Below are positions 1-64,000 of a stretch of DNA of 64,000 bases, piece by piece. Each line of letters begins with the position of its first letter. Within the stretch, counting starts at the first letter, position 1. Under the pieces are notes generated by a model. That model did no database searches. It had not been told where the DNA came from and saw only the letters and a program-made list of their open reading frames with translations. Origin of the DNA: an uncultured delta proteobacterium (GTDB lineage Bacteria > Myxococcota_A > Polyangia > Polyangiales > Houyiibacteriaceae). Position numbers and translations under genes: made by a program. The stretch lies in the NCBI GenBank assembly GCA_963746475.1, contig CAVVBB010000002.1, positions 785,079 through 849,078 on the forward strand. The letters run 5' to 3'.

Positions 1-429
1 ATTTTGAAATCCGTCGAGCTCGAAAGCTTCGATGCCGATGTCGTCCGTGAGCAGTTCGAGGTCAATGCGCTCGGTGCGCTGACGGCGACCCTCAAGCTGC
101 TTCCTTGCCTGAAGGACGGCGGCAAGATTGGCCTTCTGAGCAGTCGCATGGGCAGCATCGCCGACAATACCAGCGGTGGAAGCTACGGCTACCGTATGTC
201 CAAAGCCGCGCTCAATGCCGCTGGGCGTTCGCTGGCCGTCGACCTGCGTCCCCGTGGGATTAAGGTCGGCATCGTTCATCCGGGCTGGGTGCGCACCGAT
301 ATGACCCAGGGACAGGGCCTCATTGATGCGGCCAGCTCGGCCCAGGGCATCATCGAACGAATGGACGAGCTCGACATGGACGGCTCCGGTAACTTCGTGC
401 ACCAAAGCGGGGAGCTGCTGCCCTGGTAG
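1..429 (+). CDS. Short-chain dehydrogenase/reductase (SDR), C-terminal part; 5' end outside the window
   Basis: Frame is open from base 1. Catalytic Y-x3-K (SYGYRMSKAAL) and downstream IKVGIVHPGWVRTDM are typical of classical SDRs. Confidence 0.8.
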   Translation: MLKSVELESFDADVVREQFEVNALGALTATLKLLPCLKDGGKIGLLSSRMGSIADNTSGGSYGYRMSKAALNAAGRSLAVDLRPRGIKVGIVHPGWVRTDMTQGQGLIDAASSAQGIIERMDELDMDGSGNFVHQSGELLPW

Positions 430-465
430 AGGGGGACTGGGCCGCGGGCGGGCGGCCCTCGTTGC

Positions 466-681
466 TCAGACGCCCTTTCCAGTTAGGCGCTGAAGCACTC
501 GCTGCAGTTCGTCCACGCTGATATCGACGTACTCGACCACTCGCCCGTAGAGCATCGCCGTGGGCACGTTGCGGCCGTCTCGCTCCTTCTGTGTTTGGTG
601 GAGAACGTACAGGACGACGCGCTCCACACGGGTCAGGCCGTCGCGAACGTCTGGAATTCGGTCGATCGGGTCGAGAGGCAT
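466..681 (-). CDS. 71-aa protein with a GyrA/ParC N-terminal winged-helix-like signature
   Basis: ORF has G/C-rich third codon positions. IPDVRDGLTRVERVVLYVL resembles the [19 protein letters not shown] signature that opens the GyrA/ParC winged helix. It is too short to contain the catalytic Tyr region. Confidence 0.55.
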   Translation of the reverse strand: MPLDPIDRIPDVRDGLTRVERVVLYVLHQTQKERDGRNVPTAMLYGRVVEYVDISVDELQRVLQRLTGKGV

Positions 682-710
682 CCTAGTGCCCCGCTACTGT
701 ACACCAGCCA

Positions 711-890
711 GCGCGTCCGTCATGTCCCAGGGACGCATGCCGAACCCGCGTCCGTCATGTCCCAGGCGCGTCCGTCATGTCCCAGGGACGCATGCCGAAC
801 CCGCGTCCGTCATGTCCCAGGGACGCATGCCGATCCCGCCTCCGTCCCGTCACGTCCCAGGGACCACGGTGTTGAGGGACCACGGTGTTG
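711..890. repeat. Tandem cluster of REP-like palindromic units (core GTCCCAGGGAC)
   Basis: Unit GCGTCCGTCATGTCCCAGGGACGCATGCCGAACCC is repeated about 3.5 times. Full cores lie at 724-734, 779-789, 814-824 and 854-864, with a truncated core at 759-767. A GGGACCACGGTGTT direct repeat lies at 861-889. Flanks can pair (GCGTCC/GGACGC). The cluster is intergenic, between divergent genes. Confidence 0.85.
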
Positions 891-1212
891 GACGGCACGG
901 CGGGCGGACGAGAAGGGGCACTCGTGTAACACCGGCGGCGGCGGAGCGAGCTGAACCGGGTGTAAACGCGCGGCCGGGGGGCCGCAGCCGGACTCGTAGA
1001 GGGCAAGCCAGGCCCTTCTCGAGGCTCTGCCACCATCTCATGTCTCGCGGTTGCATAAGACAGCAAACGTAAGCGTTATCGCCAGCCGCTGACGCAAATG
1101 CGCGCCGACGCGCCGGGGACGACACCTCGCATCTTGGCCTGCGTCGAAGCAAATGTTACTCCTACAGCGAAGAGCGTCCGGGGCTGAGACGTGCATCCCT
1201 GGGTACCTGCTT

Positions 1213-2433
1213 ATGAGTCGAACGGTTATTGTCATCCCCTGCTACAACGAAGAAGGTCGCTTCGACTCGGACGCCTTTGCGCACTGCCTGCGCGTTCAGC
1301 CCAACACATCGCTCATCCTCGTCAACGACGGCAGCACCGATGGCACCCTCGCCAAACTGGAAGAATTCGCCGGCACGCATCCCGGGCGCGTTCAAGTCAT
1401 CGACCAAAATCCAAATGCAGGGAAGGCCGAGGCAGTTCGCCGAGGCATGTTGCAGGCGATGGACTCTGGCGCGGCTTTTGCGGGATACTGGGATGCCGAC
1501 CTAGCGACTCCGCTCGAAGCGATCCCGGAGTTCCTTGAGCTGTTTCACCACTATCCCGAAACCGAGCTCGTTCTTGGGTCGAGGGTGGCGCTCCTGGGGC
1601 GCCAAATCGAGCGCAAGCCGCTGCGTCACTATCTGGGACGCATCTTTGCAACAGGCGCCAGCTTGGTCCTCGGCCTTCCGGTGTATGACACGCAGTGCGG
1701 TGCCAAGCTCATGCGTTGCAGCGAAGAGACGCGCGCGCTGTTTGCCTCCCCGTTTTCATCGCGTTGGATCTTCGACGTAGAGATGCTCGCGCGCTATTTG
1801 CAGGGGCGGGTCGTTCCTCACCAGATACGAGAACATCCCCTGCAGCGTTGGACCGACGTGGCCGGCTCGAAGGTCAAGCCGATCGACTTCGTGCGCGCCT
1901 TCGGTGAGCTGATTCGCGTCAAGCGGCGCTATGGCAAAGATACGGCGTTCCAGAGGTTGTTTCGAGCTCTCACCGGGGCGCCTATGCGGTACATGAGCGT
2001 TGGGGCAATCGGCACAGTCGCACACTATGTGATCCTGACCGTGATGGTCAGCCTGATGGGCCTGTCGCCCGTGTTAGGAACTTCGGTCGGTGCAGTGGTC
2101 GGTGCCCTGGTGAACTACATTCTCAACTACCACTTCACCTTCATCAGCCAGGCGCGTCACTCGGTTACCCTGCCTCGCTTCCTAGTCGTCAGCGCCCTCG
2201 GCCTGGGCATCAACGCTGGCGGAATGTGGCTCGCGGCCGAACAACTGGGCATCAACTACTTGCTCGCGCAACTCGGCTGCACGGCCCTAGTACTGGTAGC
2301 CGGCTTCACCCTAAACAAGGTCTGGACCTTTGGCTCCCCCGTTGCGGAACGCCTTCAAGAGCACCCTCCCTGCAACAGCACCCTCCCTGGGAAGAACGGC
2401 CGAATCAGGAAGAGGCAACCCGCACCCGACTGA
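1213..2433 (+). CDS. Family-2 glycosyltransferase (polyprenyl-phosphate glycosyltransferase-like) fused to a C-terminal GtrA-like membrane domain
   Basis: N-terminus has VIVIPCYNEE...LVNDGSTDGT...WDADLATP...YDTQCGAKL (GT2 DxD-type fold). C-terminus has four TM segments with YILNYHFTF and LNKVWTF (GtrA family). I prefer the internal ATG at 1213 (MSRTVIVIP) to the track start at 1153. Confidence 0.8.
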   Translation: MSRTVIVIPCYNEEGRFDSDAFAHCLRVQPNTSLILVNDGSTDGTLAKLEEFAGTHPGRVQVIDQNPNAGKAEAVRRGMLQAMDSGAAFAGYWDADLATPLEAIPEFLELFHHYPETELVLGSRVALLGRQIERKPLRHYLGRIFATGASLVLGLPVYDTQCGAKLMRCSEETRALFASPFSSRWIFDVEMLARYLQGRVVPHQIREHPLQRWTDVAGSKVKPIDFVRAFGELIRVKRRYGKDTAFQRLFRALTGAPMRYMSVGAIGTVAHYVILTVMVSLMGLSPVLGTSVGAVVGALVNYILNYHFTFISQARHSVTLPRFLVVSALGLGINAGGMWLAAEQLGINYLLAQLGCTALVLVAGFTLNKVWTFGSPVAERLQEHPPCNSTLPGKNGRIRKRQPAPD

Positions 2434-2600
2434 ACGTCGACCCCTCCTCCTCTCAACGGGAAGAGTCACCCCTCTGACGTTCAGCTGCACTAGTGCTTGA
2501 ACTGTCCCAAGGACAGTGTGCAAAGGTCTACCGCGTCCCATTAGCTCGAAGTGCGGAAGGAGGTCAAGTTTGTCCGTGGGACGCGGCTCGTGGGTCAATC

Positions 2601-2617
2601 GCGTGTCCCTGGGACGC
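2601..2617. repeat. REP-like palindrome GCGTGTCCCTGGGACGC
   Basis: Same 11-bp core (2605-2615) as the 711-890 cluster. It lies 48 nt upstream of the transposase-like ATG at 2665. Confidence 0.6.
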
Positions 2618-2664
2618 TCTCAAACTTGCGAGAAACTAATCTCTGGCGTTGCCGAAAACAGGGC

Positions 2665-3558
2665 ATGAGCCAACCGCGTGCCGTGCTCGCAAACAGCACT
2701 TACCTCGTTACCCGTCGGTGCCTGGGGCGACGCTTCTTGTTGCGTCCTGACTCACTACTCAATCAGCTTTTTCTCTATTCCTTGGCGCTCGGTGCCAAGA
2801 GGCACGGCATGGAGATCCATGCGGTGTGCGTGATGAGCAATCATTACCACGTGGTCCTGACTGACAAGCACGCTGTATTGCCTTTGTTCATGGGTTGGCT
2901 CAACAGTCAGCTTGCCAAGGGCATCAAGCGGCTTCGCCGTTGGGACGAAGTCGTTTGGGAGCCGAACGTCCCTTATAGTGCTGTCGAGCTTCACGGCCCG
3001 GCTGAGATACTCGACAAGGTCGCCTATACGATCCTAAACCCGGTGAGCGCCGGGCTCGTCAACCGTCCTGACGAGTGGCCAGGCGTAGTGAGCACGCTCC
3101 GATGTCTGAAGCGAGGTAGTCTGCAGGTCCGTAGGCCGCCAGTGTGGTTCACGGACAGACTTCCAGAATCGTTGACGTTACAGCTGACCCTGCCAGAGCG
3201 AGTCGGCGACTCGGAAAGCTACGTTGAGGTTCTTCAGCGACTGATAGCCAGTCGTATCAAGGTGCTGGCGGACGAGCGTTCACGGGAAGGGCGGGGCGTT
3301 CTGGGGAACACAGCGGTTCGCGCGACCCCGTTCACCGCCCGGCCAACGACTCCAAAGCAACGCTTTGGACGAAACCCAACGTTTTCGGCGCTGACGAGAG
3401 CGGCATGGCGCAGGGTGCTGAAGCGGCTCAGAGAATTTCGAGCTGCGTATCGCACTGCATACGAAGCCTGGCGAAGTGGACGGCGAGACGTTGAGTTTCC
3501 AGCCGGCACTTGGTGGCTCGCCCGCTACGCCCCAGCGACGGTAGCCGCTTTGGCGTAA
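2665..3558 (+). CDS. IS200/IS605-type Y1 (HUH) transposase-like protein, probable REP-associated tyrosine transposase (RAYT)
   Basis: HUH motif in MSNHYHVVL and catalytic-Tyr helix in VAYTILNPVSAGLV (Y1 transposase family). The gene is single-copy with no IS inverted repeats and is surrounded by REP-like palindromes. I prefer the ATG at 2665 because the track start at 2551 would run across the palindrome. Confidence 0.75.
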   Translation: MSQPRAVLANSTYLVTRRCLGRRFLLRPDSLLNQLFLYSLALGAKRHGMEIHAVCVMSNHYHVVLTDKHAVLPLFMGWLNSQLAKGIKRLRRWDEVVWEPNVPYSAVELHGPAEILDKVAYTILNPVSAGLVNRPDEWPGVVSTLRCLKRGSLQVRRPPVWFTDRLPESLTLQLTLPERVGDSESYVEVLQRLIASRIKVLADERSREGRGVLGNTAVRATPFTARPTTPKQRFGRNPTFSALTRAAWRRVLKRLREFRAAYRTAYEAWRSGRRDVEFPAGTWWLARYAPATVAALA

Positions 3559-3595
3559 CGGAGGAAAGGGGGGACTCCCTGTGAGCGCTGGGCTT

Positions 3596-4051
3596 CTAAT
3601 GTGTTGGCGACCCTTCTCGTTGCGTCGCCGGGACGTGTAGCTTCTGCAGGTGCTCGATCATAAGCAACTGTGTCTTCCAGCCTTTGGCAGGGACCGCCAG
3701 CATTGCGTCCACCAGCTCCGGGATAAACAGGATGGGTTCGGCTTCCGCATTGTACCCAAGCTGTAGCAGAGCGTTGCGCTCGAATAACCGGCATTGCTTC
3801 TCGCAGCAGTGAAACGGCTGGACCACCGCATAAAACCCCTCCGACGGCAGCGGCTCGAGGAACCTCAGTAACTCCAGATTCTCGATGACCTCTCCTTCCG
3901 CCTGGAACTCGGCCTTGTTGTGGCGCCACTCCCTGGGAAGGTAGATGCCGGGGCCCGGGCTTCCGTGGTTGTGAAAAAAAACTAGGCGGCCGGCATCCAC
4001 CGAGCCAATGCGTGCCATCGTTCGGTAGAGAGCGCAGGGGGGGAGCTTCAT
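3596..4051 (-). CDS. Hypothetical protein (no recognisable family)
   Basis: ORF with coding-like composition. Start chosen at MKLPPCAL so that it does not run through the repeat region at 4145-4220. ATG 4018 is an alternative start. Confidence 0.4.
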   Translation of the reverse strand: MKLPPCALYRTMARIGSVDAGRLVFFHNHGSPGPGIYLPREWRHNKAEFQAEGEVIENLELLRFLEPLPSEGFYAVVQPFHCCEKQCRLFERNALLQLGYNAEAEPILFIPELVDAMLAVPAKGWKTQLLMIEHLQKLHVPATQREGSPTH

Positions 4052-4144
4052 GGTTGGAAGCTTAGCCGGGTTGTGCTTGATTGTCCCTAGGGCGGTGCGT
4101 ACGCGGCGCGCGCGGACAATCCGCGCGGGGAGACAATGGATCAC

Positions 4145-4220
4145 GGCATTGGCATTGGCACCGTCCCTGGGACAGTTCGGCATTGGCACCGTCCCTCGGA
4201 GAGTTGGCAGGGACAGTTGG
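4145..4220. repeat. Intergenic REP-like repeat block
   Basis: GGCATTGGCACCGTCCCT occurs twice (4151-4168 and 4179-4196). A full core GTCCCTGGGAC lies at 4163-4173 and a degenerate core GTCCCTCGGAG at 4191-4201. AGTTGGCAG occurs twice at 4202-4221. Confidence 0.6.
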
Positions 4221-4226
4221 CAGCGG

Positions 4227-5117
<891 letters not shown>

Positions 5118-5238
5118 CACAAAGACAGCGTAGGACCTTGTGCCGCTCCTGACTGTCATAGTCCTGCAAGGCTTTGCAAGAGTTTGGTCACAGAATTGTG
5201 TGCGACGCAAAACATGCGCGATTCTGTCATCAGTCACG

Positions 5239-6216
5239 ATGGAAACAGAACGAGTCCTGCCCCCCGCCCCCCACCGTCCGGTCCCAGCCTCGCAATGCTA
5301 TCTCGCCTATACGGCCGCTCTCGTCCTTGGAGCCTTGAGCTGGTGGGTGCTCCAGAGTCAAGGGATCATCGATAATCCCTTCTGGATCGGCTTCGCGGTC
5401 ACCTGCATCGCCACGGTCGCCATCTGGGTCTTCTCCGTGGCCAACGGCAATTCGTCGATATACGACCCTTACTGGGTCATCGCTCCGCCGATTCTCGCTC
5501 TCGCGCTCAAGGCAGCCGGGCCCGACGACCTATTCGGAGAATGGAGCGCGCGGCAGCTGTGCATCGTCAGTTGCTTGTGTCTTTGGGCACTTAGGTATCA
5601 CGTCATGTACCCATGGAGCGGCTGGCGCACGGGGCTTGTGCATGAAGACTGGCGCTACGAGGAAATGCGGCAGGCGCCGGTGCCGTATTGTCTGAATTCG
5701 CTGCTAGGCATGCACCTTTTCCCAACGGTCCTCGTCTACTTCGCGTTCGCGCCGGCGGCTCTCGTGTTGCTCGAGGCCGCATCGGCACAAACACAGTTCT
5801 GTCCCTGGGACGTTGTCGGCCTGTTGGGGGCTATGTCGGCGGTGGCGATCGAGCTCGTTGCCGACGAACAAATGCGCAAGTACCGTGCCTCGGCCGAGTA
5901 CGCGAAGGGTGGAGCTTTCCGGCGGGGGCTTTGGCGTTTCTCTCGTCACCCCAACTACTTTGGCGAGGTGCTTTTCTGGCTCTCCATGATTCCGTTCGCC
6001 GTAGCGAGTGGCCTTCTCTCGGAACATCCGTTGTTGGTTCTGACGGGTCCGATCATGATGGGGTTCTTCTTCCGATTCAGCTGCTGGCTGATGGATGTCC
6101 GCTCGCTGAAGCGTCGTCCCGAATACCAGGCCGTGATAGACGAGGTGAGCGCGATGGTTCCTTGCTGGCCGAAGACGACGCGAGGTGACGCGACGAATCC
6201 GGTCGGCAGAGAGTAG
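5239..6216 (+). CDS. DUF1295 / steroid 5-alpha-reductase-like membrane protein
   Basis: [19 protein letters not shown] and [20 protein letters not shown] are typical of the DUF1295/ICMT-like family. It is divergent from the desaturase. Start chosen at METERV (5239). Confidence 0.7.
5797..5814. repeat. 18-mer TTCTGTCCCTGGGACGTT containing the REP core, inside the DUF1295 CDS
   Basis: Identical 18-mer recurs at 6291-6308. The core is at 5801-5811 and encodes FCPWDV in frame. Confidence 0.5.
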
Positions 6217-6290
6217 CAGGGTGCTCCGACAGCGATGTCTCGCGAGGATGCATCGACACAGACACGGCTCGGTTCTGACCCTCGGTTCGG

Positions 6291-6308
6291 TTCTGTCCCT
6301 GGGACGTT
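6291..6308. repeat. 18-mer TTCTGTCCCTGGGACGTT containing the REP core
   Basis: Exact copy of 5797-5814, with the core at 6295-6305. It sits at the distal end of the GroEL relic. Confidence 0.55.
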
Positions 6309-6309
6309 C

Positions 6310-6688
6310 TGTGCCCACTTCGAGTGCGTCGGCGAGCCGCAGTAACGCCAGGGACGATGCCTTTTTCGACGGCCGCCTTCGTCGAGCTGATCGCGTCGTC
6401 GAAGGAATCCTTGCGGTTCTTGAGCTCGGCCTCGGAGGGGGCTCCGACGTGAATCACGGCAACGCCGCCCGCAAGCCGTGCCAAACGCTCTTCGAGTTTA
6501 TCCTTGTCGCAATCGGACGTCGTCGCCTCGATCTGTGTCCGGATCTCCATGCAGCGTCCTTCGATCGGGGTCTTTTCGCCCGTCCCGGCGATGACGGTGG
6601 TCGTGTCCTTGTCGACGACGACACGCTTCGCTGAGCCCAGGTCGCTCACGGTCACCGACGAAAGCTTCAGGCCGAGCGGAGGAGCGGA
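6310..6688 (-). pseudogene. groEL: Internal fragment of a chaperonin GroEL gene, truncated at both ends and frameshifted
   Basis: The translation [109 protein letters not shown] is colinear with E. coli GroEL [26 protein letters not shown]...AVEEGVVAGGG. After a frame change near 6345 it continues as [11 protein letters not shown]. There is no N-terminal (about 300 aa) or C-terminal (about 130 aa) part. Confidence 0.8.
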
Positions 6689-7261
6689 TCAACCGACGAT
6701 GTGGTGCTTGCCAACCGGGATCACGGTGCTTGCTTGGGGACCTTTCTCACCTTCTCCCTCGGCAACGACGATGCGCACTTCGTCGCCAACGTCTAGGGCG
6801 GAAAATCCTTGGTCGACGACGCTGTTTTCGTGGAAGTACACGTCGAGACCGTCCGGCATTTCCACGAAGCCATAACCCTCAGCGGGAAATAGTTGGCTGA
6901 CCCTTCCGTGATCGGGCACTTCGTGCCGCTTGGTGCTTCCGCGTCTCTTTCTAGCGTAGTCTTCGAGTTGCCGCACCGCCGCGTCGAAGGCGTCTCGCAT
7001 CGCTACATACACGTCCTCGTGCGCTTGGTGGGCCTGGGGTTCTCGAGTGATCACGATCTCCTTGTCGGGTACGTGGATGTCCACGCGCACCGAATACAGG
7101 TTGCCCTTGTGCTGGTGCTTGTGCGGGGCTTCCACGGTCACACGACAGCTCGTGATGTGGTCGTAGAACCGTTCCAGCTCGGACACCTTCTTGCGGATGC
7201 GAGCCTCGATGGCGTCCGAATGCTCGATGCCGTGGAATACAATCTGAAGGGGTCGTTGCAT
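6689..7261 (-). CDS. Ribosome hibernation/HPF-RaiA (S30AE) domain fused to a C-terminal cold-shock domain
   Basis: The N-terminus MQRPLQIVFHGIEHSDAIEARIRKKVSELERFYDHITSCRVTVE...YSVRVDIHVPDKEIV fits the HPF/YfiA family. The C-terminus GRVSQLFPAEGYGFVEMPDGLDVYFHENSVVDQGFSALDVGDEVRIVVAEGEGEKGPQASTV fits the CspA-like cold-shock domain (CSD) pattern. Start chosen at 7261. Confidence 0.75.
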   Translation of the reverse strand: MQRPLQIVFHGIEHSDAIEARIRKKVSELERFYDHITSCRVTVEAPHKHQHKGNLYSVRVDIHVPDKEIVITREPQAHQAHEDVYVAMRDAFDAAVRQLEDYARKRRGSTKRHEVPDHGRVSQLFPAEGYGFVEMPDGLDVYFHENSVVDQGFSALDVGDEVRIVVAEGEGEKGPQASTVIPVGKHHIVG

Positions 7262-7538
7262 ATCTGATCTCGTCCGCGGAGCAGGAGGGCCGCTGCCGGG
7301 TCCGATGCCCTGAGGGTGCTGTTCCGTGCACGGCCACACTCGGGCGGTCGCGCGATAAACTAGAAGATATCGCGGCTGAGGTCGCGTATAGCCGAAAAAG
7401 CGCCCACGACCTCGGAATGACGCGGGTTTGCCCTGGCTCCGACAAGGGATGTGTCGACCCCGCAGCCTCTTGGCGCCTTTTCGGTGCTGCCCTCGCGTCC
7501 GATGATCTGCAAGACTGACAGCGGGGCTGGAGGTAGTG

Positions 7539-8411
7539 ATGCGGGGGTGGACTCAAATGCTGAGCATCATCGGGGTTCTGGCGGCTGCAGGAGGCTGCGG
7601 GGATGACGGAATCGAGGGGCTCGGTGGCAGCGCGAGTCGCAGCGCCGCAACGGGCGGCATGGGAGGCTTCGTCCCTCCGGGCTCACCCGACATCGGTGGC
7701 TCAGCCGGGACCGGCGGCTCGCCCGGGACGGGTGGCTTGCCTGGGACTGCTGGCTCGCCCGGGACCGGTGGCTCGCCCGGGACCGGTGGCTTGCCTGGGA
7801 CCGGTGGCTTGCCTGGGACCGGTGGCTCGCCTGGCACCGCTGGAGCGCCCGGTACCGCTGGCTCGCCTGGCACCGGCGGCTCGCCTGGTTCAGCGGGCGC
7901 GTCTGGCTCGGCAGGCGCGTCTGGCTCGGCAGGCGTCGGCGGGCGGGGAGGCTCGGCGGACGCGTGCGGCGCTGGGCCACTGGCCGCGCCGATCCGCAAC
8001 TGTCGCCCTGCGGTGCTGCCCAGCACCGGCGATCCCGGGCAGGACTGCGTGGCTCGGATCAACCAACTCCGCTGGGAGTGTCAGTGCCTTCCGCCACTAG
8101 AGCGCTGGACCGCGGGCGAGAGCTGTGCGGACCAGCACGCTGCGTACGACAGCAGCCGTAGCCCCCATGCGGGCTTCAGAGATGGCATCTGCTCACCCGC
8201 GGGCTTCGGGCAGAACGAGTGTCCGGGTTGGCGCTCTGTGGAACAAGTGATTTCGGGCTGCCTGCAGGCCATGTGGGACGAAGGTCCGGGCGAGCCCTTT
8301 TCAGAACACGGTCACTACATCAACATGACGAATCCGTCGCACGACAAGGTCGCGTGCGGGTTCTACGAGACGGGCGACGGGAAGGTCTGGGCCGTTCAGA
8401 ACTTCCAGTAG
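7539..8411 (+). CDS. Lipoprotein with a Gly/Pro-rich repeat linker and a C-terminal CAP/SCP/PR1-like domain
   Basis: Lipobox LAAAGGC. About 13 G-x-P-G-T-x hexapeptide repeats follow. The C-terminus has GHYINMTNPSHDKVACGFY typical of CAP-superfamily domains. GGAGG lies upstream of the GTG/ATG at 7536/7539. Confidence 0.7.
   Translation: MRGWTQMLSIIGVLAAAGGCGDDGIEGLGGSASRSAATGGMGGFVPPGSPDIGGSAGTGGSPGTGGLPGTAGSPGTGGSPGTGGLPGTGGLPGTGGSPGTAGAPGTAGSPGTGGSPGSAGASGSAGASGSAGVGGRGGSADACGAGPLAAPIRNCRPAVLPSTGDPGQDCVARINQLRWECQCLPPLERWTAGESCADQHAAYDSSRSPHAGFRDGICSPAGFGQNECPGWRSVEQVISGCLQAMWDEGPGEPFSEHGHYINMTNPSHDKVACGFYETGDGKVWAVQNFQ
7695..7928 (+). repeat. 18-nt tandem repeat (13 units) encoding GGSPGT/GGLPGT/AGASGS
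   Basis: Units such as GGTGGCTCGCCCGGGACC and GGTGGCTTGCCTGGGACC are visible with strict 18-nt periodicity. Confidence 0.85.
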
Positions 8412-8742
8412 AGCGGGCTCGTGCGGGTCGGTCGAGGCGAATGACTCTGAGGATCCGGAGCCGGCCCGCGTCCGCGGCGGCCGACGCTGGGCGACTTGCG
8501 GATGGCCTCGGCCTTCAAACGACGCTCGCCGTGACCGTCCCTGCAGGGCACAGAGACCAGCGTCGATAAGCATTGACAGAGGCGGCCCCCGACCCCAAGG
8601 CCCCGGAGTTGGGCGGCACGACTCACACCCATGGTTCTGTTGCGAACCGCAAAGGCGCCCCTCTTTGCTCGTCGCCACGACCTCCAGTCCGCTACATGTT
8701 CCTTTCCGATGCGAGCGTCATGAATCGACTCGGAAATCATAA

Positions 8743-9840
8743 GTGCTGATGAATCTGGACCGACTCAAAAAGGGCTTTTCTATGCTTGCTGGGTTCGCCG
8801 TCGTTGGGCTTACCTTTCTGATGGCGGGCTGCGGGGACGACGGTGTCGAGACGGGACTGTCTGCGGAGGGGGACCGCTCGGCAGATTCGCAGTCGAGCGG
8901 TCCGCCAAACGGCGCATCATGGCCTGAACGCTCCGCCCAGGACTCCGAAGGAACATCTGAAGCGGAAGTCGCAGATGTGGCGGACGATGATGCGAGGGGG
9001 AGCGTTTCCGATTCTGCCTCTTCCGAGACCGGGGCTGCTTCCGAGCTCGGTGGCGTCGGCACGGAAGAGGACTTCGAAGAACGACCAAGCCAGTCCAATG
9101 GAGGAGCGCAAGACCCGGATCCGGTGCCGTCAGAGATGCCCGCCGTTGTTGGAGGAGGGCAAACGGCGAGCGTGCCCTTACGAATCGTCCCCATCGGCGA
9201 CTCCATCACGCAGGGACGACTTGGCAATGGCAGCTTCGACTCGTTCGAAGCGTCGACCCTGAGTTACCGCTATCCCCTTTGGCAGCGATTCGTCGACGCG
9301 GGCATCGACGTCGACTTCGTGGGATCGCAGACGGCCGGTTTTGGGGGCGATCCGGCCTGGGAAGACTATCGAGGGCTGCCATTCGACCGCGACCATGAAG
9401 GGCATTGGGGTTGGCGTCTCGACGACATCCGCGATTCCCTGCGAGTCTGGCTTGGAGAGTATGAGGCCGACCTGGCCCTCATCATGCTTGGCACCAACGA
9501 TGTGAACGCTGGCGATTCGGTGAGCCAGATGCTGCTCGAGACTGAGGAGATCATCGCCATTCTGCGTGAGGCAAACCCCGACGTCGTGATCATCTGGGGT
9601 CATGCTTTTCAGGAATGGGACCCGTTCCCGGCTTTTCGCGAGGAGATGGAAGTCTTGGCGAGCGAGATGAGTACGGCACGCTCGCCCATCGTCACGGTGA
9701 GTGCGGCCGACGGCTGGGTCAGTGATCCGAGCCTTCCTGCTTCGGATACGGTTGATTGGGTCCACCCAAACCTCCGTGGCGATCAGAAGTTGGCCGAGGC
9801 CTTCTTCGAGGCCATCGTGACGCTCTTTCCGATCGAGTAG
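8743..9840 (+). CDS. SGNH/GDSL-family hydrolase lipoprotein with an acidic low-complexity N-terminal linker
   Basis: Lipobox LMAGCGDDG. Block I is IGDSITQG, block III is GTNDV and block V is DWVHPN. ATG 8749 or 8782 are alternative starts. Confidence 0.8.
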   Translation: MLMNLDRLKKGFSMLAGFAVVGLTFLMAGCGDDGVETGLSAEGDRSADSQSSGPPNGASWPERSAQDSEGTSEAEVADVADDDARGSVSDSASSETGAASELGGVGTEEDFEERPSQSNGGAQDPDPVPSEMPAVVGGGQTASVPLRIVPIGDSITQGRLGNGSFDSFEASTLSYRYPLWQRFVDAGIDVDFVGSQTAGFGGDPAWEDYRGLPFDRDHEGHWGWRLDDIRDSLRVWLGEYEADLALIMLGTNDVNAGDSVSQMLLETEEIIAILREANPDVVIIWGHAFQEWDPFPAFREEMEVLASEMSTARSPIVTVSAADGWVSDPSLPASDTVDWVHPNLRGDQKLAEAFFEAIVTLFPIE

Positions 9841-9855
9841 TCCGCCCGTCGGCAC

Positions 9856-9882
9856 AAAAAAGGGGGCCGAAGCCCCCGTTTT
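9856..9882. terminator. Bidirectional intrinsic terminator between convergent genes
   Basis: The sequence is AAAAAA-GGGGGC-cgaa-GCCCCC-GTTTT. The stem is 9862-9867/9872-9877, with an A-run on one side and a T-run on the other. Confidence 0.7.
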
Positions 9883-9902
9883 GACCAAATGAGCGGAGCC
9901 GC

Positions 9903-11535
<1,633 letters not shown>

Positions 11536-11832
11536 CCAGTTTCTCCTGTCGGCAGCGACCCTTTCGGGCGGCAATCGTATTCTTTGACTGGAGAGCTACT
11601 ACAGGGAGCCCTGCGTGCAAGCGCTGGCGGGACCTCGCGATTCCGGTCCGCGGCGATCGGCTCGTTCGTGCCGATTCCGTAGAGATCCGCGATGACGCGG
11701 CGTAGTGCCAACCCGTCTGGCCTCGGAGGCGGGCCAGGAACAGCAGAACTTGCGCCTCCGCCAGGGACTCTCCAGTCGCGTAGAGCGCGTTCCGCTACCC
11801 GCCGTCGCTGCTGCCCCGCCGTCTACGTCCGC

Positions 11833-12672
11833 TCAAGCGAAGTGTGCCGCAGGGTCGTGCATGATGGCCTTGAATGTCTTCGCGAGCTTGCCGCTCTGGA
11901 AGCCATCTACGACCCGATGGTCGAAGGTCGCCGCGACCCGCATGCTCGGGATGGGCATGACCTTCGCGTCCCGAACAGCAGGTTTGTCCTGCACCGCGCC
12001 CACGGTCAGCACGATGGGGACGCGGGTGAAGGTCAGAAGGGGTGCGAATGCCTCGCTAATCCCAAGTGCCCCCACGTTGGTCACGATTGCACTTCCGAAC
12101 GGATCATTAGGAATGCCGAGGCGGGAGAGGTCCAAATTGAAGTCGTATTGGAGGCGTGCGACCATCCGCAGGAGCGATCCTACAAGAAGCGGTGGCATTT
12201 GGTCGAAGAGCTTCTTGGTGCGTGCCAGCAAGGGGTCCTCCCGCTTGCGCACCTTGCGCGCATTGTCTCGAATTTCCCGAGCGATGTCTGCGATCGACTT
12301 GCGGTTGGCGTTTCGAACGATGACGCCGGACAAGTCGGCTTCCTGCTCATGGCTGGCCTCCTCCGGTGGAACGGCGACCAGTACGGAGAGATCGATGTCG
12401 TCGCGCTCGAAGATGCGTCCGCGGCGAACGATGGAGTTGCACTCCGGGTGCTGCGCGAGAGTGTCGGCGATGGCTTTGCTGACCAAATGGGTGACTGTTA
12501 GGTGTTCCCCAGTGCGGCGCGATTCCGTCGCCAAAAATTCGAGCGCCGCCGTCATGTCCAGATCGATCGCACCATAGATCGTCGGGTCGTCGGGCGCCGA
12601 CCAGGCGACGGCGGCCATGCGCCGCCAGCTCGACACATTACGCACATAGTGACCGGAGATGTTTCTCGCCAT
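11833..12672 (-). CDS. 2-oxoacid dehydrogenase acyltransferase (E2) catalytic-domain protein without a lipoyl domain
   Basis: The C-terminal active-site motif is ATFDHRVVDGFQSG (DHRxxDG). Start chosen at MARNISGHY (12672). Confidence 0.7.
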   Translation of the reverse strand: MARNISGHYVRNVSSWRRMAAVAWSAPDDPTIYGAIDLDMTAALEFLATESRRTGEHLTVTHLVSKAIADTLAQHPECNSIVRRGRIFERDDIDLSVLVAVPPEEASHEQEADLSGVIVRNANRKSIADIAREIRDNARKVRKREDPLLARTKKLFDQMPPLLVGSLLRMVARLQYDFNLDLSRLGIPNDPFGSAIVTNVGALGISEAFAPLLTFTRVPIVLTVGAVQDKPAVRDAKVMPIPSMRVAATFDHRVVDGFQSGKLAKTFKAIMHDPAAHFA

Positions 12673-12857
12673 AGCTCCACCAGGACCGAGGAATGCTTCA
12701 CTGTACCGTATCGAAGCGTTCCACCCCATAGGGGTCTGAAGCTGCGAGTCGAATCGCGTCCGCTTTGTGCCCCGGGCAGACGCGCATCGGGCCGAAACGG
12801 CGGCGCCTCGCATAAGAGTGATGACAGCGGCAATCGTGTTCGATAACGTCGCAGTCC

Positions 12858-13904
12858 ATGAAAAGGTATAGTCGACTTCGAGTCCCTCTGAGACTCGCTT
12901 TTTTGCTGGTCACATGCACGGCCTGCGCCCACTCTTCGCCGGCGCAGGCGGGTGACAGGGGCAAACGTTCCAGGCTTCAGCAGCTGGTCGACGAAGCCTA
13001 CAGTAAGTTCAAAGGGGTTCGCGAAGGCAAGAACGCGGACTACATTCCTATTCTGGCCAGCGTGGATCCGGAGCTTTTCGGTATCGCCATCGTCACGGTC
13101 GCTGGCGACGTGATCACGGCCGGGGACGTGGGGCACGCGTTTTCGATTCAGTCTGTCGCGAAGCCGTTCACGATGGCGCTGGTGATGGAAGAGCAGGGCC
13201 TCGACGCGATCCGGCAAAAGATTGGCGTCGAGCCGAGTGGGATGCCCTTCAACTCGATATTGGCCATCGAGCTGAACCATCAGCGGTCCATCAACCCGCT
13301 CGTCAACGCGGGCGCGATCGCCGCGGTCAGTATGCTCGAGGCCCAAAGCCCCGAGGAGCGCTGGCGGAAAATCTTGGATGGGTACTCCCGCTATGCCGGG
13401 GAGCCGCTGAAGCTCATCGATGAGGTCTATGTCTCGGAGGCCGAGACCAACTACCGCAATCGCGCGATCGCAAATCTGCTCTACAACTACGAGCGCTTGT
13501 ACTGCGACCCCATGGAAGCCGTGGACGTGTACACGAAGCAATCCTCGGTGGGGGTCAACGCTCTGCAGTTGGCGAAGATGGGGTCCACGCTCGCCAATGA
13601 CGGGCTCAATCCGATCAGCGGCGAGCGCTTGATCCGCAGCGATTACGTCGACGAGGTCCTCGCGATCATGCTCATGACCGGCTTCTACAACGAAGTCGGG
13701 CTCTGGGCCTTTACGGCCGGCCTGCCGGCCAAAACGGGAGTAGGGGGCGGCGTCCTGGCCGTGGTGCCCGGTCAGATGGCCATCGTGGCGTTTTCTCCGC
13801 GGCTCAATGAGGCGGGTAACAGCGTGCGCGCACTCGGGGCGATCCAGTTCATTTCCGAGAAGCTCGGCTTGAGTGTCTTCGAATCGCACGGAACGCCGAG
13901 ATGA
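12858..13904 (+). CDS. glsA: Glutaminase A with an N-terminal signal/lipoprotein-like peptide
   Basis: DYIPILASVDPELFGIAIVTVAGD...FSIQSVAKPFTMALV...NPLVNAGAIA...PAKTGVGGG match the glutaminase family. The N-terminus is MKRYSRLRVPLRLAFLLVTCTACAHS. Confidence 0.85.
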   Translation: MKRYSRLRVPLRLAFLLVTCTACAHSSPAQAGDRGKRSRLQQLVDEAYSKFKGVREGKNADYIPILASVDPELFGIAIVTVAGDVITAGDVGHAFSIQSVAKPFTMALVMEEQGLDAIRQKIGVEPSGMPFNSILAIELNHQRSINPLVNAGAIAAVSMLEAQSPEERWRKILDGYSRYAGEPLKLIDEVYVSEAETNYRNRAIANLLYNYERLYCDPMEAVDVYTKQSSVGVNALQLAKMGSTLANDGLNPISGERLIRSDYVDEVLAIMLMTGFYNEVGLWAFTAGLPAKTGVGGGVLAVVPGQMAIVAFSPRLNEAGNSVRALGAIQFISEKLGLSVFESHGTPR

Positions 13905-15160
13905 GATTGGTGTCGTGGGCGTGTGCCTTGGCCGCCTTGCTGCTGAGCTGCGCCAGCACAGCGAGTGCGCAAGAGAACGCTAGCGATGAGCGTCCGCCGG
14001 GCTTCGTCGACACCCGGGCGGGCACCGTCAAGGTAGGGGAGACCGAGGGCGAGCAACCCATCGCCGGCTATGAGCGCAGCCCCGTCAACGGCTTCTTCGT
14101 GCAAAGCGCGAACGGCGAGTTCCGGCTGCAGCTCGGGGGGTATACCCAGGTCCGCTGGAACGGCAACTGGCGGACCGCACCAGACTCCGTTGCCGGTGAG
14201 TCTCCCGAAGACGATTTCACACGAGGCTGGTCACTAAACCGCACACGGATCTTTCTAGAGGGAAAGTTCACGGACCGTGCTGCCTACCACTTTCGCATCA
14301 ACATCAACGATTCGTTCGATGTGGAGCTCTTGGTGGCTTTTGCGCAGCTCCGCTTGCCCCGTGGATGGAGCTTGCGCTTCGGCAAGATGTACATCCCCCT
14401 GTCTCGCGAAGACTGGATGTTCGCCCAGGACTTGCTGACTTCCGAATACTCGCCGAACGACTTCACCTTTGCCATCGGATCCTCGCTCGGGGCCTTCGCG
14501 TTCTGGGGCGGCGACCATCATCGGTTATGGATTGCGCTACACAACGGTGCCTACGGGGGGCGCGAGTCGTTTCCCTCAGAGCAGAATGCGGACTTCGCGG
14601 GCACTGCGCGCTGGGAGTGGAACTTCTTCGGTGATGACTGGAGCGTCTGGGACGACATGGTCGGACGGCGTGGGCGCGCCCAAGTCATGATGCTCGGCGT
14701 GAGCGGGGGGGCGCAGGGCAAGTTTGGCAGTGACGTAAGCGGCAACCGTTCGGCCGCGCAGGCGAACGTCGACCTCAACTTCAACGGCAGTGGCTTCCAG
14801 GCCGTCGTGGCCTCGTCGATGACCTTCAAGAACCCCGTCGAGGAGGACTCGTTTGTGAACTTCGGGCTGCTGGCGCAGATCGGGGCGTTCGTGCTCGACC
14901 CGCTTCAGCTGTTCAGCCAGTACAACCTGCTCGCTCCGGGTACCCAGGGAGGCGGACTCGAGAACTTCAACTCCCTCGCGTTCGGGGTGAACTACTTCCC
15001 GTTTCTTTGGACCAACCGCTGGAAGCTCACGTTCGAAGGGGGCGTTCTGTTCAATGCCCTGAATGAGACGCTCGTTGCCCCGTCCGGGTCTTTGGGTTGG
15101 CTTGCGAGCAACGAGGGCCCGCAGGGCTATCTCAGAGTCCAAGCGCAGTTCGGTTTCTGA
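13901..15160 (+). CDS. Outer-membrane beta-barrel porin (phosphate-selective porin O/P-like)
   Basis: The signal peptide ends ASTASAQ. Alternating-hydrophobicity strands are present and the C-terminus is ...LRVQAQFGF, ending in Phe. Its ATG overlaps the glutaminase stop (ATGA). Confidence 0.6.
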   Translation: MRLVSWACALAALLLSCASTASAQENASDERPPGFVDTRAGTVKVGETEGEQPIAGYERSPVNGFFVQSANGEFRLQLGGYTQVRWNGNWRTAPDSVAGESPEDDFTRGWSLNRTRIFLEGKFTDRAAYHFRININDSFDVELLVAFAQLRLPRGWSLRFGKMYIPLSREDWMFAQDLLTSEYSPNDFTFAIGSSLGAFAFWGGDHHRLWIALHNGAYGGRESFPSEQNADFAGTARWEWNFFGDDWSVWDDMVGRRGRAQVMMLGVSGGAQGKFGSDVSGNRSAAQANVDLNFNGSGFQAVVASSMTFKNPVEEDSFVNFGLLAQIGAFVLDPLQLFSQYNLLAPGTQGGGLENFNSLAFGVNYFPFLWTNRWKLTFEGGVLFNALNETLVAPSGSLGWLASNEGPQGYLRVQAQFGF

Positions 15161-15192
15161 GCCTGCTCGTCCGTATGCCGGGGGCTACGCCC

Positions 15193-16416
15193 TCAAATGA
15201 AGAGACCAATGAACAACTTGATCACGCCGGCATTGAGCAAGTCGATGAAGAACGCCCCAAGCAGCGGGATGACCACGAAGCCTTTCGTCGACATGCCGTA
15301 GTGCCGGGTCACGGCTTCCATGTTGGCGATCGCTACCGGAGTCGCTCCGAGACAGAGTCCGACGAAACCCGCGGCCAGGACGACGGCGTCGTAGTCCTTA
15401 CCCATGACGCGGAACACGAGCAGAGCCGCGAACAGCAGCGCCACGAGAATCTGGACGATGATCACGACCGTCACGACGCCGGCTGCGGCCGTGATGTGCC
15501 AAAGTTGCATACTCATCATGCTCATGGTCAGGAAGATTTGCAGGCTCACATCGCCAAAGGCCTTGATCATCTTCGGTTGAAGAGGCCGGCCGAGCAGGTC
15601 GAAGCCGTTGGTCAGGATGATGGCAATGAGCATCGAGGTGAGGAACCCCGGCAGCAGGAGCCCCCGGCCGAATAGAAAGCGGTTGACTGCATCGCCAACG
15701 CTCGCGCAAATCGCGAGGATGAGCAGGGTGCGGAGCACCGGGAACAGCGGGTGCTCATCGATCACCATGTGCCGCTTCATCTTCGGGGGCTCTGCCGCTT
15801 GCGCTTCGCTGTGTCGCTCCTCGGGACCCCGTAGTCCATTCCGCTGTATCAGGAACCGCGCCAAGGGGCCTCCGAGCACGCCGCCCGCGATCAGGCCTAG
15901 GGTTGCAAAGACGAGCCCGACCGCGCTCGCATTGGCATAGCCCGCGGCCTCCGCCTGGGCGCCCCAAGCGGCGGCTGTGCCGTGTCCCCCAGCCAAGGAA
16001 ACGCTTCCGGCCATCAGCCCGTAAGCCGGGGCCTTGCCGAAGAGCTTCGCCAAGCCGACTCCGACCCCGTTCTGGCAAAGGAGAAAGAGAGCAGCGAGGC
16101 CGATCATGACAAGCAGGGCCCGACCTCCGCGCAAGAGACCGCTCAGCTGCGCCGACAAGCCTACTGTGCTGAAGAACACCAGCAGCAACAGGTCCCGGAA
16201 ACGCATGTCGAAGGCGAGCTCGATGTGAGCGAAGGCATACAGAAAGCCGGCGAAGACGCCGAACGCGAGGCCCCCGGTCACCGCGGGCGGGATGTAGTTG
16301 CGCTTCAGAATCGGGATGCGCTCATTCAGGTAAATGCCGAGGAACAATACCAGGATGCTCGCGGACAGCATGTCCATGGAGTCGACCTGGTAGACCGTGA
16401 TGTCACCTGGCTGCAT
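15193..16416 (-). CDS. gltS: Sodium/glutamate symporter GltS
   Basis: Colinear with E. coli GltS, for example IPPAVTGGL, GSVSLAGGHGTAAAWG and DYDAVVLAAGFVGLCLGATPVAIANMEAVT...GAFFIDLLNAGVIKLF. Confidence 0.85.
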   Translation of the reverse strand: MQPGDITVYQVDSMDMLSASILVLFLGIYLNERIPILKRNYIPPAVTGGLAFGVFAGFLYAFAHIELAFDMRFRDLLLLVFFSTVGLSAQLSGLLRGGRALLVMIGLAALFLLCQNGVGVGLAKLFGKAPAYGLMAGSVSLAGGHGTAAAWGAQAEAAGYANASAVGLVFATLGLIAGGVLGGPLARFLIQRNGLRGPEERHSEAQAAEPPKMKRHMVIDEHPLFPVLRTLLILAICASVGDAVNRFLFGRGLLLPGFLTSMLIAIILTNGFDLLGRPLQPKMIKAFGDVSLQIFLTMSMMSMQLWHITAAAGVVTVVIIVQILVALLFAALLVFRVMGKDYDAVVLAAGFVGLCLGATPVAIANMEAVTRHYGMSTKGFVVIPLLGAFFIDLLNAGVIKLFIGLFI

Positions 16417-16629
16417 AACCCTGATTACCGAATGCGCGTCCGCCTAGCAACTTCGGTCTTCTTCCGTCGGCAAGCGCGGGTCTTCTCGCAGACCGAGATA
16501 GGCATAGTGCACGTACTCGAAGCTTTGGGGCCGGCAAACTACCCTGCGGCGCCCAGAGGACAGCACGGGTTTCAAAAGCCGGATCAAATCGATAGGATGT
16601 GAGCTCGCAAAGCCTAGGGAGGCCAGAGC

Positions 16630-17175
16630 TTGTACAGAAGGGCGTTCACGAAGCTCTCGATGCTATCCGGTGCCGCTGTGTTGATCCTGCCAGCGTGCGA
16701 CGCCGCGCTGCCGAGTGCGGCTTCTGTCTTGTCGCCCGAGGAGCGAACGCTTTTCGAACGGTTCGCCGAGGCGTACCTGCCCACCGAGGGCACGCCGCTC
16801 AAGCCCCTTTCCGAAGTGCCGATCACCGACAACATCAACCGTGTTCTCGGAACGCTCGATGAAGCAACGCTGCACGAGGTGCACCTGGGGCTAAAGCTGT
16901 TCAACTACGGGTCGATTTTCATCGGCCTGCATTTGTCGCGGTTCGTCAACCTCGATGTTCCGGAGCGCCTCGCGTACCTGCAGCGCTGGGTGAATGGCGC
17001 CGAGACGCAGCGCGCGATTGCCAGCCTGCTCCGAAAGCTCGTGTGCGTAGGTTATTGGCAGGACATCGAAGCGGCCAGAGCCATTGGCTACCATGGACCC
17101 GTCTCCGTGGACGCCAAGCTGGCGAGTCTTGGAAACGCGCCCCTGCCGCAGACACCCGCGGAGGGGCCGGGGTGA
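16630..17175 (+). CDS. Tat-signal small subunit (gluconate 2-dehydrogenase subunit 3-like) of the downstream GMC oxidoreductase
   Basis: A TTG start is preceded by AGGGAGG. The twin-arginine motif YRRAFTKL is followed by a hydrophobic stretch. Its stop is 6 nt from the GMC gene. Confidence 0.55.
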   Translation: MYRRAFTKLSMLSGAAVLILPACDAALPSAASVLSPEERTLFERFAEAYLPTEGTPLKPLSEVPITDNINRVLGTLDEATLHEVHLGLKLFNYGSIFIGLHLSRFVNLDVPERLAYLQRWVNGAETQRAIASLLRKLVCVGYWQDIEAARAIGYHGPVSVDAKLASLGNAPLPQTPAEGPG

Positions 17176-17181
17176 GCAGCG

Positions 17182-18738
17182 ATGCCTGATCCCCCAGGAG
17201 CCAGCTCGAAGTCGCTGCCGGTGCTCGAGGTCGTGCAGCCGAGCGAGCTGCCTTCCGCCGGTCTGGACCTGCGCGCGGACGTCATCGTGATCGGTTCGGG
17301 CGCAGGTGGCGCCGTGGCCGCCTATCAGCTCGCGCGTTCGGGAGCCAAGGTCGTCGTGCTCGAGGCTGGGCCGTACCGACCGTCCTCGTCATTCACGGAA
17401 CACTTGGCGAGCGCGCTACGCGAGCTTTACGAGGACGGAGGGAACCAGACGAACAAGACCGGTGACGTGGTGGTGCTTCAGGGCAAGTGCCTCGGAGGGT
17501 CCACCGTGGTCAACGCGGCCGTTTGTTTTCGCGCGCCCGATTCGGTGCTGCGGAGCTGGGGCCGAGACTTTGGGCTCGACGCCTTGGCGCCGGAGGCGCT
17601 GGCGCCTTACTTCGAGCGGGTCGAACGAAACCTCGGTGTTCACGAGAACGGCGAACATGAGGTCAACCTGAATGGCCGCTTGCTCATGCAAGGGGCCAGT
17701 CAGCTCGGTATTGCGAACGCGCCCGTCCATCGCAATATCAAGCACTGCGCTTTGACCGGACATTGTCTGTCGGGCTGCAAGACGGACCGCAAGCAGTCTA
17801 TGTTGATCACCTATCTTCCATGGGCGAGCGAGCTCGGGGCGAGGATTTTCAGTGGGACCCGCGCGGAGCGCTTCGTGTTGCACAACCGACGGGTCACCGA
17901 GGTCACGGGCGTCGCGACGGACGGCGACGGGACCCAAAAACGGATTCGGGTGAAGGCCGATCTCGTGGTCGTCGCCGCCGGCGCAGTTCAGACCCCGCTC
18001 TTGTTTCAGAGCAACGCGATCGGAAACGGCAGCGGGCTCATTGGTCGGCACTTTGCCTGTCACCCCTCCAGCCTGGTGTTCGGGGAGTACCCAGCGGACG
18101 TCGACGCCTGGACGGGCGCCACGATCAGTGCATACGCGGGCGATATCGAGGATCCGCTCAAAGGCGGCTATCTGCTCGAAGGTGGCATGGTGGGACCGGT
18201 TCTCACCAGCACTGCGGTCGATGGAGGCATCGGAGCGGAGTTCACGAAGTTCATGTTGAACAACAGAAAGCTCCTTTCCGCGGTGACTTTGATCCATGAC
18301 GAGAACGTCGGCCGAGTCCACTGGGACGGGGGGCGTAAGCGCATCGACTACGATCTCTCGGATCGCGACTTCAAGTCGATGCAAGCGGCGTTTAGAGCCG
18401 CGGCGCAGATCTGGTTTGCGGCAGGGGCGCGCCGCGTGTTCTTGCCGACGCTGGCGAAGGTCGTCATCGAGAAGAAAAGCGAGATCGATTCGGTCATCAA
18501 CGGCCTGCGCAACGAAAAGCAGCGCTACCGACTGACCTCCTATCACCCGCAGGGCACGATGCGCATGGGCAGCGATCCAAAGACGAGCGTGGTGGGCCCT
18601 GACGGGCGCTGTCACGAGCTGGACAACGTATACGTCGCAGACGCGAGCCTGTTTCCCACGACTCTTCTCGTAAACCCTCAGCTCACGGTATACGCGCTGT
18701 CGAGCTACGTATCGGATCGCGTTCTGGCTCGGGGCTAG
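17182..18738 (+). CDS. GMC-family FAD-dependent oxidoreductase
   Basis: The FAD fold is VIVIGSGAGGAVAAYQLA...VVVLEAG. The C-terminal GMC signature is SYHPQGTMRMG...NVYVADASLFPT. Confidence 0.85.
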   Translation: MPDPPGASSKSLPVLEVVQPSELPSAGLDLRADVIVIGSGAGGAVAAYQLARSGAKVVVLEAGPYRPSSSFTEHLASALRELYEDGGNQTNKTGDVVVLQGKCLGGSTVVNAAVCFRAPDSVLRSWGRDFGLDALAPEALAPYFERVERNLGVHENGEHEVNLNGRLLMQGASQLGIANAPVHRNIKHCALTGHCLSGCKTDRKQSMLITYLPWASELGARIFSGTRAERFVLHNRRVTEVTGVATDGDGTQKRIRVKADLVVVAAGAVQTPLLFQSNAIGNGSGLIGRHFACHPSSLVFGEYPADVDAWTGATISAYAGDIEDPLKGGYLLEGGMVGPVLTSTAVDGGIGAEFTKFMLNNRKLLSAVTLIHDENVGRVHWDGGRKRIDYDLSDRDFKSMQAAFRAAAQIWFAAGARRVFLPTLAKVVIEKKSEIDSVINGLRNEKQRYRLTSYHPQGTMRMGSDPKTSVVGPDGRCHELDNVYVADASLFPTTLLVNPQLTVYALSSYVSDRVLARG

Positions 18739-18798
18739 TGTGGGGACGCCAGTTTGGCCTTCGGTTGCCTAGGTCTATCGGCAGGCGCACCAGGAGAC

Positions 18799-19932
18799 TC
18801 ACTCGCGAGGCGCATCCTCGTCGAGCAGGTCCGGGCCTTGGGCGGCGCGTTCGGACTCCACCTGCGCGTCCAGACGAACGTCGGAAGCCGTGTCACCTGG
18901 CTCGAGGGTCTTCACAGGGGCAAGCGGCATTCGTGCGGGGGCTTCGATGTCACGGCTCACCTGGACTTGATAGACCGGCGCAGGCATCTCGATCCCCGCG
19001 TCGTCAAAGGCTCTCTTGACGAGACGAATGGCTTCACTCTGGGCCTTGAAAAAGTCCGTGCTTCGCTGGTCGAGCCATGCATAGAAATGAACTGAAACGC
19101 TCGAATCTCCGAGGCGCTCCACGAGCCCCAGAGGTGGCGGCTCGTCAATGATGGCGTCCATGGCGGCCAGAGCCCCGGTGCCCAGCTGCTGAACTTGCGC
19201 CAGGTCTTCATTTACTCCAACGCCGACTTCGAAGTCGATGCGTCGGCGTGGATTCTGCGTGTAGTTGACCAGCACGGCTTTGAAAACCTTCGCATTGGGA
19301 ATGCGCAGGTGGTTGCCTGCGAGCGTGAGAAGGACGGTTGCGCGCGACGTGAGTCGGACGACCTTGCCCTCGTTCCCGTCGATCGAGACGAAGTCGTTTG
19401 GCTCGAAGGGATGTCTCATGCTGAGCAACAACCCGGCAAGGTAGTTCTCGATGATGTCCCGAAAGGCAAAGCCGACGGCGATTCCAACGACACCCGCGGC
19501 GCCAAGGGTAGCTCCGACGAGGGCCGTCGCGTCCATCAGCTCGAGCGCGATGAGCAGGCCGACCGCGACCAACGCGATTCGCGTCAAGTGACGGATCATG
19601 TCGCGGAGAAATCGATTGTCGATCCAGCGAAACAGGAACTCGTTTTTGGTGAGCAGGCGAGCAATGACCCAAAAAATCGAGACCGTGACCAAGGCGAGCG
19701 CCAACAAGGGAAGAAAGTCGAGCCCACGATCTCCCAGCCGAACGAAGTCCTCGCGAACCGCGTCGATCCGCGCCGAAGTATTCTCGAGTGATTGCGTCAG
19801 TTCCTGTCGCGCCCGTCCCTCTTGGGCATGCGCGGGGCGCACGAGCCCGAGCAGGCAGGCCGGAACGGAGGCGAACAGGGTGGCGAGAACGGGGCTAGTC
19901 GAGGTTCGCTTCATGAGGCGATGAGAGTACAT
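18799..19932 (-). CDS. Mechanosensitive ion channel (MscS family) with a signal peptide
   Basis: TM helices are followed by the beta-domain FVSIDGNEGKVVRLTSRATVLLTLAGNHLRIPNAKVF, typical of MscS-like channels. Confidence 0.8.
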   Translation of the reverse strand: MYSHRLMKRTSTSPVLATLFASVPACLLGLVRPAHAQEGRARQELTQSLENTSARIDAVREDFVRLGDRGLDFLPLLALALVTVSIFWVIARLLTKNEFLFRWIDNRFLRDMIRHLTRIALVAVGLLIALELMDATALVGATLGAAGVVGIAVGFAFRDIIENYLAGLLLSMRHPFEPNDFVSIDGNEGKVVRLTSRATVLLTLAGNHLRIPNAKVFKAVLVNYTQNPRRRIDFEVGVGVNEDLAQVQQLGTGALAAMDAIIDEPPPLGLVERLGDSSVSVHFYAWLDQRSTDFFKAQSEAIRLVKRAFDDAGIEMPAPVYQVQVSRDIEAPARMPLAPVKTLEPGDTASDVRLDAQVESERAAQGPDLLDEDAPRE

Positions 19933-20430
19933 GGAAACGACGAGCCCAGGGAAAATGCGCTGGGCCCTTGGGCGGCTCTCGGACGCGATCGTGTCAGGAA
20001 CCAGTCGCAGTCATCCACGCGAGGCAAAGTGAAAAAAAGGGCGGCAGGCTTTCCGGTATCACAGGGGCAGCACTCGTCCTCGCACCGCTCATAGCCCTCC
20101 GCACACTGGAAGTCGCAGCTGCCTTGATTGCAGGTTGGTGCGTCGACGTATCGCAGAACTCGTTCGTCCCGGCGCACTGCATCGACCTCGCGCATCCGGG
20201 CAGACTCGGCACGCCGTGCTGCCATTGACCACTGAAAAGTCGTTCCGCCAGCTTTCGTCATCCTCAGAGCCGGCATCGGCCTGCAGGACCTTCGAGACCC
20301 GGGCCCGGATTCGGTCTGCTTCCGTTGGCACCGGATAGTCGGTGTCCATGAGGACGACGATTTGGCTGCTCGGAGGCTCGGCGCCAGGCCCGTCAGGAGC
20401 AAAAGACCAAGAATACCTCGAAAAAGGCAT
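19911..20430 (-). CDS. Hypothetical Cys-rich protein; either two small ORFs or one frameshifted gene
   Basis: Coding-like third positions switch near 20210. They move from the frame of track ORF 20089..20430 (MPFSRYSW...WRNDFSVVNG) to that of track ORF 19911..20402 (AARRAESARMREVDAV...CNQGSCDFQCAEGYERCEDECCPCD). No family recognised. Confidence 0.25.
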
Positions 20431-20667
20431 GGTACCGAGGGGCTCCCCGGCGCTTAGCTTGGCCTGGGAACCGACGCAGGGCCTGAGCGAGCTGTGGTTT
20501 TGAGCTCAAGGCCCCGAAATTGAATCGCCGAGCCTCGGCCGGCAAATTGGGTGGAGGGGCCGGCCGGAGGATCCATCACGGATGGGCGCATACTTGTCTC
20601 CTGCCCCAAGATCTCACAAGATTTTGGTCTGCCAGGGCATCCATGATGTGGGGGCAGGGGGATCTTC

Positions 20668-22197
20668 ATGGCTCGCTTAGACCTCGTTCCACTCAACGAC
20701 ACATTGATCGGTGAAAAGTACCGACTCGGAGCTGTGCTTGGCTCGGGTGGGGTCGCTACCGTGTATCAGGCGACACACCTGTGGACGGAGCGCGAGGTGG
20801 CGGTGAAGCTCCTCGATCCGACGCTGCCGCACTTCGATCGGGTACGCCAAGGGTTCTTGAGGGAGGCGCGCGCGACGGTTCAGCTCAAGCATCCCAATGT
20901 CGTCGACGTCCTCGACATGGGCGAAGACGATTGGGAGACCGTCTACATGGTGATGGAGCTCCTGCACGGGCCGACCTTACGCGATGTGCTCGATGAACGA
21001 GGGCGCCTCTCGGAAAGAGAAACGCTGCAGGTGCTGCTGCCCTTGGTCGACGCGCTCGAGAAAGCCAACGAGCTCGGGATCGTGCATCGCGATTTCAAGC
21101 CGGAGAACATCGTGCTCACCTACGATGCGAACGGCGTCATGACGCCCAAGCTGCTGGATTTCGGCATCGCGGAGATTCTCCAAGACGCTCGGTCGCAAGG
21201 CCTGGCCAGCACGGCTGATGTGATCATGGGAACGCCGCAGTACATGGCTCCCGAGCAAGCTTGCGATGACCGCGAAAGACTCGGTCCACACACCGATGTG
21301 TGGGGAGTGGGCGTGGTTTGGTACGAGTGTCTCACGGGCCGCGTGCCTTTTGTCGGCGAGAGCGTCGAGGAAGTCCTGCGTGCGGTGTGCAGCGCTCCGA
21401 TTGACTTCACACCGGTGCCTAAGGCCTATGCGCCACTGCTGCGTGACGCTCTGTGTCAACTGCCCGAGCGGCGCATTCGTTCGTTTTCGGAGCTCAAGGC
21501 GCGCATCCGGCACTTCGACCTCGGGCTTGCCGAGCCCGCCGTGTCACCGAAAGAACAGACCCTGTCTTTGTCGCTCTCAGCCGATCTCGAGCCAGACTCG
21601 AGCCAAGGGACGTTGATCGGTCTTGCGCCGAGCGAGCCGCCGCCGGTTGTCCACAGTGCGATGCGCCCCGTGGCGCGGCGCAACGAGGCCGAACTGACCG
21701 ACGGGGATTTTCCGGAGCATCTTCCCGTTCGCTCGAGCCGCAAAGCGACCCTTGCCGCGGTGGCCGTGGCCTTACTCGTCGCCGTGGGTGCATGGTGGGC
21801 CGTCCGCAGACCCGCTGAAGAGCCTGGCCTCATTGCGGAGCCGCTGGCCGCAGAGCCTGAAGCGCTGGCCGCAGAGCCCAAAGCGCGGCCTGAGGAAGCG
21901 GAGGCGGACCCCGAGGGAGCCCCCACGTTAGCGACAGCGCCGGCGGAAGCACGGGCGGAAGTTGTCGCGGAAGCGCCTGCGAACCTCGAAGCGGAGGCCC
22001 CGGCGCAGGCCGATGTGGAGCCCGCTGAGCTGCCCCAGCCGGTCGAAGCTGTCGCCGTCGCTCAGGAGCCCAAGGCCGCCAAGCCACCGAGGCGTCGCAG
22101 AGCGCGCCCAAGGCCCGCTCCTGAGCCTCAGCAAGAATCTGCGTCGTCGGATGGCTCGCAGTACAAAAAGCCGCCAGAGTTGGTCGGGCAATGGTGA
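20668..22197 (+). CDS. Hanks-type Ser/Thr protein kinase with a TM segment and an Ala/Pro/Glu-rich C-terminal tail
   Basis: LGSGGVATVY, VAVKLL, HRDFKPENIVL, DFGIA and GTPQYMAPEQ are present, followed by a TM segment (ATLAAVAVALLVAVGAWWAV). Confidence 0.9.
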   Translation: MARLDLVPLNDTLIGEKYRLGAVLGSGGVATVYQATHLWTEREVAVKLLDPTLPHFDRVRQGFLREARATVQLKHPNVVDVLDMGEDDWETVYMVMELLHGPTLRDVLDERGRLSERETLQVLLPLVDALEKANELGIVHRDFKPENIVLTYDANGVMTPKLLDFGIAEILQDARSQGLASTADVIMGTPQYMAPEQACDDRERLGPHTDVWGVGVVWYECLTGRVPFVGESVEEVLRAVCSAPIDFTPVPKAYAPLLRDALCQLPERRIRSFSELKARIRHFDLGLAEPAVSPKEQTLSLSLSADLEPDSSQGTLIGLAPSEPPPVVHSAMRPVARRNEAELTDGDFPEHLPVRSSRKATLAAVAVALLVAVGAWWAVRRPAEEPGLIAEPLAAEPEALAAEPKARPEEAEADPEGAPTLATAPAEARAEVVAEAPANLEAEAPAQADVEPAELPQPVEAVAVAQEPKAAKPPRRRRARPRPAPEPQQESASSDGSQYKKPPELVGQW

Positions 22198-23042
22198 GGA
22201 CACTCTGCATCGTCGTGGCGTTTTCGTTGGCATCTGGCTTCCTTTGGGCGCCCGAGCCATCGACGGCGGTTGCACAAGAAGCAGCTCCGACGGAGCGTGC
22301 GCGACATCTATTTGAAGAAGGACTGGCACTTGCGGAGTCGGACCGTTGGGCCGAAGCACTTTCCGCATTTCGCCGTTCCGCGAAGCTCGTTGCTCGGCCC
22401 AGCACCTCTTACAACATCGCCAACGCCTTGTACCGGCTCGAACGGCCCGTCGAAGGGCTCGAGCAACTCGACCGGTATGACGCCATGCCCGAAGTTCGGC
22501 GCAGCGACTCGGCTCGCGCGCGCGGCGCGGCCCTTCGTACCTTGCTGCAGCGTGCGGTGGCCGAAGCGCGTCTGACGATCACGCCGTCCGAAGCGGGGCT
22601 TTTCGTCGACGGGCGCCCCCTGGAGGGTACGGGCGCCAAGCGAGACATTCGGCTGAACCCAGGCTCCCATTCGATCCGAGTCGCCCACGCCGGCTACGAG
22701 TCGGCTCGGCGTGAGATCGAAGTCTCGCGCGGAAGTCGGCAGAGCTACAGCATCGAATTGACGCCAAAGACCCCGGACGCGACCGTTGCCATCGCGGTGC
22801 CAGCTTCGAGCATTTCGCGTGGACCGGACATGTTGAGCGGCGGCTCCGCGCCTCAGGCGAACAAGGACGACCCAAAACCCTTCGTGAAGCGGCCTGGGTT
22901 CTGGGTGATGATTGGCGCGATTGCCGCCGTCGGAATCGGAACGGGTGTCGCCGTCGCCTTGGGCGCCAAGGACGGCTCGACTCAGTGCGGAACGACAGGC
23001 AGCTGCGCAACGACCCAGGGCCTGTCCGTGGCGTCGTTTTAA
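22191..23042 (+). CDS. Signal-peptide protein with a TPR-like N-terminus, a PEGA domain and a C-terminal TM anchor
   Basis: The PEGA-type segment is LTITPSEAGLFVDGRPLEGTG...LNPGSHSIRVAHAGYESARREIEVSRG. The TM segment is FWVMIGAIAAVGIGTGVAVAL. The start overlaps the kinase stop by 7 nt. Confidence 0.7.
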   Translation: MVRTLCIVVAFSLASGFLWAPEPSTAVAQEAAPTERARHLFEEGLALAESDRWAEALSAFRRSAKLVARPSTSYNIANALYRLERPVEGLEQLDRYDAMPEVRRSDSARARGAALRTLLQRAVAEARLTITPSEAGLFVDGRPLEGTGAKRDIRLNPGSHSIRVAHAGYESARREIEVSRGSRQSYSIELTPKTPDATVAIAVPASSISRGPDMLSGGSAPQANKDDPKPFVKRPGFWVMIGAIAAVGIGTGVAVALGAKDGSTQCGTTGSCATTQGLSVASF

Positions 23043-23054
23043 TCGCCCGCGATC

Positions 23055-23420
23055 TACTTTCGGGCGCGCCGATGCGGCTTGCTTCCGCCTGGCGACCCGG
23101 CCGGCGTGTACCAGATCGGTGAAGTGTAGGCCCGCTCCTGGGTCGTCATCTTCGCACCCTTGGGCATCTCCACGCCAAAGCGTAAGGCCTCGTAGGCCGT
23201 CCATCTTGGCGTGGGGATCTCGATGACGCGCGCATAGTAGAATGCCCGTTGGCTCGACTCGAACTCGGGATCCGTCCAAACGGTGATGAGCTCCGGATCG
23301 CCGATGGTGTTGGTCCAGGTCGCGTATCTCTGCTGAACAGCGAGCTGCCGCTCGATCTCGCGATACCAGGGGATTCGTGCAGCGGTTTCGAGCTGCAGGA
23401 AGACTCCTCCCCGCTGCGCT
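23055..23420 (-). pseudogene. C-terminal relic (about 110 aa) of a DUF3604-family gene; not in the ORF track because it has no start codon
   Basis: The minus-strand frame reads ...[94 protein letters not shown]...*. It has the characteristic DUF3604 C-terminus (FYYARVxExPTPRW...QERAxxSPIWY). The frame is closed by TAG near 23479, with no ATG and no upstream part of the roughly 600-aa family. Confidence 0.65.
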
Positions 23421-23574
23421 TTAGGGCGGTCAGCACTCCATAGCGACCGAAGAGCGACAGGCCGGCTCGGGGGCTAGCTCAGCAAGCGACGCCGGTCGCG
23501 AGCTGCTTCGCGACCGGCGTCGCCCGCGTCGGTCTCTTGGTCGGTCTTGAAAAAAAGACTCATTCCTGGTCATC

Positions 23575-25014
23575 ATGCGCGCTGTAGGGGGGCGCTTGTT
23601 GCTTTTGTCGCGTATCGCTTGGATGAGCTTGTTCTTTGGCGCGGTCGTCTCGGGCTGCGGGGACGCTTCCGTTGAAATGCACGAGGGGCCAGGGCTCGGC
23701 GGGACAGGAGGCGATGACGGTTCGGGTGGCTCGGGCGGAGTCGTAGGCCCCGCGAACGTGAGCTTCTCGGTCACGCTCATGAACGAGACGGGACTGCTCC
23801 GCGACCAGCTCGTGATGTACGCCGACGCCGATGGCAAGCATTTCAGTACGACGCTCACGAGCAAAGGTGGCGTCGCCCGCTTCACGAACGTGCCGGCGGG
23901 TGGATTCATCACCGCGCAGCTGATCAACCGCAGCGACCTGCTCAGCCTGCAAACGGTGGCCGGCATGCAGAATGGCGATTCGATCACGCTCGTCGCCGAG
24001 GAGGCGTTCGGCGTGCCAGCGACCTGGCCGCTCGGACGTGCGGCCATCACCGTGTCGAGCCTGCCGGAAACCGCGACGCAATACCTCGTCTACCACCCGA
24101 GTCGCCTCTCGCGCCTCCGGACGGAGGTGCCCTTCACGTCCGAGGCCTCGTTTTCGACGCAACTCATTGGACCGAGCGGCACCTACAACGCCCTGGCCGT
24201 GGCCGCGCTCGCCGATCGCGGCATCGCGTTCGGCTTTGCGACCGACCTCGCCCTGCAGGGCCAAATTCCAGAGGTCTCGGTCACGGGGAACATCGAGAGT
24301 TGGGAGCCCCCTAGTGGAACCGTCCGCGCCGAGCTCCGCAACCTCTCGAAGGTTGAGCTCCCGGCCGTGATCCTCGTTGGCGGCTATCGCGACACGCAGC
24401 AGTTCTTGACCGAGGCGCAGAGCCAAAACCTGCCGCCCGGTGTCACGATGAACACCGAGCTGGCGGTGAACTCCAACTTTCACGACCGAGCCGTCGCCAC
24501 GTTCGTGCTCGACGTGTTCGGCGACCCCGTGGCATTGGCGAACGAGCGCTTCGTGGCCGGCACGGCCATTCCAGACGACGGAGGCACGGAGGTCATCTGG
24601 ACCTCCACCGACGATTTTCTGCCGAGCCTGCCCGCGGCGGGCTACGATTTTTCCGAACGGAGCTCGGCCTACTACTGGACCCGGACCCCATTGTGCGATG
24701 GCGTGCCGCCAAACGTTTCGGTGCTCGAGCTGATCGGCAAAAAGGAGTCGAAGTCCTACACCTGGCAGATGCTCGGCCCTTATCGCGACGAGCTTCGCAT
24801 GCCGGAGCTCGACCCGGACTATGCCGAGCTCCTGTTTCCTTCCGATCTGGAAATGGAGCACTGGACCCTCGAAGCGCGCGCTTACCCGGAGGGCAGCATC
24901 GACTCCGTGAGGCGCTCGAGCCCGGCACTGCTCCCGCCGCTCACCTGGCTAGGGCGACAGGCCGGCGCCGGAGCCATCTGCGTATCCCGAGCTCGAACGG
25001 GCGGGCCGCGGTAA
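23575..25014 (+). CDS. Hypothetical lipoprotein (Gly-rich linker, no recognisable domain)
   Basis: The signal/lipobox is LFFGAVVSGCGD. Third codon positions are consistently G/C-rich. Confidence 0.65.
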   Translation: MRAVGGRLLLLSRIAWMSLFFGAVVSGCGDASVEMHEGPGLGGTGGDDGSGGSGGVVGPANVSFSVTLMNETGLLRDQLVMYADADGKHFSTTLTSKGGVARFTNVPAGGFITAQLINRSDLLSLQTVAGMQNGDSITLVAEEAFGVPATWPLGRAAITVSSLPETATQYLVYHPSRLSRLRTEVPFTSEASFSTQLIGPSGTYNALAVAALADRGIAFGFATDLALQGQIPEVSVTGNIESWEPPSGTVRAELRNLSKVELPAVILVGGYRDTQQFLTEAQSQNLPPGVTMNTELAVNSNFHDRAVATFVLDVFGDPVALANERFVAGTAIPDDGGTEVIWTSTDDFLPSLPAAGYDFSERSSAYYWTRTPLCDGVPPNVSVLELIGKKESKSYTWQMLGPYRDELRMPELDPDYAELLFPSDLEMEHWTLEARAYPEGSIDSVRRSSPALLPPLTWLGRQAGAGAICVSRARTGGPR

Positions 25015-25498
25015 GGCAGCCCCAGCTGTTTCGTTCTCTACAGAAAGCCTCGCTGCCACTGAGGCGCGCGTTGGACTGAGACCACTCGACGCAACGGATC
25101 TACCGATGCTTCGAAAGTGGCCATTGCTTCTCTGCGACCATGGTTTCGAGCGTGTCGCGTGAAAGCGGAACGCGCTGGCTGAAGCGTGGCCTTCGCGAGC
25201 CTCACGACCGTATGGAGAAACCGTTTGTGACTTCATCACTGCCAGCTTTGCGGTGGTCTACGGAATAGCGTGCACTAGCGATAGAGTGCTCATTCGGTCA
25301 GGTGCCGGCTCGCCCGAACGGACGAGGGAGCGAGGCTCGTATCCAATAAGCAAATGTTCTAGCCGAGAAAACACTCGCGCGCTGGAATGCCTAAGAGATA
25401 TCGCTCCCTGGAGGATCCCCGATGACGCCCTGCAGTCGCGGGCCTGTCCGACTCTCGACAGCGAAGGCGCAATATGCCGCGAGAGGGAGTGTGTGCCG

Positions 25499-28400
25499 AT
25501 GTTGAAGCAACGTGCTTTTCAGTGGGCGGGCTTGATTGCCTTTGGCGTTGCGGCAGCGACGGCCGTTCCGGTCAGTGCGGTGTCGGACCGCAACTTGTAT
25601 GAACGTGGCCAGATGCCTCCCGGGGCAGACACGTCCGCGGCCATGGGTCATGTCAACGCGATGATGCAGGAGCGTTTCGCGCAGGCCGGTGGCCCCGCCG
25701 ATCGTACCGTGACGGCGTTCGCAGAAGATATCGTGAAGACGCTGCCATTGATTCCCGGTGCTACGGTCATCACCTATCCGGTGGTCACGCCCGCCGGTAA
25801 TCTGTTGCAGGGCACTGGGCGAGGCATCGGATTTTCGCACATCACGGTCCACGAACCAGTCACCGGAAGGATCATCTGGGCGACGCCTCGTTACATCGGA
25901 CCCCTTGACTATGCGACTCAGCGAACTGTCGGGCCGGGCGCGTATCTCGGCGGGTACCCGATTGTCATCAACGACCCGAGCAGTGCGGCCTACAACTGGG
26001 CCGCCATCAGCGATGGTTACAACGTTTGGTCCTTCGAAGCCGATACGGGTGCCGTGAATTGGATTGCCTCCCAGGGCGACTGGGCGCCCGGTCCGCAGCG
26101 CATCAGGGAAGAACCCCTGCGTCAGAGGAGCATGTCCAACGACATTCCGATTGGCGTGCAGCCCCTTCCCGGGTCTCGAGCCCCTTCGGGCGAGCCGCTC
26201 GTGGGCTCTTTGTTCACCCGCGGTAACTTCGCCTATGTCGACGCTTCCTCTGGTGAGCTCATCATCTTGCAGAACGGCGACGTGGGTAACATCGCTCGCG
26301 GCTACCAAGCTCCGATCCTCTATCTGATCATCGACCTGCTCTGCTTCCCTGGCGGCCAGCTTTCGCTCGAGTTCAAGGACTGGTGCTCCGCGTTCGTGTA
26401 CACGCGTTACTTCTCGGCAAACACCGTCATGGCGGACCCCATCCGTAACCGCGTCACGGTCACCTACGCCGGTGACGGCCAAACCTTCGACCGGTTCATG
26501 ACCTGGGAGTTCAACACGGACGAAAATGGCCTGGTTCCGGCGGATGCGGACCTCGCCGACGGTGAGTCGCCGGCCATGTCGCTCGCATGGTCGACCAACT
26601 TCGGCCTCAACAGCGGCGCCACGCCGACCTGGTCGGACTCGGGTGCGGTCATCTTTGGCGTCGACGGCGCGGGCATCACGAATGCCTTCAACGCGAACGA
26701 CGGCACGGTCATCGTTTCATCGACCGGTGGCGGCGCAGGCTTCTCGCCGAGTACCGACCATAATGACCAGCTCGTCATTTGCTCTCCGGAGGCGGGTCTC
26801 GCCTACGTCAGCTCCAAGGACGGTCGATTCATCTGGCAGAACGACGGCGGCGACCTGGGCGTCCAGCACCTTCCCGTGACGCCCGATTCACCTCTGCTCG
26901 TCAACGGACGACCGAAAGCAGAGTGCGTCGGCTTCCCGGCGACACACCCGGACGTCTTCAACGCGCAGTTCGTGATGGGCTATCCCGTCACGCTCTTCGA
27001 GGCCCTCGCGGCGCTCGGTATTCCGCTTCCCAGCACTGTCACCAGCGCGGCCGTGGCGGACTTCTCCGCGAATGCCCGCACCGGCGAGACCGTCGAGACG
27101 CTGCATCGCTCGATCTACAACGGCAGCGGCGAGGCGAGCACCGGTATGCTGGACAGCGGTCGTGCACTGTCGGGTCGCGTGGATGCTGTGGCATCGATCG
27201 CTGCGGGCATCCTGAACCTTCTCTTGCCGAGGCGGTTCGACATTCCGCCGGCTGAGGGCGGCTTCGTGATTATTGAGCCAGACAGCTTCCGCGAATCCAT
27301 CCAGAACCAGTTCAAGGGCGCGGAGATCTACTGTAACGAAATCGTCAATGGCCTGGTCATTCCTGGAGACGCCGGTGGCGAAAGCATTCCGGCACTGGCC
27401 TCGGCCGACTTCGAGCTGCCGAGAGGCGAAAACGAGGAACGACTGCTGCAGCTCAGCGTCAACAAGATGGGGTACATCAACTCCATCATGAAGAACTCGA
27501 TTCCACCTCGCATGGATTCGGCGTCCAGCCGCAATCCCTCTGAGCTCAACGACCTGGGCCGAGCGGGTGTGGACGCGTTCCGCAATGCCATCATCGCGAA
27601 CACCACCGCGGCACGTGACCTGATGCTCGGCGGCGACGCCACGTATCCGGCCGGCTGCGGTTCGGACGAGTTTTGCAACTGGGGTCGCTCTCACGAGCCA
27701 ACCGATGCCGAGCGCGAGCAAGCCTCGGCAGCGATGGAGAACGCTTGCCGAGCGGCGCGGAGCGCTCAGATTCTGTTGAGCTTGCCCGTGTCCCCTCCGA
27801 GGAGTCCCCCGGAACCGGAAATTCCCGCGAGCTCATGCATTGTCGAATACGACCTGGACTGGACCCTCCAGTCCAGCGACTCTCCTGGTGGAATCGTCGA
27901 CGGGTTCACGACAGACCTTCCCGGCAGCATGATCCTCAAGTACGCCGACGACGGCGCGGGCAACATCCAGCCGGGTCGAGTCGAGATGATGTACATCTGG
28001 GTGGCCGCGAACATCCTTTTTCAAAAGCCGGGCGCTCCCACTGTGACCATCCAAGGTCACGGGTTCTCGCCAAGCTGCAATGGAGAGGCTGACCCGGACT
28101 GGTCTGACCCCGCGAGCATCCCAGAGGTCTGCGAGTACAACGGCGATCTCGAGACCCAGAACCCCATCGCCATCGGTACGCTAAATGAGTCTGGCGCGGT
28201 AATTGACTGGCAGGGCTGTGCAGTGCCTAGCAGCTATTGGGCGGAGGACAGCGCAAGCTTCACGATCGCGGATGCCGAGACTGCCAGCGGCCGTGGCTGT
28301 GTCGCTCTCAAGGTCGGGAACACTGGAGCCGATGCAGAGATCCCGACCGAGCAAGGGCAGTTCAGTCTGTACGCGGACGTCAACTGCGACGGCTCGAAGA

Positions 28401-28681
28401 TCGTCTGCGGCGCGGCCGGAGTGGAGCCAGGCTCGAACACTATCGCGCTGCAGTGGCCGCAAGCGCTCATCAATGGAACCGCTGCGAGCGGTCAGAACGG
28501 CTTGATCGTGGCGGAAGACGCTCAGAAGTCGACCGTCTTCTTTCCGGGCAGCAGCACGGACGGAAGCGAGAGCGCCCAGGGTGGCTATCAGTCCTTCAAC
28601 ATCCCGAACCCGTTTCCGGCCCGCACCTGGCTAGGCGCGAGCGGCGTTCGCCTCGAGGGCGGATTCACCACCTGCAACTAA
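25499..28681 (+). CDS. Giant secreted protein A (1060 aa); N-terminal roughly 700-aa module paralogous to protein B, unique roughly 285-aa Cys-containing C-terminus
   Basis: GAGAGGGAG lies upstream of ATG 25499. The signal peptide is MLKQRAFQWAGLIAFGVAAATAVPVSA. Long colinear identity blocks are shared with 29086..32907, for example DRNLxERGQMPP, [54 protein letters not shown] and [22 protein letters not shown]. Confidence 0.75.
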   Translation: MLKQRAFQWAGLIAFGVAAATAVPVSAVSDRNLYERGQMPPGADTSAAMGHVNAMMQERFAQAGGPADRTVTAFAEDIVKTLPLIPGATVITYPVVTPAGNLLQGTGRGIGFSHITVHEPVTGRIIWATPRYIGPLDYATQRTVGPGAYLGGYPIVINDPSSAAYNWAAISDGYNVWSFEADTGAVNWIASQGDWAPGPQRIREEPLRQRSMSNDIPIGVQPLPGSRAPSGEPLVGSLFTRGNFAYVDASSGELIILQNGDVGNIARGYQAPILYLIIDLLCFPGGQLSLEFKDWCSAFVYTRYFSANTVMADPIRNRVTVTYAGDGQTFDRFMTWEFNTDENGLVPADADLADGESPAMSLAWSTNFGLNSGATPTWSDSGAVIFGVDGAGITNAFNANDGTVIVSSTGGGAGFSPSTDHNDQLVICSPEAGLAYVSSKDGRFIWQNDGGDLGVQHLPVTPDSPLLVNGRPKAECVGFPATHPDVFNAQFVMGYPVTLFEALAALGIPLPSTVTSAAVADFSANARTGETVETLHRSIYNGSGEASTGMLDSGRALSGRVDAVASIAAGILNLLLPRRFDIPPAEGGFVIIEPDSFRESIQNQFKGAEIYCNEIVNGLVIPGDAGGESIPALASADFELPRGENEERLLQLSVNKMGYINSIMKNSIPPRMDSASSRNPSELNDLGRAGVDAFRNAIIANTTAARDLMLGGDATYPAGCGSDEFCNWGRSHEPTDAEREQASAAMENACRAARSAQILLSLPVSPPRSPPEPEIPASSCIVEYDLDWTLQSSDSPGGIVDGFTTDLPGSMILKYADDGAGNIQPGRVEMMYIWVAANILFQKPGAPTVTIQGHGFSPSCNGEADPDWSDPASIPEVCEYNGDLETQNPIAIGTLNESGAVIDWQGCAVPSSYWAEDSASFTIADAETASGRGCVALKVGNTGADAEIPTEQGQFSLYADVNCDGSKIVCGAAGVEPGSNTIALQWPQALINGTAASGQNGLIVAEDAQKSTVFFPGSSTDGSESAQGGYQSFNIPNPFPARTWLGASGVRLEGGFTTCN

Positions 28682-28903
28682 CGATCGACGCGATCCTGCC
28701 GTGCGTAGTCGCGGTGCCCGGTCGCAACGGACGACGCGATTTCTTCCATGTACGCATGGGTGTGGCGAGATCGACAGTCTCGTCGCTGGCGTTGCTCGTC
28801 GGGACGTTGCTGGCTTGGCTGCGTGCTGCGCGAGGCTGGGCCGTCCCAGCGGAAAGCTGTTCTGTCGCAGGGCACGCGCTCCTTGTTTCCTCCGTCCGGG
28901 TCG

Positions 28904-28909
28904 TTGACA
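28904..28909 (+). promoter_or_regulatory. Possible -35 hexamer (TTGACA) upstream of pqqA
   Basis: TTGACA lies 57 nt upstream of the pqqA ATG. Only a weak -10-like element (TAGAGC) follows. This is speculative. Confidence 0.2.
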
Positions 28910-28965
28910 GATTCTCTGGGCGGGTAGAGCCTAGCTGGTGGATGGTGGACTCCTGGAGGCTAGCG

Positions 28966-29079
28966 ATGAAGATCAACCGACGCCGTCAAAACAAACCGGC
29001 CGTGAAACGGTGGAGCAAGCCTGCATATCAGGACCTTCGTCTCGGCTTCGAGTACACTCTGTACGTGATGACTCGGTAG
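28966..29079 (+). CDS. pqqA: PQQ precursor peptide PqqA (37 aa; alternative GTG start 29002 gives 25 aa)
   Basis: The translation is MKINRRRQNKPAVKRWSKPAYQDLRLGFEYTLYVMTR. The C-terminal 23 aa match canonical PqqA (compare P. aeruginosa [23 protein letters not shown]), including the Glu-x3-Tyr pair. GGAGG lies 6 nt upstream of the ATG. pqqBCDE lie downstream. Confidence 0.85.
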   Translation: MKINRRRQNKPAVKRWSKPAYQDLRLGFEYTLYVMTR

Positions 29080-29085
29080 GGCGTC

Positions 29086-32000
29086 ATGAGGAGCTCGCGG
29101 CTTTCGCTCTGCCTCCTGATTCTGGTGACCCTCGCGCTATGGACCGACCGCGCCTCGGCTGTCACCGACCGCAATCTGACCGAGCGAGGTCAGATGCCTC
29201 CCTTCGCCGACACGGTGTACCCCGTCATTCACAGCAACGCCCTGCAGCAGGAGAAGTACGCGCAGGGTGGCGGACCGGCGGACCGCAGCGTGCAGACTTT
29301 CGCCGAGGGCATCGTCAAGACTCTGCCGCTGATTCCCGGCGCCTCCCTCGCCATCGGACCTTCCGTTCTTCCCAACGGAAACTTCGTGGCGGCCACGGGC
29401 CGCGGCATCGGCTTCAGTAGCCTCACCGTGCACGATCCGTTGACCGGTGCCATCGTCTGGATGGCGCCTCGGTACCTCGGCCCTGCTGACTATGCGCTAC
29501 GAAGGACGGTCGGCCCCTGGGCCTACGCCAGCGTTCCGGCGATCGATGCACAGGGTGGCATCTACATCGACGACGCTTTCAACTTCTGGAAGTTCGATGC
29601 GGACGGCGGCGTGCTCTGGGTCACCGACCACAGCGCGCTACCCGCGGGGCCCCAGCGGCTGAGCGAGGAGCCGCTCCGTCCGCGGAACATGAGCAACGAC
29701 TTCATTCCGACGGCGACCTTCGCGCCGGATGCGATTCGCTCTGCCGAGGGGAACAACCTCTGGGGCGGCGTCTGGTCGCGGGGTAGTGTCGTCTGGCTCG
29801 ATGCGGAGACGGGGGAGCCGGTCATCGTCAAAAGCGCCGGCCTCGCTACGTCCTTTCAGTCACCGATTCTGTTTCTCATCATCGACTTGCTCTGCTTCCC
29901 GGGCGGCCAGGTGGCGCTGGAGATCAAGGACGTCTGCTCGGCGGCCATCTACACGCGCTACTTTTCCTCCAACACCACGGCCATCGATCCGGTCCGTAAC
30001 CGCTTCTCGTTCACCTACGCCGGCGATGGTGCGAGCGTCGATCAGCTCAAGACCTGGGAGTTCGTGACCGAGGCGGGCTCGGGGCAGGCCGGGCGGGTTA
30101 CGTCGGTGGATACGGATTCCGATGGCTTCGGCGACTCTGGCGTCAGGGAGGTCTGGGCACAGCCGTTTGGTGTGAACACGGGCGCCACGCCAACGATTTC
30201 CGACACCTTGTCTGTGATTTACGATGTCGACGGGAGCGGCGTCAGCTTCGCGTTCGACGCGGATGACGGAACCATCCTTTCGAGCTCGAGCGGGGGCGGC
30301 ACTGGTTTCTCCCCGAGCACGGACCATGAGGATCAGCTCGAGGTCTGCTCTGCGGCGTTGGGACTGGCGAAGCTGGACGGATTGACCGGGCAGGTCCTTT
30401 GGCAGAACCCGGCGGAAGGCCTGGGGTTGGAGCACCTGCCGGTCGTGCCGGACGCGCCGCTGGCGGCCTCGGGAAGGCCCGCGGCGCAGTGCTCCGGCTT
30501 CGCTTCCGTGCATCGCGACGTCGTGACGGGCCAGTTCGTGCTGGGCTATCCCGTTCGGCTCCTAGAGGCTTTGGCAGCGCTCGGTATTCCGCTTCCGAGC
30601 ACGGTCACCAGTAGAGCCACGGTGGACTTCTCCGTGGACAACCGGACCGGAGCGAGCGTCGATGCCAAACTTCGCTCGCTGTACAATGGAAGTGGGGAGG
30701 CGCAGGTCATCCCGCAGGACAGCGGCCGCTTCACCTCGACCCGGGTAGACGCGGTGGCGGCGATCAACGCTGGTATCCTGAACCTGCTCCTGCCCCGGCG
30801 CTTCGACGTTCCGCCGGCCGAAGGCGGCTTCGTGATCTCGGAGCCCTACAGTTATCGGCAATCGGTGCTGAGCCAGCTCGACACGGCCGCCATGTACTGC
30901 GCGGACGTGCTGGACCTCCTTCCCAACACGGGCACGACCCCGGCCGATGAGCAGGCACGACAGATTGCCGTCAACAAGTCCCGGTACCTCAATTCGATCG
31001 TGAAGAGCTCGCTGCTCGGCCGAGTGGAAAGTGGCAACCGCCGACAGCCGCCGGAGTTCGGTGACGTCGAAGTCGACCAAATCGAGATCGCCGTCGACGA
31101 GATCATCGCGACCACGGACCTCGCCATCGAGCTTCTCTTGCAGGCCGGACCGAACGCGCCTGACCAGGAGTCGCAGGATCTCGCGAGGCAGGCCATCGAT
31201 CAGAGCTGCCGGAGCATCGCGAGCATTCGGGAGAAGATCGACGTGCCAGTCCCCCCGCCGGGTATGACTCCGAACTGTAGGAACGCGCCGAGGAAGGTGG
31301 AGCCGACCGCCATTCTGTCGAACGGCTGGGGCTATGATCTTGCGAACACGCGTGCACGGGATGCCTCTGAGACGACCCTGTCCGGCGACAACATCGGCCA
31401 GCTCGAGCTGAAGTGGGCCTTCGTGTTTCCCTTCGAGCCGGAGCGGCGCGCGCCGCCGATCGTGACTGAAAATGCGGTGTTCGCTGGCAGCATGGGCGGT
31501 GGCGTGTACGCGATCGATCGCGTGACTGGATGCGAGATTTGGCGCGCGAAGACTCGCGGTCTGGTGCGCACTGGGCTCGTCATGGGGCCGGGCCCAGACG
31601 GCGAACGACTCATCTACTTTGGCACTATCGGCGGCGAGGTCCGGGCCATCCGGGAGCGAGATGGCAAACTGGTTTGGCGGACACAGATCCTGTCGAACCG
31701 TGAAGTCCCCGTGTCGGAAGGTTTTCTCTACCGGATCGCCAACCTGCTGAGCTTTCACCGCGCCGACCCCACGATGCTGACCGGAACCCCGAGCCTGCAC
31801 GACGGGGTCCTCTACGTGCCGGTGTCCACGCGTGAGTCGTTCGGGGCGGCGGTGCCGATCCGGCCTTGCTGTTTTGCGTCCGGAAGCGTCGTCGCGCTGA
31901 ACGCCCAGACGGGGGAGAGCCTCTGGAGGACGGATACGATCGACGAAAGGGCGACTTTCAATTTGTCGACGGGGCAGTGGGCGCCGGCTGGCGCCGGCGT

Positions 32001-32907
32001 ATGGAACAGTCCGACGATCGATCCGGACCGGCGCCTGCTCTACTTCGGCACGGCCCAGAATTACTCCCGACCGACTTCGGATGGCACGAACTCGGTCTTC
32101 GCCCTCGACCTCGATACCGGTGATGTGCGTTGGCGTTTCAAGGGGGAGTTCGACGACGCCTGGAACGTCGCCTGTGCTCTGCCCCTTCCAGCCTTGCTCG
32201 GGCGGAACTGCCCGCCAGAGGAAGAGCTCAACCGTGACTTCGACTTCGGGTCTTCACCGATTCTCGCGAACCTACCCGGTGGCGGGCAGCTGCTTCTAGC
32301 AGGGAACAAGGGTGGCCTCGTGCACGGATTGGATCCGGACACGGGAACGCTGGTTTGGCGCACCCGCGTCTCGGACGGTGGGACGCTGGGTGGGGTGCAT
32401 TTCGGAATGGCTTATGACGGCTCTTCCGTGTACGCCGCCACGACCGATGCCCTGCTCACCATTCCCGGGACCGACGATCTCGGCGACCTGTTGCAGACCA
32501 TCTTCCGGCTGGACTTTTCCTTCACTCCCACACCGACCGGCCGGCCGGGTATCTACGCGCTCGACGCAGCCACGGGCGCCGAGCAATTCGTCGCGAAAAG
32601 CACCTTCATCAACGAGGATGGCGAAGAGCAGCAGTCTCCATACTCCGCCGCGCCTTCGATCATCCCAGGGGCCTTGCTCGCCGGGTCCTTGGACGGCTTC
32701 GTACGCGCGTTTTCGAGCACGGATGGACGCCTCCTCTGGGAGTTCGATACGGCCCAGGCTTTCATCAGCCCCGACGGGCGCAGCGGGCAAGGTGGTTCGA
32801 TCGCTGTCGGTGGTCCCATCGTCGCCGGAGACATGATGTTCATTGGATCGGGCTCGCTTCTCGAAGGGGAGTCCGGCAACGTGCTGTTTGCCTTCGGTTT
32901 GCCCTAA
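29086..32907 (+). CDS. Giant secreted protein B (1273 aa): unassigned roughly 700-aa module plus a C-terminal PQQ-dependent dehydrogenase-type beta-propeller
   Basis: The signal peptide is [25 protein letters not shown]. The N-terminus is paralogous to protein A. From about aa 735 the sequence reads [33 protein letters not shown], then repeated xGxVxAxDxxTGxxxW blades, with a vicinal Cys pair ([22 protein letters not shown]) as in quinoprotein dehydrogenases. It is tightly packed between pqqA (6-nt gap) and pqqB (26-nt gap). Confidence 0.8.
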
Positions 32908-32933
32908 CGAACGGTGTACCATCCAAACCCAGC

Positions 32934-33848
32934 ATGCGGGTACGCGTTCTCGGGTCTGGAGCGGGCGGCGGCTTTCCTCAGTGGAACTGCAACTGCAGCA
33001 ACTGCGCTGGCCTCCGCGCCGGGTCGTTGAAGGCACGAGCCCGTACCCAGTCCTCCATCGCGGTCAGCGCCGACGGGGAGGCATGGGTCCTGTTCAACGC
33101 CTCTCCTGACATTAGGCAGCAGCTGCTGGAGTTTCCCTCGGCGCAGCCTGCGCGCGCCGTGCGAGACACGGCAATCTGTGGGGTCGTGCTGATGGATGCT
33201 CACATCGATCACACCGCAGGGCTCCTGATCCTGCGTGAGGGTGAGCCGCTGGACGTGTATTGCACGGAACCCGTGTACGAGGATCTCACGACGAGTCACC
33301 CGGTGCTCGTCCTGCTGGAGCACTTCTGCGGGGTGCATCGTCGGCGCATTCCTCTGGGCCCCGAAGAGAGTTTTGCAGTGGAAGGGGCGCCCGGCCTGCG
33401 GTTCACAGCCTGGCCGCTGCAGAGCAAGCCTCCGCCGTTTTCTCCTCACCGTAACCACCCCCGAGCGGGGGACAACATCGGGATGCTCATCGAGGACGAG
33501 CAAAGCGGGGGTAGCCTGTTTTATGCGCCGGGGCTGGCCCGTGTCGACGAAGCGCTTCGACGTCGATTCTCCGAGTCCGACTGCCTGCTCGTCGATGGAA
33601 CCTTCTGGAGCGAGGACGAAATGCTGCGTCACGGAGTGGGTGAGAAGCGAGCCGGAGACATGGGACATCTGCCGCAATCCGGGGAGGGCGGCATGATGAG
33701 CGTCCTCGCTCCGCTTAAGGACACTCGCCGGGTGCTCATTCACATCAACAACACCAACCCCATTCTGGATGAGGCCTCTGCCGAACGGGCGGAGCTGCGG
33801 GCCGCAGGGATCGAGGTCGCTCACGATGGAATGGAGTTCGAGCTGTGA
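32934..33848 (+). CDS. pqqB: PQQ biosynthesis protein B (metallo-beta-lactamase fold)
   Basis: [28 protein letters not shown] is the canonical PqqB N-terminus. Its operon position also fits. Confidence 0.9.
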
Positions 33849-34558
33849 TGAGCGACCCGCCTTGGAGCGAAGCCGAGTTCGTCGAGCGCCTGAGGGCCAA
33901 GGGCGAAGGCTACCATCTCAATCATCCCTTCGAGCGGATGCTTCGGGAAGGCCGCTTGAATGAAGCGCAGCTGCGCGGCTGGGTTGCCAATCGCTACCTC
34001 TACCAGATCAGGATTCCCCTCAAAGACGCGGCGATTTTGTCCAATTGTCCGGACCGAGAGGTTCGTCGCAAGTGGATCGTGCGCATCCTGGAGCAGGACG
34101 GAAGACAGGCCGGGGAAGGCGGCAATGAAGCCTGGATACGTCTCGGTGAGGCCTGCGGGCTGAGTCGAGAGGAAATGCTGAGCGAACAGCACGTGCTCCC
34201 CGGCGTACGTTTTGCGGTCGACGCCTATGTCCACTTTGCGAGAACGCGTCCCTGGCAAGAGGCGGTCTGCGCCTCGCTCACCGAGCTCTTCGCCCCGGGT
34301 GCGCATCAGGCTCGCCTGGAGGCTTTCCCCAGGCACTACCCCTGGGTGGACCCAGAAGCCTTGGCCTACTTTCGGAGAAGGCTGAGTGAGGCACCCAGGG
34401 ACGTGAACCACGGCCTGGAAGTCACGCTGCGGCACTTTCGTGTCCGTGCGCAGCAGGAGCGAGCGCTGCAGATCCTTCAGTTCAAGCTCGACGTGCTCTG
34501 GTCGATGCTGGACGCCATCTACCATGCTTACGTCACGGAGTCCGGGGGCGGGGAATGA
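33845..34558 (+). CDS. pqqC: Pyrroloquinoline-quinone synthase PqqC
   Basis: [51 protein letters not shown] matches PqqC. The start (GTG 33845 or ATG 33848) overlaps the pqqB stop. Confidence 0.9.
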
Positions 34559-34839
34559 GCGCGCGCTGCGAGCCCGCTGACCGCATCGTCATGGCGCCCC
34601 ACTTTCGTCTGCAGTGGGAGGAGGCGCAGCAGCGTCACGTGCTTCTCTACCCGGAGGGCATGGTCCGCCTGAACGACTCCGCGGCCGAGGTTTTGGTGCT
34701 GTGTGCAAACGGAACCTCGTTCGGCAGTCTCCTAGAGACCATGAGGGCCCGATACCCGGTGGACGAGATCGAGGGCGACGTGCGAGAGTTCTTGCAAGAG
34801 GCAGCGTCCAATGGCTGGGTCCGCATCGAACGAAGCTAG
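34555..34839 (+). CDS. pqqD: PQQ biosynthesis peptide chaperone PqqD
   Basis: 94 aa, with [34 protein letters not shown] typical of PqqD. There is an ATGA overlap with pqqC. Confidence 0.85.
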
Positions 34840-35935
34840 TTCGCCCCTGTGGCTGCTCGCAGAGCTGACCTACCGCTGCCCGCTGCAGTGTTACTACTGC
34901 TCGAACCCCGTCGACTTCGCGAGGCACCGCGAGGAGCTGAGCACTGCGCAGTGGCTAAGCGTCCTTCGTGAAGCTCGCGAATTGGGCGTCGTGCAGCTCG
35001 GGTTCTCGGGCGGGGAGCCCTTGCTTCGTCAAGACTTGGAGATGCTCGTGACCGAGGCCAACGGGCTCGGCTACTACACGAACCTCATCACTTCGGGCAT
35101 GGGCATGAACGAGGCCCGCCTGGCCCGCTTGAAAGAGGCGGGTCTCGATCACATCCAGCTCAGCTTCCAGGCAAGCCGCGCCGAGCTAAACGACTCCATC
35201 GGGGGCGCAAAGAGCTTCGAGCACAAGCGGCAGCTCGCAGGGCTCATCAAGGCACATGGCTACGCGATGGTCCTCAACTTCGTGCTGCACCGAGAAAACA
35301 TCGATTCGGTGGAGGAGATGCTGGAGCTCGCGGAAGCCCTCGGCGCGGACTACGTGGAACTGGCGAACACACAGTACGGCGGCTGGGCGCAGCTCAACCG
35401 AAAGCTCCTTTTGCCTAGCGCCTCCCAGCTCGAGCGTGCGGAAGCCGTGACACGGGCGTTCCGCGAGCGGGCCGGTGAGGATATGCGCATCTTCTACGTG
35501 GTCTCCGACTACTTCGAGGGCAGACCCAAGCCTTGCGCGGGAGGCTGGGGTCGGCTGTTCATGCAAGTGACCCCCGATGGCACCGTGCTGCCCTGTCATG
35601 GTGCGCGGGACCTTCCCGGGCTCAGCTTTCCCAAGGCCCAGGAAAACGACCTGCGCTTCATCTGGGAGGAATCGCCGCTGTTCAAACGCTTCCGTGGGCA
35701 GGACTGGATGAAAGAGCCCTGCCGAACTTGTCCGAAGCGCGCCGAAGACTTTGGAGGCTGTCGCTGTCAGGCATTCCTGCTCACTGGCGACCCGGAGAAC
35801 GCCGACCCCGTCTGCGCGCTGTCTCCGCATCACGCGCTGATTTCGGAGGCCATTACAGCGGCGGAGGGGGCGAACCGATCCGAGCTGCTTCCGATTCTTC
35901 GAAACGCACGCAACTCGCGTTCACAGACTGACTGA
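34811..35935 (+). CDS. pqqE: PQQ biosynthesis radical-SAM enzyme PqqE
   Basis: The radical-SAM cluster motif is LTYRCPLQCYYCSNP. The C-terminal SPASM-type cysteines are CAGGWG...CHG...CRTCPKRAEDFGGCRCQ. Confidence 0.9.
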   Translation: MAGSASNEASSPLWLLAELTYRCPLQCYYCSNPVDFARHREELSTAQWLSVLREARELGVVQLGFSGGEPLLRQDLEMLVTEANGLGYYTNLITSGMGMNEARLARLKEAGLDHIQLSFQASRAELNDSIGGAKSFEHKRQLAGLIKAHGYAMVLNFVLHRENIDSVEEMLELAEALGADYVELANTQYGGWAQLNRKLLLPSASQLERAEAVTRAFRERAGEDMRIFYVVSDYFEGRPKPCAGGWGRLFMQVTPDGTVLPCHGARDLPGLSFPKAQENDLRFIWEESPLFKRFRGQDWMKEPCRTCPKRAEDFGGCRCQAFLLTGDPENADPVCALSPHHALISEAITAAEGANRSELLPILRNARNSRSQTD

Positions 35936-36010
35936 CGGCTCCTCCCCCGATTCGCACGAGGCTGCCTGAGCCGCTTTGGCTGAACGGCCCACGCCATACT
36001 CGAACCATGG

Positions 36011-36325
36011 CTACTTTCGAGGCGGCAGCCCGTGGATCATCGTTAGAAAGCGCATCGATGTGCCGGCGCGGCGGTGCTCGGAGATGGCCTGGTATTCCGG
36101 GTCGGCAAACCAGTCGCGTGCTGCCTGCTCGTTTGGAAACCGAAAGAGCACGACCCGACCTTCCCGAGGGCTGTCGCCTTCGAAGGTGACGGTGTTGTCG
36201 TCGTAGGTGAAGAACTCGCCCCCGTGCCGCTTCAGGATGGGGAAGAAGCCCTTTTCGTACTGGCGATAGGTATCCGCGTCGTGGACGACGAAGTTGGCGA
36301 CAACATAAACGGGCACGTCAGACAT
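36011..36325 (-). CDS. DUF1330 domain protein
   Basis: 104 aa from MSDVPVYVVANFVVHDADTYRQYEKGF...FEGDSPREGRVVLFRFPNEQAARDWFADPEYQ, matching the DUF1330 pattern. The upstream part of the track ORF is Arg-rich and is rejected. Confidence 0.7.
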   Translation of the reverse strand: MSDVPVYVVANFVVHDADTYRQYEKGFFPILKRHGGEFFTYDDNTVTFEGDSPREGRVVLFRFPNEQAARDWFADPEYQAISEHRRAGTSMRFLTMIHGLPPRK

Positions 36326-36601
36326 GAGCGAAGCGTAGCCGTCAGTCACGCGCCGAGCCAGTGGACATGTTGGCTCAATCCGTTCCCGGGCAGCCCTTGC
36401 GACGTTGGTTTGCCCTAGACGGCGCGACAGGATGCGCCTGCGACCAATGCAAGAGCCAACAGGCCTCGCTCGCCACGCGACACTCCCTCTCTTTTGCGCT
36501 GCCCTACGCGCGTATCGACCGCTACCTGGGAAGCGCACGGATCAGCCACTTCCGCGAGGCGCTCAGACTGACGAGCATGGACTTCACTCAGAGGATTCGC
36601 T

Positions 36602-36913
36602 TCAGGGGCATTCTTCGGTGAAGCAGTGACAGACGCAGTAGTACGTGTCCGGCAGTGGCATGGATGGATCGAAATCGCCGCCGCAACTGCCGTACGAGTC
36701 GGTTCCGCTCGTTCGGCAGAACGTCCGACATGGACCGTCGCAAAAAGTTGGATTCTCAAAGTCCTGCGGGTCGCATTCCACATCAAGCATGCAGTTGTCG
36801 GCTCCCGGAAAGCCGCCTGCGCCGTCCACGACTTCGGTGTCGTCCGCTGGGCACCCTGAGACAGCGAGCACTAGGCTGATGATGATTAGGGTGGTGGGCC
36901 ACAGCGCTTTCAT
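36602..36913 (-). CDS. Small Cys-rich lipoprotein (hypothetical)
   Basis: The signal/lipobox is MKALWPTTLIIISLVLAVSGC. The mature roughly 80 aa contain 11 Cys. Confidence 0.5.
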   Translation of the reverse strand: MKALWPTTLIIISLVLAVSGCPADDTEVVDGAGGFPGADNCMLDVECDPQDFENPTFCDGPCRTFCRTSGTDSYGSCGGDFDPSMPLPDTYYCVCHCFTEECP

Positions 36914-37104
36914 GATCGCGAGGCTAAATCGAAGTCGATCTCGTCGTCCATTGAAAAACATCATGGACGGGTGAGGTCGCGTCCTGAGCCGCTGCCAGAC
37001 GCTCGAGGAACGGTGATGGTACGAGAGCGCGACCGAGAGCTCTCAGTCGAACAGACTATCGAGCCAACCGAGCCAAGGTCTGAAAAAACGAGCGGAAGTG
37101 GCTT

Positions 37105-38451
37105 TCACCCATCTAGGTCCTCGAGGCTGGGCGCTACCGGATAGGAAAGGCGCTCGGGGACATCGGCTTGGTTCGCTTCGCCCGACCGCGTCAGCGCATG
37201 TCTGAGAACGACCGGCATGAGCACTTCGTCGAACGCGACCACCGCGAAGAGAAGTGCGCTAGCCGGCTCACCGAAGTCCGGAAAGGCTTTGCGGACGAGC
37301 AATGCTAGGGCCAAAGCGAGCCCCGCTTGCGGGAGCAGTCCGGTCCAGGCCCAACGACGAACCTCGATCGGCGCGTTGACCCCCAAAGTGCTGACGGCGC
37401 TGGTCAGCCAGAAGCTCGCGGCACGCACAGCGACCAGAATGAGCGCAACGGCCCCGACCTGAAGCATCAAAGGCAAGCGAATGCTCGCGCCCGCCACGGC
37501 AAAGAACACCAAGTAAACGGGCAATGACGCCCATTCGAGCTTTCGAATGAGCGGAAAGCTCTCGGTCTCGGGGAAGTTTGCGATGCATACGCCCGCCGAG
37601 AGCATGGTGATGAGCGGATCCAATGCGACCCGCGGGCCGATTTCGGCGACGACGATGCACCATAGAAGAACAAACAAGGAAATGCGCTGACGAACGTGCC
37701 TCAAGTAGAGCGCGAGCACGAAACCTATGGCCGCCCCAACGCACATGGATCCAAACAGTTCCCAGAGGACGGCGAGGATCGTATCGAGAGCGTTCGCGAC
37801 GCCACCCGTGGTCGCACGCGCCGCCGCAGAAGTGGCGGCGAAGAGCACGATGACGACGAGATCTCCGATGACCACGGTCCCCAAGATAGTGCGGCTCAGA
37901 GGCCCGTCAGCTTTCGTCTCGCCGAGCAGTGCCATCACGGCCGCAGGGGACTGCGCGGTCAATACCACGCCTAGCATCAGGCAGATCCAGCCCAGGGCCA
38001 AGCCCTCAAAACCCCTCAAGAAAGAGGTCATGGGCGCCGTCCAGAAGAGCGCCGCAGCGAGCGCGATGGCTGTGATCGGCACGGCGCCGAGGCTGAGCCT
38101 CAGCACGACCCGCAACACGGGACGCAAACGTTCCAAGCTCAGCTCTCCACCAGCGGTGAGAGCAATGAGGCAAATCGCCACCCCATTGACCAGGTCGAGC
38201 TGATGGGCCGCCGTTTCGGAAACGAGGCCCAGAGCATCGGGCCCAGTAATCATGCCAGCCAGGAGATAGCCGACGAGCCGGGGAAGGCCAATTTGCGCGA
38301 GCAAGTCACCAGTAAAGAATGCTGCGAGGAGTAGAAAGCCGAAGGACAAAGCAGTGCCCGCTATCCCGTGCACGTCGGCACCCCCGGGCAGTAGACTTTG
38401 AGCCGCTTGGAGCAGCAGACAGAGGAACAGGAGAATCAACAGGCTCCTCAT
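37105..38451 (-). CDS. Cation:proton antiporter (Na+/H+ exchanger family, CPA2-like)
   Basis: Starts at MRSLLILLF, with an ATGA overlap with the upstream gene's stop. GLPRLVGYLLAGMITGPDALGL plus about 12 TM segments are typical of the sodium/hydrogen exchanger family. It is the C-terminal 448 aa of the 883-aa track ORF. Confidence 0.75.
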   Translation of the reverse strand: MRSLLILLFLCLLLQAAQSLLPGGADVHGIAGTALSFGFLLLAAFFTGDLLAQIGLPRLVGYLLAGMITGPDALGLVSETAAHQLDLVNGVAICLIALTAGGELSLERLRPVLRVVLRLSLGAVPITAIALAAALFWTAPMTSFLRGFEGLALGWICLMLGVVLTAQSPAAVMALLGETKADGPLSRTILGTVVIGDLVVIVLFAATSAAARATTGGVANALDTILAVLWELFGSMCVGAAIGFVLALYLRHVRQRISLFVLLWCIVVAEIGPRVALDPLITMLSAGVCIANFPETESFPLIRKLEWASLPVYLVFFAVAGASIRLPLMLQVGAVALILVAVRAASFWLTSAVSTLGVNAPIEVRRWAWTGLLPQAGLALALALLVRKAFPDFGEPASALLFAVVAFDEVLMPVVLRHALTRSGEANQADVPERLSYPVAPSLEDLDG

Positions 38452-39720
38452 CGGTCGACTCCCCGCCGATGCAGGACCTCGGCCAAGATCGCCCCTCCGA
38501 GCACTGCGGTCACAATCCAAGAAATGGCTCGACCGCGGTACATGCCTTGTGCGCTGATAACGATGGCGATCGAGACGATGCTCACTGGAGGAGCGAGCAA
38601 GAACATGCGACGTGAGGATGTTGAGGATGTGTCCCCGTGCTGGCGAACCAGCCATTCGGCAAAGAAGTTCCCGAGGCCCCGGCTTACGACAAAGACGGGA
38701 ACCAGGACCCAGCCGCGCCATCCGGTGATGTCCCACAGAGCCCCGACGATCGTCAGGAACAGGTAGTAAATCGGTCGCTCGAGTTGGGTGAGGAGCCTCC
38801 ACAAGCGCTGCTTGTGCGCCCCTGGCAAGTTGACGAGCAGGGCCCCTACGATGAAGCAAATCACCAGCGGGGAGAGCAGCAGAAACCCGGCGATCCCCGC
38901 GGCAAATGCGACGGAGCCCAGGCACAGCGCGAAAAACTGAGGCCCCTGCCGAGACCCTGCGACAATCGCGTGTGTCAGAAGGCCGACCGCGGTGCCGACC
39001 CCGAGCGTCAGCAGCAACCAAACGGTACCAGGGAGTTTCCAGACAAACTCGACCCACAGCGGCCTGAAGAAGGCCCCGAGGAGAGCGAGCCCCGCCACTG
39101 CAACGATTCTCGTCCATAAACTCGAGACGTCGGGCGAGCTCGCGCTCGGAACCCTTCGGGTTCCACAGCCCGGGTCGGTCCGCGACGCTGGAAGCTGTAA
39201 TGGCTCCCGCCGTCGCCAACACGAGGGCGTCACGCAAGAACTTCCCATCGGCCCAACTCTCACCGAGGGCGAGCATGACGGCGCTCCCCGCAAGTCCGAC
39301 AGTGGCGAACGGAATGAGGGAGCGCAACGCCACGTCGAGCGCCGTTCCACGTGGTGCGCGCTCGAGCACGCGAGCATCGAATTGAAATCCGATGATCAGG
39401 CCCAGCCACCCTAAGGCGAAGTGCACGAGAGGCGTAAGGTCTCGCAGAACTTTGTCGTCGAGGATGCCGACGCGAGGCTGGCGCGCGATGAGTCCAAGAA
39501 TGATGAAAGGAAGGCCGCCTGTAATAATCTGGCGTACGCCGATACGCTCTTCGAGTCGACGCACGGCTGGGTGACCACCGGCCCACCCCAGAGTCATCAG
39601 AAGCAATAGCCCCAAGACGGTCTTGAGCACGAGCCCGGTGTCGTGCGATTTCTCCTGGATGCCGCTGGCCGACGCGCCCTGAGCACTCATGAAGAGTACA
39701 AAAGCCAAACCACACCGCAT
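38448..39720 (-). pseudogene. Second cation:proton antiporter paralogue with a reading-frame break near 39110-39125
   Basis: The N-terminal roughly 200 aa are TM-rich (...GLPFIILGLIARQPRVGIL...LATAGAITASS...ELARRLEFMDE) and lie in the frame of the 883-aa ORF. The TM-rich continuation (IVAVAGLALLGAFFRPLWVEF...LHRRGVDR*) lies in the frame of track ORF 38448..39377. The first frame downstream of the break is Arg/Pro-rich nonsense. Confidence 0.65.
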
Positions 39721-39826
39721 CGGCCATTGTACATCGGATCGGGCAGCCCCACTCACGTTCCTTGCACCGGTTTCATCGCGATGGCTGTCTCATGGAGGAG
39801 ACACTGCAACTGGGCACCCTAGGGAA

Positions 39827-40795
39827 TCAGCTGGCTCGGATGAGTAGGGTGATATAGGTCGTGAACGTGGCCAGCAGGAGTGCCCCCTCTAGGCGGTTCA
39901 CTCGCATCCCGGTCCTCATGAGCGGAAAGAGGAGCAACGACAGGCCGATCATCCACCAGTTGTCCCGTGCGATGATCTCGGAGGGCACAGGCAGCGGGTG
40001 GATCAGAGCCGTCGTTCCGAGGATGCCGAGAACATTGAAGATGTTTGAGCCAACTACATTTCCGACCGCCATATCGTCTTGGCCTCGTCTTGCGGCCACG
40101 AGTGACGTAACGAGCTCCGGAGTGCTCGTGCCAGCCGCCACGATAGTCAACCCGATGACAGAGTCGGAAACGCCGAGAGAGCTCGCAATGCCGACCGCGC
40201 CGTGGACCAGCGCAGTCGAGCCTGACGCGAGAAGGCCCAAGCCCAAAAGCAACGCTCCGAGGTTGAAAGCCAATGCTGCCCTGCCGGTACGGCCGAAGGA
40301 GGCGGTCGCAATCTCTTCGAACTCATCCTGTTCCACTTGCACCGTGGCCTTCTTGCCTATCCAAACAGCATAGGCGGTGAAGGCAATCATGGCCGAAAGC
40401 AGGAAAGCCCCTTCGAGTCGATCGACCCGTGCGTCACGGGCAAGAAGGTGAAGCTGAACGGTAGCGAGCATCATGATCGGCCATTCTAGGCGAACGGCGT
40501 TTCCTCGGATCTTCAGCGGAGTCATCAAAGCGGCGAGACCAAGGATTGCGCCGATGTTGAAGATATTGGAACCAACTACGTTCCCGACTGCCAGCCCCGG
40601 CCTACCTTCGAGCGCAGCCTGCAACGATACGACGAGCTCGGGCATGGATGTTCCGGCCGCGACAATGGTCAGTCCGACGACTGCGGGTGTCACGCGCGCG
40701 AGCATCGCGATGCCGCTCGCACCGCGGACCAGCGCGTCACCCCCGGCTATCAGCAGCACCAAACCAAGGACGACCAAGAGCCAATCGACCATCAT
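39827..40795 (-). CDS. Ca2+/Na+ (K+-dependent type) antiporter, CaCA/YrbG family
   Basis: Two alpha-repeats are present: [17 protein letters not shown]...[11 protein letters not shown] and [17 protein letters not shown]...[11 protein letters not shown]. Start chosen at MMVDWLL (40795). Confidence 0.85.
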
Positions 40796-41026
40796 GACAG
40801 GCCTAGATCCCACCGCCACCACGGTTTGGCAACGTCTGGGTGCAAACGGGTCAAACATGATGCCCTCGCGAACCGGTTCCGAATGGACGCAGCGTGCTCG
40901 AGGCCCCGAGAAAGCTGCCAGGCGCCCAGCCCAACGGGCGACCGCGTTCCTTCAACTTCAGAAGGCGGCGAAAACGAACGCCAAGAAGAGAGAGCAATGT
41001 GATACCTAGTTTATGTAGGTGGATGT

Positions 41027-44000
41027 ATGCTGCTTCGGCTTTGGATGAGGTTTTTCGTCGGATTCCTGCTCGGCTTCGCGTTGGCAACACAGTCGAGCGC
41101 GCAACCGTACGGCTTGGATGCGCCTCAGGCCGTGGGCCCGTTCCTCGACGGCGTGATGCCCGACAAGACTCCGCAAGATCCCGGAAGCTCGACGTGGCAG
41201 GTGGTGGACGCGTTTCAAGTCGCGGTCCCGAATACGCTGGTCATCGAGCCCAACCCCGCCGACAACCGCTTGTACGTCGGCTCGCGAGGCGGCGTCATCG
41301 TCTCGTTCGAGAACGACGAGCTCGCCACTGATCCGCCTGAAGACTTCATGGACATCTCGGACCGGGTGGCAGTCGTCTGGGACGGCGGCTTTCTCGGTCT
41401 CGCCTTTCACCCGCTGTTCGGAGGCGTCATCTCGGCGCCCGAAGACCCGATCGAGTACGAAACGACCTTCTACGTGTACTACTCCTCGTACTGCCCAACG
41501 ACGCTCGTCGGATCGAGCTACGTCAACGATTGGGCGAACTGCAACCCCGGCTATCCACAGGGCTCGAGATCGGGTTTCTTCAACACCTGGCTCCGGCTTT
41601 CGCGCTTCGAAGCGTACTGGGACGATGTCGCCCAAGTCTGGCGTGGCGACCCGAGCAGCGAGGAGCCGATGTTCAACGTCCGCCTCTACAACGGCTCGCA
41701 TCGAGGTGGCGGGCCGGAATGGGGAGCGGATGGAAAGCTGTACCTGATGGTCGGCGATCAGTTTCGCTACGACACCGCACAGGATATCGTCGACAGCTTC
41801 GAAGGTGGCTCGCTCCGACTCGAGGCCGACATCATCGACAACGGCGACGGCACCTGGGACTGCCCCGTAGGGAGTCACTTCGCGATCCGCACCATGCAGG
41901 ACGTGACCGGCAACGCCGACGAGATGACCGGTCACCGATACTGCATTCCGGACGACAACCCTTGGCCAGGTTGGTCGGGTGAGAACTTCGGTGAATACAA
42001 CAGCATCGGACACCGAAATCCCCACCGCATGACTCTCGATCCGGTCTCTGGCCTTCTCTGGTCCGGTGAGGTCGGACAAAGCGCCCGCGAGGAAATCAAC
42101 ATCATCACTACGGGGCGCAATTATCAGTGGCCTTACATGGAGGGTTACGCGACGGGAGTGCGCGCAAAACCAGCGTTCATCATCGGCCAGGAGCAGCCGC
42201 CCGTGGCCGATTTCGATCGGACCGAGGCGCGCACCATCATCGGCGGATATGTGTACAGGGGCACTCGCTTCCCCGAGCTGTCGGGGCTCTACATCACGGG
42301 CGACTATTCCACGAACAACATCTGGGCGCTGACGCTCGACATGAACACGATGACGGCGACGAAACAGCTGCTCACGACCTTCCCCCCTGGTTCGCTAGGG
42401 ACTTTCGGTCAGGACAACGCTGGTGAGATCTATCTGGGTGACGTGGTCGCGAACATTCCCCTGCAGCGGCTCGAACGTAGCGGTGGCGCCGTGCCCGATC
42501 CGCCAGCGCTCCTCTCGCAGACCGGAGCCTTCCTGGACACTGCGAACTTCATCGTAAACCCGGCCGCCGTACCTTATGACCTGGTCCCGTTCTGGTCGGA
42601 CGGTGCGTACAAGCAGCGTTGGATCTTCCTTCCGAACGACGGCACGCACGACGCACCGGATGAGCAAATTTCCTTCTCGTCCGATTCGAACTGGGGCTTC
42701 CCCGACGGGACGGTCGCCATGAAGCACTTCGAGCTCGGCCTGAACGAGAACGATCCAAGCAATCGCGTTCGCCTTGAGACTCGAATGATCGTGCAGGGGG
42801 TGGACGGAAAGGTCTACGGCGTGACCTATCGCTGGCGCCCAGATCAGCTCGACGCAGACCTCCTCTCCGTCGCGGAGACGGCGGACTACAGCATCCAATT
42901 GGCGGGCGGCGGAACCCGAACGCAGACCTGGCTCTTCCCCTCCCGTGCCGAATGCTTGCAATGTCATACCGATGGTGCGGGCGGGTTCCTGGGGCTTCGA
43001 ACGCACCAGCAGAACCGTGAGATGACCTACCCGAGCACCGGTCGTACGGACAATCAGCTCAGAACCTGGAACTCCCTCGGCATGTTCAGGCCAGCGCTGA
43101 ACGAGACCGACATCCCGAGCTATCCGCAGTCCGCACGTCTCGACGATGTCACGGCGTCGTTGGAGACCAGGGTGCGCTCCTGGCTGGACTCGAATTGCTC
43201 GAACTGCCACCGACCCGAAACCGGGAACCGCGCCGCCTTCGATGCCCGCTTCACGACCCCACTGAGCAGCCAGGGCCTCGTCTGGGGGGGCGCCCTCGAC
43301 GACCTCGGCATCAGTGAACCGTACTTGGTCTCTCCTGCAGACCCGAGCGCCTCGGTCGTGCGCGTGCGGGCCGCAGCCGCGGGAGGCTCCGGTATCAAGA
43401 TGCCGCCGCTCGCCAAGGAGCTGGCCGAGCAACCTGCCGTCGATCTACTCGACGAGTGGATCACACGGTTGGACCCTGGTTATCCGCGTACCGGCCTCAA
43501 CTACGCGTACTACGAGGAAGTCGAGCTTTCCGTGCTTCCGAACTTCGATGCGCTCACGCCGGTCGCCAACGGTGCCACGCCCACAATCGACATCTCGGTG
43601 CGACTGAGAGACGATGACTTCGCCTTTCGTTTCACCGGTTACATCGAAATTCCGGAAGCCGGTGACTGGACCTTCTATACGAGCTCGGACGACGGCAGCC
43701 AGCTTTTCATCGACGGGACCCTAGTCGTCGACAACGACGGTTTGCACGCAAACGAAGAACGTTCCGGAACCATCAACTTGGCTGCCGGCTTCTACGAGAT
43801 CGTGGTCACGATGTTTGAGCGGGCCGGCGAGCAGGTCCTGACGGCAAGCTGGTCGCACGAAAATGTACCGAAGCAGTTCATTCCAGGCGGCCGCCTGTAT
43901 CTGCAGCTGCCTGGACCGATCGACAACGAGCCCCCGGTGCTTTCCTCGCCAGGTCCGCAGAGCAATGTCGAGGGTGAGAGCCTTCTGCTTGCGCTGAGCG

Positions 44001-45958
44001 CCACCGACCCAGACGGCGACTTGCCGTACTACGAAGCGGCTCCGCTGCCCGCTGGACTGTCGATCAACAAGCAGACCGGCGAGATCTCCGGCACCATCGA
44101 GTTCGGCCAAGTCGGCGTCTTTTCGGTGGACGCAAGTGTGAGCGACGGCCCGGAGATCTCAGTGGTGCACTTCGACTGGACAATCACTGCGGCCGGACTC
44201 TGCCAGGGCGTCGACTGCCCCGATGCCGATCCCGAGGACTGTATCGTAGGAGAGTGCGATTCCCAGGATGGCCTCTGTTACGACGTCCCAGTCGCCGACG
44301 GCGCGGCCTGCGACGTCGGCGGCCTCGCAGGGCTCTGTAGTGCTGGAAATTGCGAGACGAGCGATCCGTGTGAGAGCTCGCAGTGTGACGACGGAAACGA
44401 GTGCACGCTGGACAGCTGTGATTCCGGAACCGGGCTCTGTTCGATGTCAGCGCTGCCCGATGACACGCCTTGCAGCCTAGGGAGTTGTCAGTCCGGCGTG
44501 TGCCAGTCTGAAACGGCGGCTTGCGACGGCATGCCGGCGCGCACGCCATGCGGGGTCGGGGGCATCTGTGACTACCGCGGCAACTGCATCCCCGGAAACC
44601 TTTGCGACGGGGTCGACTGTAACGACGGCAATGAGTGCACCTGGGACGGCTGTGACCCGGTGGGCGGCGTCTGTGCGAGCTCCCCGGTCACCGACGGCAC
44701 AGCGTGCAGTGGCGGGGCAGGCACCTGCACCGGCGGCCTTTGCGACGCGGCGCCTCCGCTTTGCGAGGGCGTGGACTGTAACGACGGCAATGAGTGCACG
44801 GAGGACCGCTGTAACCCCCAGAACGGAAGCTGCCTCAATCCGAGTGCAGGACTGAACGGCACTCCCTGTGGGGGCGGCAGCGGCAGATGCAATGCCGGAA
44901 GCTGCGAGCCAAACCCGACCGATTGCACGGGGCGCGCCGCGCGCACGCCATGCGGGGTCGGGGGCATCTGTGACTACCGCGGCAACTGCATCCCCGGAAA
45001 CCTTTGCGACGGGGTCGACTGTAACGACGGCAATGAGTGCACCTGGGACGGCTGTGACCCGGTGGGCGGCGTCTGTGCGAGCTCCCCGGTCACCGACGGC
45101 ACAGCGTGCAGTGGCGGGGCAGGCACCTGCACCGGCGGCCTTTGCGACGCGGCGCCTCCGCTTTGCGAGGGCGTGGACTGTAACGACGGCAATGAGTGCA
45201 CGGAGGACCGCTGTAACCCCCAGAACGGAAGCTGCCTCAATCCGAGTGCAGGACTGAACGGCACTCCCTGTGGGGGCGGCAGCGGCAGATGCAATGCCGG
45301 AAGCTGCGAGCCAAACCCAAGCGATTGCACGGGGCGCGCCGCGCGCACGCCATGCGGGGTCGGGGGCATCTGTGACTACCGCGGCAACTGCATCCCCGGA
45401 AACCTTTGCGACGGGGTCGACTGTAACGACGGCAATGAGTGCACCTGGGACGGCTGTGACCCCGTGGGCGGCGTCTGCGCGAGCTCCCCGGTCACGGACG
45501 GCACGGCGTGCAGTGGCGGGGCAGGCACCTGCACGGGCGGCCTTTGCGACGCGGCGGCTCCGCTTTGCGAGGGCGTCGATTGTAACGACGGCAATGAGTG
45601 TACGGAGGACCGCTGTAACCCCCAGAACGGAAGCTGCCTCAATCCGAGTGCAGGACTGAACGGCACTCCCTGTGGTGGCGGCAGCGGCAGATGTAACGCC
45701 GGCAGCTGCGAGCCTAACCCGACCGATTGCACGGGGCGCGCCGCGCGCACGCCATGCGGGGTCGGGGGCATCTGCGACTACCGCGGCAACTGCATCCCCG
45801 GAAACCTTTGCGACGGGGTCGACTGTAACGACGGCAATGAGTGCACCTGGGACGGCTGTGACCCCGTGGGCGGCGTCTGCGCGAACTCTCCTGCGACCGG
45901 AATCGTATGCAATGGCGGCGCTGGCACCTGCGATGCGGCGGGAAATTGCCTCCCCTGA
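41027..45958 (+). CDS. 1643-aa secreted mosaic: PQQ-dependent (soluble glucose/sorbosone) sugar dehydrogenase-like propeller, two CxxCH haem-c motifs, PA14 domain, cadherin-like Ig domain, myxo-type Cys-rich repeats
   Basis: The signal peptide ends ATQSSAQ. The propeller has GFLGLAFHP, HRGGGPEWGADGKLYLMVGD, GHRNPHRMTLDP and GEVGQSAREEINIITTGRNYQWPYMEG. The haem motifs are CLQCH and CSNCH. The PA14 domain has FRFTGYIEIPEAGDWTFYTSSDDGSQLFIDG. The cadherin-like domain has ATDPDGDLPYYEAAPLPAGLSINKQTGEISG. Repeated CxGVDCNDGNECTxDxC modules follow. Confidence 0.8.
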   Translation: MLLRLWMRFFVGFLLGFALATQSSAQPYGLDAPQAVGPFLDGVMPDKTPQDPGSSTWQVVDAFQVAVPNTLVIEPNPADNRLYVGSRGGVIVSFENDELATDPPEDFMDISDRVAVVWDGGFLGLAFHPLFGGVISAPEDPIEYETTFYVYYSSYCPTTLVGSSYVNDWANCNPGYPQGSRSGFFNTWLRLSRFEAYWDDVAQVWRGDPSSEEPMFNVRLYNGSHRGGGPEWGADGKLYLMVGDQFRYDTAQDIVDSFEGGSLRLEADIIDNGDGTWDCPVGSHFAIRTMQDVTGNADEMTGHRYCIPDDNPWPGWSGENFGEYNSIGHRNPHRMTLDPVSGLLWSGEVGQSAREEINIITTGRNYQWPYMEGYATGVRAKPAFIIGQEQPPVADFDRTEARTIIGGYVYRGTRFPELSGLYITGDYSTNNIWALTLDMNTMTATKQLLTTFPPGSLGTFGQDNAGEIYLGDVVANIPLQRLERSGGAVPDPPALLSQTGAFLDTANFIVNPAAVPYDLVPFWSDGAYKQRWIFLPNDGTHDAPDEQISFSSDSNWGFPDGTVAMKHFELGLNENDPSNRVRLETRMIVQGVDGKVYGVTYRWRPDQLDADLLSVAETADYSIQLAGGGTRTQTWLFPSRAECLQCHTDGAGGFLGLRTHQQNREMTYPSTGRTDNQLRTWNSLGMFRPALNETDIPSYPQSARLDDVTASLETRVRSWLDSNCSNCHRPETGNRAAFDARFTTPLSSQGLVWGGALDDLGISEPYLVSPADPSASVVRVRAAAAGGSGIKMPPLAKELAEQPAVDLLDEWITRLDPGYPRTGLNYAYYEEVELSVLPNFDALTPVANGATPTIDISVRLRDDDFAFRFTGYIEIPEAGDWTFYTSSDDGSQLFIDGTLVVDNDGLHANEERSGTINLAAGFYEIVVTMFERAGEQVLTASWSHENVPKQFIPGGRLYLQLPGPIDNEPPVLSSPGPQSNVEGESLLLALSATDPDGDLPYYEAAPLPAGLSINKQTGEISGTIEFGQVGVFSVDASVSDGPEISVVHFDWTITAAGLCQGVDCPDADPEDCIVGECDSQDGLCYDVPVADGAACDVGGLAGLCSAGNCETSDPCESSQCDDGNECTLDSCDSGTGLCSMSALPDDTPCSLGSCQSGVCQSETAACDGMPARTPCGVGGICDYRGNCIPGNLCDGVDCNDGNECTWDGCDPVGGVCASSPVTDGTACSGGAGTCTGGLCDAAPPLCEGVDCNDGNECTEDRCNPQNGSCLNPSAGLNGTPCGGGSGRCNAGSCEPNPTDCTGRAARTPCGVGGICDYRGNCIPGNLCDGVDCNDGNECTWDGCDPVGGVCASSPVTDGTACSGGAGTCTGGLCDAAPPLCEGVDCNDGNECTEDRCNPQNGSCLNPSAGLNGTPCGGGSGRCNAGSCEPNPSDCTGRAARTPCGVGGICDYRGNCIPGNLCDGVDCNDGNECTWDGCDPVGGVCASSPVTDGTACSGGAGTCTGGLCDAAAPLCEGVDCNDGNECTEDRCNPQNGSCLNPSAGLNGTPCGGGSGRCNAGSCEPNPTDCTGRAARTPCGVGGICDYRGNCIPGNLCDGVDCNDGNECTWDGCDPVGGVCANSPATGIVCNGGAGTCDAAGNCLP
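44539..45957 (+). repeat. 402-bp (134-aa) in-frame tandem repeat, three full copies plus a partial fourth
   Basis: The landmark GCGCACGCCATGCGGGGTCGGGGGCATCTG recurs at 44539, 44941, 45343 and 45745, spaced exactly 402 bp. Copies 1 and 2 differ by eye only in one codon pair (ACC GAT vs AGC GAT region). Copy 3 carries scattered, mostly synonymous changes. Confidence 0.9.
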
Positions 45959-46158
45959 ACAACGACCGCAAAGAGGGGGCCTGGTCGCCCATCCCAAGGG
46001 GTGTAACGCACCCTCGAGCACGCACGACATCCTCGCCGTTGCGTGATGACGGTAGGGGCTGTGCGTAGGTCGTGAAAGAGGCCTAAAGCGTTACGGATCC
46101 GCTGTTGACACTCGCTATCGAAGAGAGCAGCGTCGAGATCCAGCTGGAGGACCTGGTA

Positions 46159-47648
46159 ATGGGAAAATCTCGTGAATTGCCGCCGCCGCCGCCGCGTTTC
46201 TATGTGCGCTGTCGACGGGCGGGGCACATGCGCAGTCGGCCGATCAAATCATCGACAAGATGATCCGCGCGGAGAATGCAGCCCTTCGGGGCGTCGACAA
46301 CTACGTGATGAAGGCCGAGACCATGGGCATCACCACGGTGTCGTACTTCGAGAAGGCATCCGAGGTGAAGCTCAGCAATGGGCAGACGGCCTACGTCATG
46401 CGCAACGTACCCCTGACTCAGGCGTCGCAGAACGGGACTCAGAGCGGCAGCTTTGCTGACGCGTCACCCGAAGAGCTCGAGCGAGCTGCGGATGACGTGG
46501 CCGCTGCAGGCGTCCAGATGCAGAAGGGGATGGATCAGGAGATGAAATCGGCGGGGCTTCCGCCAGGGATGGGAGACATGCTCATGGGGGCGCCCGACGA
46601 CGAGCCCTGGCTCTCCGCGAACCCAAGCGACATGACCGGGATGTACGCCACGATGCTGAACGGCGCGGCCGAAGGAAAACGCCAACAGGACGCCGACGCG
46701 AAGGCAGACCCCAAGCAGTGGTCCAAAGACCTCGACGCCTTGAAGGCGCGTTCCAGAATCGTCGGGAGCGAGACCGTAGACGGAAAGAAGACGCTCGTCA
46801 TCGAGTCGAAGGGAGCGGTGCCCGCGCCGCGGGTCGACGGGACCGACTTCGAAGTCGAGAAGGTGCGGATGTGGGTCGATGCCGCCAAATACGTTCCGTT
46901 GCGGATGAGGATCGAAGGCACGATGCGTCAGGGAAAGGAAACACGCCCAATCGTTATCGAGCGAAACGATCAGGACTACCGCCTGGTGCCTGGCTGCAAG
47001 GGCATGTACGAGCCGTTTCGGTCGGTGATGAAAATGTCGGGCACGCTCAGCCCCGAGGAGGAGGCCGAGCTCAAGGAAGCCCAAGCGAAGCTCGTCGAGC
47101 TCGATCGGAAGATGGCCGAACTTCCCCCCGAGCAGCAAGAGATGATGAACCGCCAGATGGGGCCGCAACGAAAGATGCTCGAAAGTCTCGCGTCGGGTGG
47201 AGGGGTGGAAATCGAGACGCGTCTCCTCGAAGTTCGCTGCAATGCAGGCCCTCCGTCGCCGCAAGAGGTCCGTCAGGCCTCGGTCGCCGGCGCGGTGGGC
47301 ACCACCCCGCTCCCCGGCTCCCAAACCGCTGCGCCCCCAGTAGTCGCGCCCCGCACGGCCGGCCGGGCAGCAGCGACTGCGCCGGCTTCGAGCTCGATGA
47401 CGCCTGCGCAAGAAGCCTGCCTCAAACAGCGCATGGCAGCTGCTGAGGCCGCGCAAAAACGCAAGAGAGGGCTCGGGCGCCTAGTCAGCGTGGTCTCGAA
47501 AACGGCGGGCCGCGCAGGAGTTCAGGAAGTGGGCGAAGCGGCCAGCGAAGCCCAAGACGCAGACGCCACCGCGCAGGATTTGAAGGCGGCCGCTCGAGAG
47601 CTCGGCGTGACTCAAGACGACATCGCCGCCTGCGAGAGCGCGAAGTAG
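46159..47648 (+). CDS. Hypothetical secreted protein; 5' end appears frameshifted next to a (GCC)5 tract (track ORF starts at 46260)
   Basis: GGAGGA plus ATG 46159 encodes MGKSRE.. in one frame. The main frame is open from 46176 and reads IAAAAAAFLCALSTGGAHA/QSADQIIDKM..., a signal-peptide h- and c-region with no start codon of its own. The body has no confidently recognisable domain (possibly a LolA-like fold). Confidence 0.5.
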
Positions 47649-47780
47649 CACTCGCGATTCCGCCGCGGCGCTCCAGTCGACGGAAAGGTGCGTGTAATGC
47701 CCGTCGAGCGAGCCCCTCAGATCTACATGTGCCAGCGGCGGCCCAGGGCTAGGGCGCGGGGCAGCGAGCGGTGCTTTCGT

Positions 47781-48761
47781 TCAAGGCCGACTCTCTTCGG
47801 ACTGTTCAGGCGGGTCGTTCGCGTGGAAAAACGTGGCGGAGACTTGGCTGCCAAAGGCGTTGAGCCTCAGCTGAACCTCGTCGAGGTACTCGTGCAGCCC
47901 CGATGCGATGATGGTTTCCGGCGAACGGGACGTGAGCCCCTGGAGGGCGTCCAGCGATTGCCGAGGGAACTCGATTTCTTTCAAATCCTCGTTTGTCAGC
48001 AACGCTCCGAGACTGGACTCGATTTGCGCTATGCAGTGAGGCAGCGATCGAGGGAACTGGGGATTGAGAAGAATGAAACCAGCCACCGTGCTGGGTGTCA
48101 TCTCGGCCGGGTAAACCCGCCGGTAGCCGTGGTACGCGGAAGCCGAGCGAAGCAGGGCATTCCATTGGGCGATGTCGATTGGAGAACCGACATCCTTCCA
48201 GGACGGCAGCAGCGCGTGATACTTGATGTCCACCAGCCGCGTGGTTTGGTCGGCGAGCTCGGAGAAGGTGCCCAGGCGGTAGAACAACCAGACCTGATCG
48301 CGGTACAGAGTGCCGGCCACGATTCCCGAATGCAGCTGACATCCTTCTTTGATGCGCGCGCAGAGCCTCGATAACTCCGAAAGTTGAAGATTCCGGGTCT
48401 TCAACGAAGCAAGCCAATTGTGAAACACGTTCAGCTGGACCCAGGTCTCGAGGCTGATCAGGTGCCGAATGCTGCGCGCGTTCTCGCGTGCGGCGTTTAT
48501 CGAGCGAACGATGGAGTTCGGGTTTTCTGGGTCTATGATGTAGAATCGCAAGACCTTTGCCGCCGTTGCTGTGTCGTAGCGCTCGAAAAAAACCTCCTCG
48601 TCCTGATGAAGCCGCAGGATGGGGCGCCAGTCGCTGGCCCCGTGCGCGTCTCGCGCGAAGGTTGCGTTGACGTCGAGAATGCGCGCGAGATTCTCCGCGC
48701 GCTCCACGTACCGCGCCGTCCAGTAGCTGTTTTCAGCGAATCTTGCGAGGAGACTATTCAA
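47781..48761 (-). CDS. Alpha-E domain protein (DUF403)
   Basis: LNSLLARFAENSYWTARYVERAENLARILDV is the characteristic alpha-E N-terminus. A likely TTG start at 48761 overlaps the upstream ATP-grasp stop. The track's longer N-terminal extension is rejected. Confidence 0.75.
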   Translation of the reverse strand: MNSLLARFAENSYWTARYVERAENLARILDVNATFARDAHGASDWRPILRLHQDEEVFFERYDTATAAKVLRFYIIDPENPNSIVRSINAARENARSIRHLISLETWVQLNVFHNWLASLKTRNLQLSELSRLCARIKEGCQLHSGIVAGTLYRDQVWLFYRLGTFSELADQTTRLVDIKYHALLPSWKDVGSPIDIAQWNALLRSASAYHGYRRVYPAEMTPSTVAGFILLNPQFPRSLPHCIAQIESSLGALLTNEDLKEIEFPRQSLDALQGLTSRSPETIIASGLHEYLDEVQLRLNAFGSQVSATFFHANDPPEQSEESRP

Positions 48762-50202
48762 GAACCCAGGTATCCTTCGTTCCACCGCCTTGCGACGAAT
48801 TGACAACCAACGAACCCTTCTTGAGGGCAACGCGTGTGAGCCCACCTGGGAGCACCCAGCTCTTCTTCCCCGTGACGATGTAGGGCCGCAGGTCGACATG
48901 ACGCGGCTGGACCGAATCCTCGATCAACGTTGGACACACCGAGAGATCGACCACCGGCTGGCTGATGTAATTGGCCGGATTCTGTTCGAGAAGCGCACGG
49001 CACTCGGCCAACTCATCCCGGCTCGCCTTCGGCCCAACGACGATTCCGTATCCGCCCGATTCGCCGACGGGTTTGACGACGAGCTCATCGAGGTGAGCCA
49101 GCGTATAGGCCAGGCCCTCGGGCTCGCGGCAGAGATTCGTTTCGACGTTCTGTAGAATCGGCTCCTCGTCGAGGTAGTAGCGGAGGATCCGCGGCATGTA
49201 CGCATAGATCGCCTTGTCATCGGCGACGCCCGTGCCGATCGCGTTGGCCAAGGACAGCCGTCCCGCACGGTAAACCTCGAAGAGTCCAGGCACGCCGAGC
49301 ACACTGTCGGGATCGAACTGCATGGGATCGAGGAATGCATCGTCGACTCGGCGGTAGATCACGTCGACCGGGCGTAGGCCGCCCGTGGTCTTCATGAACA
49401 CGCGACCCTCATCCACGACGAGGTCGCGGCCTTCGACGAGGGGGACGCCCATCTCGCGGGCCAAAAACACATGCTCGAAGTAAGCCGAGTTGTAGACGCC
49501 GGGTGACATCAAAACGATGCTGGCGTCCTCGACCTCAGGCGGTGCAATCTCAGCGAGGGCGGTCCGCAGCTGCATGCCGTAATTCGAAACCTGGCGGATA
49601 CCAAGGCTCTCGGTGAGATCTGGGAACGCCCGCATCATTAGATGGCGGTTCTCCACCACGTACGAAACCCCCGATGGGGTTCGGGCGTTGTCCTCGAGGA
49701 CCCGGAACACGCCTTCGCCATCCCGCACCAAGTCGATGCCGCAAATGGCGACATACGTTCGGTGTGGAAGGTCGACCCCTCGCATCTCTGGGCGAAAGTT
49801 CGAATTCTTCAGAACGAGCTCGGCAGGCACGATGCCGTCTTTCAGAATGTGTTGCTCGTGGTAGATGTCATGAAGGAAATGGTTGAGTGCCGACACGCGC
49901 TGCACACAGCCACGCTCGATGTGGTCCCAATCTTCGCGCGAAAGGATGCGGGGGATCACGTCAAAAGGCAGAACCCGATCGATCGCGTCGCGATCGCTGT
50001 ACACCGTGAAAGTGATGCCCAGGTTGTAGAGCTCCCGGTCGCTTCGCTGTGCCCGACGTCGCAGAGTCGAGATCTTCAAGGACCCGATGCGGTCCTGTAT
50101 GAGCTTGCTGTGCGCGGCGGGCTGCGAGTCACTGCCAAGCATCTCGCAGAAGAAACCGTCCCTATCGTAGTTGGCAAACAGCCCTGTCTTCGAATCAGAC
50201 AA
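48754..50202 (-). CDS. Circularly permuted type-2 ATP-grasp protein (DUF404/DUF407)
   Basis: The N-terminus ...YDRDGFFCEMLG...LYNLGITFTVYSDRDAIDRVLPFDVIPRILSREDW and an overall length of about 480 aa fit this family. It is paired with an alpha-E gene, as is usual. Confidence 0.8.
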   Translation of the reverse strand: MSDSKTGLFANYDRDGFFCEMLGSDSQPAAHSKLIQDRIGSLKISTLRRRAQRSDRELYNLGITFTVYSDRDAIDRVLPFDVIPRILSREDWDHIERGCVQRVSALNHFLHDIYHEQHILKDGIVPAELVLKNSNFRPEMRGVDLPHRTYVAICGIDLVRDGEGVFRVLEDNARTPSGVSYVVENRHLMMRAFPDLTESLGIRQVSNYGMQLRTALAEIAPPEVEDASIVLMSPGVYNSAYFEHVFLAREMGVPLVEGRDLVVDEGRVFMKTTGGLRPVDVIYRRVDDAFLDPMQFDPDSVLGVPGLFEVYRAGRLSLANAIGTGVADDKAIYAYMPRILRYYLDEEPILQNVETNLCREPEGLAYTLAHLDELVVKPVGESGGYGIVVGPKASRDELAECRALLEQNPANYISQPVVDLSVCPTLIEDSVQPRHVDLRPYIVTGKKSWVLPGGLTRVALKKGSLVVNSSQGGGTKDTWVLE

Positions 50203-50522
50203 ATGACCCTCAGGAACTTCCCCCCGGCAGGGTACTCGTATGACAGTTGTTTGTGCGAACGCAAGCCTCCTCGGAGCAAGGCCGGGGCAGAGTTTCTATG
50301 TTCGCTGTCCGCCCGGAGGCGCTAGCGGCGCTGCTGGTCTCATCCCGCCGCGGAAGCTTTTGGGCCGGCCTCGAACGCTTCCAAGCCGGAACGGTCTTCG
50401 GGGCGAGCAACTCCGCTCCGAAGGCTAAACAGGTCCCGAGGAGAGATCTCGCCGGGAGCTTGCACGGCGTTCATCGTTTCGGCTGTGTGGGGCTCGTCCC
50501 TCGAAGCTCCGGGCGGGCTAAG

Positions 50523-51353
50523 CTAGTCGGCCCGTCGAGCCGAGATCATGAGCGAGCCGGACTCCGAGCGGAGCTCTAAGCGGTTCCCTTCGAAGCGGGC
50601 GAGGTGGGTCCCCTCTAAAGCCTTTAGGAACCGCGTTTCCTGTTCCATCACGCCCTCTGGTTCCGCACATAGGCGGCGGGTCGCAGCGGCTGCGCCGATA
50701 AGCATGCGCTTGCCGTTCACGGTGTACGCTGCCGTGAAGCGATTGCATCCAGCCGTGCCACTCAGGCTTCCGCCCGCTGCGAACTCGAGCGTGAGCGAGG
50801 TTTCTTTGATGAGGCTCGTTACACCACCGCGACCGTTGTTGTAGCCGCGCACGTCCCAGCGGGTTCCCGCAAGCTCGGTTGGCTGCGCCCTAAAAGTAGC
50901 CAGCAACGCTCCTGATTCATGGAGCAAGGACAGCTGCCCGGCGTCGACTGTGGCGCTCCGGGTGCCGACCAGAGCCTTCATGAACGCGGACGCTTGCTCC
51001 ATGAATGGCTGCGGACAGGCTGCGCTGGTGCTGGCCACGCGCGGATCGATCGTCAGCGCGTCACCTTGCGCGACATACCCGCTGTGAAAGCGATTGCAGC
51101 CGTCGCTGCCGCTCACTTTTCCGCTCTCGAAACTGAGTGTGATCTCGGTGTTCTGCACCAGTTCGCGGCCAGGCAGCTTCGTCAAGACCCACGCCGTTTG
51201 ATTCAGACGATCGTCGCTCGCCTGAGCGGCTTTCGGTTCTGGTGACTGCGGACTTTCCATGGGCTTGGTCCCTTCGCTTCCGGGTTTGCGCCTGCTTTCG
51301 CAAGCATACAGAGCGAACGTCGCACAAAGGGCAAGCACCGTCAGTTCTCTCAT
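50523..51353 (-). CDS. Lipoprotein with two META (HslJ-like) domains
   Basis: Lipobox FALYAC. There are two copies of the META pattern (WVLTKL...SGSDGCNRFHSGY and WDVRGY...SGTAGCNRFTAAY). Confidence 0.75.
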   Translation of the reverse strand: MRELTVLALCATFALYACESRRKPGSEGTKPMESPQSPEPKAAQASDDRLNQTAWVLTKLPGRELVQNTEITLSFESGKVSGSDGCNRFHSGYVAQGDALTIDPRVASTSAACPQPFMEQASAFMKALVGTRSATVDAGQLSLLHESGALLATFRAQPTELAGTRWDVRGYNNGRGGVTSLIKETSLTLEFAAGGSLSGTAGCNRFTAAYTVNGKRMLIGAAAATRRLCAEPEGVMEQETRFLKALEGTHLARFEGNRLELRSESGSLMISARRAD

Positions 51354-51558
51354 GCGCTCTCCTTCAGTCAGCTCGGGTTCGGCGCGCGAAGCGTCGAACC
51401 GACCATCGTCGCTCTTAGCACAGGTGTCGCCATGGACTGCTGGCTCCCTCAGCCCCGGTAACGCCTGAGTCGAGGAGGCACGCCGCAGCCAAGGGCGCCA
51501 TGAGACCCGACGAAGGGGTGAGCTGGGCCATCATGGCCGTGGAGCGCGCGTCGCTTCC

Positions 51559-53100
51559 TCACCAGGGTGCGGGCTTGTAGTCCTTTAGAAACTGTCCCCA
51601 GACATGTGTGCCCGTCGCAAAGCCAGCGAAGATGGGGTCGACGATGCGAGCGGCTCCGTCGACGATGTCCAATGGCGGGTGGAAGCCATGCTCGTCCTTC
51701 TTGCGTTGGCTGATGTGCGCCGGGTCCTCATCGGTGACCCATCCCGTGTCCACGCTGTTCATGTGGATTCCGTGGCGAATGAAATCGTGGGCCGACGTTC
51801 GGGTCATCATATTGAGCGCCGCCTTGGCCATGTTTGTATGGGGATGCTTGTCGGTCTTGAAGCTTCGGTAGAACTGGCCCTCGACGGCCGAGACGTTGAC
51901 GATGTGCTTGTCCCCGTTCGAATGACGAAGCATGAGCGGTTTGAGGCGCGCATTTAGAACGAACGGCGCGATGGCGTTGACAAGCTGGACTTCGATGAGC
52001 TCGACCGTGCTCACCTGGTCGAGCGCCAGGCGCCAACTGTTGACCTGGCGAAGATCGACCTGCTGAAGGTCTGCATCGAGCACCCCTTCGGGGAAGAGGT
52101 GCGGGCCGCGCTCTCGGTCTTCGTCGATGAGTGCGAGCTGAGAGAGGGCGGGTGCGTCGTGTACGAGCTTCGCCTGCAGCGCGCGGTCGTTCTTGCTCTC
52201 ATCGATGAGGAGTGAATGTGGCTTCGCCTGCCGGGAAGCATGGGATTCGAGAAGGGCCCGCTCCGAGCTCGAAAGGCTCTTCAGGGGAGCGCGCTCCGCG
52301 TCCATCAGGTGGTGGTAGAAGCCCGTCGGGCGCCTCACGGTCTGGCAGGCGTTGTGCAGTATGAAATCGAGGCGCGCTTCTTCGCGGCACAGATGTGCCG
52401 CGAACGCCTCGACGCTCGGCGTGTGACGCAAGTCCAGCCCATGGATCTGCAGCCGCTCGCCCCAGACTTCGAAATCCTCTTCGGCCGCGTAGCGCTTTGC
52501 TGCATCGCGCGGGAAACGCGTGCTGACGATGACGCGCGCACCCGCTCGGAGCAGAAAAATGGCAGCCTGATAGCCAATCTTCACTCGGGCCCCGGAAATA
52601 TAAGCCGTCCGCCCCGAGAGCTCGGCCGTTTGAGTTCGCTTCGAATGGTTGAAGTCGCCGCAGGGCTTGCACATCTGGTCGTAGAAGAAGTGCATCTCAC
52701 GGAAGGGCTCCTTGCAGATGTAGCAACGCCGCTCGCGCTTGAGCTCATTGGTGCCTGCAGGCAGTTGGAGAGTCGGGGCATCTTCGATCGCATCCATCGC
52801 GGGACCCGCGGTCGCGTGAAGCGGCCGAGGTGTCGAGAAGACCGCCTCCTGCCGCTTTTGGCGTATGCGGGACCTGCTCAGTACCGCGGCATCGGCTGTC
52901 CGCTCCTGCTTCTTCTTCGCTTTGCTGAGTGTCCTAGCAAGCACCTTCTGCTCTTGTCGGGCAGGGCGGGAGAAGCGTCCGGCAGCGATGAGCAGCCGTT
53001 GTCGCTTCTCTGGCGAAAGCTCAGCCAGATGTCCGCGGTTATCGATCAGCGACTCGAGCAGCTCGATCGCTGTGTCAACGTGCTTGGGGTGGAAAGGCAA
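51559..53100 (-). CDS. SDR-family oxidoreductase with a roughly 170-aa N-terminal extension containing a CxxC...CxxC motif
   Basis: The Rossmann part is AYISGARVKIGYQAAIFLLRAGARVIV. The catalytic region is ...HPHTNMAKAALNMM (Y/H-x3-K position). Upstream lies RRCYICKEPFREMHFFYDQMCKPCGDF. Confidence 0.65.
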   Translation of the reverse strand: MPFHPKHVDTAIELLESLIDNRGHLAELSPEKRQRLLIAAGRFSRPARQEQKVLARTLSKAKKKQERTADAAVLSRSRIRQKRQEAVFSTPRPLHATAGPAMDAIEDAPTLQLPAGTNELKRERRCYICKEPFREMHFFYDQMCKPCGDFNHSKRTQTAELSGRTAYISGARVKIGYQAAIFLLRAGARVIVSTRFPRDAAKRYAAEEDFEVWGERLQIHGLDLRHTPSVEAFAAHLCREEARLDFILHNACQTVRRPTGFYHHLMDAERAPLKSLSSSERALLESHASRQAKPHSLLIDESKNDRALQAKLVHDAPALSQLALIDEDRERGPHLFPEGVLDADLQQVDLRQVNSWRLALDQVSTVELIEVQLVNAIAPFVLNARLKPLMLRHSNGDKHIVNVSAVEGQFYRSFKTDKHPHTNMAKAALNMMTRTSAHDFIRHGIHMNSVDTGWVTDEDPAHISQRKKDEHGFHPPLDIVDGAARIVDPIFAGFATGTHVWGQFLKDYKPAPW

Positions 53101-53297
53101 AATCGTATCGGGAGGTTAGGAGAGGTGGCCCCCTTCATGACTCAGCTTTGCGCGGAGGGCACGCTCACAGCTAAGCCGGCCTGCGGGGCTGCGGTGTGGC
53201 CGAGGGACTCGTTCGACGGCTCGCGCTGTCGTCATCGCATAAAGGGCCTAGGGGGAGAGGGGCTTGGATCGTGCTAAGGGAAGCGCCTAGGACGCTG

Positions 53298-54224
53298 ATG
53301 CAGTCGATCATTTCCGTCGCCAACCTGAACAAGACCTATGACTCGGGGTTTGCGGCTCTGAAGGATGTGGGGCTAGAGATTCGCCGCGGTGAGATCTTTG
53401 CGCTCTTGGGGCCCAATGGGGCAGGGAAGACCACGCTGATCAGCATCATCTGCGGGATTGTGAATCCGAGCGCCGGGACCGTGCTCGTTGACGGCCATGA
53501 TGTGGTGTCGGAGTACCGGGCGGCGCGGTCGTTGATAGGGCTGGTGCCTCAGGAGCTGTCTACCGATGCGTTTGAGAGTGTGTGGGCGACGGTGAGCTTC
53601 AGCCGCGGGCTTTTTGGGAAGGCGCCTGATCCTGCGCACATCGAGAAGTTGCTGCGGGAGCTTTCGCTTTGGGACAAGAAGGACTCGAAGATCAGGGAGT
53701 TGTCCGGCGGGATGAAGCGGCGCGTGATGATTGCCAAGGCCTTGTCGCACGAGCCGGTCATCCTGTTTCTCGATGAGCCGACCGCCGGCGTGGATGTCGA
53801 GCTTCGGCGCGACATGTGGGAGATGGTTCGAGGGCTACGGCAAAGCGGTGTGACCATCATCCTGACCACCCACTACATCGAGGAGGCCGAGGAAATGGCC
53901 GATCGGATTGGGGTCATGAGCAAAGGGAAGATCATCTTGGTCGAAGACAAGGAGACCTTGATACGCAAGCTCGGAAAGAAGCAGCTGACGCTCCACTTGC
54001 AGAGCTCGCTGGCCCGCATCCCGGACGAGCTGCTCGGGCACCCGCTCGAACTTTCGGAGGACGGGAACGAGCTGGTTTACACGTTCAATGCGCAGGGGGA
54101 GCACACGGGGATCGCGGCACTTTTGCGGAGACTCAATGAACACGGGGTTCACTTCCGAGACATTCAGTCGAGCCAGAGCTCGCTCGAGGAGATTTTTGTG
54201 AGCCTGGTGAACGAGGAGCGATGA
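53298..54224 (+). CDS. ABC transporter ATP-binding protein (ABC-2 / YadG-like)
   Basis: Walker A is GPNGAGKTT, the signature is LSGGMKRR and Walker B is ILFLDEPT. Start chosen at [10 protein letters not shown] (53298). Confidence 0.85.
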
Positions 54225-54982
54225 GTTTCTATTCGGTTCGGGCGATCTATTTGTTCGAGATGGCGCGCACGAGACGCACGCTGCTGCAGAGTGTCATCGC
54301 GCCGGTACTCTCGACCTCGCTCTACTTCATCGTGTTCGGATCGGCGATCGGTTCGCGGATGGTGGAGATCGACGGGGTTAGCTACGGAGCGTTCATCATT
54401 CCGGGGTTGACGATGCTGTCTCTGCTGACCCAGAGCGTTTCGAACGCTTCCTTTGGCATTTACATGCCAAAGTTTTCGGGGACGATTTACGAGCTGCTCT
54501 CTGCGCCGATCTCGTACGTCGAGATCCTTCTGGGCTACGTCGGGGCGGCGGCCAGTAAGTCGATCGGGCTTGGGCTTCTGATTCTGGTGACGGCCCGGTT
54601 CTTCGTGGACTACGAAATCGCGCATCCATTTTGGATGGTCGCGCTCCTGGTGCTCACCGCGGTCACCTTCAGTCTCTTTGGATTCATCCTCGGCGTCTGG
54701 GCGGATGGTTTCGAGAAACTGCAGGTCGTTCCGATGATGATCATCACGCCACTCACGTTTCTCGGAGGCAGCTTCTACTCCATCGACATGCTGCCGCCGT
54801 TTTGGCAGAAGGTGACCTTGCTCAACCCGGTCGTGTATTTGATCAGCGCGTTTCGCTGGAGCTTTTACGGGTTGGCGGACGTGAGCGTGACCCTGAGCGT
54901 AGGGATGATTCTGCTCTTTCTGGGTGCCTGCTTGCTGCTCGTGCGCTGGATGTTCAAGAGCGGGTATCGCCTCCGGGCTTGA
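54221..54982 (+). CDS. ABC-2 type transporter permease (YadH-like)
   Basis: Six TM segments. Its ATGA overlaps the ATPase gene. The N-terminus is typical: [27 protein letters not shown]. Confidence 0.8.
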
Positions 54983-55174
54983 GCCGCGTCGCATGTCTCC
55001 AAGAAACTGACCAACAAGTCTCTTTCGCAGAGCAAACCCATGTGATTGCAGACGCTTAGCGAATTCCACGGTAGCTCAAACGAGATCTCTACCGGTTGGC
55101 CGTCAGAGTGCTCCTCGTAGGCCCGAGCGGCCACCATGGAGGGGGCGCTCCGAGGACCTACGATTGGAGATCTC

Positions 55175-55606
55175 ATGCAATCGTTCGATTTCATCGCACC
55201 GCTCGCTGGCGGAGCCCTCGTCGGCCTCGCGGCGGGGGGATTTTGGCTGACGCACGGACGTGTAGCCGGAGTGAGCGGCCTCTGCGCGAGCCTCTTGGAC
55301 GGCTCCGACGAGGCCCGGGGCATCAAAGGAGCCTTTCTCACGGGGCTCATCTTCTGTGGCGCGGTGATCGCGATGCTCACCCCTGGCGCGTTTGCCAACA
55401 GCACTGATGTGCCCGCGGTGGCGGTGGTCCTAGCCGGCGGGCTAGTGGGCTATGGCGCACGCCTCGGAAACGGCTGCACGAGCGGTCACGGAATCTGCGG
55501 CATGGGTCGGATCTCGATGCGTTCCATCGTTGCCTGTGCCGTCTTCACGATCGCGGGCGCTTCGAGTCTGCTGCTCGTCTCCCTGTTGACTGGAGGTCTG
55601 CGATGA
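55175..55606 (+). CDS. YeeE/YedE-family (sulfur-compound transport-like) membrane protein, half-size
   Basis: The motif LGNGCTSGHGICG is present with four TM segments. Start chosen at MQSFDF. Confidence 0.7.
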   Translation: MQSFDFIAPLAGGALVGLAAGGFWLTHGRVAGVSGLCASLLDGSDEARGIKGAFLTGLIFCGAVIAMLTPGAFANSTDVPAVAVVLAGGLVGYGARLGNGCTSGHGICGMGRISMRSIVACAVFTIAGASSLLLVSLLTGGLR

Positions 55607-56067
55607 ACCGCCTACTCGCATTCATTTGGGGAAGCCTCCTCGCCCTTGGAATCGCCATCGCCAAGGTCGCCCAACCCTCGACCATCCTCGGCTATCTCGA
55701 CGTTTTCGGCGACTGGGACCCCACGCTCTTCATCGCACTGTGCGCAGGCTCATTCGTCTACGGCGTATTTCACCACGGTGTTACGCGGCTCACGCAGCGG
55801 ACGATCCGTGTCGTACGCCAAGGTCCGCGCCCCCAAAAGATCGACCGTGCCCTGCTCCTGGGGGCGACGCTCTTCGGTGCGGGCTGGGGCATCGCTGGCA
55901 TGTGCCCCGGAGCGGTGCTGGTGAGCGCCGCCCATCCGGACGGCCGGGCCTTTCTCTTCCTGCTCGCGATGTTCGTCGGAATGTTCGCGCACGGTCCAAC
56001 GAGGAGGCTCATCTCCCCGCAGTGGCTTCGTTCTCGAGCACCGGCTCAGCCGGAGCGGGCCGGCTGA
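55603..56067 (+). CDS. YeeE/YedE-family membrane protein, second half-size partner
   Basis: There is an ATGA overlap with the previous gene. GAGWGIAGMCPG is present with four TM segments. Confidence 0.65.
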   Translation: MNRLLAFIWGSLLALGIAIAKVAQPSTILGYLDVFGDWDPTLFIALCAGSFVYGVFHHGVTRLTQRTIRVVRQGPRPQKIDRALLLGATLFGAGWGIAGMCPGAVLVSAAHPDGRAFLFLLAMFVGMFAHGPTRRLISPQWLRSRAPAQPERAG

Positions 56068-56237
56068 TGCCACTCTGGGCCTCAGGATTTGCTCTGGACT
56101 TAGGTCAGCGAGTTTTCATTTGGGCGCTGGAGGGAGGGGGCGCAAAGCCGACCCTCCAGCGCCCTTCCGTTCAGAGCCAGAGCGGGGCGTGAGGGCAATG
56201 GGCCGCAGCTTCCGAGCATGGTACGAGAACCGAAGAC

Positions 56238-58592
56238 GTGCACGACTCTCTCCCCATCGATGCTCACCGCGCCGACATTTTGGACGCCTTCGGGCGGGGG
56301 CCACTGGTGATCACTTCGCCGACGGGATCGGGCAAATCCACTCAGGTTCCGCGATGGCTTCCCGGGCGCGTCTTCGTCGTGGAGCCACGCCGGGTTGCTT
56401 GCCAGAGCCTGGCCCGCCGGGTCGCCGAGCTCGAGGGCGCCTCGGTGGGGAGCGAAGTCGGCTACCAGGTCCGAGACGATAGGCGAGAGAGCGCGGCGAC
56501 GCGCATCTCCTTCCTCACGCCCGGAATCGCGCTGCGCCGCTTCGAAGAGATCCTGGCGGCCGACTCAGTCGTCCTCGACGAGCTCCACGAGCGCCAGCTC
56601 GAGGTGGACCTGCTCCTCGCCCTCCTGCACGAGCAGCGCGCCGAGCGCTTCGCCGTCATGAGCGCGACCCTCGACGCAGAGCGGCTCTGTACGTACCTCG
56701 GGGCCCGGCACGTGCACGCGGCCGGTCGGACCTTCCCCGTCGAGATCTCACATCACGCCGCCGGGGTTACGCGCCCGCAGGCGGACGGCCTGACCGAACG
56801 TGCGCTGCGCGCGCTCGACGAGGCCATCTTGACGGGGGAGGGCGATGTCCTGATCTTCCTACCGGGCAAACGCGAGATCGCGGAGCTCGAGGCACGCCTC
56901 TCCAGTCGAAGCGACCTCGAGGTCCATCCCCTGCACGGAGGGCTCTCGCTCGAGCGACAGGCGAAGGTCTTCGAGCCCGCCCCGAAGAGGAAGGTCGTTC
57001 TCACCACGAACGTGGCGGAGACCTCCCTCACCGTGCCCGGCGTTGGGATCGTCATCGACTCCGGGCTCGTGAGACGCACCACATATCATCGCGGGCGTGG
57101 TCATCTCGCCCTCTCCGTGGTCGCGCGGGACTCCGCAGAGCAGCGGGCCGGACGCGCGGGGCGCATGTCGGCAGGGCGTTGCATTCGCCTGTGGGACGAA
57201 CGAGCCATCCTCGAACCGAGCACGCCTCCCGAGGTGCATCGCGAATCTCTGGTACCCCTCCTTCTCGGCGCCGCTGCGCAGGGGAAGGACGTGCGACGAC
57301 TCGCCTTCTTCGACGCACCCAAGAGCTACGCCGTCGAGGACGCGCTCGCCGAGCTCGTGGCGCTCGGCGCGCTCGACGAAGCGGGCGCCATCACGTCCAC
57401 GGGGCAGGCGCTCTTCGGCTTCCCGCTGGACGTGGCGCTGGGGCGGATACTGGTGGAGGGTCGCGGAAGCGCGGTCGAGGATACGGTGGTGGACCTTGTC
57501 GCGGCGCTCTCCGTGGATCGGCCTCTTTTCGTGGGTCCGCCGAGGGCGGAGGACCCCGAAGACCCGCGTGCGACGGGCTGCGACGTGAAGGCCACGCTTC
57601 GGGCGCTGGCCGAGGAAGACCAAAGGACGCGCGTGCAGAGGCAAACGCTGGAGGAAATCTTTCGCGCCCGCCGTCGACTCCGCCAGGCCCTCGGTCTCGC
57701 CCCCTCCATGCCTCCCCGGGCGCGCTACGACGCAGACGCGCTCGCGCGGGTGCTCCTCTCTGCCGACCCGCGGATCGCGCACGTCGCGCGCAACCGGAAG
57801 CAACGGCGAGTTTTCGCCGGCGGCGGGGTCGAGCTCGAGCTGGGCACAGAGAGCGCCCTCAACCTTTCGGAGAACGCGGAAGCCTGCTTGGTCCTCGGCG
57901 AGCGGGCGCTGGTCGATCCGAGCGGCGGCAAGCGACGCATCATGACGATGGGAATGCCGGTGCGCCTCGCTCTGCTGCACGCGGCAGGCCTGGGGCACGA
58001 TCGAGTCGCCGACGCATTCCTCGAGCGGGGCAGGGTGCGCGTTCGGGTGGAGCGCGTCCTCGCAAAGAAGGTCCTCGGCACGCGAGAGGAGGCGCCGCGC
58101 GGCGAGGCGGCGCGGGAAGCCATCGCCCGTCTCTTCCTCCAGGGGAGGATCTTCCGCGGCGCGGTCGCCGAGGCCAAGCTGCGCCACGGGGCCCTATCGT
58201 TGGCTAGCCAGCTGGCGGGTACGCCGCATGGAAAGGAGATGGGCCTCGAAGCGATGGAGGCTGCTCCGGCGCCGCTCGACGTCTGGGTGCGCGCTCGCCT
58301 GGAGGAGCTCGGCGTGGAGGGGGGCGACGACCTGGAGCTCCTCGCAGCGGACGACCTCCTGCCCGAGGAGCTGCCTTTTCACGTCCGCGGCATCCTCGAG
58401 AGCGAGTTTCCCCTGCGCGTGGACCTGGGCGATTCGGTCTATGAGGCCCGATACAATCTCTCGTTGAAACAGGTGCAGCTCCTGCTGAAGAAGGGGAATC
58501 GTACCAAGCCGCCGCCTCGCTCCTTTCTGCCCCGCTTCCCAGGTTTGACGGTCTTCATCGAGGCGGGTCGCACGATGCATCGCATACGCTGA
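56238..58592 (+). CDS. DEAH-box ATP-dependent helicase, HrpB-like
   Basis: Motif I is TSPTGSGKST, motif II is VLDELHER and motif III is MSATL. TNVAETSLTVPG and QRAGRAGR are also present. GTG start. A length of about 780 aa with a C-terminal HrpB-type extension fits the family. Confidence 0.8.
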   Translation: MHDSLPIDAHRADILDAFGRGPLVITSPTGSGKSTQVPRWLPGRVFVVEPRRVACQSLARRVAELEGASVGSEVGYQVRDDRRESAATRISFLTPGIALRRFEEILAADSVVLDELHERQLEVDLLLALLHEQRAERFAVMSATLDAERLCTYLGARHVHAAGRTFPVEISHHAAGVTRPQADGLTERALRALDEAILTGEGDVLIFLPGKREIAELEARLSSRSDLEVHPLHGGLSLERQAKVFEPAPKRKVVLTTNVAETSLTVPGVGIVIDSGLVRRTTYHRGRGHLALSVVARDSAEQRAGRAGRMSAGRCIRLWDERAILEPSTPPEVHRESLVPLLLGAAAQGKDVRRLAFFDAPKSYAVEDALAELVALGALDEAGAITSTGQALFGFPLDVALGRILVEGRGSAVEDTVVDLVAALSVDRPLFVGPPRAEDPEDPRATGCDVKATLRALAEEDQRTRVQRQTLEEIFRARRRLRQALGLAPSMPPRARYDADALARVLLSADPRIAHVARNRKQRRVFAGGGVELELGTESALNLSENAEACLVLGERALVDPSGGKRRIMTMGMPVRLALLHAAGLGHDRVADAFLERGRVRVRVERVLAKKVLGTREEAPRGEAAREAIARLFLQGRIFRGAVAEAKLRHGALSLASQLAGTPHGKEMGLEAMEAAPAPLDVWVRARLEELGVEGGDDLELLAADDLLPEELPFHVRGILESEFPLRVDLGDSVYEARYNLSLKQVQLLLKKGNRTKPPPRSFLPRFPGLTVFIEAGRTMHRIR

Positions 58593-58708
58593 GCCTGCGT
58601 CGTCAGGCATGGCCGAGATGTTGATGGTCGTGTCTAATCTGTAGCCACAGCGAATCAGGCTGCCCGAAAGGAGAAAGCCTCGGCCGGTGGCGAAGCTGTT
58701 TTGGGGCC

Positions 58709-59044
58709 GTGCACCAGTCGGCCGTGCTCGAGAACACCCTCGGAGAGCACGGAGGGCCGCTCACCTCGTTCGCCGGCATGGCTGGCTTCAACCGAGCCAA
58801 CCTCGAGCTCTCTCAGCTCGCACGAGAAATCTTGGTCCTCGCGCAGCGACGCCAGCAGCTTCAACAGCCGGCGACGCACACGGAGGACCCGACACCCGAG
58901 ACGCTGCCTTCGGATGCAGAGATCTGGGAACGCTTCAGCGAGCTCTGCCACCGCATGAACCGCAACAAGAGCGACCTCGCCAACGAACTCTTCGGACGGG
59001 TCGCGGGCGCAGAGGACATCCTCGCTGAGCACTACGGGGTCTGA
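58709..59044 (+). CDS. Hypothetical protein (111 aa)
   Basis: Third codon positions are strongly G/C-rich throughout. The start is uncertain (GTG 58709, or the internal Met at MAGFNRANL). No family recognised. Confidence 0.4.
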   Translation: MHQSAVLENTLGEHGGPLTSFAGMAGFNRANLELSQLAREILVLAQRRQQLQQPATHTEDPTPETLPSDAEIWERFSELCHRMNRNKSDLANELFGRVAGAEDILAEHYGV

Positions 59045-59232
59045 AGACCCGCAGGGTAGGGCGGCTACGGCTCCATGGTTCTGGGCACTCTTGCCGATGT
59101 CGATCCCGGTGCTCGTCACGCAGGGCAAGAAGCTCAAGGCGCACAACCGGGCCAAGCAGGACCGCCGCTGTCAGTACGCGCCTGGCCGTTGAGGGCGCGG
59201 GTCATGGGCTGCCGGCGATGCGGTAGGTCCCA

Positions 59233-60195
59233 GTGAAGAAGATCGTCATCCACAAGCCTGGCGGCTACGAGCAACTGCGCATCGAAGCGGCGCCAGACCC
59301 CGCGCCCGGACCCGACGAGCTGCTGATCGACGTGCGCGCCATCGGCGTAAACTACGCCGACGTCATCGTGCGCATGGGGCTCTACTCCTCCGCGAGAGAG
59401 TTCGTAGGCTGGCCGATCACGCCCGGCTTCGAGGTGTCCGGGGTCGTCGAGCAATGCGGCGAGCGAGTCGAGGCTTTCAAACCCGGAGATGAGGTCGTCT
59501 CCGTGACGCTCTTCGACGGATACGCGACGAAGCTCCGTGCGAAGCAAGTCTATGCGTTCCCCAAACCTGCCGCGCTCTCCTACGCGCAGGCCGCGTCGCT
59601 GCCTGCGGTCTTCATGACCGCATGGTTCGCTCTCAAAGAGCTCGCGCACCCGCGTCCGGGAGCGAAGCTTCTCGTGCATTCCGCAGCGGGAGGCGTAGGC
59701 AGCAGCCTCGTCCAGCTCGCCAAGCTCATGGGCTGGGAGGTGGTTGGGGTGGTGGGCGACAGCCACAAGATCGAAGTGGCCAAGTCGCGCGGGGCAGATT
59801 TCGTAATCGACAAGTCGCGACAGGACTTGTGGAAAGAAGCGAGAAAGCGGGCACCGCAAGGTTACCACGTCATCTGTGACGCCAACGGCGTGGCGAGTCT
59901 CAGACAGAGCTACAAGCACCTCCGCCGAGCTGGCAAGCTCGTCGTCTACGGCTTCCACACGATGATGCCCAAGAAGGGTGGCAGACCGAACTGGCCCAAG
60001 TTGGCTTTCGATTGGCTCAGGATGCCGCGTTTCAATCCGCTCGACCTCACGAACGACAGCAAGAGCGTCCTTGCCTTCAATCTAAGCTACCTCTTCGACC
60101 GGACGGACCTGCTCGAGCACTTCGTTTCCGAGCTGCGCCAGTGGATCGAACAGGGCGCCATTCAACCGCCTCCTCTGATGGAATACCCCTTCTAG
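59233..60195 (+). CDS. Medium-chain (zinc-type fold) dehydrogenase/reductase, quinone oxidoreductase / VAT-1-like
   Basis: IGVNYADVIVRMGLY, GFEVSGVV and the nucleotide-binding VHSAAGGVGS are present. GTG start. Confidence 0.8.
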   Translation: MKKIVIHKPGGYEQLRIEAAPDPAPGPDELLIDVRAIGVNYADVIVRMGLYSSAREFVGWPITPGFEVSGVVEQCGERVEAFKPGDEVVSVTLFDGYATKLRAKQVYAFPKPAALSYAQAASLPAVFMTAWFALKELAHPRPGAKLLVHSAAGGVGSSLVQLAKLMGWEVVGVVGDSHKIEVAKSRGADFVIDKSRQDLWKEARKRAPQGYHVICDANGVASLRQSYKHLRRAGKLVVYGFHTMMPKKGGRPNWPKLAFDWLRMPRFNPLDLTNDSKSVLAFNLSYLFDRTDLLEHFVSELRQWIEQGAIQPPPLMEYPF

Positions 60196-60346
60196 GTGCG
60201 AGGTCGAAGTGACGCACAGCGCCCACCATGCCCCCACGATAAGTCGCAGCCCACACAAATATCCCTTGCCGCGAAAGGACAGTCGGTTCACTAACGCGCG
60301 TTTGCCCAGTTGGGCTCGTATCACTTCAACTTAGTTAAGGACCAAG

Positions 60347-61672
60347 ATGTACAAATTTCTCCGAAATTCGCTCGTAGTCGCCACGCTGGCACTGGGCGTT
60401 GCACCTTCGACCGGCCTGGCTGCCCCGTCGAAGATGACGCAGTGCGACGAGTCGGTCGATGTCTATGAACGATTGGCCTGCAAGCAAGCAGCTATCGCTG
60501 CTCAGATGGAATACACCGCGGAAGTACTTGACAGCGGCGAGCTAAGCAACGCCCTAAGCGCGGGTCAAAAGAAGCAGATAGCTCACGGAAGAGACAAGGC
60601 GTTACGGGCCGCAACGAAAAACGACGACAAGTTCTTCAAGAGGCTCGCCAAGGCCGAGTCTCGGGGTAACAAGGGGCAGCTCGGCCATCTCGTGCCTTTC
60701 GACGCGGACGACGACCAGATCCCGGATGGCGGCGATGGCATCTGCGACTATGAGCAAGGGGTCGAGGCCGCAGACTGCGCCGCGATCGAGTTGGACCAGA
60801 ACGGCAACCTTCAAACCTGCAACCCAGAGAAGAAGAACAAGGGCAAGGGCAACGGGGATAACGGGAATCCGAAGTTCAAAGGACTTGAATGCGACCGCTC
60901 GATCGACCTCGAAGAGCCGCAGGGCACAGAAGAGTTCGACGACATGCGGGAGGCTGCCGAGCAACTCGAGGCAACCTACGACGCCGCGGAAGACAATCTG
61001 ATCGAGATGAACGGTACACTCGAAAGTGTCAATGACAACGTCGCGACCAGCGCTTCGCCTATGCAAGTGCAAACTTTCGCCCTGGCCATCGGTTCAAGCG
61101 GATGCGAATTTCCTACCTCCACCCCGGGCCTTCTCGAGGCGGTGCACTCGCTGGAGCTCGTCAGTGCTACCCTTTCTGGAGCAGCGCAGATTGCTGGGCA
61201 CATTACGGGTCAGGACGCTTTTGGTTTCAACGCCCAAGCCGCAGCTGCTGTTCTCGACGGAATCGCTCAAGCGGCGGACATCGCGCTCATTGCTGTCCAA
61301 TGGGTGGCAGACAAGGAGAGCGACGAGCTGCAGGGCGCGATCACGGACTGTATGGATCAATCGCAGCGAACGCTCGATGCGGTGCTGATCTCAATGAGTG
61401 ACGCGGCGAGCGGGACCACTCAGCAAATCGCCGGGTTGCAGGGCGAAATCGGAGCTTTGAAAGGCCAAATCTCCGATTTGGAAACGACCGTGAAAGGGCT
61501 GATCGCAGGCTTACAGGTCGCCTTGATTCAGGACAACGCGGGGAAGGCCGAGGACATCATGTCGAACGACAACACGAATAGCACCGCGATTAAGACCAAC
61601 GTCGAGGCGGCCCGAAAGGAAGTCGTCGACCTGCTGAGGACCCCGGAGGGCCAGCGGATCACGGGTAACTAG
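60347..61672 (+). CDS. Hypothetical secreted protein, partly coiled-coil, with atypical codon usage
   Basis: The signal peptide is MYKFLRNSLVVATLALGVAPSTGLAAPS. Heptad-like segments occur (IAGLQGEIGALKGQISDLETTVKGLIAGLQ). A/T-ending codons (gaa, caa, gct, att, ttg, aaa) are visibly more frequent than in neighbouring genes. Confidence 0.6.
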   Translation: MYKFLRNSLVVATLALGVAPSTGLAAPSKMTQCDESVDVYERLACKQAAIAAQMEYTAEVLDSGELSNALSAGQKKQIAHGRDKALRAATKNDDKFFKRLAKAESRGNKGQLGHLVPFDADDDQIPDGGDGICDYEQGVEAADCAAIELDQNGNLQTCNPEKKNKGKGNGDNGNPKFKGLECDRSIDLEEPQGTEEFDDMREAAEQLEATYDAAEDNLIEMNGTLESVNDNVATSASPMQVQTFALAIGSSGCEFPTSTPGLLEAVHSLELVSATLSGAAQIAGHITGQDAFGFNAQAAAAVLDGIAQAADIALIAVQWVADKESDELQGAITDCMDQSQRTLDAVLISMSDAASGTTQQIAGLQGEIGALKGQISDLETTVKGLIAGLQVALIQDNAGKAEDIMSNDNTNSTAIKTNVEAARKEVVDLLRTPEGQRITGN

Positions 61673-61684
61673 GCGCTCGGTCGA

Positions 61685-61708
61685 GAAGGGGCTCTTTTGA
61701 GCCTCTTC
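61685..61708 (+). terminator. Stem-loop 13 nt after the stop of 60347..61672
   Basis: The structure is GAAGGGGCTC-tttt-GAGCCTCTTC, a 10-bp stem with one mismatch. It has no clear U-tail. Confidence 0.35.
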
Positions 61709-61752
61709 GATTGGAGCTGGAAGTTGCGACACGTCGACCTTCCAGTGACTCA

Positions 61753-61783
61753 GATGCCAGCCCTGCGTTGCAGGGCTGGCATC
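61753..61783 (+). terminator. Perfect 14-bp stem-loop, candidate intrinsic terminator
   Basis: The structure is GATGCCAGCCCTGC-gtt-GCAGGGCTGGCATC followed by GTCGTTT. Confidence 0.5.
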
Positions 61784-61825
61784 GTCGTTTAAGCCATCCT
61801 TCCGCGCACTGGCCGAGGGACGGGC

Positions 61826-62488
61826 TTGGGCGAGATCACGACGCCTGAACCGCTGCCGAAGAAGGACACTTACTACGGCGAGGACTGTCCTAAGGGCACG
61901 CCTCAAGGTGCGAAAGCGCTCGTCATCGTCGGCGCCACGCTCATTTCGATCATCCCGCTCGCCATCGGCGTGCCGCGTCTGCGGCAGTGGAGGAGTGCGA
62001 AGGGAGACGGCCGATGCGGCTCGGAAGACCCTCAGCCGTCGAACGAGACGGTGAAGGGGCCGGAGCCGCTGAAGCAGCTACACATGGCCGCCGCCAATGG
62101 AGACGCCGGCGCCCAGCTCGTGTTGGGATTTCGTTATGCAGAGGGCCAGGGTGTTCCGCAAGACTTCGCGGCGGCGGTTCGATGGACTACGTTGGCTGCA
62201 GAACAAGGCAACGTGACGGCGCAAACCAACCTCGGAAGCGCTTACTACAATGGCCAGGGCATCGCCCGCGACTTCAGCGGGGCCATCGAGTGGTACCGCA
62301 AGGCCGCGGACCAGGGCCATGCGCGAGCTCAGTTCAGTCTCGGCTACATGTACGACGAGGGCGAGGGGGTTCCGCGAGATTCCGCGCAAGCGACGGAGTG
62401 GTACCGCCGTGCCGCCGAGCAGGAGTACGCGCCGGCTATTGCCGCGCTAGAGGCACTACAAGCTACGGGTTCAAGCGCGGCCAGGTAG
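61826..62488 (+). CDS. Membrane-anchored Sel1-like repeat (SLR/TPR) protein
   Basis: The TM segment is ALVIVGATLISIIPLAIGV. Four Sel1 repeats follow (GDAGAQLVLGFRYAEGQGVPQDFAAAVRW..., GNVTAQTNLGSAYYNGQGIARDFSGAIEWYRKAA..., GHARAQFSLGYMYDEGEGVPRDSAQATEWYRRAA). The TTG start is uncertain. Confidence 0.7.
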   Translation: MGEITTPEPLPKKDTYYGEDCPKGTPQGAKALVIVGATLISIIPLAIGVPRLRQWRSAKGDGRCGSEDPQPSNETVKGPEPLKQLHMAAANGDAGAQLVLGFRYAEGQGVPQDFAAAVRWTTLAAEQGNVTAQTNLGSAYYNGQGIARDFSGAIEWYRKAADQGHARAQFSLGYMYDEGEGVPRDSAQATEWYRRAAEQEYAPAIAALEALQATGSSAAR

Positions 62489-63271
62489 CGGTGCTCGGTG
62501 GGTAGACCGCGATTTGGCCATCGGCGACAAAGCGTCCGAAGGGGTGCATGGGTCTTGCCGGGCTCGAGGAGCGGCATGAATTGACTGCGGGGAGCACGGC
62601 AAGGGCGAGTACCGTACGAGCCCCGCAAAGGGGGACTCGGATGGCTGGCAGATTCCACAGGACGATGTTCCTTCTGGCGGCGCTTTTCTTTTGGTTCCTC
62701 TACCGAAGCAGACACAGGGTGAGAGTCAGCAACCTGCTCGTGTAGTCGCGCTCGACGGAATCCGACCTTGTTTGGCTGCCCTCCGAGCGCGGACGGCTCG
62801 CGAGGCTGCGTTGCCCGGATCCAGTCGGGGAGCCGCTTAGTGGCCCCAAGTGCCACTTCTTTGGCCCGAAGTGACACTGCAGCAGCTCGCGCAAGACGTT
62901 ACGATGAGGGCATCGGACCTGGATCGGGGTGGTGACTGTTCTCGGCCGATCGTCACGGTGTGGCACGGCCTTCAGTGCTGGCTCTGAGCCCGAAGCGCGA
63001 AGCACAGCTCGCGTCACCAGGAGAGCTGGCACCCGCACGGTGCGCTCTGCGGGGTCGAGACCAAGCAGCCGAGTCGGACGTCCACGACGGCCGGCCGGCA
63101 CCAGATTTCTTCGCGCACCACGGCCAGTAGTCCCTGAAGCGAGGCCTGAGAGATGAGGCGCGCTCGGCGAAGACCGGGCGCGCCTTTTTTTGCGCATCAG
63201 GGCTGTTCGGAACGGGATCAGGGAACATGCTACGGTTAGTCTCGGCTAGAGATCACTCGCCACGTCGCAGC

Positions 63272-64000
63272 ATGTCGTCCGCATCCAAACGCCAAAAGCG
63301 AGACCTATCGAGCGTCTTGGCGCAGCCGCACGAAACGTACAAGGTGCGACTGCTCACTCAGCTCGCCGTCGAACGCGGCGCCTCGCTAGAGCGCTGCCTT
63401 GCTGGATCGGGCGTTGATGAGGAGATGCTCGAGGACCCGACCGCCTGCATCGCGGGTTGGCAGGTGTTGGCCATCGGCGCCAACGTAGCGACTGCGGTTC
63501 CTGAGGAACTGGGAGTGGGCGTTGCCTACGTCAGGGGGCTCCACGCGACGGCTTTTGGACCACTTGGCTACGCCTTGATGTGCAAGGCCAGTCTCTACGA
63601 GGCGCTAGAGACACTCGTCGTTCGATACCCAGAGCTCACCGGCAGTGTGCTTCCTCTTTTCTTGGAGGAAGAGGATGACGACTTGCGCGTGATCGTCGAC
63701 GACCGCGAGCTTACCGGCCCGAAGACGCTGCGTCGGCAATTTATCGAAGTGCATCTGGCGGGTATTTTTCACATCCTTCAACAGGTGCTCGGCGCTCCAC
63801 TCACCCCGAAGTCGGTCGAGCTCAGGCCCCCGGCCCATCCCCATTGCAGGCCCTTCGAGGAAGTCTTCGGCGTGCGAGAGTCCTTCGGACGACCAGACAA
63901 CGTGTTGACCTTTTCACGCAAAGACTTTCAAACACCACTGCCCATGGCCAACGCGCACACCGACGCGGCCATGGACATCCTCTTGCAAGAGCTGTTGGCG
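63272..64000 (+). CDS. AraC-family transcriptional regulator, N-terminal ligand-binding (arabinose-binding-like) domain; 3' end outside the window
   Basis: It is not in the ORF track because there is no stop within the window. From ATG 63272 the frame is open to 64000. MSSASKRQKRDLSS...VRLLTQLAVERGASLERCLAGSGVDEEMLEDPTACIAGWQ...GLHATAFGPLGYALMCKASLYEALETLVRY fits the N-terminal domain of OruR/AraC-type regulators. Confidence 0.65.
   Translation, partial: MSSASKRQKRDLSSVLAQPHETYKVRLLTQLAVERGASLERCLAGSGVDEEMLEDPTACIAGWQVLAIGANVATAVPEELGVGVAYVRGLHATAFGPLGYALMCKASLYEALETLVVRYPELTGSVLPLFLEEEDDDLRVIVDDRELTGPKTLRRQFIEVHLAGIFHILQQVLGAPLTPKSVELRPPAHPHCRPFEEVFGVRESFGRPDNVLTFSRKDFQTPLPMANAHTDAAMDILLQELLA

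Follow-up and report, generated by a model that had tools for sequence, protein, structure and literature searches.

Two giant exported proteins, here designated A and B, are encoded at a PQQ biosynthesis locus of an uncultured delta proteobacterium, within a 64,000-nt stretch of DNA that was analysed as a whole and is referred to below as the window. Both proteins carry a common unit of 710 to 750 residues, and the locus therefore raises the question of what this unit is and whether it belongs with PQQ. An initial annotation, which could not assign the module to any family, had proposed that it was PQQ-linked. The architecture is unusual; it is not a new kind of system, and current understanding is not overturned by the findings described here.

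Proteins A and B and the pqq operon

Open reading frames encoding A and B are present at positions 25499-28681 and 29086-32907, respectively. The ATG of A at 25499 precedes a signal-peptide-like segment and homologues begin at the equivalent Met; a longer GTG-initiated ORF, starting at 25253, gains no hydrophobic leader. A and B are real paralogues, with 364 identities over 752 residues in a BLASTP alignment (48%, E = 0) that spans from just past the signal peptides to approximately residue 771 of A and residue 729 of B. This bears out the colinearity over about 700 residues noted in the initial annotation, and the ten sequence blocks described there as shared are all present in the alignment, with the correction that 'SPIL' reads 'APIL' in A. 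The Sec-type leaders proposed for both proteins were also recognised, with AxA-type cleavage sites (VSA/V in A and ASA/V in B) that were called by eye, and the mature N-terminus, V(S/T)DR(N/G), is conserved throughout the family. Visual inspection revealed no C-terminal sorting signal in either protein, and inner-membrane export is as much as can be inferred on the location of the two proteins from their sequences. The features of the locus are as follows.

25499..25579, + strand: putative signal peptide of A (27 aa, ...AVPVSA/VSDRN, cleavage at the slash), from sequence inspection
25580..27817, + strand: propeller-plus-stalk module of A (aa 28-773), 48% identical to the B module and colinear with free-standing relatives
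27818..28681, + strand: C-terminal Cys-containing domain of A (~287 aa) and stop codon, conserved in P0005, with no family match
28966..29079, + strand: pqqA (37 aa, ...WSKPAYQDLRLGFEYTLYVMTR), TIGR02107, 30.9 bits against a cut-off of 20
29086..29160, + strand: putative signal peptide of B (25 aa, ...DRASA/VTDRN, cleavage at the slash), from sequence inspection
29161..30849, + strand: predicted beta-propeller part of the B module (aa 26-588), from the AlphaFold model and Foldseek matches
30850..31245, + strand: predicted four-helix stalk of the B module (aa 589-720), from predicted helices, kept in free-standing relatives
31246..31320, + strand: Pro-rich linker of B, from sequence, pLDDT <50
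31321..32907, + strand: putative PVADH-type PQQ beta-propeller of B (aa 746-1273) and stop codon, from Pfam and the PVADH match
32934..33848, + strand: pqqB, TIGR02108, 419 bits against a cut-off of 245
33845..34558, + strand: pqqC, TIGR02111, 339 bits against a cut-off of 240
34555..34839, + strand: pqqD, TIGR03859, 83 bits against a cut-off of 46
34811..35935, + strand: pqqE, TIGR02109, 526 bits against a cut-off of 381

Each of the pqqA, B, C, D and E genes scores above its NCBIfam equivalog cut-off, which identifies the cluster as a pqq biosynthesis operon. The gene order on the + strand is A followed by pqqA-B-pqqB-pqqC-pqqD-pqqE, with pqqA to pqqE contiguous on one strand and all overlaps or gaps in pqqA-B-pqqBCDE at most 27 nt. 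B is inside the operon, because its start is 7 nt from the pqqA stop and its own stop is 27 nt from the start of pqqB. A, directly upstream of pqqA and separated from it by a 284-nt gap, adjoins the operon without being part of it; the placement of both proteins at the pqq genes in the initial annotation is supported. Based on the spacing of the genes, B may be co-transcribed with the pqq genes. The B-pqqBCDE order is also present in a second sample; among the loci examined, only L079 has pqq genes as well, and it matches the present operon at 97% identity. In a limited check of the literature at the level of titles and abstracts, no description of a quinoprotein structural gene between pqqA and pqqB was found. 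A second gene for a giant putative quinoprotein is located 5 kb downstream of pqqE.

Fold and relatives of the shared module

An AlphaFold model of the B module, built with a 38-sequence alignment, reached a pLDDT of 83.9 and a pTM of 0.89; the larger alignment was needed, since an 8-sequence alignment of the close family gave a pLDDT of only 41.7. Strands occupy positions 77-564 of the model and are followed by four long helices (567-588, 596-628, 640-662 and 671-695), in agreement with the divergent propeller and helical region suggested in the initial annotation. At E <1e-3, 537 PDB structures match the model, and the top 50 are nearly all eight-bladed BamB- or PQQ-type propellers. The best fold matches are BamB/PQQ_2 eight-bladed propellers (PF13360), with the mycobacterial Rv3035 at the head (Foldseek E 9e-14, target TM 0.75-0.78), then Cake8 and BamB (target TM 0.6-0.7); PQQ dehydrogenases are found lower (target TM 0.4-0.5), and these and tetrathionate hydrolase, which are enzymes, are also significant matches. 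The model and these matches together predict a closed propeller of eight blades, with the blade count (about eight) and the packing of the stalk deduced from DSSP secondary structure and the structure matches. On this model, the module is a very divergent BamB/PQQ_2-type beta-propeller with a helical stalk. Across 115 members, conservation is confined almost entirely to G, W, P and D, as is typical of a repeat structure, and a few polar residues are conserved (H26, S88, N273, R283 and S386 in B-module numbering).

BamB-type propellers and the module are both exported and share a W...H/R.D..N-type opening motif and a 'TG...W' style of repeat, but sequence identity between the module and solved BamB-type structures is only 8-14%. 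At twice the size of BamB, the module contains large insertions as well as the C-terminal four-helix stalk, and it lacks the BamB lipobox, its mature N-terminus being VS/TDRN with no Cys. The modules are not matched by the model for BamB proper (TIGR03300, equivalog cut-off 285), and the 84-90 bits that B obtains fall in its PQQ domain; no linkage of the module to bam genes was seen within the window and, unlike BamB, the module bears extra C-terminal domains in this lineage. With Pfam PQQ_2, the A module scores 20.1 bits, under the gathering cut-off of 27.6, and the B module has no match outside the C-terminal propeller.

In most organisms, the relatives of the module are free-standing. These single-domain proteins of 520-780 aa (P0012-P0075, L009-L078) align with the module all the way from the signal-peptide cleavage site through its final helix and have HMM scores of 170-780 bits, with only 20-27% identity to B. 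They were found in 66 MAGs from many phyla, mostly marine Gammaproteobacteria, Chloroflexota, Planctomycetota, Spirochaetia, Bacteroidales and others. Their loci were gathered with one hand-made degenerate motif, which yielded 70 genome loci of which 66 hold true members; L040 and L051, the latter the only isolate genome, were rejected as chance matches. A protein search with a broad profile returned generic PQQ_2 propellers and not family members, and no members were found on plasmids. The family, uncharacterised and without a dedicated Pfam or NCBIfam model, occurs widely among uncultured bacteria of marine and sediment habitats; where its free-standing members are annotated, it is as 'BamB' or 'hypothetical protein'. 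The present analysis offers a first account of the structure and evolution of a propeller-stalk family that has been mis-annotated as BamB. The assertion that the module is unassignable did not survive the Rv3035 match and the existence of free-standing members, and 37 of 42 distant relatives match Pfam PQQ_2 at E <1e-3.

The neighbourhoods of these relatives also speak against the proposed link to PQQ, as pqqB, C or D were absent from all 79 related loci of other organisms. A Pfam census of 189 flanking ORFs, together with all-against-all clustering, identified no conserved operon partner of the family; the free-standing relatives are often located among genes for acyl-CoA dehydrogenases, alkyl sulfatases, P450, SDR, GMC oxidoreductase and FadL-type porin. 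Most free-standing members are single genes, and tandem paralogue pairs, found only in two unrelated loci (L001 and L008), were rejected as a rule for the family.

By comparison, the close family is very rare, consisting of B and nine proteins and fragments among 5.8 billion clusters, with no members found in scans of genome-contig and metagenome-contig collections. The module is always N-terminal in these proteins, each time before a different C-terminal domain, and the partners comprise the PQQ dehydrogenase of B, the Cys-containing domain of A, a PETase-like hydrolase (L082, 49.7 bits against a cut-off of 28), a fibrillin-like domain (PAP_fibrillin in P0002, 39 bits against a cut-off of 22) and Cys-rich repeats. 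Dicty_CTDC repeats are present behind the module in P0001, P0007, P0008 and P0128. These fusions to PETase-like, fibrillin-like and Cys-rich domains also disagree with a module that is specifically linked to PQQ. Homologues of PVADH and of PETase-like hydrolases, both of which are enzyme types in demand for breaking down polymers, are thus found attached to one and the same module. As initially described, A ends in an unrelated Cys-containing region; residues ~774-1060 have no sequence match in Pfam, NCBIfam or PDB and are common only to the orthologue P0005, which is 76% identical to A over its full length and is encoded on a contig of 2.1 Mb. P0007 represents a third paralogue beside A and B.

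The C-terminal quinoprotein domain of B

Pfam PQQ (76.7 bits, cut-off 26.7) and PQQ_2 (108 bits) both match residues ~746-1273 of B, which supports the quinoprotein propeller with vicinal cysteines that had been read from the sequence. Residues 746-1273 are 32% identical, over 94% of the length (E 1e-81), to PVADH of Sphingopyxis sp. 113P3 (L080:3491-5503), and 36% identical to the quinohaemoprotein P0119. The gene upstream of the 113P3 PVADH encodes the oxidised-PVA hydrolase, which has a solved structure (3wla, 632 bits), and the pva operon has been reported on a megaplasmid of this strain (PMC12909831). Two features of the B domain are of particular relevance.

31867..31872, + strand: vicinal Cys-Cys (B aa 928-929), PVADH-clade signature, invariant in all four aligned sequences
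32236..32244, + strand: D-F-D motif before an inner strand, with the candidate catalytic Asp; DF is invariant in the PVADH clade

PVADH (pvaA; Sphingopyxis sp. 113P3 and Pseudomonas sp. VM15C) is a PQQ quinohaemoprotein that shares the CC, C...NCP and DF...SPIL motifs with B. Invariant columns in a four-sequence alignment of the PVADH clade are C193, C194, C295, N306, C307, P308, D316 and F317, and B contains the CC after a conserved Glu, the C...NCP loop and DF...(S/A)P. These motifs and the full-length match indicate that the C-terminal domain of B is a PVADH-type quinoprotein, for which binding of PQQ would be expected. The motif reads D-F-D in B as compared to D-F-S in PVADH. A dN/dS of 0.16 relative to L079 points to purifying selection on the domain. 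B was also considered as an 'empty' quinoprotein (TIGR04528), which was rejected given a score of 58-63 bits against a cut-off of 650 and the full-length match to a real PQQ enzyme.

Type-I PQQ alcohol and methanol dehydrogenases (PedH/ExaA/MxaF) are eight-bladed PQQ propellers like this domain, with PedH (6zcv, E 1e-13) as the best PDB sequence match of B and PF01011 above its cut-off. However, B reaches only 78-85 bits with TIGR03075 (cut-off 480), which places it outside this type; its blade-2 loop, LVRTGLVMG, has no CC pair, the Cys-Cys being in a blade-3 insertion and not in the blade-2 loop as in type-I alcohol dehydrogenases, and the canonical type-I W-D aligns with A-W-N.

Unlike PVADH, B is encoded inside a pqq operon. 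PVADH, P0119 and an EbN1 protein also open with a CxxCH cytochrome c domain, and B, which has no CxxCH anywhere, has the 710-aa module in this position. A PVADH-type PQQ domain can therefore exist without a cytochrome c domain, which raises the question of where its electrons go. No homologue of the oxidised-PVA hydrolase or of a small cytochrome c was found in the 64,000-nt window. The lack of pqq linkage among homologues elsewhere, which the initial annotation had named as grounds for refutation, counts against a PQQ link of the module; it does not count against B as a whole protein, a quinoprotein whose gene lies within the pqq operon.

Possible roles of the module

The reading we favour, and consider probable though by no means secure, is that the module, without catalytic activity of its own, serves as the carrier or docking unit of a Sec-exported propeller-stalk family and that B is a haem-less PVADH-like enzyme made with its cofactor. 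The family core would be a BamB/PQQ_2-type propeller of about eight blades, closed by the conserved N-terminal segment and continued by the four-helix stalk, which is free-standing in most organisms and would serve as an N-terminal carrier in this organism and a few close relatives. A Pro-rich linker would tie this carrier to interchangeable 'working' domains, a PVADH-type PQQ-dependent dehydrogenase in B and a putative disulfide-containing domain in A. By analogy with BamB and Rv3035 and their partners, the module probably acts in docking or as a scaffold that keeps the attached domain at a partner in the envelope or at the surface of a substrate; Rv3035 has been reported to form a periplasmic heterodimer together with FecB (PMC13041763). 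B is encoded between pqqA and pqqB, and the apo-enzyme is therefore most likely made together with the cofactor. A bolder version, which seems rather unlikely, would see in the propeller-plus-stalk an undescribed carrier or anchor of marine Myxococcota-like bacteria that displays catalytic domains, including the PVADH-like quinoprotein and the PETase-like hydrolase, on the envelope or on insoluble substrates; B would be haem-less, co-transcribed with pqqA-E and pass its electrons to a partner, its D-F-D motif would raise the possibility of lanthanide dependence, and the modules of A and B might pair. Should the module turn out to target or anchor the domains it carries, it could be of use in enzyme display.

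Docking to a protein has to be weighed against targeting to a substrate, with the module binding a polymer or hydrophobic surface, like a carbohydrate-binding module, on behalf of varied catalytic domains. This is the foremost of the alternatives, although we regard it as doubtful overall. Two partner domains, the PVADH-like and the PETase/cutinase-like one, belong to enzyme types that act on polymers, which agrees with substrate targeting at least as well as with protein docking; the fibrillin-like domain of P0002 is of a type thought to bind lipids, and the free-standing relatives are often found among catabolic genes. Yet these neighbourhoods are inconsistent, with no gene family recurring across lineages, the nearest solved folds are protein-protein scaffolds, and the conserved residues look structural, with no binding site identified. 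The conserved polar residues could nevertheless form a site, which counts against a non-catalytic reading, as do the significant fold matches to enzymes. In a further alternative, in line with the initial annotation, the module would itself be a catalytic propeller, perhaps a new PQQ- or metal-dependent enzyme, with A and B as consecutive enzymes of an undescribed PQQ-linked extracytoplasmic pathway. Remote kinship to PQQ propellers, the position of A and B on either side of pqqA and the further putative quinoprotein downstream of pqqE are consistent with such a pathway. It appears very unlikely, however, given the 79 related loci without pqqB, C or D, the fusion of the module to non-PQQ domains, a fold closer to the non-enzymatic BamB and Rv3035 than to PQQ dehydrogenases, the sub-threshold PQQ_2 score of A and a conservation pattern in which no acidic or Asn ligand set is visible. 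Finally, the modules of A and B could pair with each other or with P0007, in a hetero-oligomer that unites the domain of A with the dehydrogenase of B. The prevalence of single genes among free-standing members is at odds with this arrangement, which we judge improbable; nevertheless, A and B are adjacent on the same strand, the tandem pairs at L001 and L008 are in unrelated loci, and the stalk, a long helical bundle in the model, could mediate oligomerisation.

Exported paralogues and the pqq genes

Two long ORFs on the same strand, A and B, encode two giant exported proteins, and the genes leading up to and between them are arranged as follows.

20668-22197, same strand as A, Ser/Thr kinase, upstream of A
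22191-23042, same strand as A, TPR/PEGA protein, upstream of A
23575-25014, + strand, predicted lipoprotein of 479 aa with lipobox VSGC
25499-28681, + strand, A
28966-29079, between A and B, pqqA, 37 aa (TIGR02107, 30.9 bits against a cut-off of 20)
29086-32907, + strand, B

The best start for A is the ATG at 25499. Its hydrophobic leader ends in VSA|VSDRN and that of B, which starts at 29086, ends in ASA|VTDRN, in agreement with the signal peptides proposed in the initial annotation. The BLASTP match between A and B (364 identities over 752 positions, 48%, E = 0) begins at the start of the mature proteins and extends as far as A 771 and B 729, where Pro-rich linkers begin in both proteins. 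Every shared block that had been listed for the pair was found in the sequence, and the likeness is real and far beyond chance. GC3 is 0.76 for A and 0.80 for B, and the neighbouring genes are alike in this respect.

The 479-aa lipoprotein, whose gene immediately precedes A and follows the kinase and TPR/PEGA genes, has no Pfam or NCBIfam match. pqqB, pqqC, pqqD and pqqE, each exceeding its equivalog cut-off, come after B. Since 7 nt separate the pqqA stop from the B start and 27 nt separate the B stop from the pqqB start, B lies within the pqq operon, between pqqA and pqqB. The earlier placement of both genes inside the pqq operon region thus holds for B, while A is found just upstream of pqqA, across a 284-nt gap. 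In another sample, a 4.5-kb contig encodes a 97%-identical copy of the C-terminal 481 residues of B and, after it, pqqB, pqqC, pqqD and pqqE in unchanged order; dN/dS between the two B copies is 0.16, indicating that B is under purifying selection.

Several other features of this region were recorded. A small Cys-rich predicted lipoprotein of 120 aa (36602-36964, - strand) is encoded between pqqE and cation-exchanger genes. An 883-aa ORF (37105-39756, - strand) has a Na_H_Exchanger match confined to its C-terminal half and an Arg-rich middle that looks out of frame; the ORF may stand for two genes, or its frame may be in error. Across 36-40 kb the AT skew is unusually high. Immediately upstream of a GMC oxidoreductase gene (the pair spanning 16630-18738, + strand) is encoded a 181-aa protein without a family match, whose hydrophobic N-terminal leader ends in Cys.

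The PQQ domain of B

The C-terminal domain of B matches Pfam PQQ above cut-off, falls far under the cut-off for type-I alcohol dehydrogenases and has PedH as its top PDB sequence match (E 1e-13). Along its entire length it shares 36% identity with P0119, a quinohaemoprotein with a cytochrome c domain and a PQQ domain, and it is 32% identical (E 1e-81) to a plasmid PQQ protein of Sphingopyxis sp. 113P3. Upstream of the gene for the latter is that of the solved oxidised-PVA (polyvinyl alcohol) hydrolase (3wla, 632 bits); downstream of it is a gene for a c-type cytochrome. As these neighbours agree with the pva operon reported on the megaplasmid of this strain (PMC12909831), the protein can be identified as a polyvinyl-alcohol dehydrogenase (PVADH).

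In a four-sequence alignment, the CC pair (B 928-929) and a DF motif (B 1051-1052) are invariant, as is a C...NCP loop, consistent with the quinoprotein propeller with vicinal cysteines described initially. The CC pair of B is located in a blade-3 insertion after a conserved Glu, whereas that of type-I enzymes is in a blade-2 loop, and the canonical type-I W-D stands opposite A-W-N of B in the HMMER alignment. Judged from these alignments, the better candidate for the catalytic Asp is that of the invariant D-F just ahead of the next inner strand. This motif reads D-F-D in B and P0119 and D-F-S in PVADH, a difference that we presume, as a lead only, to recall the lanthanide-versus-calcium signature of PedH/PedE and XoxF/MxaF. 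The three aligned PVADH-type relatives begin with a CxxCH cytochrome c domain, whereas B carries the module shared with A in exactly that place and has no CxxCH anywhere. No homologue of the oxidised-PVA hydrolase or of the small cytochrome c was found in the window.

The window also encodes, 5 kb downstream of pqqE, a 1643-aa exported protein (41027-45958, + strand) that combines a GSDH-type domain, like that of PQQ sugar dehydrogenases, with PA14, He_PIG and numerous Dicty_CTDC Cys-rich repeats, and in which CxxCH occurs twice (aa 643 and 724). This putative second giant quino(haemo)protein is a possible electron partner of B.

The shared module and its variable C-termini

Nine proteins or fragments make up the close family of the module, which is extremely rare, as recovered by word-indexed searches of 5.8 billion clusters and a cluster look-up: A itself (P0004), P0001, P0002, P0003, P0005 (the orthologue of A), P0006, P0007, P0008 and P0128. 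P0007, a third paralogue, is encoded on the same 1.04-Mb contig as the window, beyond its limits. The genes for P0002 and P0005 are on a 2.1-Mb contig, and those for P0001 and P0128 on one of 627 kb. B (database entry P0129) belongs to a 90%-identity cluster represented by a 36-aa fragment, which made it invisible to the clustered search and explains its absence from the matches. The module is N-terminal in every member and the C-terminus differs.

C-terminal parts of proteins carrying the module
B: PQQ propeller
A and P0005: Cys-containing domain of about 287 aa, family unknown
P0001, P0007, P0008 and P0128: long Dicty_CTDC-type Cys-rich repeats and a common tail
P0002: PAP_fibrillin
Locus L082: Cys-rich repeats and a PETase-like alpha/beta hydrolase (49.7 bits against a cut-off of 28)

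The unrelated Cys-containing end initially noted for A is a domain shared with its orthologue, in the place where B carries its PQQ propeller. At L082:10001-14003, a frameshift near 12000 shortens P0003 to 675 aa; the helical stalk, Cys-rich repeats and hydrolase follow in the +1 frame, so that the true product is about 1330 aa. The modules of P0001 and P0002 are almost identical and their C-termini different, which shows the C-terminal swaps to be recent.

By direct family scan, PQQ_2 matched the module of A below threshold and was not matched in B outside the C-terminal domain, and a module profile gave weak BamB matches alone among PDB sequences (E about 0.007). About 60 more distant relatives of roughly 550-800 aa came from an exhaustive HMM search of 1.84 billion representatives, and 37 of the 42 scanned match Pfam PQQ_2. 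The alignment of these relatives to the module starts at the signal-peptide cleavage site (consensus VTDRGLTE.G), covers the propeller and continues up to the final helix at the C-terminus; this end-to-end match indicates that other organisms have the whole module as a free-standing protein. Once these relatives joined the alignment, the pLDDT of the AlphaFold model rose from 41.7 to 83.9, with a pTM of 0.89. Beta strands occupy positions 77-564 of the model and four long helices positions 567-695, much as the initial annotation had anticipated from the repeats. Its view that the module could be assigned to no family was not upheld, as Foldseek against the PDB placed the module in the BamB/PQQ_2 superfamily, with matches to Rv3035 (E 9e-14, target TM 0.75-0.78), BamB (0.6-0.7) and the designed eight-blade Cake8.

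Distribution and possible role of the module

A degenerate DNA motif for W...HRD.RNSD..P, scanned over a species-representative genome collection, gave 70 loci (66 true members, two cut by contig ends and two chance matches), and every true member came from a metagenome-assembled genome. The sources were Gammaproteobacteria (many Pseudomonadales, Halieaceae or Spongiibacteraceae), Myxococcota and 'Deltaproteobacteria', Planctomycetota, Chloroflexota, Poribacteria, Spirochaetia, Kiritimatiellia, Verrucomicrobia, Bacteroidales, Acidobacteriota and Gemmatimonadota, with a few in Alphaproteobacteria. No family member was found in the plasmids searched. pqqB, pqqC and pqqD were found in none of 78 related loci (2-22 kb each), nor at L082; the proposed PQQ-linked system is thus supported for the B protein by its operon and PQQ domain, but not for the module, nor so far for A.

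The best-supported reading is that the module would be a non-catalytic propeller-plus-stalk unit, serving in this lineage as an N-terminal carrier or docking platform for differing working domains, and that B would be a haem-less PVADH-type quinoprotein made along with its cofactor. Rv3035 is reported to form a periplasmic heterodimer together with FecB (PMC13041763). The main rival holds that the module targets a substrate, either a polymer or a hydrophobic surface, instead of a protein partner; a PETase-like hydrolase and a PVADH-type domain are among the domains attached to it. A module that is itself an enzyme or PQQ protein is less likely. Foldseek also matched tetrathionate hydrolase and, at target TM 0.4-0.5, PQQ alcohol and methanol dehydrogenases. 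Among 115 family members, nearly every position conserved in at least 75% is a Gly, Trp, Pro or Asp belonging to the framework of the repeats; the few conserved polar residues (H26, S88, N273, R283 and S386) mostly lie within motifs characteristic of PQQ_2 repeats. An obligatory pairing of A with B is also less likely. Two loci are suggestive in that members stand in tandem there, with a PDZ protein after them. When 189 flanking ORFs were surveyed with Pfam and clustered all-against-all, no partner gene was conserved across lineages, and there was nothing beyond a loose enrichment in catabolic oxidoreductases and hydrolases.

Both the module and the PQQ domain of B belong to known superfamilies. 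What is new is a distinct, widespread propeller-plus-stalk family without its own Pfam or NCBIfam model, which is used here as a swappable module at the N-terminus, and a PVADH-type domain that lacks cytochrome c. Also new is the position of a quinoprotein gene, between pqqA and pqqB, an arrangement for which no description was found in the titles and abstracts listed by a literature search.

At a related locus, L006/L007:4384-19456, the gene for one free-standing member belongs to a same-strand, operon-like run that also encodes an SDR, a GMC oxidoreductase and an unknown protein of 659 aa. The run is flanked by AraC and TetR regulators, a gene of the linalool dehydratase-isomerase family (Ldi) and a FadL-type Toluene_X porin, and the locus looks like one for the catabolism of hydrophobic alcohols.

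Follow-up and report, generated by a model that had tools for sequence, protein, structure and literature searches.

Does a 3.8-kb gene lying between pqqA and pqqB make the cofactor PQQ and an enzyme that uses it products of a single operon? This question is raised by a pqq cluster in the window, by which we mean the whole 64,000-nucleotide stretch of DNA analyzed here. Both the ORF list and the raw sequence give the order pqqA, a 1273-aa ORF, pqqB, pqqC, pqqD and pqqE, and the region comprises the following features besides that ORF.

25499 to 28681, forward strand: upstream paralogue of the large ORF (P0005), 1060 aa from the ATG at 25499; the mechanical ORF starts at GTG 25253
28682 to 28965, forward strand: intergenic region 5' of pqqA, 284 nt, read from the sequence
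28966 to 29079, forward strand: pqqA, 37-aa PQQ precursor peptide (TIGR02107, 30.9 bits against a cut-off of 20)
32934 to 33848, forward strand: pqqB (TIGR02108, 419 bits against 245)
33845 to 34558, forward strand: pqqC (TIGR02111, 339 bits against 240)
34555 to 34839, forward strand: pqqD (TIGR03859, 83 bits against 46)
34811 to 35935, forward strand: pqqE, radical SAM/SPASM (TIGR02109, 526 bits against 381)

The pqqA gene runs from the ATG at 28966 to a stop that ends at 29079, its product is MKINRRRQNKPAVKRWSKPAYQDLRLGFEYTLYVMTR with the core E-X3-Y in the form EYTLY, and no other pqqA-motif match occurs in the 64 kb. A gap of 6 nt (GGCGTC) separates it from the large ORF (ATG at 29086, stop ending at 32907), which is followed after 26 nt by pqqB. 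At the pqqB/pqqC junction, GTGATGA, pqqC may start at GTG 33845 with a 4-nt overlap or at ATG 33848 with a 1-nt overlap; an independent gene call gave the ATG start and 236 aa. The pqqC/pqqD junction is ATGA at 34555-34558, pqqD and pqqE overlap by 29 nt (34811-34839), and a convergent DUF1330 gene lies 3' of the pqqE end. The GC content is uniform across the cluster at 0.63-0.66. The identities of pqqA to pqqE were judged by NCBIfam equivalog cut-offs, which all five products passed, so that raw sequence, ORF list and NCBIfam together reproduced the coordinates, order, spacings and five gene identities of the original prediction. Its remark that the window holds no M16 peptidase also stands, as Pfam found no M16 match in any window ORF of at least 400 aa; a missing pqqF/G near the operon is ordinary.

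The cluster shares with the canonical pqqABCDE(F) operons of Klebsiella pneumoniae, Pseudomonas, Methylobacterium and Gluconobacter the same five genes above equivalog thresholds, the usual pqqB-C-D-E order with overlapping junctions, and the PqqA core W-x-K-P-x-x-x-D-x-R-x-G-x-E-x-x-x-Y. It differs from them in the 3.8-kb gene between pqqA and pqqB, in the lack of pqqF in the window, and in a PqqA whose basic N-terminal leader is longer and whose unusual tail, EYTLY..MTR, is common only to the relative L083 and the strain variant L166. The comparison covered 147 other pqqB loci whose readable upstream sequence was 400 nt or longer. In 120 of these the distance from pqqA to the pqqB downstream of it is 3-276 nt, with a median of 90 nt, and in none does a quinoprotein gene separate the two. 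The predicted non-canonical order was thus borne out, and it is unique within this sample. However, describing it as an insertion understates how variable pqq clusters are, since 27 of the 147 loci (18%) are themselves non-canonical.

The product of the inserted gene is a composite, and the earlier description of a 3.8-kb quinoprotein gene holds for only part of it. Residues ~746-1273, the C-terminal ~530 aa, form a PQQ-type propeller, but residues 26-720 belong to another, very rare propeller family. The four parts are listed here.

29086 to 29160, forward strand: putative signal peptide, read from the translation, with cleavage after ASA
29161 to 30852, forward strand: N-terminal beta-propeller, residues ~26-589, rare and highly conserved, with a BamB/PQQ_2-like fold
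30853 to 31245, forward strand: helical bundle, residues ~590-720, the end of the conserved N-terminal module
31321 to 32907, forward strand: C-terminal PQQ-dehydrogenase-type 8-bladed propeller, residues ~746-1273 (PF13360, 108 bits; PF01011, 77 bits; both above cut-offs)

The translation predicts an N-terminal signal peptide, and homologues align from the residue just after the predicted cleavage site (AV[ST]DRN). An AlphaFold2 model of the N-terminal module from a 62-sequence alignment reached a pLDDT of 88 and a pTM of 0.91. The top Foldseek matches of its propeller were Rv3035, the designed 8-bladed Cake8, tetrathionate hydrolase, BamB and PQQ dehydrogenases, with TM-scores normalized to the target of 0.79 for Rv3035 (PDB 9p3g) and 0.60-0.66 for BamB. 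Compared with these two non-catalytic propellers, the N-terminal domain is about twice as long, ends in a four-helix bundle and has invariant motifs specific to its family, and only a handful of sequences are known for its family: a search of 1.84 billion sequences gave only 7 cluster representatives at E<=1e-30. PF13360 is present in distant relatives. The bundle consists of four long helices (model residues 567-696, pLDDT mostly >88) and is kept in all family members. A match to the BamB model TIGR03300 (84 bits against a cut-off of 285) falls in the C-terminal domain rather than in the N-terminal propeller.

A second member of this rare family lies directly upstream of pqqA. The product of P0005 has a signal peptide and the same N-terminal propeller and helical domain, and is 49% identical over 738 aa to residues 24-715 of the inserted protein. 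Its C-terminal part is unrelated to that of the inserted protein and gave no NCBIfam or Pfam match. An orthologue in another genome, P0004, is 77% identical.

Judged by its sequence, the C-terminal domain is a divergent PQQ propeller of the PVADH clade that is predicted to bind PQQ. It has 3228 homologues at E<=1e-10, and the best of these that are not close relatives are ~40% identical and carry the KEGG-style label 'polyvinyl alcohol dehydrogenase (cytochrome)' (P0018, P0057 and others). With these quinohaemoproteins it shares an 8-bladed propeller with the clade-specific motifs S-x-x-E...C-C-x-x-x-G-S, DAWN and GGVHFGMA. It differs from them in two insertions and on its N-terminal side, where ~88% of aligned members have a CxxCH cytochrome c domain but this protein has the 700-aa propeller and helical module instead. 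It is also encoded inside a pqq operon, unlike P0008 and P0007; PVADH-like genes elsewhere do not adjoin pqq genes. The nearest natural relatives in the PDB are type II quinohaemoprotein alcohol dehydrogenases and PedH, and the PDB holds no structure of a PVADH-clade enzyme on which PQQ ligands could be mapped.

Taken together, we consider it probable (about 0.65) that the six genes form one operon coupling the supply of PQQ to a dedicated periplasmic dehydrogenase, with both the single transcript and the binding of PQQ being predictions. Transcription would start at a promoter within the 284 nt that precede pqqA and yield PQQ plus one dedicated user, a Sec-exported two-propeller protein that may be periplasmic or extracellular. 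Its C-terminal propeller would act as a PVADH-clade PQQ dehydrogenase in which the usual N-terminal cytochrome c has been replaced by the rare BamB-like propeller with its helical bundle, a module that probably serves substrate or partner binding. An electron acceptor is presumed; no cytochrome c domain was found in the C-terminal half and no cytochrome c gene within the operon. The 6-nt gap between pqqA and the large ORF and the overlaps from pqqB to pqqE would permit translational coupling, and therefore precursor peptide, apoenzyme and maturation enzymes may be made together.

The gaps of 6 and 26 nt and the overlapping downstream junctions speak for a single operon. So do a strong GGAGG Shine-Dalgarno sequence at 28955-28959 and a perfect TTGACA at 28904-28909, both 5' of pqqA and both kept in the strain variant, whose spacer shows divergence and an indel in its middle section; TTGACA is also found 5' of pqqA in L083. 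A consensus scan called no full sigma-70 promoter in the 284-nt region, which is nevertheless likely, from its sequence features, to contain the operon promoter and leader. Between positions 25000 and 37200, promoter and terminator matches did not exceed shuffle expectation; no significant RNA structure was found at either junction of the large ORF, and no Rfam element in the cluster.

Recurrent co-operonic user enzymes in other uncultured lineages point in the same direction. In L083, the closest available relative (pqqB 70%, pqqC 75% and pqqE 69.5% identity, same PqqA tail), a gene for a GSDH-cytochrome c protein overlaps the pqqB start by 1 nt, and in L084, the other of the two closest relatives by pqqB, such a gene ends 2 nt upstream of pqqB; pqqBCDE follows in both. 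In L047 (Bryobacterales), a PQQ alcohol dehydrogenase gene begins 19 nt after pqqB. In each case a gene for a PQQ-dependent type of enzyme lies immediately next to a pqq biosynthesis gene and is read in the same direction, and embedding a user enzyme in a pqq cluster is thus recurrent and not unique to our locus, whereas the exact order is unique in the sample. In fold or clade these enzymes are unrelated to ours (they are a 6-bladed GSDH and a type I ADH), and their loci carry pqqA on the other strand instead of 5' of the enzyme gene, while here pqqA leads. The order is therefore real and rare, yet a variation on a known theme.

One alternative, which we regard as unlikely, is a neutral rearrangement. 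The rare propeller family has a member on each side of pqqA; one of them would have gained a PQQ-type domain and would lie between pqqA and pqqB by chance, with pqqBCDE read mainly from a promoter within the 3' part of this large ORF and enzyme and pathway expressed independently. The order of pqq genes is fluid outside model organisms, as the non-canonical loci illustrate; L083 and L047 carry pqqA on the opposite strand, and 8 loci lack it within 10 kb. No Shine-Dalgarno sequence is recognizable for pqqB, and the large ORF contains at its 3' end (32874-32892) a weak hairpin with U-rich sequence behind it, so that partial attenuation or a promoter internal to this ORF is possible. Promoter scanning has low sensitivity in this organism, missing even the candidate pqqA promoter. 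However, the 6-nt spacing between pqqA and the ORF is kept between strain variants while the upstream spacer diverged, and pqqB follows the ORF after only 26 nt. In L083 and L084, moreover, the position immediately 5' of pqqB is occupied by the gene of an unrelated PQQ enzyme, which suggests selection for a PQQ user at this site.

It is more doubtful still that the C-terminal propeller has ceased to bind PQQ and that the protein has a binding or structural role, with an "empty" quinoprotein-like domain, rather than acting as a dehydrogenase. Of 137 clade-conserved positions 38 are altered, including R214S, D284N and W450F, and one conserved Cys pair is lost; this speaks against a dedicated dehydrogenase, as does L001, the closest relative of the C-terminal domain, in which no pqqB follows. 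The three named substitutions and the loss of the Cys pair are common to P0007, a 73%-identical relative. The missing cytochrome c, the electron acceptor in most clade members, would fit an empty propeller, as would the fusion of the N-terminal family to adhesin-like Cys-rich repeats elsewhere and a weak match to TIGR04528, a model of Acidobacteria 'empty quinoproteins'. Yet this match, at 57.8 bits, is far below its cut-off of 650, while both PQQ Pfam models score above theirs. The domain also keeps 99 of the 137 columns, among them the vicinal Cys-Cys, the Glu preceding it, DAWN, K357 and GGVHFGMA, and its gene sits within a complete pqq operon.

A chimera joining a propeller-family gene to a pqq operon has a negligible chance of explaining the order: paralogues of the N-terminal domain in the same genome are repeats of a kind that can mislead assemblers, but they share only ~50% identity as proteins and 72-79% in their most similar DNA segments, and the reading frame is continuous and the composition uniform. 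An identical 1273-aa protein is encoded on a separate 13.8-kb Logan contig from run ERR15459714, where the end of the paralogue is followed by pqqA, the 1273-aa gene, pqqB, pqqC, pqqD and pqqE. A contig of the strain variant from a third sample, run SRR21285552, is 93% identical in DNA and has the same paralogue end, a spacer of ~300 nt, pqqA, the 6-nt gap and the large ORF, the latter with 98% amino acid identity over 336 aa. Because the order recurs on an independent contig and its junction in a variant from another sample, it is no assembly artefact.

The pqq genes of the window all lie on the plus strand, and an open reading frame of 1273 aa (hereafter the large ORF) is placed between pqqA and pqqB:

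28966-29079, plus strand, pqqA (37 aa), followed by 6 nt (GGCGTC) up to the large ORF
29086-32907, plus strand, large ORF (1273 aa), followed by 26 nt up to pqqB
32934-33848, plus strand, pqqB, its junction with pqqC reading GTGATGA
33845 or 33848 to 34558, plus strand, pqqC, with an ATGA overlap with pqqD
34555-34839, plus strand, pqqD, with a 29-nt overlap with pqqE
34811-35935, plus strand, pqqE, with a convergent DUF1330 gene next to it

This order and the gaps of 6 and 26 nt, as given in the original prediction, were reproduced both in the ORF table and in the raw sequence. The overlaps claimed for pqqB/pqqC, pqqC/pqqD and pqqD/pqqE were confirmed from the junction sequences, the first being 4 nt if pqqC starts at the GTG at 33845 and 1 nt if it starts at the ATG at 33848. 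The products matched NCBIfam equivalogs above the cut-offs: PqqA (TIGR02107, 30.9 bits, cut-off 20), PqqB (TIGR02108, 419 against 245), PqqC (TIGR02111, 339 against 240), PqqD (TIGR03859, 83 against 46) and PqqE (TIGR02109, 526 against 381). The conserved Glu-X3-Tyr is present in PqqA, whose core is GFEYTLY. From the pqqA stop to the pqqB start there are 3854 nt, and pqqB does not directly follow pqqA. Pfam matched no M16 peptidase (PqqF/G) among window ORFs of at least 400 aa, as had been predicted; genes for this peptidase occur in some pqq operons only and are not strictly defining.

We consider it probable (roughly 0.65) that these six genes form an operon supplying PQQ and one dedicated, exported dehydrogenase of the polyvinyl alcohol dehydrogenase (PVADH) clade, in which the haem domain has been swapped for a rare module. 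Judged from sequence, pqqA, the large ORF and pqqBCDE would share one inferred transcript, so that the cofactor and its putatively exported user enzyme would be provided together, and the propeller/helical module standing in for the haem domain would probably serve in binding. The position inside the operon, behind pqqA, therefore marks the large ORF out as a strong candidate PQQ enzyme, so far uncharacterised, and its architecture would be unusual, pairing two propellers in tandem without a haem domain and taking its N-terminal part from a rare family. The cluster would offer a clean natural case of a cofactor pathway that carries a user enzyme within its operon, right behind the precursor-peptide gene. 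The known account of PQQ synthesis is unchanged by this gene order.

The start codon of pqqA is preceded by GGAGG at a distance of 6 nt and by a perfect TTGACA at 28904-28909. Both are kept in L166, a strain-variant contig from run SRR21285552 whose spacer has diverged in its middle part, and TTGACA also precedes pqqA in L083, a comparison locus. The Shine-Dalgarno sequence of the large ORF, GGTAGGG inside the end of pqqA, is weak, and pqqB has no obvious one. No riboswitch or other known RNA was found by Rfam, and no significant RNA structure was detected at the junctions of the large ORF with pqqA and pqqB (z-scores +1.5 and -0.5). A generic scan of positions 25000-37200 returned no promoter or terminator sites beyond shuffle expectation. 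Taken together, gaps, overlaps and motif scans would fit one transcript with coupled translation, and they prove neither. A neutral rearrangement, in which an internal promoter would drive pqqBCDE, is in our view rather unlikely.

The designation of the 3.8-kb gene as a quinoprotein gene holds for residues ~746-1273, which match PF13360 (108.4 bits, cut-off 27.6) and PF01011 (76.7 bits, cut-off 26.7), and not for residues 26-720, which form a separate rare module; residues 1-25, as read from the translation, resemble a Sec signal peptide ending in ASA. The C-terminal domain has 3228 homologues at E≤1e-10. Those that are not close relatives are ~40% identical to it, are 540-660 aa long, mostly carry a cytochrome c domain and are labelled "polyvinyl alcohol dehydrogenase (cytochrome)". 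We aligned the domain with 26 PVADH-labelled proteins and one close relative (28 sequences), using a numbering that begins with the codon at window position 31240, in which residue n corresponds to residue n+718 of the 1273-aa protein. C210, C211, D306, N309 and K357 are invariant in all 28 sequences, the query included, and E199 is kept. Among 137 columns conserved at 85% or more in the clade, 99 are kept in the C-terminal domain, and the features retained include the vicinal Cys-Cys, a Glu a few residues before it, S-x-x-E, DAWN, K357 and GGVHFGMA. The other 38 columns are changed; these include R214S, D284N, W450F and the loss of one Cys pair, and nearly all changes within the propeller are common to P0007, the sole close relative (73% identity). 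That the C-terminal propeller no longer binds PQQ is a reading we consider unlikely.

The cytochrome c motif CxxCH, which sits N-terminal to the propeller in the PVADH clade and is present in 88% of the aligned members, occurs nowhere in the 1273-aa protein. On its 3.7-kb contig P0007 is not followed by pqqB, and P0008, another clade member, has no pqq genes nearby. The PDB contains no structure from the PVADH clade; the top profile matches shown as alignments are designed propellers, and among natural proteins the closest structures belong to type II quinohaemoprotein alcohol dehydrogenases and to PedH. By alignment to PedH, the Cys-Cys of the C-terminal domain lies away from the type I position. 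Other family assignments of the large ORF were rejected, namely a methanol/ethanol-type PQQ dehydrogenase (TIGR03075, 77.8 bits against a cut-off of 480), BamB (TIGR03300, 83.9 against 285.2) and the Acidobacterial "empty quinoprotein" group A (TIGR04528, 57.8 against 650).

The N-terminal module, residues 26-720, matched no Pfam or NCBIfam family above cut-off and no PDB sequence. Only six protein matches were found for it in a search of 5.8 billion proteins, and an exhaustive HMMER scan of 1.84 billion representatives gave seven cluster representatives at E≤1e-30. Among these matches is the gene directly upstream of pqqA (25499-28681, plus strand, listed as P0005), 49% identical to the module over 738 aa; pqqA is therefore flanked by two paralogues. 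Within the family the module is ~700 aa long and highly conserved, with a mean column identity of 72% and invariant motifs that include LLPRRFD.PPAEGG. C-terminal parts vary by member, among them Cys-rich Dicty_CTDC repeats, a fibrillin-like domain, an unknown domain and a PQQ propeller, the last only in the large ORF. P0001-P0006, the upstream paralogue included, appear as a rare family of secreted proteins with interchangeable C-terminal modules, and the orthologues P0004 and P0005 are near-identical across the ~700-aa module and only ~50% identical in their tails. Fragments of the family were considered as further PQQ fusions, and P0128 proved to be the fibrillin-type variant; a pattern scan of JGI metagenomes yielded no more members. 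In cluster records that covered the close relatives P0001-P0004 and P0127, a function label was attached only to P0131, a distant relative.

Distant relatives of the N-terminal module are 600-800 aa long and carry PF13360. With their inclusion in the alignment, AlphaFold confidence for the module rose from a pLDDT of 37 with 5 sequences to 88 with 62 sequences (pTM 0.91), and the model shows a beta-propeller with a bundle of four helices after it. The best Foldseek match of this model is Rv3035 (TMt 0.79, the TM-score normalised to the target), and further matches are the designed 8-bladed Cake8, tetrathionate hydrolase, BamB and PQQ dehydrogenases. With the PF13360/PF01011 matches of the C-terminus, the modelled propeller and helices make the large ORF a predicted pair of PQQ_2-type propellers in tandem, with a helical bundle linking them.

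One PqqA peptide is consumed per PQQ molecule and one PQQ is needed per apoenzyme. If the 6-nt junction between pqqA and the large ORF were a stoichiometric coupling device, the precursor peptide and one apoenzyme would be matched one to one by translational coupling. The N-terminal propeller family, found on both sides of pqqA, would then not be a passive passenger and could represent a new class of PQQ-linked extracellular proteins. We offer this as speculation that is quite unlikely to be right.

The same gene order was found in other assemblies. An exact-sequence look-up located the 1273-aa protein, unchanged, in a separate assembly, on a 13.8-kb Logan contig of run ERR15459714 in which the end of the upstream paralogue, the 37-aa PqqA, the 1273-aa gene, pqqB, pqqC, pqqD and pqqE follow in this order. 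A PqqA peptide search gave one relative, 95% identical, on the 1.6-kb contig of run SRR21285552. This contig shares 93% DNA identity with the window. It carries the same paralogue end, a spacer of ~300 nt and pqqA, again with 6 nt up to the large ORF, whose first part is present and shows 98% identity over 336 aa. The pqq cluster has a flat GC profile. An assembly chimera is effectively excluded as the source of the gene order, and an artefact of this kind is almost certainly not the explanation.

The rarity of the order was assessed in the best-matching pqqB loci of two sources, species-representative genomes and metagenome contigs, with 80 taken from each. PqqA-motif ORFs were looked for in all of them, and the count was limited to loci whose sequence extends 400 nt or more upstream of pqqB, 147 in number. 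In 120 of these (82%) pqqA lies 3-276 nt upstream of pqqB, with a median of 90 nt. In six loci it comes after pqqB, on that gene's strand, the order being pqqB-pqqC-pqqA-pqqD in L013, L030, L048, L070 and L103, and pqqA being placed after pqqD in L119. Two loci (L047 and L083) have pqqA on the opposite strand only, eight lack it despite at least 5 kb of upstream sequence, and ten show no pqqA motif within a short flank. In the one remaining locus, L046, a PqqA-like peptide lies 5.5 kb upstream of pqqB, and pqqD, pqqE, three more genes and a YNCE-type propeller are found between them. About a fifth of the clusters deviate from the textbook arrangement. The non-canonical order claimed in the original prediction stands, and it is unique in this sample because a quinoprotein gene between pqqA and pqqB was found in 0/147 comparison loci. 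In the searchable full-text literature, a scope outside which the main gene-order survey falls, no description of it was found. As far as the sampled sequences and this literature go, the exact order, the tight junction of pqqA with the enzyme gene and the two-propeller fusion are new; the components of the arrangement are of known kinds.

Several other arrangements were observed in the comparison loci. L046 (4376-11633) is an AT-rich gammaproteobacterial locus with the order peptide, pqqD, pqqE, three genes, YNCE/lactonase-type propeller, pqqB, pqqC; its PqqA-like peptide is MKKWKKPLVVEKSVGMEINCYACADIS, and it may be a variant peptide-maturation cluster. PqqA is distinct in L013, L030, L048, L070 and L103, reading W[QE]TPA[YF]CEIRLGFEVTAYVYVR. 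Many Burkholderiales-type loci have a second pqqA, encoded on the opposite strand ~5 kb ahead of pqqB (L005, L006, L008, L011, L012, L024, L057, L090, L099, L100, L123 and L130), and tandem pqqA copies occur in L160 (three) and L150 (two).

Sampling of the source lineage is poor, and among species-representative genomes the best pqqB matches are 62-63% identical (Entotheonella and various Proteobacteria). The closest loci are the metagenome contigs L083 and L084, with 70% pqqB identity; in L083 pqqC is 75% and pqqE 69.5% identical to the window, and its PqqA has the window's unusual tail, GFEYTLY.MTR. Directly 5' of pqqB, both contigs carry a gene for a GSDH-type dehydrogenase (the six-bladed, PQQ-dependent type) fused to cytochrome c. 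In L083 (5844-7487) its stop overlaps the pqqB ATG, and in L084 (581-2365) its stop lies 2 nt upstream of that ATG. The pqqA of L083 is at 12316-12384 on the opposite strand, beyond pqqE and an ABC transporter. In L047 (uncultured Bryobacterales, 10001-14124) a full-length PQQ alcohol dehydrogenase (PF01011, 354 bits) follows pqqB after 19 nt; upstream lie the divergently oriented pqqD and pqqE, and a minus-strand pqqA immediately precedes pqqC. A PQQ-user gene adjoining pqq genes therefore recurs in uncultured lineages. Such a gene contacts the pqq genes in these loci as in the window; the enzymes and the position of pqqA differ. Taken with the window, L083, L084 and L047 show that outside Proteobacteria pqq clusters vary more than the textbook pqqABCDE would have it, and annotation pipelines that expect pqqA beside pqqB should allow for variant orders.

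A second candidate PQQ enzyme is encoded 5 kb downstream of pqqE (41027-45958, plus strand). This 1643-aa protein has a GSDH-type (six-bladed PQQ-type) dehydrogenase domain, an SO2930-family dihaem cytochrome c (CLQCH, CSNCH), PA14, He_PIG and Cys-rich Dicty_CTDC repeats, and it shows no similarity to the GSDH-cytochrome c protein of L083. Neither this neighbour nor a 479-aa upstream ORF is similar to the large ORF, and a candidate repeat, D9, was rejected as a chance match. Between pqqE and this gene, an 883-aa protein is encoded at 37105-39756 (minus strand), where the plus strand has a strong AT skew of about +0.3; its Na+/H+ exchanger domain covers residues 478-852 only, and its long N-terminal part matches no family. 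REP-associated tyrosine transposase is matched weakly and below threshold at 2551-3558 (plus strand; 53.8 bits, cut-off 80). At 47781-50202 (minus strand) two genes overlap, one for a circularly permuted ATP-grasp protein and one for an Alpha-E domain protein. At 16630-18738 (plus strand) a GMC-family FAD oxidoreductase (518 aa) follows a 181-aa ORF that has no family match, and the two may form a two-subunit periplasmic dehydrogenase.
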